A stretch of DNA of 64,000 bases. Source: Selaginella moellendorffii. Its lineage: Eukaryota; Plantae; Lycopodiophyta. This document shows, piece after piece, positions 1 through 64,000 of this stretch. The notes under the pieces were generated by a model. That model was not told the origin of the DNA. It saw nothing but the letters and a program-made list of their open reading frames with translations, and did no database searches. The stretch lies in the NCBI RefSeq assembly GCF_000143415.4, contig NW_003314400.1, positions 186,001 through 250,000 on the forward strand, written 5' to 3'. Both the position numbers and the translations under genes were made by a program. Within the stretch, counting starts at the first letter, position 1. Each line of letters begins with the position of its first letter.

Positions 1-249
1 TTTCATGGTACGCTAGGAAGGGGGTTTGCTGCTACTGGCCCCAAAGGAATTCTGACACAGCAGCAGCAGCGAAATGGCCGCAGACCATCAGGACTTCGTC
101 ATCGGATTCATTTCCATAAATCCTGCTGCATGGCCTCCAAGCTGCCAATCTCGGAGTGCTCTCCCGAGGACGTTTACAATGGGCGAGATGAAAAGAGGCA
201 CCGCGTCGGAGAAGTACCAACGTACCAGCAGTTTATCTTGTGCTCCCAC

Positions 250-1390
250 TCAGAGCACACGAAAAAACCCGTTCTTTACCGCTGGCCATTTACTCCCCCT
301 TTGATAGACCGTCTCTTGGCCATTTTGATAATGCGGGGCCTCGTCCATCTGTGCTGCTGCTGCTGCTGCTGCTGCTTGGGATTTCTGGCTGGCTGGATTC
401 GTCGCTGGGGCTCCAGCCTCTGATCTTGTCAAAGATCTTCCAGGCCTTCGTTCAAGCAGTATGCCATGTGCCGGATATATGTGAACTCTATCTCGTTCCT
501 CTTCCTTGATATCCAAATGGTTCTCTCGTCCTCTCTCTCTTTCTAAAATGCCGGTTTTTCAGGACCCGGATGCTCGTCGCTCGGAGGTGGTGCATTCACG
601 GAGCTCGGCCCTTTCTATCCCGACTCCAAATCGGATGGCCTGGTGCAGGAACTGGTCGGAGAAATTCTCTGGGTTCCTGTGCTTGTTTACGTCGATACTC
701 GCCTCAGCTTCAATTATCCGGTTCTCCGATGGCTGAAAAGCTCTCCAAGTTAGAACCATCAATGATCGGACTCAAAAAACATACGAACTTACCCGGAAGG
801 GATTCCAAATCTTCGGCCCAACATCGTTCGGCTTGCCGAAACACACGCCCTAGTAACCGGGAGAAATCCCAGCATCACAAACTTGCTCTTCCGGAGAAGA
901 TGTTTCCAGTGCAAGAGGAACCACATTGTCCTCCACCGGAGGAGTTTCCATTTTATCTTCCAGAGGTTCTTGCACCATAGCAGCGGCAGAGCTGCTGTTC
1001 TTGATGTGTGTGGAAGTCAGCAAGTTCTTCATGGCAGCAGCGTGCTGCTGCTTCATCGACGACGAGAGCCCGATCAAAAAGTACTGCTTCTCCTTGGACG
1101 GCGGCGACATACACCCCTGCTTGATCGGCGTGGAAACGCCGTGCCCCAGATCGAATGCGTTGCGGATCAAAGGCGTGTTGCTCACTGGCTGCCTGGCTAG
1201 CTGCCGCAGAGAGTTGAGAAATCTGCCCCCTCTCATCTTGAGGCGCTCGGCGAAGATCAGTACTCCCAGACGATCTGGCAAGAATCACTCACCAGCAGCC
1301 GAGCGGCATCGCCAGCGCCATCGCGGCCTCGCTCGCCATAGCCTGGCCGTTACGCGGCACAGAAAGATTGGTCCAGGGGCGGCGAGTGTG
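250..1390 (-). pseudogene. Degraded coding fragment(s) of unidentified gene
   Basis: Coding-like minus-strand frames (850..1281, 559..762, 250..516) and a short GTAAGT..CAG intron near 740-795. Broken by stops; no family recognised. Confidence 0.3.
351..375. repeat. (CTG)n microsatellite
   Basis: About eight consecutive ctg/tgc units seen directly. Confidence 0.9.
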
Positions 1391-1418
1391 TAGAGGATGA
1401 AGTTTGGATGAAATGCAG

Positions 1419-1912
1419 AGGATTTTGGAGGATCGAGGCCTCAAGCTGCGCCCAGCAAAGAGAAATGCCAGTGGCCTTTTGTTTTTCTTCATTGCTCTCA
1501 GACAGAATGTTATTTTCTGGAAGACGATGAAAGAGGCATGATCTCGTTCGATCTTTGCTGGTTTCCAGCACGGATTCCGAGCTCGAGAAAATGGTTTTGG
1601 AAAGGCTGGATGAATTTGGCACTGATGAAAGCAATGTAGGCAACTTCGCCGCTCCGTGCGAGAGGAACGAACGCAGAGAAATCTTTGTCTGAATGGGCAA
1701 AGGATAGAGGAGTCAAAAGCAACATTGGCATAGCTGGTGAGTCTGGGTATATTTTTCTATGACGATCTTAAAAGCTTTGTGACAAAACAGATTTTGAAGG
1801 ATATGGTAGAGGAGGGGCTGCAGCCTGCAGCGTGCGATTTAAAAGCTGGAGATCTCGTCCTTGAGATTCCCAGCGAGATTATTATCTCTGAAACTGTCAC
1901 GCTGGAGTCGGA
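1419..1912 (+). pseudogene. Rubisco-LSMT/SETD3-like SET-domain gene fragment
   Basis: Exons read SLSEWAKDRGVKSNIGIA | DFEGYGRGGAAACDLKAGDLVLEIPSEIIISE after removing a 7-bp duplication. This matches the N-terminal GRG..A..D...GD..L.IP SET signature. Intron at ~1737-1789. Confidence 0.7.
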
Positions 1913-1924
1913 TTTCTGTTCGAT

Positions 1925-2880
1925 TGCTGTTTACACGGATCGAGTAAAGTGACTTGCGTCACCGTTGCATTTTTCTGCCTCGTTCTTGCTTGCTCTGGTG
2001 AGAAAGATGTTCCAGAAGGAATTGCCACTCACAGACTGATCGAAGAGAGCGAGCTTGCTTCCAACGAACCCTTGTGCCACTCGCTCCTGAACACCGAGCT
2101 TGGGAGACTAGAGGGCGTTCGGGAAATTTTTGAAAAGATGGCGAGCAAGAACGTGATCTCCTGGATGTCCATCGTCTCGGCTCACGCCCAAGCAGTGGAG
2201 ATGACTCTGTCGCTCTTCGTGAGAATGCAGCTGGATGGCCTCACTGCACACAGATCGAGTGCTCTCACTGCCTGCTCGAGCATTCCAGCTCCAGTGCAAG
2301 GCAAGCTCCTCTACCAGGAACTTCTGGAGAGCGGTGGCCTGGAAGACGATGCAGTGCTCACGACCGCATTGCTCGACATGTACGCCAGCTACGGGGGCCT
2401 CGAGAGGTTGTTCCGGGACATGGTTTTCAAGGACGAAGTCACGTGGACTGCGATGATCGCTGGATATGTGCGCAACGATCTAGAAAGCCGTGGAGCTCTT
2501 CCGGGAGATGCTGGCAAACGGCTTGAGCCCCGGGGCCGTGACGTTTGTGCACTTGTTCTCGGCGGAGTCGCGCTGGTACCTTTATATGTTGCTCGAGAAC
2601 TACAAGCTGGTGCACGAGCTGGATCACCAGGTCTGTGATTGTTCGGCTTGCTGGAACGTCTCAACAGGGCCGATGAGCTGATCCAAACCGGGCCTGGAGG
2701 ACGCTGCTTTCGGCTTGCAAGACGCACAACAAGAAGGATCGAGCGGACCGAGCGGCAAAGAAGAATGACAGCAAGCTCGATCCGGGATGTCGCTCTCATC
2801 CTCTCCAACTTAAACGCCGATGCTGGGGAATGCAAAGGCGGAAGAAGCAACAGCCGCAGGGCCAGCTCCTCGTTGCTATG
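1925..2880 (+). pseudogene. PLS-class PPR fragment (module A, copy 1)
   Basis: IFEKMASKNVISWMSIVSAHAQ, TALLDMYASYG, VTWTAMIAGY and LLERLNRADELI motifs, with frameshifts and deletions. Confidence 0.85.
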
Positions 2881-3129
2881 ATCCTCCAAGCCAGGAAACA
2901 CGTAGTGAGCGCAGGACTACACAAGTTGTGGCGAGAGGGAGGGAGTTGGGATCACGGAGACCAGCAAGCTCGGCTGTCGCGGGGTGATGATGATAGAATA
3001 GTTCCACGCAAGACAAGGGTGGAGCTCGATTGTTGGGACGATTACTACAAGCTGAGGCAGCGAGCTCTGAGGAACAAGAGCTCCTCCTCGTCTCACTGCT
3101 CGCTGGTGAGCCAGAGAAGCTCAGCGAAG

Positions 3130-3815
3130 TCTGGAGCAACTAAGCCTTCGGTTTTGGTCGTATTCCTTTGAGACAGTGGTTTGTTGTCAGAAAATGGCAA
3201 CATCCACAAACCGGAACTGAAAGTTCTAAGCATGATTCGAGCTGCACCCTATCAAAACGAAGTAAAAGTCAATGACGTTGCAAAGTCCCAACAGCTTTAA
3301 CGAACCTCTGAAATTGGTAATCCAAACGTCACCCTAGAAAGAACGCCTTTCAGAGCATCTGGAGCTCCTAGAAAAGGAGCACCTGCAAGAGATAGCATTG
3401 CTGGTAAGAAGGTTAACAATCCGCCAATCTCACCTAGAGCATGATACGTGAAAATGTGATCGTCGATCCAAGTGGTGTACAGTTTGGGCGGTACTTCTTG
3501 TTTCAACCATTCCAGAAAATATCTGAACACATTATTCCCAAGAGAATGCGCGAAAACGAGGGCCGTCACTCGTTTTCGCGCATACTCTTGGCCCCCCTCG
3601 CAGCTTCGGAAGCGTCTCGAAAGTTAGCCTGGAATTAGAGATTAGAAAAACAAGAGGTGATTTTGAGAAGGCAAAACCTCAGCCTGTGGAAGTACAGACC
3701 TCGTTCGAGGAGAACTGGACCCGCCAATCTCCAGTCGTAGGGTGCATCAACGCCGAACTCTACACACCAAGAAACCCACTCCTTCCATACAGAAGACAAT
3801 GGTCCTGTGATATCC
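3130..3815 (-). pseudogene. PSAT1: Phospholipid:sterol acyltransferase (LCAT family) fragment, copy 1
   Basis: GPLSSVWKEWVSWCVEFG..PYDWRL, VFAHSLGNNVFRYFLEWL and GAPFLGAPDALKGVLS.VTFGLPISEG, with introns retained. Truncated at both ends. Confidence 0.85.
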
Positions 3816-4444
3816 TGATTAACAAAACGAATAGAGAAAAAAATGGATACCTGTGAAATATCGGAAAATTTTTTCAAACGAAACTCACCAGAGCTACTTG
3901 TTTATGCTGTTGTCTCAGCTCCTAGACCATGATCCTCAAAGGTTTGAAACCCAACTTCCTTTCCCGATCCTGCTGGTGCAAAGCTCTGTTCGAGATCGCA
4001 GCTGTCAGTGCTCTGAAAGATCCTGAAAAAAACTAAAAATCCAGTGAGCTGAAATCAAGGGGCGAGAAGGGACAATACCATGATCTCGTGCAGCCATTTA
4101 TCAATCCCTGAGTGCCAGAGATCTGTTGCAGATGTCATTCTAGGACCTTGCAAAAAGGAGTTCTTCTTTGTCATAGCATCAGAGGGGTAAAAAACGCAAA
4201 AGAAGCTATAGTCGAAGCTTCTCGACGGCTGAAACTTCCCACGTCCAAAACACGGAAAGATTAGCAAAAACAGTCAAAATGAATCAAGCAGAAGCTCACT
4301 GTTTGCCAAGTGATTCTTCCCGTGTTTAATTCTGGCGGAACTTGTTGAAGTGACACTTGACAGAAATTCTCGTTAAAAGAAACTGCAAACTTTCCTCACA
4401 CGATGCTCACTGTTTTGTCCCCACTACTTATTTAATGGGGGTGA

Positions 4445-4670
4445 GCTGCGTTGCTGCCTCAGCTCCTGGATCATGATCTTGGCGTCGTCGGTGTTGCTTT
4501 CCTCGCTGGCGCCTCAAAGTCAACGTTGAAGGTGACTAGGTTTGGCTTGAATCCCTTCTCCAGCATCTCTCTGCAGCAGCTGAAATCCCAGCTTCCCTTT
4601 CCCGAGCTTGCAAATCGTGCTGATCAGAGCTACGTACGAGATCGCATCCACCAGTCCAGCAGCCATCGGA
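4445..4670 (-). pseudogene. P-class PPR C-terminal fragment
   Basis: VDAISYVALISTICKLGK..LGFQLL..MLEKGFKPNLVTFN with a frameshift. A more decayed paralogous piece lies at ~3900-4010. Confidence 0.65.
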
Positions 4671-5289
4671 TGAGGGGCCGATTTATAATCTGAAAATAGA
4701 AAACAATTAACCATATAAATAGATGATTCATTGATCTTCATTCCTCTGAAATCTCTGCGGTTTCCTAAAAGGGACGTGTCAATCAATGGCTGACAACGAC
4801 TCAAAAAAGATGTGAGTTACCCTAAACAGGCTTGGGTAATGGAAGATAGAAAGTAAAAGCATAAAAGATAAAAGTTTTGCTGCCCAATGATGAAATCTAA
4901 GTTAACCAAAAGCGTGGCTTTCCAATTTAGGATAAACTTGGATGTTAAGAAATTACTAATTTCTACATTCAAAAATATTATAATATGCAAAAGCCATATT
5001 TTATATTTTATGTAAATTAATTTATATATAACTAAGAAATAATGCAATACTAATATACTTAAAAGTCTCTCAAAAAAAGATGATTGCAGTGATCATATCC
5101 ATGCTGAACTGAAGAGCATTACTACCTCAGTGTTAATTATAAATGGAAAAATTATTGTGACAAGCCACACGGAAAGTTCGATGAAGAGAAAAGCGCGAAA
5201 ACCCAGCCGTTCGATGGACCTTTGCCATAGAACCTACGGCTGGCATTCATTTGTTTCGCGCTCGAATAAAAATCACATAGCCTTGATAA

Positions 5290-5850
5290 AGACCGTAGAG
5301 TTATCTACGCTCACCTCCCACTTAAATGCCTAGCCAGAGTGATTTCCACGTTGTCCGTCCCAAGTTCATCACGGGACACATTCTTTTCCCGGATCCATAG
5401 AAGCTCAAAGTGCTTGCCATACCTCTCAGGATTAAAAATCCCTGCAGACTCACCCCACCACCTTGGATCTCGAGCGATCGACCAGATGTTAATCAGCACT
5501 CTTGTTTTCGCAGGGATGGTGAAGCCGTTTACCTCGCAGTCTTGGTGTGATTCGTGGGGAGCCATTAGAGGAGCCGGCGGATGTCTCCTTGACTGCGGCT
5601 TTGAGCTATTTTAGTTTGGAAAGATCATCTTCATTTACTTCTCTACCGGATTTTTATGAGCTCCGAGAGTGCCCACTCTGTGCTAATGGCCGCTGAGTCA
5701 GGTCCTCCGGTAAGTACGTCCTGGAATACAGCCGTTTTACGATGGCTTATCGACAGACTCTTTCCTTCTTGCCCTCTGCGATGTGGATGCTGCATACCTT
5801 GATCGCTCCTTCCATCTTTCAGCGCTCCGGACCGATATTCTTACCTTAAA
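5290..5850 (-). pseudogene. Cytochrome P450 (CYP71-clan-like) C-terminal fragment
   Basis: I-helix-like DVLTGGPDSAAISTEWALSELI and [48 protein letters not shown]. The heme motif region is frameshifted. Confidence 0.85.
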
Positions 5851-5949
5851 CCGCACAAGATTAGTGGGAATCTACGTTGTTTAAGCTAACCCAGCCTTTA
5901 CTTTAGTGCACATATAAATAAGATCAAGTCCTTTAGGGTCATACGAGCT

Positions 5950-6711
5950 ATGGCGAGAGGAAGCAAGAGAAGTAGAGAAGACGATGGTATCATGGTGCTG
6001 ACAAAGAAGCGTCGACTGAGAAGCGAGAGGGCTTGCAAGCTCACGGCCGAGGAGGTGAGGGATCAAAACTTGTACGGCGTGTGGGAGCACCACGACCTTC
6101 CGGACAACGTGTACCAGTGCCCAAGGTGCCAATCTTACAACACGCGGTTCGATTACTACAACAACGAGAAGAGTACTGGCAAGCGTGACCAGCCGCGCTA
6201 CGCTTGTAGGTCGTGCAAGGGAAAATGGACACAAGGTGGCAAGGTAAGGGCCGTATCGCTATCGCCCAACGGTGGAAATAAGAGAACTTTAAAGAGCCAT
6301 GGGGGAGACAAGATCACTCCAGTCGTCCAGGAAGAATTTGTAAGCGAATCATCTCAAGTTATGGGTGATTGTGTTGCGGGTTTTGATCAAACTACTTTTT
6401 GGGAGCAAGGTCATGGTCTGGGTGATTGTGCCCAACCTTTATCTCACGAGGCCTTTGATCAAAACAGTTGTTGGGAGCTTCTGCCAGCCTTGGGTCAAGG
6501 ACCTGTTGGTGATTGTGTGCAAGAAGTGTTTGCTCAAGCTAGCGAGCTTGGCGATGGAGTGTTTGCTGATCAAGTTAGTCAGGAGTTTGTTGGTGGGGTT
6601 CAAGGTGGAGATGTGCAAACCAATTGCTGGGGGCAACCTCAAGAATTCAACGATGTGTTTCTTGATATTGAGGGATTTCTGGCAGACCTGCCAGAAATAC
6701 AGACTTGCTGA
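5950..6711 (+). CDS. Divergent Dof-type C2C2 zinc-finger protein (253 aa, intronless)
   Basis: CPRCQSYNTRFDYYNN..QPRYACRSCKGKWTQGGKVRAV matches the Dof consensus. Basic NLS-like N-terminus (KKRRLR), acidic C-terminus, and a TATA-like tataaata ~30 bp upstream. Confidence 0.8.
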   Translation: MARGSKRSREDDGIMVLTKKRRLRSERACKLTAEEVRDQNLYGVWEHHDLPDNVYQCPRCQSYNTRFDYYNNEKSTGKRDQPRYACRSCKGKWTQGGKVRAVSLSPNGGNKRTLKSHGGDKITPVVQEEFVSESSQVMGDCVAGFDQTTFWEQGHGLGDCAQPLSHEAFDQNSCWELLPALGQGPVGDCVQEVFAQASELGDGVFADQVSQEFVGGVQGGDVQTNCWGQPQEFNDVFLDIEGFLADLPEIQTC

Positions 6712-6883
6712 TTGATGGAAATTTTTGTCAAAAGAATTTATAGTTGGATCCCAGGGTTTCCAGATTTGTTTGATGAATAGAAGCCTACATAGTATTATAT
6801 TTCAATCTGTATGTCAAATATATGAAAAGCCGCAAAGATAAGAAAAAATATATACTTTTTCTTTCTCCTCTTTCTCAAAATAG

Positions 6884-6986
6884 TTAAAGCACAAGCTGTT
6901 GGATTTCTTGGGCAATTTGTCCTATGTGATTCATTTATCATTTTAAAGCACAAGCTCCTGGATTTCTTGGGCGACTTGTCACTATG
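6884..6986. repeat. Imperfect ~42-bp direct repeat (2 copies)
   Basis: taaagcacaagct..tggatttcttgggc.a.ttgtc occurs at ~6884 and ~6944. Confidence 0.75.
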
Positions 6987-7653
6987 CTCTCAATCAGGAA
7001 ATTCCAGTATTCTGCACATTTAATACAATAAAAAGTTTTGCAAAATGTGTTTAATCTGAACTTGATGACTATTTGCAGATTGTTTGATTTATCACTGCTC
7101 TGGAATGGCTGGTGTTATCTGAAGCCTGTTGCTGTTGACAAGGCTCTGCTTCCAGCTACTCAAATGTTGGAATTTGTCACTCAACTCAGTCGATGCCAGC
7201 AGCCTTCAGTGATCAGGTTTTGGAACTTAATGGCATAAAGGCACAAGAGCTGGATAAAGTGATTATACAGGAGTTTGTTGAAGCTTTTGGCAGACAAATG
7301 GTGGTGGAATCACAACTTTCAGCTTTGACATTGCCTACAGACCTGTTCATTCTGCAGTAGTTCAGTGGCCACATTTTTTTATCTGCGGGTATGCATCAGT
7401 GCTGAGCAATGTTCTCCATGAACCTTAGCCCCAATCCATTGGCCATTTTTCAGATTGACAACGGGACCTGTTTTGACTGTTTGTCAGACATATGTACAGA
7501 CATTTGCCATTTACCTTAAACAAACAAAAGAAATTGGTACAAATTTTTTAATTATATCTATCTAAACTCACATTTTTTTCTGGTCTCAAATTCTGGAACA
7601 TAACGATTAAACTATATTTTAGATATTAAACGTCATTCATTACTTCAGCTTCA

Positions 7654-9012
7654 TCACTTGTAGTCACTGAGCACCTGCTTCATAGCGTGAAACTTAGGAC
7701 GGGAGACAGGCATGACAACAGGAAAGCGTCCCTTGAACCAGTCCAGATCTCGACCACCAAACAGCGATTCCTCACGGTAATGCAGAAAGTTGTGCTGGAT
7801 AAGGCTGAAGAGTGCCTCCTTCCGGATGACTTGACGTAGATCGTTGACGCTGCAAACACCACCCTCAGCGTCCGTGAGCCTTTTCAACAGCAACTTGAAC
7901 TCGTCAGGAGTCCACAGAGGCGAGACGCCCTTCAGCCGATCTTCGGCAAAGGGGATCCCCAGCACAGGCCTCGTCCATTTCTGCGGAAGGTTCTCCGGCT
8001 GCATGCCTTCGGCGATCTCTGCCCATGACTTGGCCTGCATGAATCGTCGAGCTTTCTCCCAGGCTGCCTGCATCTCAGCTTCATCGTTTCTGCACCACGA
8101 AAGCTGTCTAGCAATGTGCTTGAGCGAGTTGATCCTCCCACCAAAGTAGTCGTAAATCTCCTTCCACATCCCGGGTGGTACGTCTCGATCTTTCAGCAGC
8201 CCCTTGAAAAACTTGAAGGACTCTTCCTCCGTAAGATCACCCACGACTCCAACCATATACCTGTCTTTACCGAAATGAGCCTCCACCCAAAACTTGAAGA
8301 AGTCCTCCGACGAGCAAAGGATCACGTTAGTGATTCCCATCTGCTTGGTAACCATGATCAGCCAGGCCTGGAGAGTCATCAAGTTCTCCTCTTCTGATTC
8401 ACTAAGGCTCCACTCGTGCAGCCGGTTGGCCTCGTCGATGATCAGAGTGGGATATCCTCCTTGGCCACGAGAAACGAGCCGAGCAAGCGACGTCCACCCT
8501 GCGAACAAGGATTCCAGCGCCTTCAGAAGTTCTTGCATGTCCGTCCCTTCGACCTTCTCAATAGCATCCATCGCCTCGATCAAATCCTTGAAAAGCTGTT
8601 TGATGAAGCCGGCTCCTGCCTCCTCTTCGTCTGCCTCGTCTGCCTCATCCTCCGCCTTACCTGACTCCATGCTAGCCTTCCCCTCTGTAGAGTTCATCAG
8701 CTTCTCCAAGAATTTCCTGGCGGCGGGCACAAAGTTGTACAAAACCTGCGCCTTCAGCTCCCTCCCAAAGCTGGCCGCCGTGTTGAAAGTGCCGGAGCGC
8801 ATGTCAATGTGAAAAGTATGGTTGTCCTGGCGCTCTCGAAACATGAACTCAGCCAGCAGTGCGGACTTGCCTGAATCTGGAGGCCCCGTAACAAGAACCA
8901 TCGATCCATCCCGAGCCGAAACCATATCCCTGAGACCCTTCAGCTCTTCTGATCTGTTGAAGAACACCTGCGACGACAACCTGGACGCCCTCCAGAGATT
9001 CCTCCTCGCCAT
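7654..9012 (-). CDS. P-loop NTPase of ATPase_2/AAA (STAND-like) type with probable organellar presequence (452 aa, intronless)
   Basis: FFNRSEEL start motif, Walker A GPPDSGKS, Walker B PTLIIDEAN, downstream YFGGR motif. Arg/Ser-rich N-terminus MARRNLWRASRLSSQ. First ATG at 9012; TATA and aaaccctaa upstream. Confidence 0.8.
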   Translation of the reverse strand: MARRNLWRASRLSSQVFFNRSEELKGLRDMVSARDGSMVLVTGPPDSGKSALLAEFMFRERQDNHTFHIDMRSGTFNTAASFGRELKAQVLYNFVPAARKFLEKLMNSTEGKASMESGKAEDEADEADEEEAGAGFIKQLFKDLIEAMDAIEKVEGTDMQELLKALESLFAGWTSLARLVSRGQGGYPTLIIDEANRLHEWSLSESEEENLMTLQAWLIMVTKQMGITNVILCSSEDFFKFWVEAHFGKDRYMVGVVGDLTEEESFKFFKGLLKDRDVPPGMWKEIYDYFGGRINSLKHIARQLSWCRNDEAEMQAAWEKARRFMQAKSWAEIAEGMQPENLPQKWTRPVLGIPFAEDRLKGVSPLWTPDEFKLLLKRLTDAEGGVCSVNDLRQVIRKEALFSLIQHNFLHYREESLFGGRDLDWFKGRFPVVMPVSRPKFHAMKQVLSDYK

Positions 9013-10629
9013 CGCCAACGAAAAATCCCAGTTTTAGGGTTTCTAACAGACGGTCGGAAATGCTAAAAGCCATTTATATCCGACCTTTCCCCTTGTATAT
9101 TCAGAAACAATTTATTCTTCATGTTTTTTCTCGTCTAGAATTCACGCCTAGAAACTCGCAAATAAATCTAATTTGCCTCTAAAGCTGATTGAATTGCCCC
9201 CGCAGCCTTGGACAAATTCGCAACTTTGTCCATGTAGCTAATTCAGTTGTATACCAGAATAAAATTAATTTAATTTAATTATAACCAGGTTAGCTAAATA
9301 ACATGTAGTAATAATTTGGATGTAAACAATATCTTGAATATAATAATAATTTTATTGACAATTAGAATCAAAATTACGTTTTAGGCAACACTTTCTTTTT
9401 CATTTGGGTTTTTAGTGTCTTTCACTTTCCTTTCAGCTACTCTGTTGGGATTTATAGGAAATCTTTTTCAAATATGCATATGGTGAGTTTTATTTATGTT
9501 TTTAAAAAGGTTTTTGGTTTTAAAATCAGAAAAACATATAGGAGCTATTGCAGGGTAAATTGTGATATTATTACTGGTCTTTTTTTATTTTATTTTTCAT
9601 CCTACGTCTTTAGTTTTAAACTTTGCCTATCTCTTTCAACATAGATTTTGTGGTGAGCATCCTCTCTTTATTAAAATTATGAAGCATACGATGACTATTA
9701 GCTCAGATTTATTTGATCAATGACTGAGATTCAATATCTTATCTTTCATAATCAGCTCATATTTTATCTTCCATAATCAGTTCATCCTAATCCAAAGCTA
9801 AGTAAACAACCATATTGATATTTTGAAGTTTTTCTATTTTATTTTGCTAACAACACTAAATTGATGAAGTTATTGAATATTGATTTTGAATATTTTCAGG
9901 TCTGGAGTTTCTCCTGTACGAGATCTCTCTTCCACTATTTCCGTCACCTGCAGTATTTTTTAGGTTTAAAGTTGAAGAATTATTATGAGGATATTGTTTT
10001 CAGTTACCATCACCACCAATTTATTATCGCCACGTCTTTTTACATCTACGAAGCTTATCTTTTGATAGCAGCATCATGCTTCTTATCTTTTGGCATTACT
10101 TTTAATTCTAATGTTTTAATCTCAGCAGTTTCCTCTTGACTTTATATGTTTTTGATTTTTTTAATCAAGCACTTTTCTGAGTCGGAGGCCCAAGTTAAAT
10201 TCGAATTTGTTTGTGTCTAAACAAAAACCATGCACGAATTGTTTCCTCCTCGACTTTTGTTTTGTGCTCATTGAGCTATATGCTTTAAATGCTGTATTTA
10301 AATTCCTAGCTGAGATATCAGTATAATCCAACTCACTCTACCAACTGCTGTTTCATTCAAGTTGAAAGAAGTAACATTTTTCCTGTACAAAGTGGTTGAT
10401 TGTTCATCTTGCTTTGTGAGGAGCCAATTCTGTGTATTCTTAATGAGGCAATTTGCATCATGGCACTGAAATTTCCAATCTGATAGCGTTCAGCTACAAG
10501 AGCTGCACTTCCTAAACTCTACCCAAAAGACTTTAATAGGCTGGTAGTGAGGTTTTAGTAGTAATTATTAGTTTTGCCAGGTGGCATAAAATTGCCATGT
10601 CATAAGTAGTTATATCTACTTGGAACATC

Positions 10630-11490
10630 TTAACAAGATCTACGATTCCGTTGTAACACCAATCACGTTCCCTGCTTTAACACACGCTCGTGGACACTCT
10701 GGTCACACACGAACTTTAACAACTTATCGTGTGATACTACATCCTCACATTACATGCATCCTATGTTATGCATTTATTTATTCTCCACTTAACCACTAGG
10801 AAAAGAACCAATTAGTTATGAGAATTCCCTCTGTGTTGTACAAGATATATGATTCCATAGTATTGAATGCAAACGATACTGTTGGCCCAATGTACATAGA
10901 CACACAGAGGCATTGATGCGTAGGTAAATTGTTTTCTTTTCCTCGGGATTTCTTCTTGGCGTTTTGTTGATCTAATTCAAGTTCTGAGACTGTAACGCAC
11001 TTATTTATTCTCCCCTTAACCATCAGGGAAAAGGACCAATTGGTTATAAGAATTCCCTCTGTGCTACACAAGATCTACGATTTTGTAACATCCACCACGA
11101 CACTCTGGTCACACACGAATCACGTGATTCGTGTGTGACCAGAATCATGTCCCTTGACATCCTATCGTGTAGACTATGTGCCCATACACATTCCATGCAT
11201 GCCCATGTATCATGGTGGGGTAAGCCATGTATACATCTCACACTCAGTGTATGACTATTGCATATCGGGGGCTGAAGCCAGCGGACTTCCGGAGGTGTGT
11301 GGAGCCCATCACCGCTCCCATACTCCCATCAGGAAAAGGGCCAATTGGTTATGAGAATTCCCTCTGTACGGCATAAGATCTACAATTCCGATGTAACATC
11401 CACCACGATTCCCTGCAGGATGAGAATTTCCTGTGCCTGATGGTTAAGGCCAATTGGCTATGAGAATTCCCTCTGTGTTGTGTTGCCGAT
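10630..11490. repeat. Cluster of degenerate ~60-90 bp repeats with core CCAATTGGTTATGAGAATTCCCTCTGT
   Basis: Copies at ~10791, ~11018, ~11326 and ~11448, plus a partial copy at ~10633. Spacing is irregular. Confidence 0.8.
11104..11143. repeat. Perfect 40-bp palindrome
   Basis: tctggtcacacacgaatcac|gtgattcgtgtgtgaccaga. Confidence 0.95.
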
Positions 11491-11829
11491 TCCGACCTAA
11501 CAGAGACTTTTGGACGAACTTAACTATTGTAAATTTATATAACTACTGTATTTAAAAATTCATTAATCAAAAATGTATTTCAGTAATTGCAGGCAGCAAT
11601 AAAGGGAAACGTTTTTTTATATGAGGTAACATTTCCTTTTATATGCACAATTTCAGAAAGAACATGATACTAAAAAGCACAATGCAAAAAATACAAAGTG
11701 ATTAGGGACCAAAAATGGATAACACCCCTGCATGTTCTTTACCTGAAAGTACGTTAGGAAATAACATTCAAGCCCCATTTGGCACCCCTAACGTTGGAGT
11801 CGCATGCATTCTCCTATTACTCTCAAAGT

Positions 11830-13410
11830 TACCAGATGAATCGGTGAGATAAGTTTTCAGTGGTACAGAGCCAAATGTGAACATCTGCTGGACAAGGAAA
11901 CGAAAGATGATCAATTAATTGGCAAGGAACAAGCTTGCCTCGCAGTCGAAACACTTTCGAATGAGCCCTTGTCCCCGGGTTCGTATGGCGTTCATCTCAG
12001 GCCAGCTTGTGAGTTACTTCTCAATCATACTAGCCAGGAGCTCGAGTTTAAATAAAGTGTTGGAGCCTTTCCCCTCTTTTGAAGATTGCTACGACTTTGT
12101 TGAGCTTCCATTAAACTTGTGGAGTCCATCTCTTAAAGCGACAGTTGAAGGAAATCCTGAAGGAAGTCAGTGTCGGCAGCATAGAGTATCTCGGTTGTAA
12201 CTTGATAGTTCAAAGGAGTATAGAGATTTACGTCGCTTGAGTTGTTGAAGTGCCGCCTTAGTCTTTTCTTGATTCAGTGGTAGTGGTGCTGTTTGCTGGT
12301 CATATAGTTTGCTCAGATAGCTGTGCTAGCTCTCAACTTCTTAGATTCACCGGGGGTGTCTATTTCTTGAAGATACTGTAGGGATGATCCAGGTGGTATT
12401 TCATGTCTTTCGCCAGTTGGAGGTTCGTTTGCAATTCATACTGTCTGCATTTTGCCTTGACCACTTTGGAGAAGTTTTCTGCCTGTGGTTAATGTTTTAG
12501 GGCATGTTTGAGTTGCTTTTGCAGTGTATCATATTCCTTGTCCCATCATTCTTTACATGGTAAGCCGTATGCCTCGCTAGGTCGTCGTTTTCCACAGACT
12601 TTAATGGCTTTGTTGCAGAGAATTTAGTCGAGGAGTATAGCAGTGGTTGGTGTGTGGCTTCAGCAATCCATGTATATTGTATGTTATCTCTGTACTCTGT
12701 AACGCTCTTCTTTGGCCGCAAACATTTTGAACGCAATGGGAGTGTCTGTCGCAAATCCGCATGTGTGGATCCTTAGTGAGAAGTGTGCTAGAATGAACTC
12801 ATTTGTGCTCTTGCCTCCATTATAGGTGAAACATGTGTGCGAGGAGTTCTGTTCAAGATGATTAGCCGCACAGCTGTGCAGAAGGCCAGGAACTTTGAGC
12901 CACTGTTTTTGTCTACTAGCAACGTGTCTTGTGCAGTGATCTATTCCCATTCGAAATCATACCCATGAATTTTCTCTCAGCCAAGGCTGCCGGTGAGACA
13001 AAGCGCTTGTTAGTCCCCTGTTTGTGCATTGAAGTCTCCAGGTGGGATTAAGTAGCAGCATACTATCACAATGTCATCTTCCTGTTTTCCTCGGAGTTTT
13101 AGCATGAGGAATTGTTTGTAAACGGCGGAAGTTTTGTGAGATCCGTATACAGGAAGTAATGCCCCCAAATCCGCATGATCTGCCAGGAGTGGTCGGATGC
13201 CATGTGGAGAATAGTTGATATGGAAGTCGTTGTTCTATGCCCTGTTATGCATAGTCTAAGGTTAAACTCTGTGAATTCTGATATCCCGAGCCCTGACTTC
13301 CAGGGGAAGTCTTCAATCTTCCAGTTGAGGACGTGGATGTAGGAGCCGGCCGCAGCTGATTTTGAACAGCGATTCCTGGTCATACCTTTGAAGTTCAATA
13401 GTATCACTTG
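11830..13410 (-). mobile_element. Decayed LINE ORF2, endonuclease (EEP) region
   Basis: GDFNAQTG, NSGSKFLAFC..LIILN and HTCFTYNGGKST.EFIL motifs of the LINE AP-endonuclease, with many stops and frameshifts. Confidence 0.7.
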
Positions 13411-14599
13411 ATATGCTTTGTTATATGTACAGTTATCTTTATATTTGGCCGTTGCATATTAATGTTGCTCAGCAAATGAAGTTGAAAAGTGAGAGGCCGG
13501 TTTCTTGCGTGGGAGGAGCTACGGGCGGCTGGAGAAGAAAGTCAGATGCGCCCGTGAACTTTGTCTGCACTCACTTGGGGTGATGTCGTGTTCGGGAGGA
13601 GGTTGTGTGTTAACTTGGGGTGAGCCCCTCTCCGCTGGTGCCTGCAAATTCCTATGAACAACCCTAGGCTATGAACTCACCATAGAGGAACTGAGAGGCT
13701 CTGAACCTGAGCTCGGTGCCCGAGAACTTCAGCAATTGTCCACAATTTATAAATACAAACCAACAATAGAAAAGACATAAGAACCTCAGGCATCCCCAAC
13801 AATGAACAATTGAAGAGCAAACATGCAGAGCCAGGCTCCACATGTCTCCTCTCTAATTTGTTCAAAGTCGTCCTACACTACTCAATCACCAGCTCAAATC
13901 TCAACCAAGCCAAAGCCAGGTGCAGGATATGGATCCGTGTACAATCTCAAAGCCTCTCCAAAAGAATGATCCTCGTTGCCCAGATGAACAGACTCTAAAA
14001 CCTCCATAGTACCGCACTCAGAGCTCCTCTCCAGCTTCTCTACGAGCTCCTCCACAGCTCCTTTGCGGCTCCTCTACAGCTTCTCTCCTCAGTGTCACAG
14101 AGCACATATATAGAATGACATCGTCTGAAGGTTAGTCCCACAAAGTCATTCTCGTACGCTAGTGGATCGCCGAAACCAGCTGGCGGGCTTGGAATTTAGT
14201 CACCTAAAGTCATAATAGGGATGGCTCTTGTACCATTACCAGAATACCAAATGCTGTCTGATGGCCTTTCATTGCATTTCTTGAACTTTGATATCAACAC
14301 CCTGAATAGTAGTTAGCTTAACTAGTGAACAAGTGGTGCATTACTGAACATCAATGATAGCTATGCATAATGGGTGCCCAGGTCTGGTGAGGAAAAGGTG
14401 AAGAGTGTTAAAGCTTAACATTAAGCCTGAAGCTTTAAAGCAAATCCTAATTTATGATCTTAAAAAATTGTTTTAGGTTAGGATCTTATTTGAATCGATT
14501 TTACTTTATTCTTAAGTGTTTTAGTTGGCTTAGAGAAAGTGCAAAACATAATGCCATCTTAACTTAAAATAAGTTAAGATGGGCTAAGATTCAGTGAGA

Positions 14600-14990
14600 A
14601 TGGGCTCACTATCAGAACTCTGCATAGTGACATCCTAGCAATGTGAACCAATCATCTGACACAGGAGTCAAGAAATGTTGTCCACCAACTCTCTTCGGCA
14701 TTTACATCGACACTATGGAAGGAAAACAACTATCAGAGATTCAGGTAGCAGGTATGTATCTCTACCTCATGTTGTACGCTGACGATCTGTTACTCCTTGC
14801 ATAACATATGCAATACCAGCTTGACGTAAGAGTGAGATGGTATTACTTCGACAAACAAAGAAGCAAGCCACCAGATCCGATCAAAGTCTTCTATTGTGGA
14901 ACACTGAGAGTACAACAATACAAGTACCCTGGATACAGCGTCCATGAACGTGCCCCCTGGCATGCTGGAGCAGATGATCGTTTTCGTGGC
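14600..14990 (+). mobile_element. Decayed LINE reverse transcriptase fragment
   Basis: TGVKKCCP.PTLFGIYID...LMLYADDLLLLA (YADD motif) followed by YKYPG (YKYLG-like). Confidence 0.8.
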
Positions 14991-15824
14991 AACCACAACA
15001 TCAGCCATTAGGGAATGAAGCGCGAAATGCCCCATGCGTTGTATATGGTTTTTTTCTACAAGCTTGACGCAAAAAGCAACCCTTTCGGAAGTGCGAGTTT
15101 TGCACAGAAGATAGTCTGCCCGTGTTAAGTCCCCACCATAAATCAAATAAATAAACCATACAGAGAAATTTTGATTTAAAAAACATATATATCTATATAT
15201 ATCTATATTCAATTTACTATTTTCAATTTAACCACTAGTTAATCCACAAACCCCAGACACGATCAACCTCATTACCTTTTTCACATTGGCTTGACAGCTC
15301 CAACCTCTGAAAACCTTCATCAAGCAGGGGAGCAGTGATGGTCATAACACACCGCATTTCGTCTCCGGCTGCGAATCATCAGCAGTAAGTTACCTTCGAG
15401 GCTTCAACGTCTGATGGCGCGGTAGCTTCTTCTACCACTGGGAGGAGGAAGAGCTGGAGAAGGCAATGAGTTTGCTTGCGCTGCAGACGAAACGGGCTTA
15501 CCACCAGCAGCAGGCGACAGTGTTGAGAGGTGCTGGAGTTGCTCAACCAGCTGCAAGGCCTCTCAAGAAAATCAGCAACAAAAGAAAATCACACCCCAAT
15601 TGTTTCTACTCACAATTGAAGCATACGATTTCTTCCTTTGCGTGTCATCAGCGTCCACAGCCTCATCCATTTCCAATGTCGCATTGCTCCCTCACTCAAC
15701 ATCTCTTCTTCCTCCGCCTCCTCCTGAGGCATTTCATACTCGTCCTCTATTTGCTCTTCAGCGAGAACACTGTCGTTACTTCACGGTGAGGAGCTTCAGG
15801 GACTGTAAAACAAACTAAGAATGC

Positions 15825-15930
15825 GGCAGCAGCAGCAGTAGCAGTTCGACCAAACAAACAGCAGCAGCAGTTCAAGCACACAACAGTTCGACCAAACAAA
15901 CAGCAGCTCCGACCAAACAAACAAAGCAGG
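15825..15930. repeat. CAG-rich minisatellite with cgaccaaacaaaca x3
   Basis: Seen directly. Confidence 0.75.
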
Positions 15931-16449
15931 AAAAACAAAGAAGACTGGCCGGTTCTACCAAGCAAAGCTTCAATGTGGACTAGAGATTGTTGAGCAAGTA
16001 GCCGCTTATGGTGCTCTGAAGCGCTTTCGTTGAGCCGGGACGCACACGCAACCCTCGTGAAGAGGCGGTGGAAGGATCAAGGAGTAGCTGATCAAATCCT
16101 GCCTAACCTAAGATCCTGCGGATTAAACCTTAAATATTTAACAGTAAACAAAAATAAGCTTGGGTTAGTGGACTTGGCCAAAACCCTTTAAGAAATACAT
16201 ATTGATTTAGTTTTGAGCGAATGCAAATAAATTTAGCATCACAAAAAAAGGTAAAGTCTCTCATCATTTTCTTTCTAGTTAAGGGGAAATAAATAACACT
16301 TTCATGACCTAAGACCTGTCAGTGAATGCAGGGAATACACAGCTAATTGGTTGCCACGGACAGGCTATCTCAAAATCAGGCCACACTCTTTCTCTGACAC
16401 AGGTGAACACACTATTTGCCTCTTGCTGTTATCCTCTCACCTCCTGTGT

Positions 16450-16892
16450 GTTTCAGATACTGCTGCCACTGCAACCATAGAACAGTTCTTCAGCCAAGCC
16501 AGTGTCTCCACTGAACTGTCAACTCCTCTATTCTTACTTGTAAGATTTCTCGTCGTCGTGAACTGGCACTACGATGGCGTACGAGATCATTTTCTTCATC
16601 CGATCCTTGTTCTGGAGGCTACACACACGCACAAACAAACAATGGTCACTCGCTCACTCCACCACAAGAAAAGAGAAAATCGAAACGAGAATCGAAGAAA
16701 GAGAGCTCACAATTTCATGAGATCTTGGTTGCGGTAGCAGCTCTGGAGCACATCATCCTCGTTGAGAATCTCCTCGAGACTGCACTCTTCGCTTTCGAGC
16801 ATGTTTGGCAGCTGATAGGAGGAATAGGAAGCTTAGCGCAAGGGAATGCAAGAAGGAACACCTACATTCGAGCCCCAGAAGGAGCCGGCCAT
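16450..16892 (-). pseudogene. SIT4/PP6 phosphatase-associated (SAPS) family N-terminal fragment
   Basis: Spliced exons MAGSFWGSN|LPNMLESEECSLEEILNEDDVLQSC.RNQDLMK|LQNKDRMKKMISYAIV resemble the SAPS N-terminus (FW..LEELLDEE..QEC..N..L..F). No further exons recognised. Confidence 0.55.
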
Positions 16893-17139
16893 GGCGCAGA
16901 CGAGATTCTAGCTCCCAATCATCGACGAGCCTCTTCCCGGGACAAAACCCTAGCTAGATCCCACCTCAAAATGCGCGCCTCGATCGTGACAAGAAGAGGA
17001 TGAGCAAGCCCGGAAGAGATTCTACCGCGCTGGAGCGTGGATTGGAAGCAAGAAAGGCGGCCTTGGGCCGAAAAGGAAGAAAGCTTTGGAACTAGGCCTA
17101 AGAAGAGAAATTTTGGAACGGCCGCCTTGTAAACAACAC

Positions 17140-17338
17140 CTATAGTTATAACAATAGGGCGGCGGTGGTGAAGGTGGTGGCGGTGATGGTGGCGGAGGTG
17201 GTGATGGTGGAGGAGGTGAGGGTGGAGATGTGGTGGTGATGGTGACGAGGCAGTGATGGTGACAAGGGTGGTGACAAGTTCTACTGTTCTACCTTGTTGG
17301 GTGGCACAAACAAGACCACAAAGAAGATGAGTATTCAT
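17140..17338 (-). pseudogene. Degenerate short extensin-like (SPPPP) gene
   Basis: Hydrophobic ILIFFVVLFV segment, an in-frame stop, then frameshifted (SPPPP)n followed by YCYNYRCC. Confidence 0.45.
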
Positions 17339-17803
17339 TTTATAGGTGGATCTAATGGTTATAGAAAAATAGAAAAAATGATATAAAGGTAATAGAGCAT
17401 ACGTTAAATTGATATAAAAGTCATCTTTAGGCTGAGACTTTTACGCACGAGTTTCTTGCGAGCGAGTCTTGTTCACAGATAGGGAGAGAGTTTGGTTGGG
17501 GGGGCACATCTCTTGAAAAAATATATATTGCAGGTGTCCTCAGATTGCTCAACGAGACTAAAAAACCCTGCGCGAGACCATGAGATGGCCACGAGGCAGC
17601 AGTATATACTTAGTGGCGCTTCGTGGGAGAGACACGAAAGTCGAAGCACAGAGACGGTGAGGACGGTGAGAGAGAGAGGGGGGGGGGGGGGGCCAAGCTT
17701 TGGAACTTGGAGGGATAGACCAAGAGCTTGTAGCAAGTTATCGTTCTAGGGGAATTGCCACCATATAGGTCCCGGCTTGCGCAGCTCTGGGGGATTCTGG
17801 AGC

Positions 17804-18547
17804 ATGGTGCGCCCTAGCACTCTGCTCATCCTCTGCTGTGTGGGCTTCCTTCTCTTCCCGATTTTCCAGAGTGTCAATGGAGCTCTAGAACTCATAGACT
17901 GCGCACTCAACGAGCAACGCTGCTGTGCGTTCCCAACAGGTTTGGTTCTCTGGCAATGCTGGGCAAGGATTAGCTACTGGGGAGGCTGCGCTGCACCACC
18001 ACCACCACGACGTCCTCCATCGCCATCACCACCACCAGCACGGTCCCCACCTCCACCATCACCCCCACCACTGTCACCACCCCCAACACAGTCCCCACCT
18101 CCGCCATCACCTCCGCCACCATCTCCACCACCTCCAACACCGTCCCCACCTCCGCCTTCACCTCCTCCGCCATCACCCCCACCACCATCTCCACCACCTC
18201 CAACACCGTCCCCACCTCCGCCTTCACCTCCTCCGCCATCACCCCCACCACCATCTCCACCACCTCCAACACCATCCCCACCTCCACCATCACCTCCACC
18301 ACCGTCACCACCCCCACCTTCCCCTCCGCCACCATCACCGCCTCCTCCTCCTTCTCCACCGCCACCATCACCCCCGCCACCGTCGCCTCCGCCGCCATCT
18401 CCACCTCCTCCTCCTTCTCCGCCGCCACCATCACCCCCGCCACCGTCCCCTCCGCCGCCATCTCCACCACCTCCGCCTTCATCGCATTCCCGTCGTGTCT
18501 CCATTTCTATGATTGCAGTGACTATTATAACATCTCTCTGTTATTAG
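17804..18547 (+). CDS. Secreted Cys-headed extensin-like hydroxyproline-rich glycoprotein
   Basis: ATG at 17804. Signal peptide MVRPSTLLILCCVGFLLFPIFQSVNG, ~40-aa segment with 5 Cys, ~160 aa of SPPPP/SPPPPTP repeats and a hydrophobic C-terminal tail. Confidence 0.8.
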   Translation: MVRPSTLLILCCVGFLLFPIFQSVNGALELIDCALNEQRCCAFPTGLVLWQCWARISYWGGCAAPPPPRRPPSPSPPPARSPPPPSPPPLSPPPTQSPPPPSPPPPSPPPPTPSPPPPSPPPPSPPPPSPPPPTPSPPPPSPPPPSPPPPSPPPPTPSPPPPSPPPPSPPPPSPPPPSPPPPPSPPPPSPPPPSPPPPSPPPPPSPPPPSPPPPSPPPPSPPPPPSSHSRRVSISMIAVTIITSLCY

Positions 18548-18627
18548 ATGGCTCATTGGAGCTCCAATTTGTATAGCTGAGAGGTTTCCGTTTCGAGTTG
18601 TGAGTCTTTCCTTTGGAATGGAAATTT

Positions 18628-20031
18628 ATGCACAGGGCCACAGTGAATGCTCTCGCGAGGCTCGTCCAAAATTGCAAGAACTTGGAGGAGGGCCGATGCC
18701 TCCACGCCGGGATCAAGCGCACCGATCTCTCCCGCGACTCTTACCTCAACAATCTCTTGATCGCGATGTATGGCCGCCATGGCAGCCCCGCGGACGCTCG
18801 CGACGTCTTCGACAAGCTTGGAGCTTCCACCACTATCTTCAGCTGGAACTTGCTCATCACAGCCTTCGTTTCCAGCGGAAAGACCCAAGATGCCGCGGCT
18901 GCTTTCTCGCGGATGCCACAGCACGACGTTGTCTCGTGGAATGCGGTTCTCTCGGCTTACACCCGATCGGGAAGAACCCCAATGGCTCGCCAACTTTTCG
19001 ATTCCATGCCACAGAGGAGCGTTGTGTCGTGGACAACGATGATCACAGCATATACCGAGTCTAGGCATCTTGCCAATGCAAAGGGTTCCTTCTACAAGAT
19101 GCCTCAGCATAACAAGGTTACGTTTTGCGTAATGTTGCAAGCTCTCACGCAACACGCTGGGTCTAGTCAAGCTAAAGTCTTGTTTGATGGCATGCAAGAA
19201 CGAGATAATACAATCTGGAACACCGTTCTCAACGCATATGCCTTGGAAGAAAGCCTTGAGCTTGCGGAAGAGATCCTTGCAAAGATGCCTCTACAGTGTA
19301 AGTTTTCATGGACAATTATGCTCTTGGCATATGCCCGCGCCAGCTTACTCGACAAAGCGAAACAACTGTTTGATGTCATGGCCGAGAGAGACGTGGTTTC
19401 ATGGAACGCATTGATTCAGGCAAGTGCCGAGAGTGGGCTTCTGGAGAAAGTTGTGATACTCTTTGATCGGGTGCCGCAATGCAACATGTCGTCATGCAAC
19501 TCGACGCTCGTAGCTTACGTCCAGTGCGGGTATCTTGATCAAGCACACAAACTCTTCGCGAGGATCCCCGATAGAGATTTAGCGTCCTGGAGCATCATGA
19601 TCCTCGGGTGTGCTGGAAACCGGCAGGAGCGACTGGCACTGGAGCACTTCGGTGAGATGCTGCTCGAGGGGATCAAGTGCGACGAGATCACGATGCTGGG
19701 GGTCTTGTCAGCGTGCAATCACTTGGGCCTAATCCAGGAAGGAGTGAGCTACTTTGTGATGATGGTGGCAGAGCTCGGGATTGATCCGTTCGTGGAGCAC
19801 TTCAGCAGCCTAGTGGATCTTCTCGCGAGAGTGGGGCAGCTGAGAGAAGCTCACGACTTGCTGAGAAACATGCCGTTCGTGCCGGATCCAGCGGCGTGCT
19901 GCTCCATGCTGGGCGCTTGCAGGACTCACGGTGATGTGGAGCTGGGAGCTTACACGGCTGCAAACGAGGAGTTTGGGATCGAGCCACACCATCCATCGCC
20001 ATATCTCTTCCTCTCGAGCATGAAGCACTGA
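18628..20031 (+). CDS. PLS-class PPR protein ending in E domain, no DYW (candidate organellar RNA-editing factor)
   Basis: Uninterrupted ORF with repeated VVSWN/WT motifs, ITMLGVLSACNHLGLIQEG, HFSSLVDLLARVGQL..MPFVPD..LGACRTHGDVELG. Confidence 0.88.
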   Translation: MHRATVNALARLVQNCKNLEEGRCLHAGIKRTDLSRDSYLNNLLIAMYGRHGSPADARDVFDKLGASTTIFSWNLLITAFVSSGKTQDAAAAFSRMPQHDVVSWNAVLSAYTRSGRTPMARQLFDSMPQRSVVSWTTMITAYTESRHLANAKGSFYKMPQHNKVTFCVMLQALTQHAGSSQAKVLFDGMQERDNTIWNTVLNAYALEESLELAEEILAKMPLQCKFSWTIMLLAYARASLLDKAKQLFDVMAERDVVSWNALIQASAESGLLEKVVILFDRVPQCNMSSCNSTLVAYVQCGYLDQAHKLFARIPDRDLASWSIMILGCAGNRQERLALEHFGEMLLEGIKCDEITMLGVLSACNHLGLIQEGVSYFVMMVAELGIDPFVEHFSSLVDLLARVGQLREAHDLLRNMPFVPDPAACCSMLGACRTHGDVELGAYTAANEEFGIEPHHPSPYLFLSSMKH

Positions 20032-20349
20032 GATAGATTCCACAAGCTTAGTAACTGGGATAACAAATTTAGTACCTTAAACCTTAAACGTAAGAAAATC
20101 GAAGCTCTTGGCTCCAGGGAGTTGATACTTTGAAGTGCAACATCACACAAGTCTGCCAACTCTTGGAAGTGAAGCCTGGCTCCAAGTACGAGTGGAAGTA
20201 TTACACGACAAAAGAAGAGTTCTCACCTGTACAACTATCTTGTACGAGGTTCTTCTTTGCCATGTATTGTTTTGATGATATCCTGGACTTGGAGAAAGCC
20301 AAACCATTCTTTTCCTTTGATCGAGAAATCTAGCTCCATATCCAGGGCA

Positions 20350-20945
20350 GCTTCTTTAATACACCGCAGCAGCATTGGTGAATGCCAAGTTCTTGGAGAC
20401 CTGGATGGAAGCGAAGGTATGGAGAGGAGCTGTGGATGCAACACGGCAGTGTCGAGAGCCTTTGTGTCTCTTCTCAAGTGGTGCATACAAGAGAATAATT
20501 TACACAAGTTCGTTGCGTGCACAGTTTTGTTTCCGCGAGGCATCCTAGCTGCGCTGAAGACCAGTTCGTGGGAAACACGATACTACAGGCATATGATCTA
20601 GCACATAAGGTGTTTGTGGGCATTTGGAACAAAGATCTATTCTCGTGGCCGCAGCTTCTGTGCAGAATGGACAGTTTGCTGAGGCGTTATTGTTGTTTAC
20701 ACGGATCGAGTAAAGTAACTTGCATCACTGTTGCTTTTTTCTGCTTGTTCTTGCTTGCTTTGGTGAGAAAGATGTTCCAAAAGAAATTGCCACTCACAGA
20801 CTGATCGAAGAGAGTGAGCTTGCTTCCAACGAACCCTTGTGCCACTTGCTCCTGAACACCGAGCTTGGGAGACTAGAGGGTGTTTGGGAAATTTTTGAAA
20901 AGATGGCAAGCAAGAACGTGATCTCTTGGATGTCCATTGTCTCGA
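20350..20945 (+). pseudogene. PLS-PPR N-terminal fragment plus part of module A
   Basis: FVSLLKWC..DQFVGNTILQAY..VFVGIWNKDLFSW. 20690-20945 is paralogous to 1925-2175. Confidence 0.8.
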
Positions 20946-21079
20946 TTACTTCTGGAAGATCTTTCTCACTAGAGCAAGCAAGAACGAAGCAGAGAAATCA
21001 ATAGTGATGCAAGTCATCAGAGATGTCTTTACTCGATCCAGCTCCATCCGTGTCAACAGCAACAACGCCTCGACAAAAT

Positions 21080-21400
21080 GCTTATTCTGCGCAGAAGCTA
21101 CGACCACAAGAAGAGATCTCTATTCCAGATGCCTGCAAACTGATCAAGTTTGCCTGTAGTATCGTGTTTCGCACAAACTGGTATTCAGCGCAGCCGGGAT
21201 GCCTTGCGGAAACAAAGCTGTGCACGCGGCAAATTTGTGCTAAATTATTCTCTTGTATGCACCATTTGAGAAGATACACAAAGGCTCTTGACATTAATGT
21301 GTTGACATCCACGGTTCGCAAGAGATCTCCATACCTTCGCTTCCATCCAGGGCTCCAAGAACTTGGCATTCATAGATGTTGCTGCCGTGTGTCGAATCCA
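21080..21400 (-). pseudogene. Inverted copy of the PLS-PPR N-terminal fragment
   Basis: RAFVYLLKWCIQENNL..HSFVSARHPGCAEYQFVRNTILQA, the reverse complement of ~20365-20665. Confidence 0.8.
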
Positions 21401-21662
21401 CTGCAAACTCATCTAGCAGGATCTATGTATCTCATGACCAAGGAGCAAGCTCTAAACCCCTTGTAAAGTAGCGACAACTTCTCAGTGAATCCAGGTGCCA
21501 GGAATTGCTACATTGACCATGTGATGAGGAGAATAGCTTTGTAGTCAACCCGATCCAGGAGGTTGTACGGCACATTGTTGACCACGGCTAAATAAGAATA
21601 TTCTTAAAGGGATTTAGGATCAATATAAAAGGGTTTATTCTGCAAAACATTTCTAGGGTTAC

Positions 21663-22603
21663 ATGGCAATAGCTTTTGGACAGTTGGTTGCAAAACTTGA
21701 GGCTGAAAGGAAGATTGAAGTTATGTGGGATGTTGGTTGTTACTGTAATGCTATCTCACGAAAATTAGTGGAAGAACTCAATATCACAGTGGATATAAAT
21801 TGGCAAGTTAAGGATTTTAAATTCACAGTACAGGGTTGTAAATTCAAAGAAACTTTCACTGCATTACCACTTGTTTCACATAGCAGTGATATAATATTGG
21901 GTTCACCATGGATACATCAACATTGCCTACAATTAAATTGCAATGATAGTAAAAGTACAATAACATTTGAGATAGATGGTATTGTATATTGTCTTATTGG
22001 TGACAATAACTTATCTCGGCCAAGAAGGTTTAGAAGGATAAATCAACATATATGTAATACGTTTTATGATCTGTATTACCCTGGGAGAATCAATGACTAC
22101 GAAATCAAAATCGTAATAGATAATGGTTGTGACACATCAGCTATATCACTTGATCTTGTCAAGAAACTTGGACTCCCTACAATTCACAGTCACAAGTATT
22201 TTGGAATCAGGCCAATTGCAGCTGATCAATTGGAGGAGGTTATGGAGTTGAGAATTTAGCTTATAACTTGGGAAAGTTTTTTGAAAGAAGAACATTTGAT
22301 GTTCTTAAAGACTCCTCTGATAGTATATTTCTTGGGAAAGATTGGCTTGACAAGCACTCAGCAATTATTGACTTTAGAAATCACAATGTTACTTTTAAAT
22401 GCAGTGAATCAGGTTTGTGGTACAGATTTCAATATCCTCATGGTATTTATGAAGTGAGTAAAGATAAATTCAAGGAAGAGATGAATAGCTTGTGTTGGTG
22501 CTCCAACACTATAGAAGATCAAGCTGCAGTAAAACTTTCTAATCCCTATACCTGGAGAATGCCATCTTTTGGAGTCCTCCTGCAATGGTTTAGGTTGAGA
22601 TGA
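21663..22603 (+). pseudogene. Tandem retropepsin-domain protein, copy 1 (1-nt deletion near 22237)
   Basis: Colinear with 30911..31852. ggaggaggttat instead of ggaggaaggttat splits the ORF. A sequencing error cannot be excluded. Confidence 0.8.
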
Positions 22604-23009
22604 CCAAGGATGACAGACAGATAAACCCTATAATAAAAATAATGTGATATATATAAGTCTATAGATTTGCTTAGAGAGAGTGATCTTGGACGCCATCCAA
22701 GTCAGGTTGATCTGCCATCAGCAATGGAATCCAACCGCCCGTTTCTAACGGCTCAGGTCAAGTCAAGCGTAGTCAAACTTCTTCAAAGCTCAAGGAAGAA
22801 ATATAGCTACGTGACACCTGTCATATTCTAATTCCTCCCAGAAATTGTTGATCTTGAGCTTTTCGCTTTTTTCGTTTGTTCTTTGTTGAGTAATGTCTTT
22901 GTTAAAAAAACGGTCATTGAATAAAAAAGATTGATCGGAGCATCGTCCTTGCAAAGTGAACTTTTGTGCTCCATCAAGATCTCTGCATCAAAATCAAGAG
23001 ATGCAGTTT

Positions 23010-23290
23010 ACACCTCATGCACTGGAATACAAAGAGAAAGAGAGTGATGAAAACGAAAACGAAGAAAAGACCATGTTTGAATACCTTGTGTAGGACGGTC
23101 TTCCACGACGAAGTTATCACGTCCCCCTTGGAGCCCATGAAACCTGTGTAGCTTCCCAAGCCAACCGCGGTTTCCACACCGCAAGCAGCGTCTCGCTCCG
23201 CAAACCTCCGCTTTCGAGGCCACTAATCCATGGGCCTTCCGTGCTTGTCCAGGCTTTCACCGGACATGATTCTCTTGTTCCATTCTTCGT
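23010..23290 (-). pseudogene. MED16: MED16 3' fragment (inverted; also at ~32250-32530 and ~53805-54080)
   Basis: Reverse complement of ~38068-38380 (ETAVGLGSYTGFMGS..DVITSSWKT) with its intron. Confidence 0.8.
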
Positions 23291-24000
23291 CTCGGCTCAC
23301 ACCCAAGCCGGGGACTGGAGATGACTCTGTCGCTCTTCGCGGGAATGCAGCTGGATGGCGTCACTGCACACAGATGGAGTGCCTGCTCGAGCATTCCAGC
23401 TCCAGTGCGGTCGTGAGCACTGCATCCTCTTCCAGACCACCACTCTTTAGAAGTTCCTGGTAGAGGAGCTTGCCTTGCACTGGAGTGACATGTATGCCAG
23501 CTGCGGAGGCCTGGAAACCGCCGACAGGGACATGGTTTTCAAGGGCGACGTCTCGTGGACTGCGATGATCGCTGGATATGTGCGCAAAGAAAGCCGTGGA
23601 GCTCTTCTGGGAGGTGCTGGCACACGGCATGATCCCCGGGGCCGTGACGTTTCTCCACTTGTTCTCGGCAGCTTCATGGAGGAGTCGCGGTCGTACCTTT
23701 ACACGATGCTTGAGGACTACAAGCTGGTGCCGGAGCTGGATCACCAGGTCTGTGATTGATCGGCTTGCTGGGACGGCTCGACAGGGCCGATGAGCTGCTC
23801 CAAACCGGGCCTGGAGGACGCTGCTTTCGGCTTGCAAGACGCACACAACAAACAAGGATCGAGCGGACCAAGCGGCAAAGAAGAATAACAGCGAGCTCGA
23901 TCCGGGATGTGCTCCCATCCTCTCCAACTTAAACACCGATGCCGGGGAATGAAAAGGTGGAAGAAGCAACAGCCGCAGGGCCAGCTCCTCGCTGCTATGA
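23285..24000 (+). pseudogene. PLS-PPR fragment (module A', carries micro-inversion)
   Basis: DMYASCGGLETA, DVSWTAMIAGY. Paralog of 32525-33235 and 54075-54790. Confidence 0.8.
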
Positions 24001-26295
24001 TCCTCCAAGCCAGGAAACACGTAGCGAGCGCAGGAGTATACAAGTTGTGGCGAGAGGAAGGGAGTTGGGATCACGGAGACCAGCAAGCTCGGCCATCGTG
24101 GGGTGACGACGATCGAATAGTTCCACGCAAGACAAAGGTAGAGCTCGATTGCTGGAACGATTGCTACAGGCTGAGGCAGTGGGCTCTGAGGAACAAGAGC
24201 TCCTCCTCATCTCACTACTCGCTGGTGAGCCAGGAGAGCTACTTGAGATCCAACGCCAAGAAGGAGATGGAATTTTCTATGACAAAAAAGAGTCCTCCAA
24301 GGAGGAGCTCCAAGAACAGGATTTCTTACGAGCCAGAATGTAGCATTATAGAACTTTAAAAACCTTGCAAGAAATCTTGTGAAGATCACAGAAGAAAAAC
24401 ATAGCGAAGAACTTTACATAGAACAAAGTGGTAATTTAGTGAAGAACTTACTAAGATGCGAAGCTCACGGAAGAGAAATACCTACATCCTATTCCAATTC
24501 CTCCCCGAAATTGTTGATCTCGAGCTTTTCTCTTTTCTCGTTTTCGTTCTTTCTCTTCTTTCCTTGTCGAGTATTGTCTCTGTTAGAAAAACGGGCATTG
24601 AATGATCGCAGTATGACATCCTTGTAAATGCTTTTTTTGCTAGAATAGTGTAGCCATCCTGCGCAAATGAGTTGAGAAGTGTTGCTCATGACATGGTGTC
24701 GTCCTCGCAAAGAAGTTTCGTGCTCCATCAAGATCTCTGCACAACGATCGTCGAGCCTGGATTGATCAGTGCGAATCTCGTTCTATCCTATTGAATAGCT
24801 TCTTTGCTTCGAGAAAATCTTCATATGCCGAAATAATCACATTCCACTACACAGTCACTGATCATTCAAGCATCGCTGATCACGGTGACAATGGCATTGA
24901 AGCAAACCACGGAGTTTGATAAAAACAAGCCTCGTTTCCCGTTTTGGATTTCCCATAGGGTGTTTTGGATTTTGCCACGTGTAACTGGCGGGGTTTTAGG
25001 GCTTAGGCGCATTCCCCGGGAATCTCTCGCGCATCTCGGTGGTGCGGGCGGAGGATGATCCCCAGGTGCGGTGTGGTTGGATCTTTTCTCTTTTCTGGAT
25101 TTTCCATGGTAATGTTTGTTCCAGCCGTGTGCCTGTCAGCATAGCATCTTGTCTCAACTTGCCGCTGGTATGTACACAAGTGCTTATGTTACTTTGCCTG
25201 AATTGTCGTATACGTGTGTTGACTGAATGCTTTTTCTTCCAGAACTTGGAGAGCATATATCCCGCTTTTGCGCCCTGACGATGCAAACTCGAGATCTTTG
25301 CCTCAAGCTCAACTGTGGAAATCTGGTGCTGACGCTCCCGCGGCCAAAGCTGCTGTGACTCGGTGGTGCAACACTCATGTTGTTCGCGGCTAGATTGCTC
25401 ACGCTCGTAGTTTGGCGCGTCTCAACACATTCGGCTGTGTGAGGATCAAGGACCACTTGGGCGTCATGCAAGACATCGTTTACGTATGTCACATCCGGCT
25501 GGAGTTCGTATCAGTATGGTCTGGTCAGCATCTTAATCGCCAACGACGACGGATGTGCTTGATGTTTCAAGCTCTGTCACGAGAGAAGAAGGCCTTCCCA
25601 GCCTCCGGCTCCTTCCAATGAATCGTCTCCAAGCGCTGCTGGAGTCGCAGCAAAAGAGGACAAGACATCATGAACCAGTTTTCAATCACAAAGCCAGTAA
25701 TCTTTCTTTCGCTTTGATATTCTTCTACTTGAAAGGCTTTTGGACACAGGAGCGGAGAGGCTTCGACGTCTTCGAGTTTAAGAAGCAGGTTCTTCAAGTT
25801 TAGCTGCGACATGGATGAAGTTTATGAGAGCTGCACGGAATGACAGGACAATATCAGTGGAGCAGGGGGCGGCAAGAAGAAGGAAACGGCGGACCGCCAG
25901 CGAAATCTATCTATGACACGAGCGTAAGAAGTGTGTTAGTCATTGTATTCTAGTTTTTGATTTGATAGAGCTGTGATTTTGCCCAGGCAGCGCCCCCTCC
26001 TCGCGGGACAGGTCCTCCCGTGAGTTTCCTCCACCATCCTTTACAGGACTCGGAGCTCTTTACAGGAGTTCCACAAGGATATTTGCGTACTTAGTGCTTC
26101 TCTCGACGCTCACCGGAATCGATGCTTTATAGCGTGGGAAAAGGGATGAGCGCACAAAGAACAGGACTGTCCCTCCCCGCGAGCTGCTGCCTGAGCAATC
26201 CATTCCCGGAAACTTGACCGAGACGCCATCGTCAACATGAAGCGTGGCTCAAAGCAAAGCTTGCGTTCGTTCCGTGATCAGCTGGAAAAAAACTG

Positions 26296-27060
26296 AGCAT
26301 CAGCACCAGCACCAGCACCAGTAGCACGAACACCAGCACCAGTTCCGACACCAGCAGCACCTCCAGCACCAACAACGACAACACCACCAACCAGGTATGG
26401 CGACAGTTTTTTGATGTCTTCTCAGCCGAATTCTTATTCAGGAAACCAAGGAGGAGCCAGTTCATACACGTCCTTTGAGACTGGGAAGTGGAAATGCTGG
26501 TCAAGGCTATACAGCCGACGAGGTCTGCGCATTTCTTTTTGTTTTCATTTCCAGAAGCTCACCAGCTTTAACTGCAGGTGAAATATTTATTTCTCTTGTT
26601 GTTAGATCTATGCAAGAGAACAGCGCCGCTTGCTCATCCGTTCCCAAAGTTCCCCGTTGGAGCAAGCAACCCGAGCTTTAGACTACATTACATTGATGGA
26701 CAGTTCTCGGAGGTCCCCGAGATTGTCGAAGCTTCTCTTGGCCGACACATGCAGGTACTAGGGGAAGAAAAAAAAAAACAAATGGTTGGTCTCTTACGAG
26801 CTCATGGTTGTTTGCAGAATTTGCCTCGTCCTCGTGGAGCCGATGCTGCGGGATTCCTCATCGCGGAAGAATGGAACAAGAGAATCATGTCCGGTGGACC
26901 TTGGTCCGAGAGACTGGAAAGCCTGGACAAGCACGAAAGGCCCATGGATTTGTGGCCTCGAAAGCGGAGGTTTGCAGAGCGAGACGCTGCTTGCGGTGTG
27001 GAAACCGCGGTTGGCTTGGGAAGCTACGCAGGTTTCATGGGCTCCAGGCGGGACGTAGTG
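26296..27060 (+). pseudogene. MED16: Internally deleted MED16 3' fragment
   Basis: LRLGSGNAGQGYTADEV, YLFLLLLDLCKRTAPLAHP, RLHYIDGQF and WPRKRRFAERDAA. Confidence 0.85.
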
Positions 27061-27188
27061 ATCTTATTAGACTAGAGTTTACTTTTATCCAGATTAAGGT
27101 CAAAATAAAGCATTTGATTAGGTTTGAAAAAAAAAAGGTATATTCTTTTCTTTCCCTGGCTGGGCGGGAAAGCAACGAGAGGAGCGCG

Positions 27189-27494
27189 ATGGTGGAGAAG
27201 GAGAACAAGAAAGAGGGCAAGAGGAGAACGCCGAAGGACGGTCCACAGCAGATCAGCTTCACCAAGGAGAAGCGGCAGTCGCTGATCGGGGGATCCCCCA
27301 AGCCGGTAGAAGAATTTCACTTTCTTTGCGTTGAATCATTGCTTCTTGTTTTCTTCTTCCAGAAGGATGATCCTCCTCCTCCTCCTCCTCCTCCTCCTCA
27401 GCAGCAGCAGCACGATCCAGAGCCGGAGCTGGAGCTGGAGCCGGAGCCAAAGCCGCTGCAGCCGATCAAGTCGAATGCATGCATAATTCTCTAG
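27189..27494 (+). CDS. Putative small CaaX-terminated (CIIL) protein, ~82 aa, one 57-bp intron (27306-27362)
   Basis: MVEKENKKEGKRRTPK..SPKP|KDDP(n)Q(n)HDPEPE..KSNACIIL*. GT..polypyrimidine-CAG intron. May instead be the 3' end of a larger gene. Confidence 0.45.
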   Translation: MVEKENKKEGKRRTPKDGPQQISFTKEKRQSLIGGSPKPVEEFHFLCVESLLLVFFFQKDDPPPPPPPPPQQQQHDPEPELELEPEPKPLQPIKSNACIIL

Positions 27495-27503
27495 CTTGTT
27501 TCA

Positions 27504-28260
27504 TTGGAGGCCGCCGTGAGGCAACGAGCCGGCATCGCGCTGTGCCAATCGGTGAGTTGTTCCTTCTCCCGGACGATCGATTCCAGCGCGGCCTTGCGGC
27601 AGCGAATCGACGATGGGAATGCGGCTCAATCAAGCCCCATGGCGGGAATCGATCATAATCCAGTGCCAGGGCGCGGAAGCGGCGATCGAGGAGCAGGAAA
27701 GATCAAGCTGGAGGAGCTCTCCTTCAAGCCAGGGATCGCGGACAAGCCCTCCGGCAGTGGCGAGGTTTAGGCCACTGGCGATCTCGGCCGAGGCACAGGA
27801 GCTCCTGGACATCCTCGAGACAGAGATGGAGGAGGTGCGCGAGCGCAAGCTCCGCGACTACTGCGGCAAGCTCAGCACGGACATCGTGGTGGATGTGCTC
27901 AACCATGCCAGGGACGTGGAGGCGACGATCCAGTTCTTCGACTGGTGCCACGGCCGCCATGGCTACACGCACACGGCATTTGCCTTTAACCGGCTTCTCG
28001 AGTTCTTGGTGAACAAGCGGCAGTACAAGCGCGCGCACCAGATGCTCATCGCCCACAGCAAGCCGAGCTCGTTCCAGGCGAATGCTGTCACGTACTCGAC
28101 CATCGTCCGCGGCTACTGCGAGGATGGCGAGACGAGGCAGGCAGGCTCTGGCACTCCTGGAACACATGAAGAAGGCGGAAGTTCTAGCCAATACAACATC
28201 ATTCTCACGCGGCTGTGCAAGCATGGGAAGGAGAAGGAGGCTCACTCCCATCAAATAAGT
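27504..28260 (+). pseudogene. P-class PPR N-terminal fragment
   Basis: IVVDVLNH..IQFFDWC..GYTHTAFAFNRLLEFL, NAVTYSTIVRGYCEDG. Frameshifted and truncated. Confidence 0.85.
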
Positions 28261-28894
28261 AGCAGGGATGCAAACCAGTGAGCATCGTGTGAGGAAAGTT
28301 TGCAGTTTCTTCTAACGAAGATTTCTGTCAGGTGTCACTTCAACAAGTTCCGCCAGAATTAAACACGGGAAGAATGACTTGGCAAACAGTGAGCTTCCGT
28401 TTGATTCATTTTGACTGTTTTTGCTAATCTTTCCGTGTTTTGGTCGTGGGAAGTTTCAGCCGTCGAGAAGCTTCGACTATAGCTTCTTTTGCGTTTTTTA
28501 CTACTCTGATGCTATGACAAAGAAGAACTCCGTTTTGCAAGGTCCTAGAATGACATCTGCAACAGATCTCTGGCACTCAGGGATTGATAAATGGCTGCAC
28601 GAGATCATGGTATTGTCCCTTCTCGCCCCTCGATTTCAGCTCACTGGATTTTTTAAATTTTTTTTTCAGGAGCTTTCAGGAATGCTTCCATTTGAGCACT
28701 GACAGCTGCGATCTCGAACAGAGCTTTGCACCAGCAGGATCGGGAAAGGAAGTTGGGTTTCAAACCTTTGAGGATCATGGTCTAGGAGCTGAGACAACAG
28801 CATAAACAAGTAGCTCTGGTGAGTTTCGTTTGAAAAAATTTCCGATATTTCACAGGTATCCAAGCTGGCTTTTTTTTCTCTATTCGTTTTGTTA

Positions 28895-29560
28895 ATCAGG
28901 CTGTATGGAAGGAGTGGGTTTCGTGGTGTGTAGAGTTCGGCGTTGACGCACCCTACGAGATTGGCGGGTCCAGTTCTCCTCGAACGAGATCTGTACTTCC
29001 ACAGGCTGAGGTTTTGCCTTCTCAAACAGAATCACCTCTTGTTTTTCTGATCTCTCATTCCAGGCTAACTTTCGAGACGCTTCGGAAGCTGCGAGGGGGG
29101 CCAAGAGTATGCGCGAAAACGAGTGACGGCCCTCGTTTTCGCGCATTCTCTTGGGAATAATGTGTTCAGATATTTTCTGGAATGGTTGAAACAAGAAGTA
29201 CCGCCCAAACTGTACACCACTTGGATCGACGATCACATTTTCACGTATCATGCTCTAGGTGAGATTGGCGGATTGTGAACTTTCTTAGCAGCAATGCTAT
29301 CTCTTGCAGGTGCTCCTTTTCTAGGAGCTCCAGATGCTCTGAAAGGCGTTCTTTCTGGGGTGACGGTTGGATTAACCAATTTCAGAGGTTCGTTAAAGCT
29401 GTTTTGGGACTTCGCAACGTCATTGACTTTTACTTCGTTTTGATAGGGTGCAGCTCGAATCATGCTTAGAACTTTCAGTTCCGGTTTGTGGATGTTGCCG
29501 TTTTCTGACGACAAATCACTGTCTCAAAGGAATACGACCAAAACGAAAGGCTTAGTTGCT
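28895..29560 (+). pseudogene. PSAT1: PSAT1 fragment, copy 2
   Basis: Reverse complement of 3130-3790. Confidence 0.85.
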
Positions 29561-29804
29561 CCAGACTTCGCTGAGCTTCTCTGGCTCACCAGCGAGTAGT
29601 GAGACGAGGAGGAGCTCTTGTTCCTCAGAGCTCGCTGCCTCAGCTTGTAGTAATCGTCCCAACAATCGAGCTCCACCCTTGTCTTGCGTTCTATCATCAT
29701 CACCGCGCGACAGCCGAGCTTGCTGGTCTCCGTGATCCCAACTCCCTCCCTCTCGCCACAACTTGTGTAGTCCTAAGCTCACTACGTGTTTCCTGGCTTG
29801 GAGG

Positions 29805-30680
29805 ATCATAGCAACGAGGAGCTGGCCCTGCAGCTGTTGCTTCTTCCGCCTTTGCATTCCCCAGCATCGGCGTTTAAGTTGGAGAGGATGAGAGCGACAT
29901 CCCGGATCGAGCTTGCTGTTATTCTTCTTTGCCGCTCGGTCCGCTCGATCCTTCTTGTTGTGCGTCTTGCAAGCCGAAAGCAGCGTCCTCCAGGCCCGGT
30001 TTGGATCAGCTCATCGGCCCTGTTGAGCCGTCCCAGCAAGCCGATCAATCACAGACCTGGTGATCCAGCTCCTGCACCAGCTTGTAGTCCTCGAGCATCA
30101 TATAAAGGTACCACCGCGACTCCGACGAGAACAAGTGGACAAACGTCACGGCCCCCGGGGCTCAAGCCGTTTGCCAGCATCTCCCAGAAGAGCTCCACGG
30201 CTTTCTAGATCGTTGCGCACATATCCAGCGATCATCGCAGTCCACGTGACTTCGTCCTTGAAAACCATGTCCCAGAACAACCTCTCGGCAGTTTCCAGGC
30301 CTCCGTAGCTGGCGTACACGTCGAGCAATGCGGTCGTGAGCACTGCATCGTCTTCCAGGCCACCGCTCTCCAGAAGTTCCTGGTAGAGGAGCTTGCCTTG
30401 CACTGGTGCAGGAATGATCGAGCAGGCAGTGAGAGCACTCGATCTGTGTGCAGCAGGGCGAACACTGGAGGCGGCTGCGAAGGATTGCCGCGAATTTGTG
30501 CTAGATTATTCTCCTGTACGCACCCTTTGAGAAGATACACAGAGGCTCTCGACACTGATGTGTTGACATCCACGGTTCGCGAGAGATCTCCATACCTTCG
30601 CTTCCATCCAGGGCTCCAAGAACTTGGCATTCACAGATGCTGCTGCCGTGTGTCGAATCTGCTGCAAACTCATCTAGCAG
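29805..30680 (-). pseudogene. PLS-PPR fragments (module A plus N-terminal piece), inverted
   Basis: TALLDVYASYGGLETAERLFWDMVFKDEVTWTAMIAGY. Confidence 0.85.
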
Positions 30681-30910
30681 GATCTATGTATCTTATGACC
30701 AAGGAGCAAGCTCTAAACCCCTTGTAAAGTAGCGACAACTTCTCAGTGAATCCAGGTGCCAGGAATTGCTACATTGACCATGTGACGAGGAGAATAGCTT
30801 TGTAGTCAACCCGATCCAGACCACGGCTAAATAAGGATATTCTTAAAGGGATTTCTTTTAAATAGGATCAATATAAAAGGGTTTATTCTGCAAAACATTT
30901 CTAGGGTTAC

Positions 30911-31852
30911 ATGGCAATAGCTTTTGGACAGTTGGTTGGAAAACTTGAGGCTGAAAGGAAGATTGAAGTTATGTGGGATGTTGGTTGTTACTGTAATGCT
31001 ATCTCACGAAAATTAGTGGAAGAACTCAATATCACAGTGGATATAAATTGGCAAGTTAAGGATTTTAAATTTACAATACAGGGTTGTGAATTCAAAGAAA
31101 CTTTCACTGCATTACCACTTGTTTCACATAGCAGCGATATAATGCTGGGTTCACCATGGATACATCAACATTGCCTACAATTAAATTGCAATGATAGTAA
31201 AAGTACAATAACATTTGAGATAGATGGTATTGTATATTGTCTTACTGGTGACAATAACTTATCTCGGTCAAAAAGGTTTAGAAGGATAAATCAACATATA
31301 TGTAATATGTTTTATGATCTGTATTACCCTGGCAGAATCAATGACTACGAAATCAAAATCGTAATAGATAATGGTTGTGACGCATCAGCTATATCACTTG
31401 ATCTTGTCAAGAAACTTGGACTCCCTACAGTTCACAGTCACAAGTATTTTGGAATCAGGCCAATTGCAGCTGATCAATTGGAGGAAGGTTATGGAGTTGA
31501 GAATTTAGCTTATAACTTGGGAAAGTTTTTTGAAAGAAGAACATTTGATGTTCTTAAAGACTCCTCTGATAGTATATTTCTTGGGAAAGATTGGCTTGAC
31601 AAGCACTCAGCAACTATTGACTTTAGAAATCACAATGTTACTTTTAAATGCAGTGAATCAGGTTTGTGGTACAGATTTCAATATCCTCATGGTATTTATG
31701 AAGTGAGTAAAGATAAATTCAAGGAAGAGATGAATAGCTTGTGTTGGTGCTCCAACACTATAGAAGATCAAGCTGCAGTAAAACTTTCTAATCCTTATAC
31801 CTGGAGAATGCCATCTTTTGGAGTCCTCCTGCAATGGTTTAGGTTGAGATGA
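30911..31852 (+). CDS. Tandem retropepsin (Ty3/gypsy-type aspartic protease) double-domain protein, 313 aa, copy 2 (intact)
   Basis: Two units: VMWDVGCYCNAIS..LV..L..DIMLGSPW and IVIDNGCDASAIS..LVKKLGL..SIFLGKDWL..IDF. Intronless and AT-rich; TATA (atataaaa ~30871) upstream and aataaa downstream. Confidence 0.8.
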   Translation: MAIAFGQLVGKLEAERKIEVMWDVGCYCNAISRKLVEELNITVDINWQVKDFKFTIQGCEFKETFTALPLVSHSSDIMLGSPWIHQHCLQLNCNDSKSTITFEIDGIVYCLTGDNNLSRSKRFRRINQHICNMFYDLYYPGRINDYEIKIVIDNGCDASAISLDLVKKLGLPTVHSHKYFGIRPIAADQLEEGYGVENLAYNLGKFFERRTFDVLKDSSDSIFLGKDWLDKHSATIDFRNHNVTFKCSESGLWYRFQYPHGIYEVSKDKFKEEMNSLCWCSNTIEDQAAVKLSNPYTWRMPSFGVLLQWFRLR

Positions 31853-32524
31853 CCAAGGATGACAGACAGATAAACCCTATAATAAAAATAATGTGATATA
31901 TATAAGTCTATAGATTTGCTTAGAGAGAGTGATCTTGGACGCCATCCAAGTCAGGTTGATCTGCCATCAGCAATGGAATCCAACCGCCCGTTTCTACGGC
32001 TCAGGTCAAGTCAAGCGTAGTCAAACTTCTTCAAAGCTCAAGGAAGAAATATAGCTACGTGACACCTGTCATATTCCAATTCCTCCCAGAAATTGTTGAT
32101 CTTGAGCTTTTCGCTTTTTTCGTTTGTTCTTTGTTGAGTAATGTCTTTGTTAAAAAAACGGTCATTGAATCAAAAAGATTGATCGGAGCATCGTCCTCGC
32201 AAAGTGAACTTTCGTGCTCCATCAAGATCTCTGCATCAAAATCAAGAGATGCAGTCTACACCTCATGCACTGGAATACAAAGAGAAAGAGAGTGATGAAA
32301 CGAAAACGAAGAAAAGACCATGTTTGAATACCTTGTGTAGGACGGTCTTCCACGACGAAGTTATCACGTCCCCCCTGGAGCCCATGAAACCTGTGTAGCT
32401 TCCCAAGCCAACCGCGGTTTCCACACCGCAAGCAGCGTCTCGCTCCGCAAACCTCCGCTTTCGAGGCCACTAATCCATGGGCCTTCCGTGCTTGTCCAGG
32501 CTTTCATGATTCTCTTGTTCCATT

Positions 32525-33235
32525 CTTCGTCTCGGCTCACACCCAAGCCGGGGACTGGAGATGACTCTGTCGCTCTTCGCGGGAATGCAGCTGGATGGCG
32601 TCACTGCACACAGATGGAGTGCCTGCTCGAGCATTCCAGCTCCAGTGCAAGGCAAGCTCCTCTACCAGGAACTTCTAAAGAGTGGTGGTCTGGAAGACGA
32701 TGCAGTGCTCACGACCGCCCTGGTCGACATGTACGCCAGCTGCGGAGGCCTGGAAACCGCCGACAGGGACATGGTTTTCAAGGGCGACGTCGCGTGGACT
32801 GCGATGATCGCTGGATATGTGCGCAAAGAAAGCCGTGGAGCTCTTCTGGGAGATGCTGGCACACGGCATGAGCCCCGGGGCCGTGACGTTTGTCCACTTG
32901 TTCTCGGCAGCTTCATGGAGGAGTCGCGGTAGTACCTTTACACGATGCTTGAGGACTACAAGCTGGTGGAGCTGGATCACCAGGTCTGTGATTGATCAGC
33001 TTGCTGGGACGGTTCGACAGGGCCGATGAGCTGCTCCAAACCGGGCCTGGAGGACGCTGCTTTCGGCTTGCAAGACGCACACAACAAACAAGGATCGAGC
33101 GGACCAAGCGGCAAAGAAGAATAACAGCGAGCTCGATCCGGGATGTGCTCCCATCCTCTCCAACTTAAACACCGATGCCGGGGAATGAAAAGGTGGAAGA
33201 AGCAACAGCCGCAGGGCCAGCTCCTCGCTGCTATG
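32525..33235 (+). pseudogene. PLS-PPR fragment (module A')
   Basis: TALVDMYASCGGLETA..DVAWTAMIAGY. Confidence 0.85.
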
Positions 33236-34313
33236 ATCCTCCAAGCCAGGAAACACGTAGCGAGCGCAGGAGTATACAAGTTGTGGCGAGAGGAAGGGAG
33301 TTGGGATCACGGAGACCAGCAAGCTCGGCCATCGTGGGGTGACGACGATCGAATAGTTCCACGCAAGACAAAGGTAGAGCTCGATTGCTGGAACGATTGC
33401 TACAGGCTGAGGCAGTGGGCTCTGAGGAACAAGAGCTCCTCCTCATCTCACTACTCGCTGGTGAGCCAGGAGAGCTACTTGAGATCCAACGCCAAGAAGG
33501 AGATGGAATTTTCTATGACAAAAAAGAGTCCTCCAAGGAGGAGCTCCAAGAACAGGATTTCTTACGAGCCAGAATGTAGCATTATAGAACTTTAAAAACC
33601 TTGCAAGAAATCTTGTGAAGATGACAGAAGAAAAACATAGCGAAGAACTTTACATAGAACAAAGTGGTAATTTAGTGAAGAACTTACTGAGATGCGAAGC
33701 TCACGGAAGAAAACTACCTACATCCTATTCCAATTCCTCCCCGAAATTGTTGATCTCGATCTTTTCTCTTTTCTCGTTTTCGTTCTTTCTCTTCTTTCCT
33801 TGTCGAGTATTGTCTCTGTTAGAAAAACGGTCATTGAATGATCACATCCTTGTAAATGCTTCTTTTGCTAGAATAGTGTAGCCATGCTGCGCAAATGAGT
33901 TGAGAAGTGTTGCTCATGACATGGTGTCGTCCTCGCAAAGAAGTTTCGTGCTCCATCAAGATCTCTGCATAACGATCGTCGAGTCTGGATTGATCAGTGA
34001 GAATCTCGTTCCATCCTATCGAATAGCTTCTTTGCTATCTTCATATGCCGAAATAATCACATTCCACTACACAGTCACTGATCATTCAAGCATCGCTGAT
34101 CACGGTGACAATGGCATTGAAGCAAACCACGGAATTCGATCAAAAACAAGCCTCGTTTCCCGTTTTGGGTCCCGCGCATGGATTTCCCATACATGTCGTC
34201 ATGGGTGTTTTGGATTTTGCCACGTGTAACTGGCGGGGTTTTAGGGCTTAGGCGCATTCCCCGGGAATCTCTCGCGCATCCCTGCGCCTCGGTGGCGCCG
34301 GCGGAGGAGCTAA

Positions 34314-37300
34314 ATGGATGCTGCCCCGGCAGCGGCTCCTCCAGCCACTGGCGACAAGGGCAGCGATGGCGAGGAGGAGAATCCAGCTGCAGCCGATGGC
34401 GATGACGAGAGCAGCACAATCCTCCAGCGGCGGAGGGATTTCAAATCTTTCAGGCAAGAACAGTGCGATCAGTGGCAGGGAATGCGATTGCTGACACGCG
34501 ATGGACGCTTGAAATTTCGCAGCATTGGCGCCGCTTGGTGTGGGAAAACGAACATAATCGCCTGCGCCACGGAGACTTGTGCGAGAGATCCAGGGTATGG
34601 ATGGTTTCTCTCTCGAGATGAAAATTCTGGTTTCCTAGTTCTCGGCAGAAGCCTACGTTCTGGATTCCAGTCCATCTCGTCGATCCTGAGAGGCCCACAG
34701 AGCACGCAATCTTCAACGTGGTTGCTGGTGAGTGAATTTTATTCTTCCAAGAATCTACTTTTTCTCTCTTTTTTTTTCTCTTGTGCTGTGCTCTAGACAC
34801 TCCTTGTGATTCCATCGCCTTCATCGAGTGGTCTCCTCCCAGCTGCGAGCGTGCGCTTTTAGTGGTGAATTCTCGTAACCATCCAAAGTATGTCTTTTTT
34901 TCTCTTTCTTTCCTTCTGTTTATACATTGTTCCTCAGGGCCCCTTGAATGTGGCACGGGCATTTAATTGCTGGAATTGTGAGCACGAATGGAGGCAAGAT
35001 CAAGCAGTTGTCACGAAATGGATCACTCCACAGTATTCGGTGAGCTCAGAGTTATCCTTTCTCGGCTTAGCTTTAAACTATGTTTTCAGTACCAATGGAC
35101 GGAACTTCACCACTGTTTGAGGAAAGATTCCTAGCACGTCAAGCTACAATCTCTGGTGATCAAAGTTTACATTCGAAAGTTCGTCCGTCTCGCGCTAACC
35201 TTCGCTAACTTGCAGCTAAATGGCCGAATTTTCTTTGTGCTTGCATCGTTTTATCGTCGGGTGTGGTGCAACTCCGATGGCGGCGGTCGCCTCTCAAAGA
35301 CTCCTCTACGCCAGTTTGGTACTCGTCAAGCAGAGGTGTTTTAGGAGCTGGGCCGAGTGGAATCTATGCTGCAGATGTTATCGTCAACGACGCTGGCTCC
35401 TTGATAGTTGCAGGAGTGCCTATCGGTAATCCTTCTACAATTGTCATCTGGGAGATCACTCCAGGCGTATTTAATGGTCAGCAGCTGATGAAGCTTGGTG
35501 CGTCGCCTCTACCATTTACTGCTCCTTCATGGCCGGGGATGGCATCGTTGGCAGCGTATCTTCTCAGTTGGCAGGAGCTTCGCGAGAAGGACCTTCCTGA
35601 CAAGGAAGGTCCTTTGCTGCAGTGCTCGCCAATTTCAAACTTGTCCGCCTACGTGAGTCCGGAGGCGTCCACTGGATCGAATGTAGCAGCTTGGGGAACC
35701 GGAGTGGCAGCAGTGGCATTCGATCCGGAAAAGCAAGGGACGGCGCTTCTTGTTGTGATAGTTGAAGGTTTGGTCGTCAATATTATCGTTCTTTGCTCAT
35801 TCTTTTTCTCTCTGTCTCTACAGGACAATATATGTCCCCAAAACATCCTGATGGAGGGCCTTCTATGACCGGATGGAAGTTTCAAAGGTGGGAAAGTTCA
35901 CGGCAACAAGTGGCCATACACTCTGTTTTTGAGGCAGGAGCTGCGAATTACGGTGCTATGTCGCATCCTATGGCTACAACATGGAAAACAGTCGTGAACA
36001 AGAGCTTTCCTCAGACAAAGCTGGCCATGTCGTATAATAAACGAGGGCGGGACGCTTCGAGCAGCATGGATACAGGTGACGCTGCGGCCGAGGAACAGGA
36101 AACAGAGCCTTTACCCGTCGTCAAGTGTATCGCAAAAGTTCGCTTCAGCGGTCACGGGGGAGAAGTTGCGGTGGCACTCTTAGGTGGCGAAGTTCACTTG
36201 TTCTCTGGCCCTGGGCTGGTTCCGGTCGAGAACTTCTGCGTCCAAGTCGGGCTTTTGGTTGCATCTCCAGCTCTATCTGCTTCCGGTTGCTGCCTCTCAT
36301 GTGCCTGGCATGACACAGACTCCGACACCAGCTTCTTGAAGATTGTTCGTGTTCGATCCCTTTCATCATCTGGGCCTACAACTGCGCCCCTGGAACGCCA
36401 GATAGCCGACAGGTAAGTTCCTTCTTTGGGTGAAGTAGATGCTCAACCATTTGATGAAACAGATTTTGGTGGAGCTTGGTAACTCAACTTGATTGGTGGG
36501 ACGCTATTGCGTACTCTCAAAGCGCTGCTGACGAAGGCCTAGGTAGTTTTTCATGTCTCGATCATCTCCCGCGCGTGCTAATTCATGCCTTTTATGTTTG
36601 TCAGTTTCTCTAGGGGCAATTGCAGCGGTTCTAGATTCATTCTTTGCCAAATGCAGGTCATCGTCAGCATTACGGTCTGGATCACATTAAGTGTAGGATG
36701 TTAGAGGGGGCAGATGCTGCTGAAGTAAGAGTACTTGTCCTTGATCAGGCCAGATTTTTCTTGCAAGTCCTAGGCAAAGGCATAGAAGCAGCACTCGTTA
36801 ATCCTTCGACGCTTATTCTCGACCCTTGGCAAGCACCCAGCGAAACTCCGACAGGTCTTGGCGGTGAAGCCATGCTTGTTGATCCAGCTCTCGTTCATCA
36901 AATTCAGGTTCGTTTCGACACTTGCAACAACACTGTCATTGAAACGCTCTCGTGCAGTCTTACGTCGACGTGATTTTGGATCTAGCGTCTCACTTTTTGA
37001 CCCGATTGCGGAGATACGCAAGCTTTTGCCGAACTCTTGCTGCTGTCAAAGCACCAAGCTCAAACGGTCCTCCCGCAGGATCTCAGCCTCCAGCGCCAGC
37101 ACCAGCACCAGCACCAGCACCAGTAGCACCAGCACCAGCACCAGTTCCGACACCAGCAGCACCTCCAGCACCAACAACGACAACACCACCACCGCTGCCG
37201 CCACCAGGTATGGCGAAAGTTTTTTGATATCTTCTCAACCGAATTCTTATTCAGGAAACCAACCTGGTGGCGCCAGCAGCAATGGTGGAAACGCTCAAGT

Positions 37301-38523
37301 CCACGCTTGGATACAAGGTGCCGTGGCGAAGATGAGCAACACTGATACCGCCACAGTTGCTCCTGCGGCGCCACCTCTAAGCATGAGCACATCGACGTTT
37401 CCTGGCATCCCTGCGGTTCGTCTCATCGGAGACTGCTACTTCCTGCACAAGCTCTGTCAGCTCCTCCTCTTTTGCCTGGTCTTTCGCAAGAGACAACTCC
37501 CACGGTACATGGGAAAGTCGGAAGTAGCGCCCGTCAAAGCAGAGGAGTCCGCCAACAATGGACCTCGTCTAATGCCTACTGTAAAAACTGAGGATGGCCA
37601 AGTTGCAAAAGCTGCTTTGGTTCAGCCGTCCAAGGAGGAGCCAGTTCATACACGTCCTTTAAGACTGGGAAGTGGAAATGCTGGTCAAGGCTATACAGCC
37701 GACGAGGTCTGCGCATTTGTTTTTGTTTTCATTTCCAGAAGCTCACGAGCTTTAACTGCAGGTGAAATATTTATTTCTCGTGTTGTTAGATCTATGCAAG
37801 AGAACAGCGCCGCTTGCTCATCCGTTCCCAAAGTTCCCCGCTGGAGCGAGCAACCCGAGCTTTAGACTACATTACATTGATGGACAGTTCTCGGTGGTCC
37901 CCGAGATTGTCGAAGCTTCTCTTGGCCCACACATGCAGGTACCCAAAACAAAAACACAAATGGTTGGTCTCTTACGAGCTCCTGGTTCTTTGCAGAATTT
38001 GCCTCGTCCTCGTGGAGCCGATGCTGCGGGACTCCTCATGCGTGAGCTGGAGCTCCATCCGCCCGCGGAAGAATGGAACAAGAGAATCATGTCCGGTGGA
38101 CCTTGGTCCGAGAGACTGGAAAGCCTGGACAAGCACGAGAGGCCCATGGATTTGTGGCCTCGAAAGCGGAGGTTTGCGGAGCGAGACGCTGCTTGCGGTG
38201 TGGAAACCGCGGTTGGCTTGGGAAGCTACACAGGTTTCATGGGCTCCAGGCGGGACGTGATAACTTCGTCGTGGAAGACCGTCCTACACGCAGTCTGGCA
38301 CAAGGTATTCAAACATGGTCTTTTCTTCGTTTTCGTTTTCATCACTCTCTTTCTCTTTGTATTCCAGTGCATGAGGTGTGGACGGCAAACTGCATCTCTT
38401 GTCCCGTGGTCCCCGAATTCACAGGCCAGTGCTGTGCCTTCAAATTCTCGCGAGGCATGGTGGACTGGAAGATGGGCGTATTCGTGTCCGATGTGTGGTG
38501 GTCACTGGGTCCGAGTGGTATGA
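34314..38523 (+). pseudogene. MED16: Near full-length Mediator subunit 16 (SFR6) pseudogene
   Basis: AWCGKTNIIACATETCARDP, FWIPVHLVDPERPTE, FIEWSPPSC, CEHEWRQDQAVVTKW, LGAGPSGI..AGVPIGNPSTIVIWE and terminal WWTGRWAYSCPMCGGHWVRVV*. Introns are retained, but small deletions break frame (near 34880 and 35100). Confidence 0.9.
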
Positions 38524-38879
38524 CACAGGTACACACTACACCTTTTATTTTTCCCACCATGAATCGCCCGAGCTTCTCTTCTTTTAGCAGGATCGATCCA
38601 TCCCATGACCACGGGGCGAGGTCTAAACCAAGAACTCCCCAGGAACAATCCGTGGTCCTCCCCAATCCGGAAGATGGCTTCCGCTGGATGCTCCCGGGGA
38701 GCCCATCTGCGAACTTGTAGGGGCAATCCCAGGAGTTGTAAAGTAGCGACGACTTCTCAGTTGGGATGAATCGTGAAGACCATGCGACGAGGGGAACTCG
38801 CAGTCTCGTTGATCATAGCATTCACGTGTTGGTCATCCGCCCAATAAACAAGAATAAAGAAACAGGATTAATATAAAAG

Positions 38880-39545
38880 TTTAAGCTTTTGAACAGTTGA
38901 TCTAACGCTGAAAGGAAGATTAAAGTTGAGTGAGATTGTGGTTGTTATTATGTCACAAAAATTAACAGAAGAATTCAATATCACATTGGATAAAATTTGT
39001 CATGTTAAGGATTTTAAATTTACAAGACACGCCTGTGAATTAAAAGAAACTTTCACTATATTACCACTTGTTTCAAATAACAATATAATGTTAGGGAGAA
39101 TCAATGACTACGAAATCAAAATCCTAATAGATAATGGTTGTGGAACATTAGCTATATCACTTGATCTTGTCAAGAAACTTGGACTCCCTATAGTTCACAG
39201 TCACAAGTATTTTGGAATGAGGCCACTTGCAGCTGATCAATTGGACAAAGGTTCTGGTAACTTATAACTTGGGAAAGTTTTTTGAGAGAAGAACATTTGG
39301 TGTTCTTAAAGACTCCTCTGATAGTATATTTCTTGGGAAAGATTGGCTTCACAAGCACTCAGCAGTTATTGACTTTAGAGATCACAATGTTACTTTTAGA
39401 GTAAAGATAAATTCAAGGAAAAGATGAATAGCTTGTGTTGGTGCTCCAACACTATAGAAGATCAAGCTGCAGTAAAAATTTCTGATCCTTTTACCTGGAG
39501 AATGCCATCTTTTGCAGTCCTCCTGCAATGGTTTAGGTTGAGATA
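38880..39545 (+). pseudogene. Tandem retropepsin protein, decayed copy 3
   Basis: VKDFKFT..KETFT.LPLVS..IMLG joined directly to RINDYEIKILIDNGC, followed by frameshifts. Confidence 0.8.
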
Positions 39546-40839
39546 TAATAAAATAATGTGATCTTTTGTACATATTGTTCACAGGGCTTCCATCTTTGCA
39601 TAGAGAGACTGATCTTGGACGCCATGGTGGCGAGTCCATGCACAGCCAGGTCGAGTTGATCTGCCATCAGCAATCGAATTCAACCGCCCGTTTCAAAATT
39701 ACAAGATTTAACGGCTCATGCCAAGTCAAGCGTAGTCAAACTTCTTCGAAGCTCACGGAAGAAAAGTAGCTACGTGACTACTTCCTCGAAATTGTTGATC
39801 TCGAGTTTTTCTCTTTTCTCATTTTTGTTCTTTCTCTTCTTTCCTTAACCAGTATTGTCTTTGTTAGAAAAACGGTCATTAAATCAAAGGGATTGATCGG
39901 AGCATTCTGATAAATGTTGCCCATGACACGGCGTCGTCCTCGCAAAGTGAACTTTCGTGCTCCATCAAGATCTCTGCACAACGATCGTCGAGTCTGGATT
40001 GATCCTTTTGTTGTGAGAATCATGATCTTGTTCCATCCTATTGAGCTTCTTTGCTTCGAGAAAATCCACGACGGTGACAATGGCATTTAAGCTCCTCCCG
40101 ATTGCTGTTTTCGTGGATTTTGCCACGTGTAGCATGCGAGGGTTTAGGGCTTACCCGGGAATCTCTCGCGCATCCGGCGGTGTTCTTTTGCTGGTCTTCC
40201 AGGTTACATCTTGTTTCATCACCAGAAGCTATATAGCTTGGAATTGCCGCTGGTATGTGTTTTCCCTCACACACACACAAGTGCTTATGTTACTTTGCCT
40301 GAATTGGCTACATGTGCTCTTACGCATTTAACTGAATGCTTTTTCTTCCAGAACTTGGAGAGCATATATCCGGCTTTTGTGCTTAACACCGCAGGAACAA
40401 GAGCGGAGAGGCTTCGACGTCTCCCATCTCAAGGCACTTTAAGAAGCAGTTTGGCGCGTCTCAACACATTCGGCTGTGTGAGGATCAAGGACCTCTTGGG
40501 CGTCATGTAAGACATCCTTCACGTATGTCACATCCAGATGGAGTTCCTATGAGTATAGTCAAGGCCAGGTTCTACAGCAGGTTCAAGTTTAGCTGTGACA
40601 TGGATGAAGTTTATGAGATGACACAACAATATCAATGGAGCAGAGGGCGGCAAGAAGAAGGAAACGAATGACCGCTAGCGAAATCTATCTACACGAGTGT
40701 AAGAAGTGTGTTGCCATTTTATTTTAGTTTTTGATTTGATAGTGCTATGTTTTTGCCCATCCTCCTCGCGGGACAGCTCCTCCCGTGAGTTTCCTCCACC
40801 ATCCTTCTGCGAGCAAGGACTCCAAGATCCGCGAAGGCG

Positions 40840-41230
40840 GCTATGGCGTCATGGTGACCCCAATGCGGATGGATGGATTCTTGACCGCGACGACGCTGCT
40901 GCTCTCGCTCGGAGTGCCCAGATCTTGTCTAAACCCCTGATACTGGCTCGCCTGGATCCACGAGCGGATGGATGATCGAATCGGTCGTTTTTCTTTATCT
41001 CGCACTGGCCACACAGGCGGACAAAGAGTTTCAAGAGTGGAAGTGGAAGCAATATGAGCTTGCTCAAGGCTACTGCGCAGAGAGCTGCGACATAGGTACG
41101 GCGATCATCGCCTCGGGCGCGCTCAACGATCGCCTCGAGATTTCCAAGCTCGCCTTCCAGAGGATGCCGCAGACGAACCTCGTCGCGAGGATCGCGATGC
41201 TTCGGCCTATTCCCTCCATATATGTACTGT
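40840..41230 (+). pseudogene. PLS-PPR fragment
   Basis: AIIASGALNDRLEISKLAFQRMPQTNLVARIAML is a degenerate S-type motif. Confidence 0.5.
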
Positions 41231-42448
41231 AAATTTTTATTATTATTATTATATCTCCATAAACTTGAAAAGGAATCCCCCGAGAATCCAAAACTATTTT
41301 GTCAAGAGGGAAGTAAAAAGATGATACAATATGACGTGTATGTCTCCACCAGGACAGAGATAACAAGAGCGTAGTCTCAAGCACTTGTTCCTGCGGTATA
41401 AAGCAAGTGTCCAAAAGCCTTCCAAGGAGAAAAGATCAAAGCAAAAGCTTACCGGCTTTGTGATTGAAAACTGGTTCATGATATCCATGCATTGTCGGTC
41501 TTGTCCTCTTTCCGTTGTCATTGGCGATTAAGATCCTGACCGCAAAAGCGGGATATATGTTCTCCAAGTTCTGGAAGAAAAAGCATTCAGTTAAATGCGT
41601 AAGAGCACCAAATACTGAGTAGACAATGAGCAACATATCGACAATTCAGGTAAAGTAACATAAGCACTTGTATATGTGAGGAAAAACACATATCAGCGGC
41701 AAGTTTGTATGAGATTCCAAGCTCTATAGCTGCAAAACCAGGGATCCAATGCAGAACCTCTGGTGATGAGACAAGATGCTCTCGAAGTATGACGTGGTGC
41801 TGACAGGCACACGACATTACCATGGAAAAATCAGCAAAGAGAAAAGACTGAACCACACCGCACCTGGGGATTAGAATGCGCCTAGGCCCTAAACCATCAA
41901 CGAGATTCTCACAACAAAAAACTGATCAATCCAGACTCGACGATCGTTGTGCAGAGATCTTGATGGAGCACAAAAGTTCTTTGCGAGGACGACACCATGT
42001 CATGAGCAATACTTATCAACTCATTTGCGCAGCATGGCTACACTATTCGAGCCATTTATAGCATGTCATACTGTGATCAATCTCTTTGATTCAATGACCG
42101 TTTTTCTAACAAAGACAATACTCGACAAGGAAATAAGAGAAAGAAGAAAAACGAGAAAAGCTCGAGATCAACAATTTCGGGGAGGAATTGGAATATGACA
42201 AGTGAGGAGAAGTAGTCACTTAGCTATTTTTCTTCCGTGAGCTTCGCAGCTTATAAAGTCCTTAAGTCCTATCCTTTGTATGTAAGTTCTTCACTAAATT
42301 ACCACTTTGTTCTATGTAAAGTTCTTCGTTATGTTTTTCTTCTGTGATCTTCACAAGATTTCTTGCAAGGTTTTTAAAGTTCTATAATGCTACATTCTGG
42401 CTCGTAAGAAATCCTGTTCTTGGAGCTCCTCCTTGGAGGACTCTTTTT

Positions 42449-43815
42449 GGTATGGTACCTAAGCATATGAAAACATGTAGGCCATCAAGAACAGAAGTTT
42501 GTAAGATAACTCACTGTGGAATCACCACTCGCAACACCACCTTTTCCATCGACATCTAATCCTGACCTGTTGCAATGGTTTTTAGAAATGATCTTGTTTA
42601 CAAAGTGCTTACCTTGTCTGCAACGAACCTCCATCTGTTTCATAGATGACATCCTTGATAATTGGGTACGGCTTTCCACTCGGAGACAGTTGATAGCCAA
42701 CCTGCATTTCACAACTCAATCTTTCCACTATAAGGTTTTCAAAGAGGACTAACCTCAGTCTTAAGATTGATACCATACATGCAAAACACATTTTCGATCG
42801 GCAGCCGCTCCCATGGAGTTAGTGGATTGAACAACGGATTATCCAAGTAGTATCTGAGAATTAGGAAGTAGTTTAGTAATCACACACTTCTTGAGCTGAT
42901 AGAAAGCCAGTTTAGCTTGAGGATCAAATTCACCCATCTCCTTGAAGCTTGTGCCATCCGATATTTTTTGAGCTGAATAAAACCGCTGGATAGGAACTGT
43001 GTAATTTGCTAGAGCTGCAAGGGCTCCGTTTTCCAAAAACTCACCAGGATAGACCACCCCTGCCAAAGTGGACAAAAATTGGATAACGCATTAATAAGCC
43101 ATTCGTTTGTTACCAGAACTTGGCATGTCCACCTCAAGCACGTCGACAGGCCAGTCTGGGGCAACTAAGCCTTTCGTTTTGGTCGTATTTCTTTGAGACA
43201 GTGGTTTGTCGTCAGAAAACGGCAACATCCACAAACCGGAACTGAAAGTTCTAAGCATGATTCGAGCTGCACCCTATCAAAACGATGTAAAAGCCAATGA
43301 GTTGCGAAGTCCCAACAGCTTTAACGAACCTCTGAAATTGGTAATCCAAACGTCACCCCAGAAAGAACGCCTTTCAGAGCATCTGGAGCTCCTAGAAATG
43401 GAGCACCTGCAAGAGATAGCATTGCTGGTAAGAAGGTTCACAATCCGCCAATCTCACCTAGAGCATGATACGTGAAAATGTGATCGTCGATCCAAGTGGT
43501 GTACAGTTTGGGCGGTACTTCTTGTTTCAACCATTCCAGAAAATATCTGAACACATTATTCCCAAGAGAATGCGCGAAAACGAGGGCCGTCACTCGTTTT
43601 CGCGCATACTCTTGGCCCCCCTCGCAGCTTCCGAAGCGTCTCGAAAGTTAGCCTGGAATTAGACATCAGAAAAACAAGAGGTGATTCTGTTTGAGAAGGC
43701 AAAACCTCAGCCTGTGGAAGTACAGATCTCGTTCGAGGAGAACTGGACCCGCCAATCTCGTAGGGTGCGTCAACGCCGAATTCTACACACCACGAAACCC
43801 ACTCCTTCCATACAG
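42449..43815 (-). pseudogene. PSAT1: Longest PSAT1 fragment (copy 3), extends into C-terminal exons
   Basis: Adds DWPVD, ISDGTSFKEMGEFDP..YQLKK, NPLTPWERLPIENVFCMYG.NLKTE, PSGKPYP.IIKDVIYETDG and GDSTVPY, then breaks. Confidence 0.88.
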
Positions 43816-44459
43816 CCTGATTAACAAAACGAATAGAGAAAAAAAAGCCAGCTTGGATACCTGTGAAATATCGGAAATTTTTTCAAACGAAACTCACCAG
43901 AGCTACTTGTTTATGCTGTTGTCTCAGCTCCTAGACCATGATCCTCAAAGGTTTGAAACCCAACTTCCTTTCCCGATCCTGCTGGTGCAAAGCTCTGTTC
44001 GAGATCGCAGCTGTCAGTGCTCAAATGGAAGCATTCCTGAAAGCTCCTGAAAAAAAAAATTAAAAAATCCAGTGAGCTGAAATCGAGGGGCGAGAAGGGA
44101 CAATACCATGATCTCGTGCAGCCATTTATCAATCCCTGAGTGCCAGAGATCTGTTGCAGATGTCATTCTAGGACCTTGCAAAACGGAGTTCTTCTTTGTC
44201 ATAGCATCAGAGTAGTAAAAAACGCAAAAGAAGCTATAGTCGAAGCTTCTCGACGGCTGAAACTTCCCACGACCAAAACACGGAAAGATTAGCAAAAACA
44301 GTCAAAATGAATCAAGCGGAAGCTCACTGTTTGCCAAGTCATTCTTCCCGTGTTTAATTCTGGCGGAACTTGTTGAAGTGACACCTGACAGAAATTTCGT
44401 TAGAAGAAACTGCAAACTTTCCTCACACGATGCTCACTGGTTTGCATCCCCGCTACTTA

Positions 44460-45233
44460 TTTGATGGGAGTGAGCCTCCTTCTCCTTCCCATGGTTGCAC
44501 AGATGCGTGAGAATGATGGTGTAGAGCTTCGCGTTGGCTGGAACTTCCGCCTTCTTCATGTGTTCCAGGAGTGCCAGAGCCTGCCTGCCTCGTCTCGCCA
44601 TCCTCGCAGTAGCCGCGGACGATGGTCGAGTACGTGACAGCATTCGCCTGGAACGAGCTCGGCTTGCTGTGGGCGATGAGCATCTGGTGCGCGCGCTTGT
44701 ACTGCCGCTTGTTCACCAAGAACTCGAGAAGCCGGTTAAAGGCAAATGCCGTGTGCGTGTAGCCATGGCGGCCGTGGCACCAGTCGAAGAACTGGATCGT
44801 CGCCTCCACGTCCCTGGCGTGGTTGAGCACATCCACCACGATATCCACCACGATGTCCGTGCTGAGCTTGCCGCAGTAGTCGCGGAGCTTGTGCTCGCGC
44901 ACCTCCTCCATCTCCGTCTCGAGGATGTCCAGGAGCTCCTGTGCCTCGGCCGAGATCGCCAGTCGCCTAAACCTCGCCACTGCCGGAGGGCTTGTCCGCG
45001 ATCCCTGGCTTGAAGGAGAGCTCCTCCAGCTTGATCTTTCCTGCTCCTCGATCGCCGCTGCCGCGCCCTGGCACTGGATTATGATCGATTCCCGCCATGG
45101 GGCTTGATTGAGCCGCATTCCCATCGTCGATTCGCTGCCGCAAGGCCACGCTGGAATCGATCGTCCGGGAGAAGGAACAACTCACCGATTGGCGCAGCGC
45201 GATGCCGGCTCGTCGCCACACGGCAGCCTCCAT
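44460..45233 (-). pseudogene. P-class PPR N-terminal fragment (inverted copy; retains ATG)
   Basis: Reverse complement of 27504-28260, with a 12-bp duplication (DIVV DIVV). Confidence 0.85.
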
Positions 45234-45312
45234 GGATCGCTAAACCCTAAATTTCAATTGCAAGAACAAAGAATTTTGGATTGCGCCATCGCCGCCATGG
45301 CCATGAAACAAG

Positions 45313-45603
45313 CTAGAGAATTATGCATGCATTCGACTTGATCGGCTGCAGCGGCTTTGGCTCCGGCTCTGGATCGTGCTGCTGCTGCTGCTGCTGCTGC
45401 TGAGGAGGAGGAGGAGGAGGATCATCCTTCTGGAAGAAGAAAACAAGAAGCAATGATTCAACGCAAAGAAAGTGAAATTCTTCTACCGGCTTGGGGGATC
45501 CCCCGGTCAGCGACTGCCGCTTCTCTTTGGTGAAGCTGATCTGCCGTGGACCGTCCTTCGGCGTTCTCCTCTTGCCCTCTTTCTTGTTCTCCTTCTCCAC
45601 CAT
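45313..45603 (-). CDS. Second copy of putative small CaaX protein
   Basis: MVEKENKK...KSNACIIL*. Frame is open; only in-frame length changes in the P/Q/PE tracts and few substitutions. Confidence 0.45.
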   Translation of the reverse strand: MVEKENKKEGKRRTPKDGPRQISFTKEKRQSLTGGSPKPVEEFHFLCVESLLLVFFFQKDDPPPPPPQQQQQQQQHDPEPEPKPLQPIKSNACIIL

Positions 45604-45729
45604 CGCGCTCCTCTCGTTGCTTTCCCGCCCAGCCAGGGAAAAAAAAGAATATACCTTTTTTTTTTCAAACCTAACCAAATGCTTTATTTTGACCTTAATC
45701 TGGATAAAAGTAAACTCTAGTCTAATAAG

Positions 45730-48700
45730 ATCACTACGTCCCGCCTGGAGCCCATGAAACCTGCGTAGCTTCCCAAGCCAACCGCGGTTTCCACACCGCA
45801 AGCAGCGTCTCGCTCTGCAAACCTCCGCTTTCGAGGCCACAAATCCATGGGCCTTTCGTGCTTGTCCAGGCTTTCCAGTCTCTCGGACCAAGGTCCACCG
45901 GACATGATTCTCTTGTTCCATTCTTCCGCGATGAGGAACGGATGAGCAAGCGGCGCTGTTCTCTTGCATAGATCTAACAACACGAGAAATAAATATTTCA
46001 CCTGCAGTTAAAGCTGGTGAGCTTCTGGAAATGAAAACAAAAAGAAATGCGCAGACCTCGTCGGCTGTATAGCCTTGACCAGTATTTCCACTTCCCAGTC
46101 TCAAAGGACGTGTTCCTCCTTGGTTTCCTGAATAAGAATTCGGCTGAGAAGACATCAAAAAACTGTCGCCATACCTGGTTGGTGGTGTTGTCGTTGGAGG
46201 TGCTGCTGGTGTCGGAACTGGTGCTGCTGCTGCTGCTGCTGCTGGCGCTGGAGGCTGAGATCCTGCGGGAGGACCGTTTGAGCTTGGTGCTTTGACAGCA
46301 GCAAGAGTTCGGCAAAAGCTTGCGTATCTCCACAATCGGGTCAAAAAGTGAGACGCTAGATCCAAAATCACGTCGACGTAAGACTGCACGAGAGCGTTTC
46401 AATGACAGTGTTGTTGCAAGTGTCGAAACGAACCTGAATTTGATGAACGAGAGCTGGATCAACAAGCATGGCTTCACCGCCAAGACCTGTCGGAGTTTCG
46501 CTGGGTGCTTGGTCGAGAATAAGCGTCGAAGGATTAACGAGTGCTGCTTCTATGCCTTTGCCTAGGACTTCCAAGAAAAATCTGGCCTGATCAAGGACAA
46601 GTACTCTTACTTCAGCAGCATCTGCCCCCTCTAACATCCTACACTTAATGTGATCCAGACCGTAATGCTGACGATGACCTGCATTTGGCAAAGAATGAAT
46701 CTAGAACCGCTGCAATTGCCCCTAGAGAAACTGACAAACATAAAAGGCATGAATTAGCACGCGCGGGAGATGATAGAGACATGAAAAACTACCTAGGCCT
46801 TCGTCAGCAGCGCTTTGAGAGTACGCAATAGCGTCCCACCAATCAAGTTGAGTTACCAAGCTCCACCAAAATCTGTTTCATCAAATGGTTGAGCATCTAC
46901 TTCACCCAAAGAAGGAACTTACCTGTCGGCTATCTGGCGTTCCAGGGGCGCAGTTGTAGGCCCAGATGATGAAAGGGATCGAACACGAACAATCTTCAAG
47001 AAGCTGGTGTCGGAGTCTGTGTCATGCCAGGCACATGAGAGGCAGCAACCGGAAGCAGATAGAGCTGGAGATGCAACCAAAAGCCCGACTTGGACGCAGA
47101 AGTTCTCGACCGGAACCAGCCCAGGGCCAGAGAACAAGTGAACTTCGCCACCTAAGAGTGCCACCGCAACTTCTCCCCCGTGACCGCTGAAGCGAACTTT
47201 TGCGATACACTTGACGACGGGTAAAGGCTCTGTTTCCTGTTCCTCGGCCGCAGCGTCACCTGTATCCATGCTGCTCGAAGCGTCCCGCCCTCGTTTATTA
47301 TACGACATGGCCAGCTTTGTCTGAGGAAAGCTCTTGTTCACGACTGTTTTCCATGTTGTAGCCATAGGATGCGACATAGCACCGTAATTCGCAGCTCCTG
47401 CCTCAAAAACAGAGTGTATGGCCACTTGTTGCCGTGAACTTTCCCACCTTTGAAACTTCCATCCGGTCATAGAAGGCCCTCCATCAGGATGTTTTGGGGA
47501 CATATATTGTCCTGTAGAGACAGAGAGAAAAAGAATGAGCAAAGAACGATAATATTGACGACCAAACCTTCAACTATCACAACAAGAAGCGCCGTCCCTT
47601 GCTTTTCCGGATCGAATGCCACTGCTGCCACTCCGGTTCCCCAAGCTGCTACATTCGATCCAGTGGACGCCTCCGGACTCACGTAGGCGGACAAGTTTGA
47701 AATTGGCGAGCACTGCAGCAAAGGACCTTCCTTGTCAGGAAGGTCCTTCTCGCGAAGCTCCTGCCAACTGAGAAGATACGCTGCCAACGATGCCATCCCC
47801 GGCCATGAAGGAGCAGTAAATGGTAGAGGCGACGCACCAAGCTTCATCAGCTGCTGACCATTAAATACGCCTGGAGTGATCTCCCAGATGACAATTGTAG
47901 AAGGATTACCGATAGGCACTCCTGCAACTATCAAGGAGCCAGCGTCGTTGACGATAACATCTGCAGCATAGATTCCACTCGGCCCAGCTCCTAAAACACC
48001 TCTGCTTGACGAGTACCAAACTGGCGTAGAGGAGTCTTTGAGAGGCGACCGCCGCCATCGGAGTTGCACCACACCCGACGATAAAACGATGCAAGCACAA
48101 AGAAAATTCGGCCATTTAGCTGCAAGTTAGCGAAGGTTAGCGCGAGACGGACGAACTTTCGAATGTAAACTTTGATCACCAGAGATTGTAGCTTGACGTG
48201 CTAGGAATCTTTCCTCAAACAGTGGTGAAGTTCCGTCCATTGGTACTGAAAACATAGTTTAAAGCTAAGCCGAGAAAGGATAACTCTGAGCTCACCGAAT
48301 ACTGTGGAGTGATCCATTTCGTGACAACTGCTTGATCTTGCCTCCATTCGTGCTCACAATTCCAGCAATTAAATGCCCGTGCCACATTCAAGGGGCCCTG
48401 AGGAACAATGTATAAACAGAAGGAAAGAAAGAGAAAAAAAGACATACTTTGGATGGTTACGAGAATTCACCACTAAAAGCGCACGCTCGCAGCTGGGAGG
48501 AGACCACTCGATGAAGGCGATGGAATCACAAGGAGTGTCTAGAGCACAGCACAAGAGAAAAAAAAAGAGAGAAAAAGTAGATTCTTGGAAGAATAAAATT
48601 CACTCACCAGCAACCACGTTGAAGATTGCGTGCTCTGTGGGCCTCTCAGGATCGACGAGATGGACTGGAATCCAGAACGTAGGCTTCTGCCGAGAACTAG

Positions 48701-49021
48701 GAAACCAGAATTTTCATCTCGAGAGAGAAACCATCCATACCCTGGATCTCTCGCACAAGTCTCCGTGGCGCAGGCGATTATGTTCGTTTTCCCACACCAA
48801 GCGGCGCCAATGCTGCGAAATTTCAAGCGTCCATCGCGTGTCAGCAATCGCATTCCCTGCCACTGATCGCACTGTTCTTGCCTGAAAGATTTGAAATCCC
48901 TCCGCCGCTGGAGGATTGTGCTGCTCTCGTCATCGCCATCGGCTGCAGCTGGATTCTCCTCCTCGCCATCGCTGCCCTTGTCGCCAGTGGCTGGAGGAGC
49001 CGCTGCCGGGGCAGCATCCAT
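45730..49021 (-). pseudogene. MED16: MED16 pseudogene, inverted copy with deleted 3' part
   Basis: ORF track mirrors 34314-37100 (coordinate sum 83335). Confidence 0.9.
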
Positions 49022-50697
49022 TTAGCTCCTCCGCCGGCGCCACCGAGGCGCAGGGATGCGCGAGAGATTCCCGGGGAATGCGCCTAAGCCCTAAAACCCC
49101 GCCAGTTACACGTGGCAAAATCCAAAACACCCATGACGACATGTATGGGAAATCCATGCGCGGGACCAAAACGGGAAACGAGGCTTGTTTTTGATCGAAT
49201 TCCGTGGTTTGCTTCAATGCCATTGTCACCGTGATCAGCGATGCTTGAATGATCAGTGACTGTGTAGTGGAATGTGATTATTTCGGCATATGAAGATAGC
49301 AAAGAAGCTATTCGATAGGATGGAACGAGATTCTCACTGATCAATCCAGACTCGACGATCGTTATGCAGAGATCTTGATGGAGCACGAAACTTCTTTGCG
49401 AGGACGACACCATGTCATGAGCAACACTTCTCAACTCATTTGCGCAGCATGGCTACACTATTCTAGCAAAAGAAGCATTTACAAGGATGTGATCATTCAA
49501 TGACCGTTTTTCTAACAGAGACAATACTCGACAAGGAAAGAAGAGAAAGAACGAAAACGAGAAAAGAGAAAAGATCGAGATCAACAATTTCGGGGAGGAA
49601 TTGGAATAGGATGTAGGTATTTTTCTTCCGTGAGCTTCGCATCTCAGTAAGTTCTTCACTAAATTACCACTTTGTTCTATGTAAAGTTCTTCGCTATGTT
49701 TTTCTTCTGTGATCTTCACAAGATTTCTTGCAAGGTTTTTAAAGTTCTATAATGCTACATTCTCGCTCGTAAGAAATCCTGTTCTTGGAGCTCCTCCTTG
49801 GAGGACTCTTTTTTGTCATAGAAAATTCCATCTCCTTCTTGGCGTTGGATCTCAAGTAGCTCTCCTGGCTCACCAGCGAGTAGTGAGATGAGGAGGAGCT
49901 CTTGTTCCTCAGAGCCCACTGCCTCAGCCTGTAGCAATCGTTCCAGCAATCGAGCTCTACCTTCGCGGAAGTTCCAGCCAATGCGAAGCTCTACAACATC
50001 ATTCTCACGCGGCTGTGCAAGCATGGGAAGGAGAAGGAGGCTCACTCCCATTAAATAAGTAGCCGGGATGCAAACCAGTGAGCATCGTGTGAGGAAAGTT
50101 TGCAGTTTCTTCTAACGAGTATTTCTGTCAGGTGTCACTTCAACAAGTTCCGCCAGAATTAAACACGGGAAGAATGACTTGGCAAACAGTGAGCTTCCGC
50201 TTGATTCATTTTGACTGTTTTTGCTAATCTTTCCGTGTTTTGGTCGTGGGAAGTTTCAGCCGTCGAGAAGCTTCGACTATAGCTTCTTTTGCGTTTTTTA
50301 CTACTCTGATGCTATGACAAAGAAGAACTCCGTTTTGCAAGGTCCTAGAATGACATCTGCAACAGATCTCTGGCACTCAAGGATTGATAAATGGCTGCAC
50401 GAGATCATGGTAATGTCCCTTCTCGCACCTCGATTTCAGCTCACTGGATTTTTTAATTTTTTTTTTCAGGAGCTTTCAGGAATGCTTCCATTTGAGCACT
50501 GACAGCTGCGATCTCGAACAGAGCTTTGCACCAGCAGGATCGGGAAAGGAAGTTGGGTTTCAAACCTTTGAGGATCATGGTCTAGGAGCTGAGACAACAG
50601 CATAAACAAGTAGCTCTGGTGAGTTTCGTTTGAAAAAATTTCCGATATTTCACAGGTATCCAAGTTGGCTTTTTTTTCTCTATTCGTTTTGTTAATC

Positions 50698-51355
50698 AGG
50701 CTGTATGGAAGGAGTGGGTTTCGTGGTGTGTAGAGTTCGGCGTTGACGCACCCTACGAGATTGGCGGGTCCAGTTCTCCTCGAACGAGATCTGTACTTCC
50801 ACAGGCTGAGGTTTTGCCTTCTCAAACAAAATCACCTCTTGTTTTTCTGATCTCTAATTCCAGGCTAACTTTCGAGACGCTTCGGAAGCTGCGAGGGGGG
50901 CCAAGAGTATGCGCGAAAACGAGTGACGGCCCTCGTTTTCACGCATTCTCTTGGGAATAATGTGTTCAGATATTTTCTGGAATGGTTGAAACAAGAAGTA
51001 CCGCCCAAACTGTACACCACTTGGATCGACGATCACATTTTCACGTATCATGCTCTAGGTGAGATTGGCGGATTGTGAACTTTCTTAGCAGCAATGCTAT
51101 CTCTTGCAGGTGCTCCTTTTCTAGGAGCTCCAGATGCTCTGAAAGGCGTTCTTTCTGGGGTGACGTTTGGATTAACCAATTTCAGAGGTTCGTTAAAGCT
51201 GTTGGGACTTCGCAACGTCATTGACTTTTACTTCGTTTTGATAGGGTGCAGCTCGAATCATGCTTAGAACTTTCAGTTCCGGTTTGTGGATGTTGCCGTT
51301 TTCTGACGACAAATCACTGTCTCAAAGGAATACGACCAAAACGAAAGGCTTAGTT
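50698..51355 (+). pseudogene. PSAT1: PSAT1 fragment, copy 4
   Basis: Same sequence as 28895-29560. Confidence 0.85.
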
Positions 51356-51619
51356 GCTCCAGACTTCGCTGAGCTTCTCTGGCTCACCAGCGAGTAGTGA
51401 GACGAGGAGGAGCTCTTGTTCCTCAGAGCTCGCTGCCTCAGCTTGTAGTAATCGTCCCAACAATCGAGCTCCACCCTTGTCTTGCGTTCTATCATCATCA
51501 CCCCGCGACAGCCGAGCTTGCTGGTCTCCGTGATCCCAACTCCCTCCCTCTCGCCACAACTTGTGTAGTCCTAAGCTCACTACGTGTTTCCTGGCTTGGA
51601 GGATCATAGCAGCGAGGAG

Positions 51620-52200
51620 GTATAAAGGTACCACCGCGACTCCGCCGAGAACAAGTGGACAAACGTCACGGCCCCCGGGGCTCAAGCCGTTTGCCAGCAT
51701 CTCCCAGAAGAGCTCCACGGCTTTCTAGATCGTTGCGCACATATCCAGCGATCATCGCAGTCCACGTGACTTCGTCCTTGAAAACCATGTCCCAGAACAA
51801 CCTCTCGGCAGTTTCCAGGCCTCCGTAGCTGGCGTACACGTCGAGCAATGCGGTCGTGAGCACTGCATCGTCTTCCAGGCCACCGCTCTCCAGAAGTTCC
51901 TGGTAGAGGAGCTTGCCTTGCACTGGTGCAGGAATGATCGAGCAGGCAGTGAGAGCACTCGATCTGTGTGCAGCAGGGCGAACACTGGAGGCGGCTGCGA
52001 AGGATTGCCGCGAATTTGTGCTAGATTATTCTCCTGTACGCACCCTTTGAGAAGATACACAGAGGCTCTCGACACTGATGTGTTGACATCCACGGTTCGC
52101 GAGAGATCTCCATACCTTCGCTTCCATCCAGGGCTCCAAGAACTTGGCATTCACAGATGCTGCTGCCGTGTGTCGAATCTGCTGCAAACTCATCTAGCAG
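51620..52200 (-). pseudogene. PLS-PPR fragments, inverted
   Basis: ORFs identical to those at 30146-30727. Confidence 0.85.
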
Positions 52201-52444
52201 GATCTATGTATCTTATGACCAAGGAGCAAGCTCTAAACCCCTTGTAAAGTAGCGACAACTTCTCAGTGAATCCAGGTGCCAGGAATTGCTACATTGACCA
52301 TGTGACGAGGAGAATAGCTTTGTAGTCAACCCGATCCAGGAGGTCGTACGTTGACCACGGCTAAATAAGGATATTCTTAAAGGGATTTCTTTTAAATAGG
52401 ATCAATATAAAAGGGTTTATTCTGCAAAACATTTCTAGGGTTAC

Positions 52445-53386
52445 ATGGCAATAGCTTTTGGACAGTTGGTTGGAAAACTTGAGGCTGAAAGGAAGATTGA
52501 AGTTATGTGGGATGTTGGTTGTTACTGTAATGCTATCTCACGAAAATTAGTGGAAGAACTCAATATCACAGTGGATATAAATTGGCAAGTTAAGGATTTT
52601 AAATTTACAATACAGGGTTGTGAATTCAAAGAAACTTTCACTGCATTACCACTTGTTTCACATAGCAGCGATATAATGCTGGGTTCACCATGGATACATC
52701 AACATTGCCTACAATTAAATTGCAATGATAGTAAAAGTACAATAACATTTGAGATAGATGGTATTGTATATTGTCTTACTGGTGACAATAACTTATCTCG
52801 GTCAAAAAGGTTTAGAAGGATAAATCAACATATATGTAATATGTTTTATGATCTGTATTACCCTGGCAGAATCAATGACTACGAAATCAAAATCGTAATA
52901 GATAATGGTTGTGACGCATCAGCTATATCACTTGATCTTGTCAAGAAACTTGGACTCCCTACAGTTCACAGTCACAAGTATTTTGGAATCAGGCCAATTG
53001 CAGCTGATCAATTGGAGGAAGGTTATGGAGTTGAGAATTTAGCTTATAACTTGGGAAAGTTTTTTGAAAGAAGAACATTTGATGTGCTTAAAGACTCCTC
53101 TGATAGTATATTTCTTGGGAAAGATTGGCTTGACAAGCACTCAGCAATCATTGACTTTAGAAATCACAATGTTACTTTTAAATGCAGTGAATCAGGTTTG
53201 TGGTACAGATTTCAATATCCTCATGGTATTTATGAAGTGAGTAAAGATAAATTCAAGGAAGAGATGAATAGCTTGTGTTGGTGCTCCAACACTATAGAAG
53301 ATCAAGCTGCAGTAAAACTTTCTAATCCTTATACCTGGAGAATGCCATCTTTTGGAGTCCTCCTGCAATGGTTTAGGTTGAGATGA
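52445..53386 (+). CDS. Tandem retropepsin double-domain protein, 313 aa, copy 4 (intact)
   Basis: Differs from 30911..31852 by one amino acid (SATID vs SAIID). Confidence 0.8.
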   Translation: MAIAFGQLVGKLEAERKIEVMWDVGCYCNAISRKLVEELNITVDINWQVKDFKFTIQGCEFKETFTALPLVSHSSDIMLGSPWIHQHCLQLNCNDSKSTITFEIDGIVYCLTGDNNLSRSKRFRRINQHICNMFYDLYYPGRINDYEIKIVIDNGCDASAISLDLVKKLGLPTVHSHKYFGIRPIAADQLEEGYGVENLAYNLGKFFERRTFDVLKDSSDSIFLGKDWLDKHSAIIDFRNHNVTFKCSESGLWYRFQYPHGIYEVSKDKFKEEMNSLCWCSNTIEDQAAVKLSNPYTWRMPSFGVLLQWFRLR

Positions 53387-54074
53387 CCAAGGATGACAGA
53401 CAGATAAACCCTATAATAAAAATAATGTGATCTTTTGGACAATATATAAGTCTATAGATTTGCTTAGAGAGAGTGATCTTGGACGCCAGCCAAGTCAGGT
53501 TGATCTGCCATCAGCAATGGAATCCAACCGCCCGTTTCTACGGCTCAGGTCAAGTCAAGCGTAGTCAAACTTCTTCAAAGCTCAAGGAAGAAATATAGCT
53601 ACGTGACACCTGTCATATTCCAATTCCTCCCAGAAATTGTTGATCTTGAGCTTTTCGCTTTTTTCGTTTGTTCTTTGTTGAGTAATGTCTTTGTTAAAAA
53701 AACGGTCATTGAATAAAAAAGATTGATCGGAGCATCGTCCTTGCAAAGTGAACTTTCGTGCTCCATCAAGATCTCTGCATCAAAATCAAGAGATGCAGTT
53801 TACACCTCATGCACTGGAATACAAAGAGAAAGAGAGTGATGAAAACGAAAACGAAGAAAAGACCATGTTTGAATACCTTGTGTAGGACGGTCTTCCACGA
53901 CGAAGTTATCACGTCCCCCCTGGAGCCCATGAAACCTGTGTAGCTTCCCAAGCCAACCGCGGTTTCCACACCGCAAGCAGCGTCTCGCTCCGCAAACCTC
54001 CGCTTTCGAGGCCACTAATCCATGGGCCTTCCGTGCTTGTCCAGGCTTTCACCGGACATGATTCTCTTGTTCCA

Positions 54075-54790
54075 TTCTTCGTCTCGGCTCACACCCAAGC
54101 CGGGGACTGGAGATGACTCTGTCGCTCTTCGCGGGAATGCAGCTGGATGGCGTCACTGCACACAGATGGAGTGCCTGCTCGAGCATTCCAGCTCCAGTGC
54201 AAGGCAAGCTCCTCTACCAGGAACTTCTAAAGAGTGGTGGTCTGGAAGACGATGCAGTGCTCACGACCGCACTGGTCGACATGTATGCCAGCTGCGGAGG
54301 CCTGGAAACCGCCGACAGGGACATGGTTTTCAAGGGCGACGTCTCGTGGACTGCGATGATCGCTGGATATGTGCGCAAAGAAAGCCGTGGAGCTCTTCTG
54401 GGAGGTGCTGGCACACGGCATGATCCCCGGGGCCGTGACGTTTCTCCACTTGTTCTCGGCAGCTTCATGGAGGAGTCGCGGTCGTACCTTTACACGATGC
54501 TTGAGGACTACAAGCTGGTGCCGGAGCTGGATCACCAGGTCTGTGATTGATCGGCTTGCTGGGACGGCTCGACAGGGCCGATGAGCTGCTCCAAACCGGG
54601 CCTGGAGGACGCTGCTTTCGGCTTGCAAGACGCACACAACAAACAAGGATCGAGCGGACCAAGCGGCAAAGAAGAATAACAGCGAGCTCGATCCGGGATG
54701 TGCTCCCATCCTCTCCAACTTAAACGCCGATGCTGGGGAATGCAAAGGCGGAAGAAGCAACAGCTGCAGGGCCAGCTCCTCGTTGCTATG
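54075..54790 (+). pseudogene. PLS-PPR fragment (module A')
   Basis: Paralog of 23285-24000 without the micro-inversion. Confidence 0.85.
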
Positions 54791-55039
54791 ATCCTCCAAG
54801 CCAGGAAACACGTAGTGAGCTTAGGACTACACAAGTTGTGGCGAGAGGGAGGGAGTTGGGATCACGGAGACCAGCAAGCTCGGCTGTCGCGGGGTGATGA
54901 TGATAGAACGCAAGACAAGGGTGGAGCTCGATTGTTGGGACGATTACTACAAGCTGAGGCAGCGAGCTCTGAGGAACAAGAGCTCCTCCTCGTCTCACTA
55001 CTCGCTGGTGAGCCAGAGAAGCTCAGCGAAGTCTGGAGC

Positions 55040-55697
55040 AACTAAGCCTTTCGTTTTGGTCGTATTCCTTTGAGACAGTGATTTGTCGTCAGAAAACGGC
55101 AACATCCACAAACCGGAACTGAAAGTTCTAAGCATGATTCGAGCTGCACCCTATCAAAACGAAGTAAAAGTCAATGACGTTGCGAAGTCCCAACAGCTTT
55201 AACGAACCTCTGAAATTGGTTAATCCAAACGTCACCCCAGAAAGAACGCCTTTCAGAGCATCTGGAGCTCCTAGAAAAGGAGCACCTGCAAGAGATAGCA
55301 TTGCTGCTAAGAAAGTTCACAATCCGCCAATCTCACCTAGAGCATGATACGTGAAAATGTGATCGTCGATCCAAGTGGTGTACAGTTTGGGCGGTACTTC
55401 TTGTTTCAACCATTCCAGAAAATATCTGAACACATTATTCCCAAGAGAATGCGTGAAAACGAGGGCCGTCACTCGTTTTCGCGCATACTCTTGGCCCCCC
55501 TCGCAGCTTCCGAAGCGTCTCGAAAGTTAGCCTGGAATTAGAGATCAGAAAAACAAGAGGTGATTTTGTTTGAGAAGGCAAAACCTCAGCCTGTGGAAGT
55601 ACAGATCTCGTTCGAGGAGAACTGGACCCGCCAATCTCGTAGGGTGCGTCAACGCCGAACTCTACACACCACGAAACCCACTCCTTCCATACAGCCT
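55040..55697 (-). pseudogene. PSAT1: PSAT1 fragment, copy 5
   Basis: Mirror of 50698-51355. Confidence 0.85.
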
Positions 55698-57399
55698 GAT
55701 TAACAAAACGAATAGAGAAAAAAAAGCCAACTTGGATACCTGTGAAATATCGGAAATTTTTTCAAACGAAACTCACCAGAGCTACTTGTTTATGCTGTTG
55801 TCTCAGCTCCTAGACCATGATCCTCAAAGGTTTGAAACCCAACTTCCTTTCCCGATCCTGCTGGTGCAAAGCTCTGTTCGAGATCGCAGCTGTCAGTGCT
55901 CAAATGGAAGCATTCCTGAAAGCTCCTGAAAAAAAAAATTAAAAAATCCAGTGAGCTGAAATCGAGGTGCGAGAAGGGACATTACCATGATCTCGTGCAG
56001 CCATTTATCAATCCTTGAGTGCCAGAGATCTGTTGCAGATGTCATTCTAGGACCTTGCAAAACGGAGTTCTTCTTTGTCATAGCATCAGAGTAGTAAAAA
56101 ACGCAAAAGAAGCTATAGTCGAAGCTTCTCGACGGCTGAAACTTCCCACGACCAAAACACGGAAAGATTAGCAAAAACAGTCAAAATGAATCAAGCGGAA
56201 GCTCACTGTTTGCCAAGTCATTCTTCCCGTGTTTAATTCTGGCGGAACTTGTTGAAGTGACACCTGACAGAAATACTCGTTAGAAGAAACTGCAAACTTT
56301 CCTCACACGATGCTCACTGGTTTGCATCCCGGCTACTTATTTAATGGGAGTGAGCCTCCTTCTCCTTCCCATGCTTGCACAGCCGCGTGAGAATGATGTT
56401 GTAGAGCTTCGCATTGGCTGGAACTTCCGCGAAGGTAGAGCTCGATTGCTGGAACGATTGCTACAGGCTGAGGCAGTGGGCTCTGAGGAACAAGAGCTCC
56501 TCCTCATCTCACTACTCGCTGGTGAGCCAGGAGAGCTACTTGAGATCCAACGCCAAGAAGGAGATGGAATTTTCTATGACAAAAAAGAGTCCTCCAAGGA
56601 GGAGCTCCAAGAACAGGATTTCTTACGAGCGAGAATGTAGCATTATAGAACTTTAAAAACCTTGCAAGAAATCTTGTGAAGATCACAGAAGAAAAACATA
56701 GCGAAGAACTTTACATAGAACAAAGTGGTAATTTAGTGAAGAACTTACTGAGATGCGAAGCTCACGGAAGAAAAATACCTACATCCTATTCCAATTCCTC
56801 CCCGAAATTGTTGATCTCGATCTTTTCTCTTTTCTCGTTTTCGTTCTTTCTCTTCTTTCCTTGTCGAGTATTGTCTCTGTTAGAAAAACGGTCATTGAAT
56901 GATCGCAGTATGACATCCTTGTAAATGCTTCTTTTGCTAGAATAGTGTAGCCATGCTGCGCAAATGAGTTGAGAAGTGTTGCTCATGACATGGTGTCGTC
57001 CTCGCAAAGAAGTTTCGTGCTCCATCAAGATCTCTGCATAACGATCGTCGAGTCTGGATTGATCAGTGAGAATCTCGTTCCATCCTATCGAATAGCTTCT
57101 TTGCTATCTTCATATGCCGAAATTATCACATTCCACTACACAGTCACTGATCATTCAAGCATCGCTGATCACGGTGACAATGGCATTGAAGCAAACCACG
57201 GAATTCGATCAAAAACAAGCCTCGTTTCCCGTTTTGGGTCCCGCGCATGGATTTCCCATACATGTCGTCATGGGTGTTTTGGATTTTGCCACGTGTAACT
57301 GGCGGGGTTTTAGGGCTTAGGCGCATTCCCCAGGAACCGCGCAGCTTTTCAAGCACCCAAGATACATGCATGGCGCAGCCACCAGGTATTGTTGCTCTC

Positions 57400-58435
57400 T
57401 TTCCTCAGCGACAATTTTTGAAATCGGCCGCTGAGTACAAGAAGAAGATCGAATTTGACGGTAAGTATCTCACGCTGACTGCTTGGTGCTGAGACATTTT
57501 TTTGCTTTCATATCGCAGGCGTGCTTCTCATTGAACCAAAGCCTCAGGAACCCACGAAGCATCAGTACGGGCTTGCTTTAAACTTAATTCACCTTACTTA
57601 ATGTTTGTTTATGTAGATATGATTGGGATGCTGCAACGGCAATTGGATTCTTGCAAAAACATGGATTGAAGGGTAAGCTAGCTTGTGGTTTTCCCCATAG
57701 ATCCATCTAACTCTATTCCTCCGGCGTGGACAACTTCGAATGCAACCACGCAACGACACAGGTAAGACAGCCGAAAGTTTATTGTTTGTACTGATACTCG
57801 TGGAATGCAGCTGCTGTCATGAACTGGAAGTTTCTCGAACCAATGGAGTTTTGGGAAAACGCTCAAACAGGTAGGTTTTTTCCGCTACTTCGTTTCACGC
57901 AGTACCTCAGAGATTTTCTTTCAGGATGGGATACCGACCTGCTCCTGATGGATATTGCAGAAACCACGCAAGTGATGCTTTGAGTGCTTCAGAATGTAAG
58001 TCACTCGAAAACTTGTTTCTTCGCCTGACCGTATCATCTTTTGTTTATCTTATCTTCGTGTAGGGAGGTCTTGCTCCTGGTGGGCTCAACTTCGATGCCA
58101 AACTGTGCATATGTTTAGAAACCATTCCTACCGATTCGTGCTCACTTGTGTGTTGTGTGTTGTGTTTCAGGAGAAGGGAAAGTACAGACATAGGCACGGG
58201 CAAGAATTTTCTTTCAGGAGGGTATTCTTCCAAGTATTGTGAATGCAAGCTTTGACTCTGCTTTGGGAGCTTCTATTGAGGGACACTAAAGCTTTCTACG
58301 ATGTTTCCCTTACCTATTGTCCCCAGACTGGTGTGTTAGTCTGGGGAGCTTGGATTTGAAGAGCTGGAGCAGGAGGCCCTGAGAATGGAGGAGCCACTAC
58401 CTGCGTGCTAGCTGAGATGGTGTTCTATAACTCAT
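57400..58435 (+). pseudogene. XYLA: Xylose isomerase C-terminal half fragment
   Basis: AEYKKKIEFDG|VLLIEPKPQEPTKHQ|YDWDAATAIGFL, ECNHAT, GWDTD and GGLAPGGLNFDAKL|RREST. Stops and deletions present. Confidence 0.9.
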
Positions 58436-58559
58436 GAGATAGCTCCATCTTCACCAGCCCAGTCTCCAAAGCTATCCCGCTCCGGAGGAAGAGGTGATCG
58501 CGGAGGTGAGGCTGCTAGCGACAATGTGGACATGGATTTGCACTTGAGGAGCGTGGCGT

Positions 58560-59870
58560 AGGTCTGGCATACTTGCGACTGGAATTGGAAGTGGTGGGCA
58601 AGGAGAATGCACCTCATTTGTTACAATTGAGTACGTGGTTAACACAACGTCATATTTGGCTAACTCGTAGGGACACCTCTTCCTGTTACCTTGCCGCCGC
58701 TGTAACTTTTTCCTCGATCTCATGATACCACTGTCTCAAAACGCTTGTCGGGCGTACGACAAGAGTGCCACCCCTTCTATTTGGCTCCGGCTTCTGCATA
58801 AGCTCAGGATCTCAGGTTTAATCTCAGGTTTAATGGCTTGTGTTCCCGGATTGACGTCAAGGAGATCGTTCAACCAATATGACATACAAAAGGCTCACCT
58901 GGTCATCTGCTAGAAAGCCACCAGAACAATTTCCACGCTCCTCGCTCTTCACCATCCAAGCTAAAGCTATTCTCTACAAAGATCGCTTTAAACCCGTGAA
59001 ACATAGAAGATTTAAAAGTATACCTCATTCCCTCATCTGGAGTGGCCTCTTCGTTTGTTTCAGGAGTGATCATTCTCTGTGGGAAAAGAAAATGTAAACA
59101 TCCAAATAGCAGTCAATGCAAGTGTACCTCCAAGATCCGGCGAAGACATTTGTCTACGTGCACCGGTTGAGCAGCTTGTGTTTGTGCTCGTGTTGTGAAC
59201 TGATTCTTCCTTCTTTGGAGTTGCTTGACTCAAAGGCTCCTTCTTTGGGCCTGCATGGACATACGAACCCGATGACGACGGCTGATCAAACCTTCTACCA
59301 GTTGGCAAAACTTCTTCCTTGTTTGGAGGAGCTGTCCAGCGGTAAGACGAAGTTGCTATGCTGGCTTGACCATTCCGGCGAACCACGGGCACCGGTTGAG
59401 CAGATTTGGAGTTGTGTTTGTGCTCGTGTTCTGAACTGGTTCTTCCTTCTTCTTTGGGCCTGCATGGACAGATGAACCCGACGAAGCCGGCTGATCAAAC
59501 CTTCTGCCCATCAGCAAAACTTCTTCCAATCTTTGGAGCAACTCTCCAGCCGTAAGACGAAGTTGCTCCATTCCAGGCAGCTGTTTGAGCATAGCTCGCG
59601 GGAGGCTCTTCCTTCTTTACACCCGTACCACGCCATCCCGGTTCTTCCTTCACTGCGACTGTCTCCCGACGGCCTCGAGGTGTGAAGCTCAATGGCAGAT
59701 TGCGCTTCTCACCTAGTATAGACGTCTCCCCATTACTCTCCTCATCACTGATATCAATGACTTCCGATCTAGCGCCCTTGCCACCACGACCGCTTACAGA
59801 AGTCGTTTCTCTAAAGCACGTTTCTCTCTTTCTAATTCCTGGAGCTGCAACAATTCCCATTCCCAGCCAA
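58560..59870 (-). pseudogene. SNF2/RAD5-RAD16-like (RING-helicase) N-terminal fragments
   Basis: RIALAWMVKSEERGNCSGGFLADDQ (motif I), GGTLVVRPTSVLRQWYHEIEEKV (motif Ia) and ELAKYDVVLTTYSIVTNEV. Confidence 0.8.
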
Positions 59871-60754
59871 AAACGTCCCTCGTTCATATGCCGGGGACAA
59901 ATCAAGGCGGCGAGCCTCAACGCAGCACGCTCCGCTGCATAAGCGTGGTTCATCTCAAATCCTGCAAGAAAAAAGAGATTTTTTTTCTCCTGCTAAGCGA
60001 TCCTCAAGGTAAACAATGTCAAAACACTTCCCATACCGTTTTGAAGATCATCGTCCGAGGCAAGAGCAAAGTCGAGCCACGTCTCGGGATGAAAAGAGAC
60101 GTTCCTCGCAAACGCGACAACCTCGTCAGTGAGCCCCGGGACCTCGTCTGGCTCGTCATCAAACAAGAACAAGCTCGACGCAAGCTTGGACACTCCATCC
60201 ACGAGAGTCGCCGCCGAAATCCCCATCTTGGAAGACGACTTCACGCCACCACCACGACTGGTATCTTCTTCGTCATCAACAGGAGTAACCTGGCCGGCCG
60301 GTTTGTCGCTGGAGAGAACGTTGTCAATCAAAGGCTTGAGCAGCCCCGCGTCCTGGGAAGCTCCCTCCGGCTTGTCACTGCTCCGGGACTCATCCCCCCG
60401 GAAACCTTTCGCGAATCCTCCCTTGAGTTCCGCAAAGTCGCTTTGCATTCCACTCAGCTTCTCTTTCTCACCGGCATTCTCCACTCCTTGCTTTGCCTGA
60501 TAATCATCTTGAGAAGTTTCCTCTTCTACCTTGGGAGAATTTTCTCTGCGTGACTTTGGCGGCGGCGCAAGAAAAGAACCTACCCCCCACAGCGATTGCG
60601 TGAGAGACTTCCGCAATTCAGCCAGATCCTCCCCCACGCTCTGCCCCGGCTCAAAAAGCTCCGGATCGTCCCAAAATTCTGCTCCACCCTCATCCTTCTC
60701 TTCCTTGTCCTTGTCCTTGAGAACCCCTGTCAAGGAGCGCGAAATCCACGACAT
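59495..60754 (-). CDS. Chimeric open frame: BSD-domain protein 5' half fused to SNF2 N-terminal linker (exons 60754-60037, 59961-59495)
   Basis: VGEDLAELRKSLTQSLWGVGSFLAPPP and GLTDEVVAFARNVSFHPETWLDF|GFEM..RLAALICPRHMNEGRFW resemble plant BSD proteins. Spliced length 1185 nt, no internal stop. The BSD domain has in-frame deletions and is truncated. Confidence 0.55.
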
Positions 60755-60864
60755 TCCTCTCGCCCTTGCCGATCGATCGCGACATTCTACTCATCTGCTG
60801 CCAAGGCGTCCGTGGCAAAACTCTAGCCAACGGACGCAAGACACGTGGACTCAAACAAAAGCTT

Positions 60865-60931
60865 TGTCAGGAATGGGATTCGAACCCATGCCCTTGCGGA
60901 CTATCGCCTTAGACCAACTCGGCAACCCCGC
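60865..60931 (-). tRNA. tRNA-Leu-like pseudogene lacking anticodon arm
   Basis: gcggggttgccgagttggtctaaggcg (A box), atagtccgcaagggc (variable arm) and atgggttcgaatcccat (T arm, B box), then tcctgaca and a short T-run. Confidence 0.75.
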
Positions 60932-61370
60932 TAGGTCAAGAATGAGCAAAGGCACACAGAAATAGAGAATATTCGAAGCATCTAGGGCTAATGTGCCTTT
61001 ATCATGTACGTCTAAGGAAGAAGTACAGAGTTTCACTCTTTGATCATATCTTGTCTCTGGATGGAACGAATTTTCAGTGTATTTTGAGTCCTTGCCTTGC
61101 TTTGTATCACTACCACATTATAGCTAGACACTGTTGACAGTAGAAGATGATGTCATCAAGTGGTTTATCATCCGCACAGCCCAGCACAATCCAAATGGTA
61201 CCATCACTGCAAAAACCAAAGAATTAGTTCTAGCGATTATAATGAAAACTTACCTCAGTGTTGTCACAGAGAATCATTTTTCTCCCCTCGTCTCTCCCCT
61301 GGCAGCTACAATAAAGCTTGTCATTGATCTCGGGGTTCACTGGTAACCCGTCAACAACGATCTTGTTCTT

Positions 61371-62288
61371 CTAGTACTCTTTGAAGAGGAGATCCATAAT
61401 GTGCTTTTGGAGTTCATAAAGATCCCACTCCATGAGAAAGTCATGCTTCGGCTCAACATTTGCAGACAACCAGCTCAACGGGAACGTCAAACGGAATTTG
61501 TCCCTGTTATCCTCAGAGCATACCTTCGGACTAAAATCAAGGTCTTTGCGCCTCTTCCCGGCTTCTTTCCAGAAGTAGCTAAGCTTGACATACAGAGCAT
61601 TTGAGGTTCCCTTTGACTCGATTTTAATCTCGACCGCCAGACGGCACACAGCATATTCCCATCTCTTGATCTCTACTTTGAGTGTTTCCACATCTTCATT
61701 TTTGTACGCGACCTCGATAGCGCACCTTGGGTACTCTTCATCATCAATACTTGAGAAGGAAGCGTTTGGTTCTTTGTGAGATCCATTTGCTAGCTCGAAA
61801 GTGCCCTTAGTGTGAACCAATTTGTGGAACCTCGGCACATCCTTTGCTGGAAAGTGAGTCATGAAGAAGGTAGTGGATTGTTTTGCCACTTGTAAAACAA
61901 ACCACGAAGCTGTCTCCTCATGCAAATTGGAAGGGTCACCAAAGAGATAAACTATCCCAAGCTCTCCTCCCTCGAGCTCGTAAAAGAATCCCAATCTCCA
62001 ACAAGTCTCCATTGAAAGAGACTAGATCTCCCAAGAGCTATAGGACACAGTCTCTGCGACAACAAAGGGCCCATAGCCAACCCCTGACACACTTACTTGT
62101 AGGTACCTTGCAATTGCATGCCTGAATCCTTCATTTAGTCGCTTCAATTCCTATTTCACCTCCACTTTCTTGTCGTCTTCAAGCTTCAAGCCGTCGAGAA
62201 GCTGGACAATCTGCTTTTCTTCTACCTCTGAGCTTTTCCTCTTTTCTAGCACCCTTGCTACTACATCCGAAACGCACACACATGCCAT
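61371..62288 (-). pseudogene. Uma2-like PD-(D/E)xK restriction-endonuclease-fold protein pseudogene (intronless)
   Basis: PSNLHE..HKEPNASF..YPRCAIEVAYKNEDVETL..W..VEIKI. ATG at 62288 is in frame with 61371..62012 across two TAG stops. Confidence 0.6.
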
Positions 62289-62724
62289 TTCCCACCACGC
62301 AAGAACTACCCTAACCTTAATCTCTGATTACGACCCCTTACGGCTCTCATAGGAGGAGCCTGGCAAATATAATATGGGCCTATGCGAGAGCAGAGAATAG
62401 GCAATTGGCGAACTGGGGGGTGATCTTCTTGGGTGGTCAGGACGGATTCACCTTTTTGTACCCGTATCTAACATTAGGGGACGAGTGGAAGTTCCGACCC
62501 GTGCATGAATAGCTAAAGTACTCGCTGAAGAAGTAGATGGACAACTTCATCAACGGGGTGAAGAACAACACCAAAGGCTGGTACAAAATGCTACACTACA
62601 CCAGCGATCAGGACTCGAATAGTTCAGTGGACGAAGAAGAAGAGGAGCCGGAGTGGATGCTCCAGGACTGTTCCAAGTCGCTCTGTGCTCCAGCAGGAAG
62701 ACGGGGCCGATGTTGACCCCAAAA

Positions 62725-64000
62725 GGAGAGCCATGCCAGATCAGCCGGTAGGTGGTAACCCACCACCACAGTACAAAGGCAGTGTACATCGAGGAGTAAC
62801 CGGCGATTATGGTGAGCCAGTACGGCCAGGGCCATACTCCGACTTTGGGACGACCTGGGTGGAATGCCTGACGCATCAAATGCCAAGGACGCAATACCAT
62901 CAGGGTTCGCAAGGAAATAACCACCACGGCGGAGCGCGGCAGAGCAGTAGCAACACCAAGAACCACTCCACCTAGGTACCAGGTTTTTGCAACCGCACCT
63001 TCAGCATTGCGCATCGAAGAGCTTCATCAGGAGGCGGAGGTAGCATACAAATCACCAGCAGAAGAAATGCTGGAGGCTCAAGGGGAAGGCGCACCACCTC
63101 CTGTCAGGGAAGGAGTTCCACCCAGTCTGGCCACTACACGAAGAGCAGAGATAAGTCAAGGGGTACCCAAGGTAAACTTCCATCTCCACTCCTCAGTAGC
63201 GCCAACAACGTTCTGCTCTTCCATCGGGGGCCCTCTCCGGCGAACGCTCTCTGGAGCGCTTATGTCCTCCCTCCGGATGACGTTGCCCTTTGGGGCGATC
63301 AACCTCCATTGGTCGGCTTCCGTTGATGTGCTCCTGGATAGGCACCGGTGTGTTCCTCTCCAGTGCCGGTGTTCTCCCCATGTCCGGTGCTGTTGCTGCT
63401 GCTGCAGATTCCGCTACCGGGGCTGTCGCTGCTGCTAGTGCGGTTGCGGCAGTCGTCGTTGTTGGCGCTACTAAGGAGTGGCGGTGAAAGTTTATCTTGG
63501 GGGCGCTTACAGGTCGCTTCCCCCGGCTTATCTCCGCTCTTCGTGTAGTGGCCGGACTGGGTGGAACACCTTCCTCGGCTGGAGGTGGTGCGCCTCCCTC
63601 CACTTCCCCTGGAGCCTCCGGCGTTTCTTCTGCTGGTGATCCTCCTGCTGCCTCCGCCTCCTGATGAAGCTCTTCGATGCGCACTGCTGAAGGTGCGGTG
63701 GCAAGAACTTGGTACCCGGGTGGAGTGGTTCTTGGTGTTGCTACCGCTCTGCCGCGCTCCGCCGTGGTGGTTATCTCTTTGCGAAACCTGATGGTATTTG
63801 TAGGCCGTGGTTGTGTCCCTGGCATTTCTCCTTCTTGATGCGTCAGCTGACGCTGGCGTTCCGCCCGGGTCGTCCCAAAGTCGGAGTATACTGGCTGCCC
63901 ATAACCGCCAACTTCGGTTACTCCTCGATGGGTAATTCGTGACGCCGCCTCCATACTGTGGTGGTGGGTTACCATCTACCGGCTGATCTGGCATACCTCT
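62725..64000. repeat. Diverged fold-back inverted duplication of a low-complexity ORF (possibly retroelement ORF1/gag-like)
   Basis: 62725-63210 (+) matches the reverse complement of ~63455-64000 (RIEELHQEAE, TTRRAEIS on both strands). Confidence 0.75.

Follow-up and report, generated by a model that had tools for sequence, protein, structure and literature searches.

Pepsin-like proteases are thought to descend from a retropepsin-like homodimer that was duplicated and fused, and the flap of the pepsins sits on the N-lobe. To our knowledge, no young natural intermediate of the path from retropepsin to pepsin is on record. Dimers of HIV-1 protease have been engineered, in which identical units are joined through a short linker, and our full-text literature searches turned up no account of a natural tandem retropepsin. 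In the textbook account of the pepsins (Tang et al. 1978, cited in PMC2642776), a retropepsin-like unit was duplicated and fused into a protein of two lobes, with an Asp in each but only one flap. Here, we describe an ORF from Selaginella moellendorffii, lying in a 64,000-nt stretch of DNA that was analyzed as a whole (the window). Its sequence supports a reading of the putative product as one polypeptide in which two diverged retropepsin domains of Ty3/gypsy type are joined, with both Asp residues kept, one flap, and both grip residues lost.

Relative to the pepsin-like proteases (A1), the predicted product is similar in having two units, each with a catalytic Asp, and one retained flap segment; it differs in that the flap lies on the C-terminal unit, both catalytic triplets are non-canonical, and the two lobes span ~250 rather than ~325 residues. 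Further, the protein had no Pfam match to the A1 family even at E up to 10, and the long plasmepsin alignments given by Foldseek reached TM 0.25-0.32 at an rmsd of 13-15 A, from a model with a pTM of 0.44. The engineered tethered HIV-1 dimers (PDB 4ep2, 1lv1, 3n3i) likewise carry two retropepsin units head to tail and were among the Foldseek matches, 4ep2 poorly so (TMt 0.43, rmsd 9.5 A, low-confidence model), whereas the units here are ~22% identical, joined by a basic linker of ~30 residues, and short of one flap. The best solved-structure matches of both units are DDI1 and ASPRV1/SASPase, which, unlike the ORF product, are conserved and expressed single-domain homodimers with a D-S/T-G triplet; the ORF has neither UBL nor UBA, no expression of it was seen, and purifying selection was undetected. 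Finally, the C-unit is, in sequence and fold, a plain member of the Ty3/gypsy chromovirus-type proteases (RVP_2 / gag-asp_proteas), showing the D-x-G-C loop with its following helix, a flap segment, and an ILG-type motif. The ORF departs from those proteases in its two domains per chain, its lack of gag, RT, RNase H, integrase, and LTR, the missing Thr/Ser after the Asp, and its flap-less N-unit.

One natural counterpart was found, P0009, a 299-aa double retropepsin on a 1,324-bp JGI/Logan contig, in which Pfam finds two stretches; going by the record numbers, we judge the contig to come from a marine metatranscriptome. P0009 has the same two-domain architecture and aligns over both ORF units (25% identity, E 5e-13), but its own two units resemble each other (SW 148, z 25) much more than they resemble either ORF unit, and it retains DTG and DSG plus both flap segments. 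At the level of these alignments, its duplication is shown to be independent of that in the Selaginella ORF, and such a fusion has arisen at least twice.

Domain organization of the ORF product

The 313-aa ORF, with an ATG start at 30911-31852 (+), was confirmed, and corresponds to GL377704.1:216911-217852 on the scaffold (copy c2; Table 1). The probability of such an open frame by chance in the AT-rich island is ~6e-12, and the longest open run is 315 codons versus 153 in 1000 shuffles. Because the frame upstream is closed by stops, the ORF has no gag extension. Its GC content is 0.35, compared with 0.50-0.54 in the flanks, and the preliminary description of an AT-rich ORF with two tandem retropepsin-like units held up, with Pfam recovering the C-unit and hhalign the N-unit.

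Table 1. Features of the ORF, its copies, and its surroundings, in window positions
Feature	Position	Strand	Description and basis
Copy c1	21663..22603	+	1-nt deletion at ORF position 574 splits it into ORFs of 198 and 111 aa; differs from c2 by 16 substitutions
Copy c2	30911..31852	+	Intact 313-codon ORF, two tandem retropepsin domains and 65-residue tail (frame, Pfam, shuffles)
Copy c3	52445..53386	+	Intact ORF; 3 substitutions from c2
Copy c4	38880..39546 (approx.)	+	Old, decayed; 219 aligned codons at ~91% identity; lacks the start codon and has one in-frame stop and several deletions
N-unit	30923..31222	+	Res ~5-104, flap-less, retropepsin-like; D23-V24-G25 at 30977-30985; IMLG motif with G80 (hhalign, alignment A3, AF2)
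Linker	31223..31318	+	Res ~105-136, basic, modelled disordered (pLDDT 23-45)
C-unit	31319..31654	+	Res ~137-248, Ty3/gypsy-type retropepsin with flap segment; D153-N154-G155 at 31367-31375; IFLG motif with G225 (Pfam, PDB, AF2, Foldseek)
C-terminal tail	31655..31849	+	Res 249-313, without detectable relatives (no Pfam match; pLDDT below 45)
AT-rich island	30800..31930	.	Carries the ORF, GC 0.34; TATAAAAG at 30872-30879; AATAAA at 31881-31886
Left inverted-repeat arm	29574..30428	-	Beside the ORF unit; PPR-pseudogene sequence, copy of 2.27-kb repeat at 2172-4446 (weak PPR Pfam matches in repeat family)
Right inverted-repeat arm	32620..33476	+	~90% complementary to left arm; PPR-like motif on + strand
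Segmental-duplication block with c2	28192..33476	.	Collinear with 49992-55023 (c3) at 97.4-98.9%

The C-unit (res 136-248) matches Pfam RVP_2 at E 3.9e-8 (33.6 bits, cut-off 20.3), and also gag-asp_proteas and Asp_protease; the whole protein matches Asp_protease_2 (31.1 bits, cut-off 24.3) on signal from the C-unit, whose sequence further matches the solved SASPase and DDI1 protease domains. The N-unit alone drew only RVP_2 from Pfam (E 0.0046, 17.2 bits), under the cut-off of 20.3. Of the two domain matches that had been proposed as a check, Pfam gave the C-unit only; the N-unit was found by hhalign, in an alignment to a profile of 41 gypsy-type proteases (96.7%, E 3.2e-10) that places D23 at the catalytic Asp and G80 at the ILG Gly and opens a 17-residue gap where the flap hairpin would be. 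Alignment A3 contains the same gap, and the two agree with the asymmetry first noted from the sequence, in which the flap segment is missing from the first unit and present in the second. The N-unit and C-unit align with each other at a BLASTP E of 8e-5 and are ~78% diverged (identity ~22%); in alignments A3 and A1, neither G80 nor G225 varies.

Read directly from the sequence, the catalytic triplets are D23-V24-G25 and D153-N154-G155, as had been reported, so that D-[T/S]-G is absent from both units; Asp and Gly are kept around a Val in the N-unit and an Asn in the C-unit. Among the 41 nearest relatives, 37 carry D[ST]G and 2 carry DNG. The fireman's grip is considered to require this Thr/Ser (PMC7072860). 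The 65-residue tail bears no similarity to the post-protease regions of 11 relatives (z below 1.4).

An exhaustive phmmer search of 1.84 billion representatives returned single-domain gypsy proteases as the best true relatives (25-37% identity) and no multi-protease relative. The nearest, P0002, P0003, and P0006, are fern or unplaced gypsy proteases; P0002, which is closest to the C-unit and also has DNG, lies in a PR-RNaseH-integrase-chromodomain contig of a chromovirus-type gypsy element. In word-index searches, neither the full ORF nor the N-unit returned any homologue. An Atlas shape search returned plant gypsy protease proteins and polyproteins, and Atlas feature searches around the ORF and P0009 returned only short, single-domain-sized clusters (104-206 aa). 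The multi-stretch matches that were checked, P0001, P0005, P0028, and P0045, were discarded as spurious, being repetitive proteins without protease domains.

The full-length AF2 model is of low confidence (pTM 0.44; pLDDT 40-67 in the N-unit and 80-93 in the C-unit, falling below 50 for residues 181-190 of the C-unit flap segment) and matches DDI1 protease domains in Foldseek at TMt 0.65-0.70. Modelled on a forced alignment of true proteases, which steers the model, the N-unit reached a pLDDT of 86.4 and a TM of 0.64-0.70 to DDI1 protease domains. Prediction of an N-unit/C-unit complex passed weakly, at an ipSAE of 0.57 against 0.00 for the best of 3 controls, a pass that could also reflect the predictor's memory of solved retropepsin dimers; partner pLDDT was at least 75 (75-77), and the runs agreed in at least 63% of contacts. 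In calibration, the pass mark was reached by 51/78 solved complexes and 2/108 mismatched pairs, and passes at 0.60 or under comprised only 5/78 solved complexes and all 4 passing mismatches (4/180). At this weak level of support, the two units may pack as a pseudo-dimer. This much remains of the pepsin-like pseudo-dimer of independent origin first proposed; the functional enzyme or gene that it implied is left unsupported, given no reads and neutral changes (see below).

Duplicated blocks and the question of an element

Four copies are present at 21663 (frameshifted), 30911 and 52445 (both intact), and 38880 (decayed), as the preliminary description had located them. The gene itself, however, had been taken to be what was amplified four times, and the duplicated items are instead blocks of 3.8-5.3 kb. 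Three copies share collinear blocks of this size that are 95-99% identical and include the PPR-pseudogene flanks, with 30487-34280 (c2) collinear with 21226-25035 (c1) at 95.1% in self-comparison. The ORF has multiplied as a passenger of these local segmental duplications. The remaining copy, c4, shares the flanks of a ~1.6-kb unit as well as the ORF, and a piece of 170-280 nt, at 32250-32528, lies inverted on its opposite side. Overstated was the description of the 37-kb block as debris; the block also holds copies of PPR genes and pseudogenes, with one PPR gene model called at 27189-29469. In 20 other ORFs of the block, Pfam found PPR fragments only, and Rfam had no match in 20000-58000.

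These surroundings bear on one alternative, which we consider unlikely, namely that the ORF is cargo or a fragment of an unrecognised mobile element family (a gypsy lineage with two or three tandem proteases, or a non-autonomous derivative) that serves the element rather than the host, the window copies being a local cluster of a dispersed family. Contigs of other runs do show at least one further family member, the composition of the ORF is like that of a transposable element, and the flanks that c4 shares reach beyond the ORF, all of which were counted for this alternative. No consistent terminal inverted repeat surrounds the ORF unit, though, and neither an empty site nor defined ends were found for the AT-rich island or a ~2-kb unit. 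Self-comparison revealed only inverted repeats around the ORF, with no LTR or flanking direct repeats, and neither a target-site duplication nor a PBS-like end was definable around any of the four copies. Polyproteins confirmed to contain gag, RT, RNase H, and integrase, used as tBLASTn queries, matched protease positions only; none of these four components gave any similarity, either across the whole window or in a sensitive search of the surroundings of the four copies, which bears out the earlier statement that no gag, RT, integrase, or LTR flanks the ORF. The 3.8-5.3 kb PPR-pseudogene flanks shared by three copies point to segmental duplication rather than transposition, and the alternative is further disfavored by a tail unlike the post-protease regions of 11 relatives and by the lack of any multi-protease relative in the phmmer search. 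A large survey of plant LTR elements threw out those encoding multiple copies of one domain type (PMC6317226), so a tandem-protease gypsy lineage could have been missed there, which speaks for the alternative.

Composition, selection, and expression

The GC3 of the ORF is 0.28, compared with 0.48-0.67 in the window's Dof, PPR, and ATPase genes; its codon composition is unlike that of these host genes and resembles that of a transposable element. The TATA and polyA-like signals credited to the ORF are present as strings, but such strings are expected in DNA of 34% GC, and the TATA-like box lies 32-39 nt 5' of the ATG, leaving hardly any leader.

Between c1 and c2 there are 11 non-synonymous and 5 synonymous changes, in line with the 11 amino acid differences and few silent changes first counted, and the substitution rate is 1.7% in the ORF versus 1.0% in the 3' flank. 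Fourteen of the 16 changes are transitions, and the synonymous share is 0.31 observed versus 0.30 expected under neutrality. Between c2 and c4 there are 5 synonymous and 55 non-synonymous changes. With the transition bias taken into account, the substitutions between copies fit neutrality, in a set of local copies too young for a powerful selection test. Weak constraint, as a naive dN/dS of 0.35-0.54 would have it, was rejected given the 14:2 transition bias.

Two raw RNA-seq runs, sampled at 9.2 million reads each (~12% of each run; tissue and condition unspecified), contained no reads of the ORF. Two assembled runs, guessed to be RNA, contain short family pieces, one identical to c1 and the other from a further family member with an in-frame 3-nt deletion. 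The exact products of c1, c2, and c3, along with three alternative starts, are absent from a 15-billion-protein collection that does contain gene calls of the ORF's scaffold, and these exact-sequence look-ups reached no further genomic copies. Expression, purifying selection, and host-like composition, by which a domesticated host gene would be recognized, were not seen at this limited sampling. The working stand-alone gene of the preliminary description is thus not sustained, there being no reads on the ORF in two runs and no better conservation than in the 3' flank.

In its fullest form, that idea holds that a functional stand-alone gene, domesticated or selfish, encodes a single-chain pseudo-dimeric aspartic protease in which D23 and D153 would form one site under the C-unit flap, the grip being dispensable by the tether and expression restricted to an unsampled tissue, stage, or stress. 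We think this improbable. The frame is intact in c2 and c3, far from chance, but the other two of the four copies are broken; both Asp and both ILG Gly persist across ~78% unit divergence, but neither triplet is D[ST]G. The asymmetric loss of one flap recalls the pepsins, and the weak N-unit/C-unit pass (0.57 versus 0.00 for the best control, partner pLDDT 75-77), the in-frame deletion in the further family member, and the existence of P0009 as a second natural double retropepsin can be read the same way. They are set against zero reads in two RNA-seq runs, neutral substitutions with a 3' flank conserved no less than the ORF, a non-synonymous excess in c2-c4, a GC3 of 0.28 unlike host genes, a near-absent leader, and an ORF unannotated in the public record.

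Origin and significance of a tandem protease

The explanation that we favor, with a probability of roughly 55%, is that the ORF is the orphaned coding remnant of a protease region from a Ty3/gypsy (chromovirus-like) retrotransposon, tandemly duplicated to PR-PR. It is most likely a retrotransposon relic and not a working gene because it is apparently silent, without selection, and a passenger of larger duplications. Specifically, in the element of origin the protease domain would have doubled in tandem, giving PR-PR. The N-unit has lost its flap hairpin, and the Thr/Ser of D-[T/S]-G has been replaced in both units. The ORF now sits by itself in an AT-rich island bounded by head-to-head PPR-pseudogene arms, and local segmental duplications have yielded two young intact copies, one frameshifted copy, and one old, decayed copy. 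Under this scheme, the ORF would be silent or nearly so and evolve neutrally rather than work as a host gene, with c2 and c3 presumably still open because they are young.

Survival of the Asp, the following Gly, and the ILG-type Gly in both ~78% diverged units suggests that PR-PR was long under constraint, at least in the parent element. There, the two halves of the fused protein may have paired within the chain, forming a pseudo-dimer with one flap, which would make protease activation independent of polyprotein dimerisation. If translated, the ORF product would probably fold likewise, its catalytic power being doubtful.

Several observations were counted against a relic, namely the two of four copies that are intact, the weak pairing pass, and the short pieces in the assembled runs guessed to be RNA. 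Counted likewise were the conservation of Asp and Gly in both units, the sampling of just two RNA-seq runs in part, and copies too young for a strong selection test.

A bolder proposal, to which we assign a low likelihood, is that Selaginella carries a gypsy-derived single-chain protease lineage, its units fused, one flap lost, and the grip dispensable, as a recent natural replay of the retropepsin-to-pepsin transition. The ORF would then be an intact, conditionally expressed member, or, alternatively, its protein could poison retrotransposon proteases by pairing with their monomers.

The most fitting reading of copy c2 is that of a silent relic, so it is useful as an entry point to a genome-wide family rather than as a gene. 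The ORF shows that natural retropepsin fusions arise, with the asymmetries predicted for the pepsin path, in that one flap is gone and the grip residue is replaced in both units. If any Selaginella family member is active, early steps of the transition would become testable at the bench, and one would also have to ask what a retrotransposon lineage gains by tethering its protease.

Architecture of the tandem retropepsin reading frame

The tandem architecture of the ORF is real and unusual. Its 313 codons begin with an ATG directly after in-frame stops, within a 1.1-kb island of 34% GC whose flanks are at 50-54% GC. At the composition of this island, the probability of 313 codons staying open by chance is ~6e-12, and the longest open run among 1000 shuffles was 153 codons; hence, the reading frame reported in the preliminary description is not a chance opening. 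The C-terminal unit (C-unit) is an ordinary retropepsin domain, matching Pfam RVP_2 (E 3.9e-8) as well as Asp_protease_2, gag-asp_proteas, and Asp_protease, with sequence matches to the solved protease domains of SASPase and DDI1 and an AF2 pLDDT of 80-93. DDI1 protease domains also match the full-length AF2 model at TMt 0.65-0.70 (Foldseek). The N-terminal unit (N-unit) is a retropepsin homologue too, with weaker evidence. Of the two Pfam matches that had been anticipated, only that of the C-unit emerged, as the N-unit alone scores 17.2 bits against RVP_2 (E 0.0046), below the cut-off. It matches the C-unit by BLASTP (E 8e-5); its counterpart in copy c1 is matched by five gypsy-type protease proteins (tBLASTn, E 3e-5 to 4e-4); and a profile of 41 gypsy-type proteases matches it at 96.7% probability (E 3.2e-10), with D23 at the catalytic Asp position, G80 at the ILG glycine position, and one 17-residue gap from which exactly the flap hairpin is missing. 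Folded alone with its relatives as the alignment, the N-unit reaches a pLDDT of 86.4 and resembles DDI1 protease domains (TM 0.64-0.70), although the relatives steer this model, which thus shows compatibility and not independent proof. The N-unit carries the catalytic triplet DVG and the C-unit DNG, whereas 37 of the 41 nearest relatives carry D[ST]G and only two carry DNG. The two tandem units, their atypical triplets, and the first unit's loss of its flap segment are, therefore, as originally described.

The proposal of a pepsin-like pseudo-dimer fared less evenly: the two-unit architecture stands and co-folding gave a weak pass, but a functional pepsin-like gene is unsupported. Specifically, residues 1-118 co-folded with residues 128-256 at an ipSAE of 0.57 in 3/3 runs, against 0.00 for the best of three controls; the partner pLDDT was 75 or more, and the runs shared at least 63% of their contacts. 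In calibration, 51 of 78 solved complexes reached the pass mark, as did 2 of 108 mismatched pairs, and values up to 0.60 comprised only 5 of the 78 solved complexes, plus all four passing mismatches (of 180). Because retropepsin dimers have already been solved, the pass may reflect memory of the family. The full-length AF2 model (pTM 0.44) is too uncertain for lobe packing, and where Foldseek aligns it at length with plasmepsins and a tethered HIV-1 protease, the rmsd is 9-15 A. Further, the fireman's-grip Thr/Ser hydroxyl of retropepsins, described as essential to dimer formation (PMC7072860), is gone from both units. A tether could relax the need for this grip, as was first suggested, but simple decay explains its loss equally well.

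Duplication blocks in a PPR-rich region

The window is identical to GL377704.1:186001-250000 of assembly GCA_000143415.2 (Selaginella moellendorffii) by direct string match, and a PPR protein encoded in it has a public record on GL377704.1; among named relatives of this protein, the best, at 65% identity, comes from S. moellendorffii. Genes in the window include one for a Dof zinc finger, several of the PPR family, and one for a STAND-type ATPase. The Dof ORF, an ordinary host gene, served as the composition reference. The 454-aa ORF, at the site of a 482-aa gene call in the public record, is a STAND-type NTPase adjoining the PPR cluster, in a lycophyte.

Features of the window (coordinates are window positions)
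Feature	Position	Strand or orientation	Details
2.27-kb repeat	2172-4446		Seven occurrences in window, both orientations
Dof zinc-finger ORF, 253 aa, intact	5950-6711	+	PF02701, E 1.3e-23
454-aa ORF	7654-9018	-	ATPase_2 (PF01637, 'predominantly from Archaea'), AAA_16, weakly nSTAND1
Tandem-repeat tract	17991-18480		75-85% self-similar at ~70-210 nt offsets; directly upstream of PPR ORF
PPR ORF	18613-20031
ORF copy c1	21663-22603		1-nt deletion
ORF copy c2 (the ORF)	30911-31852	+	Intact; N-unit residues ~5-104, C-unit ~137-248
ORF copy c3	52445-53386		Intact; 3 substitutions vs c2
ORF copy c4	~38880-39546		Old; broken at several places
Arms around c2	29574-30428; 32620-33476	Inverted	~90% complementary
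Arms around c3, 2.56 kb	49068-51619; 54776-57336	Inverted	99.5% identity
Duplicated pair	33371-37142; 46199-49963	Inverted	99.4% identity
~170-nt piece	32286-32540; 23051-23259; 53843-54051; 45736-45875		RNA-seq coverage
~170-nt piece	38119-38387; 26917-27056	Inverted	RNA-seq coverage
Junction of left PPR-like arm and ORF unit, 40 nt	30453-30492		Exact match to expressed contigs and raw RNA reads

Four copies of the ORF are present, in the states first claimed for them. Equally, no gag, RT, integrase, or LTR was found beside the ORF: gypsy polyproteins, checked beforehand to bear gag, RT, RNase H, and integrase, match only the four protease positions in the window (tBLASTn); a small-database search at E up to 5 returned no gag, RT, RNase H, or integrase around any copy; and self-comparison of the window found no direct repeats flanking the ORF. 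The statement that the gene was amplified four times holds for the count, but what was copied is a set of 3.8-5.3 kb collinear blocks and not the gene itself. The c2 and c3 blocks run collinear for 5.3 kb (97-99% identity), those of c1 and c2 for 3.8 kb (95%), and c4 likewise has pieces of both flanks in common. The ORF lies in a ~2-kb unit flanked by inverted arms that are copies of the 2.27-kb repeat, which bears PPR motifs and is thus read as PPR pseudogene sequence. That the ORF is the cargo, or part, of a mobile element family so far unrecognised and still active is a reading we regard as unlikely. Because the sequence common to c1-c3 far exceeds the ORF, the apparent amplification reflects duplication and inversion of whole segments of this PPR-rich region, which took the ORF along as a passenger.

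More broadly, 43153-57336 and 26300-37142 form a patchwork of direct and inverted duplications of very recent date, representing either a palindromic rearrangement hotspot in this PPR-rich region or, possibly, a two-haplotype assembly artefact.

Expression, selection, and composition

Two raw RNA-seq runs from the same species (9.2 million reads each, ~12% of each run) contained zero ORF reads at an identity of at least 95%; any expression may be conditional. The only covered stretch (32286-32540) has reads that continue into unlike sequence on both sides, which suggests a piece of some gene expressed elsewhere. Short pieces of the ORF family, 229 and 210 nt long, occur in two assembled runs that are RNA by guess only. 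The former has 7 differences from c2, c1 and c2 also differing at exactly 7 positions over that stretch, and three positions listed for it fall among the c1/c2 differences; the latter, marked by a 3-nt deletion that keeps the frame, comes from a copy outside the window.

The ~170-nt piece found in every duplication block is covered to a depth of ~50-100 by reads 95-99% alike, whose similarity to the window breaks off at 32335/32336 and 32505. The piece appears to be part of a highly expressed gene sited elsewhere and, as the first mates are all on the + strand, its RNA probably derives from the - strand. The expressed contigs and raw RNA reads matching the 40-nt junction have unlike sequence on both sides; one of these contigs is 1,764 nt long.

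Between c1 and c2, substitutions amount to 1.7% in the ORF and 1.0% in the non-coding 3' flank. Constraint was considered from a naive dN/dS of 0.35-0.54 between copies, but 14 of the 16 c1/c2 changes are transitions, a spectrum with a neutral synonymous share of 0.30 (observed, 0.31), and the signal is gone after this correction, in agreement with the initial caution that these changes do not show purifying selection. The c2 and c4 copies differ by 5 synonymous and 55 non-synonymous changes. GC3 is 0.28 in the ORF versus 0.48-0.67 in the window's host genes. The public record has no gene call at c1, and the products of all copies, with four candidate starts covered in both c2 and c3, are absent from a 15-billion-protein collection. 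A TATA-like box is present, as had been noted, but lies 32-39 nt upstream of the ATG, leaving almost no leader. Taken together, expression, selection, composition, annotation, and signals do not support a working stand-alone gene. A functional single-chain protease gene, for which the weak co-folding pass could be cited, is improbable. We favor instead, at a probability of roughly 0.55, the reading that the ORF would be a tandem-duplicated protease (PR-PR), an orphaned, silent, neutrally evolving remnant that a gypsy element left behind and that segmental duplication carried along.

Relatives and origin

An exhaustive search of 1.84 billion representative proteins yielded only 48 matches at E up to 0.001, the best genuine ones, at 25-37% identity, being gypsy proteases of a single domain. 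RNase H, integrase, and a chromodomain share a contig with the closest relative, P0002, whose triplet is also DNG. By SW score, the N-unit resembles its own C-unit (59) no more than it does other gypsy proteases (61-83), suggesting that either the tandem arrangement is old or the N-unit is fast-diverging. One further natural double retropepsin, P0009 (299 aa), occupies 3-902 of a 1,324-bp contig (L002/L003) that, by its record numbers, we take for marine eukaryotic metatranscriptome; as its ORF begins at the contig edge, it may belong to a longer protein. Unlike the Selaginella ORF, with DVG, DNG, and no N-unit flap, P0009 still has both flap segments, and its triplets, DTG and DSG, are canonical. 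Its units are much closer in sequence to each other than to either ORF unit, which indicates an independent fusion. Atlas feature searches near the ORF protein and P0009 returned only short, single-domain-sized clusters (104-206 aa), and the Atlas shape search yielded plant gypsy protease proteins and polyproteins. A large survey of plant LTR elements removed those with multiple copies of one domain type as likely mispredictions (PMC6317226), and this removal would account for a multi-protease lineage being undescribed, if one exists.
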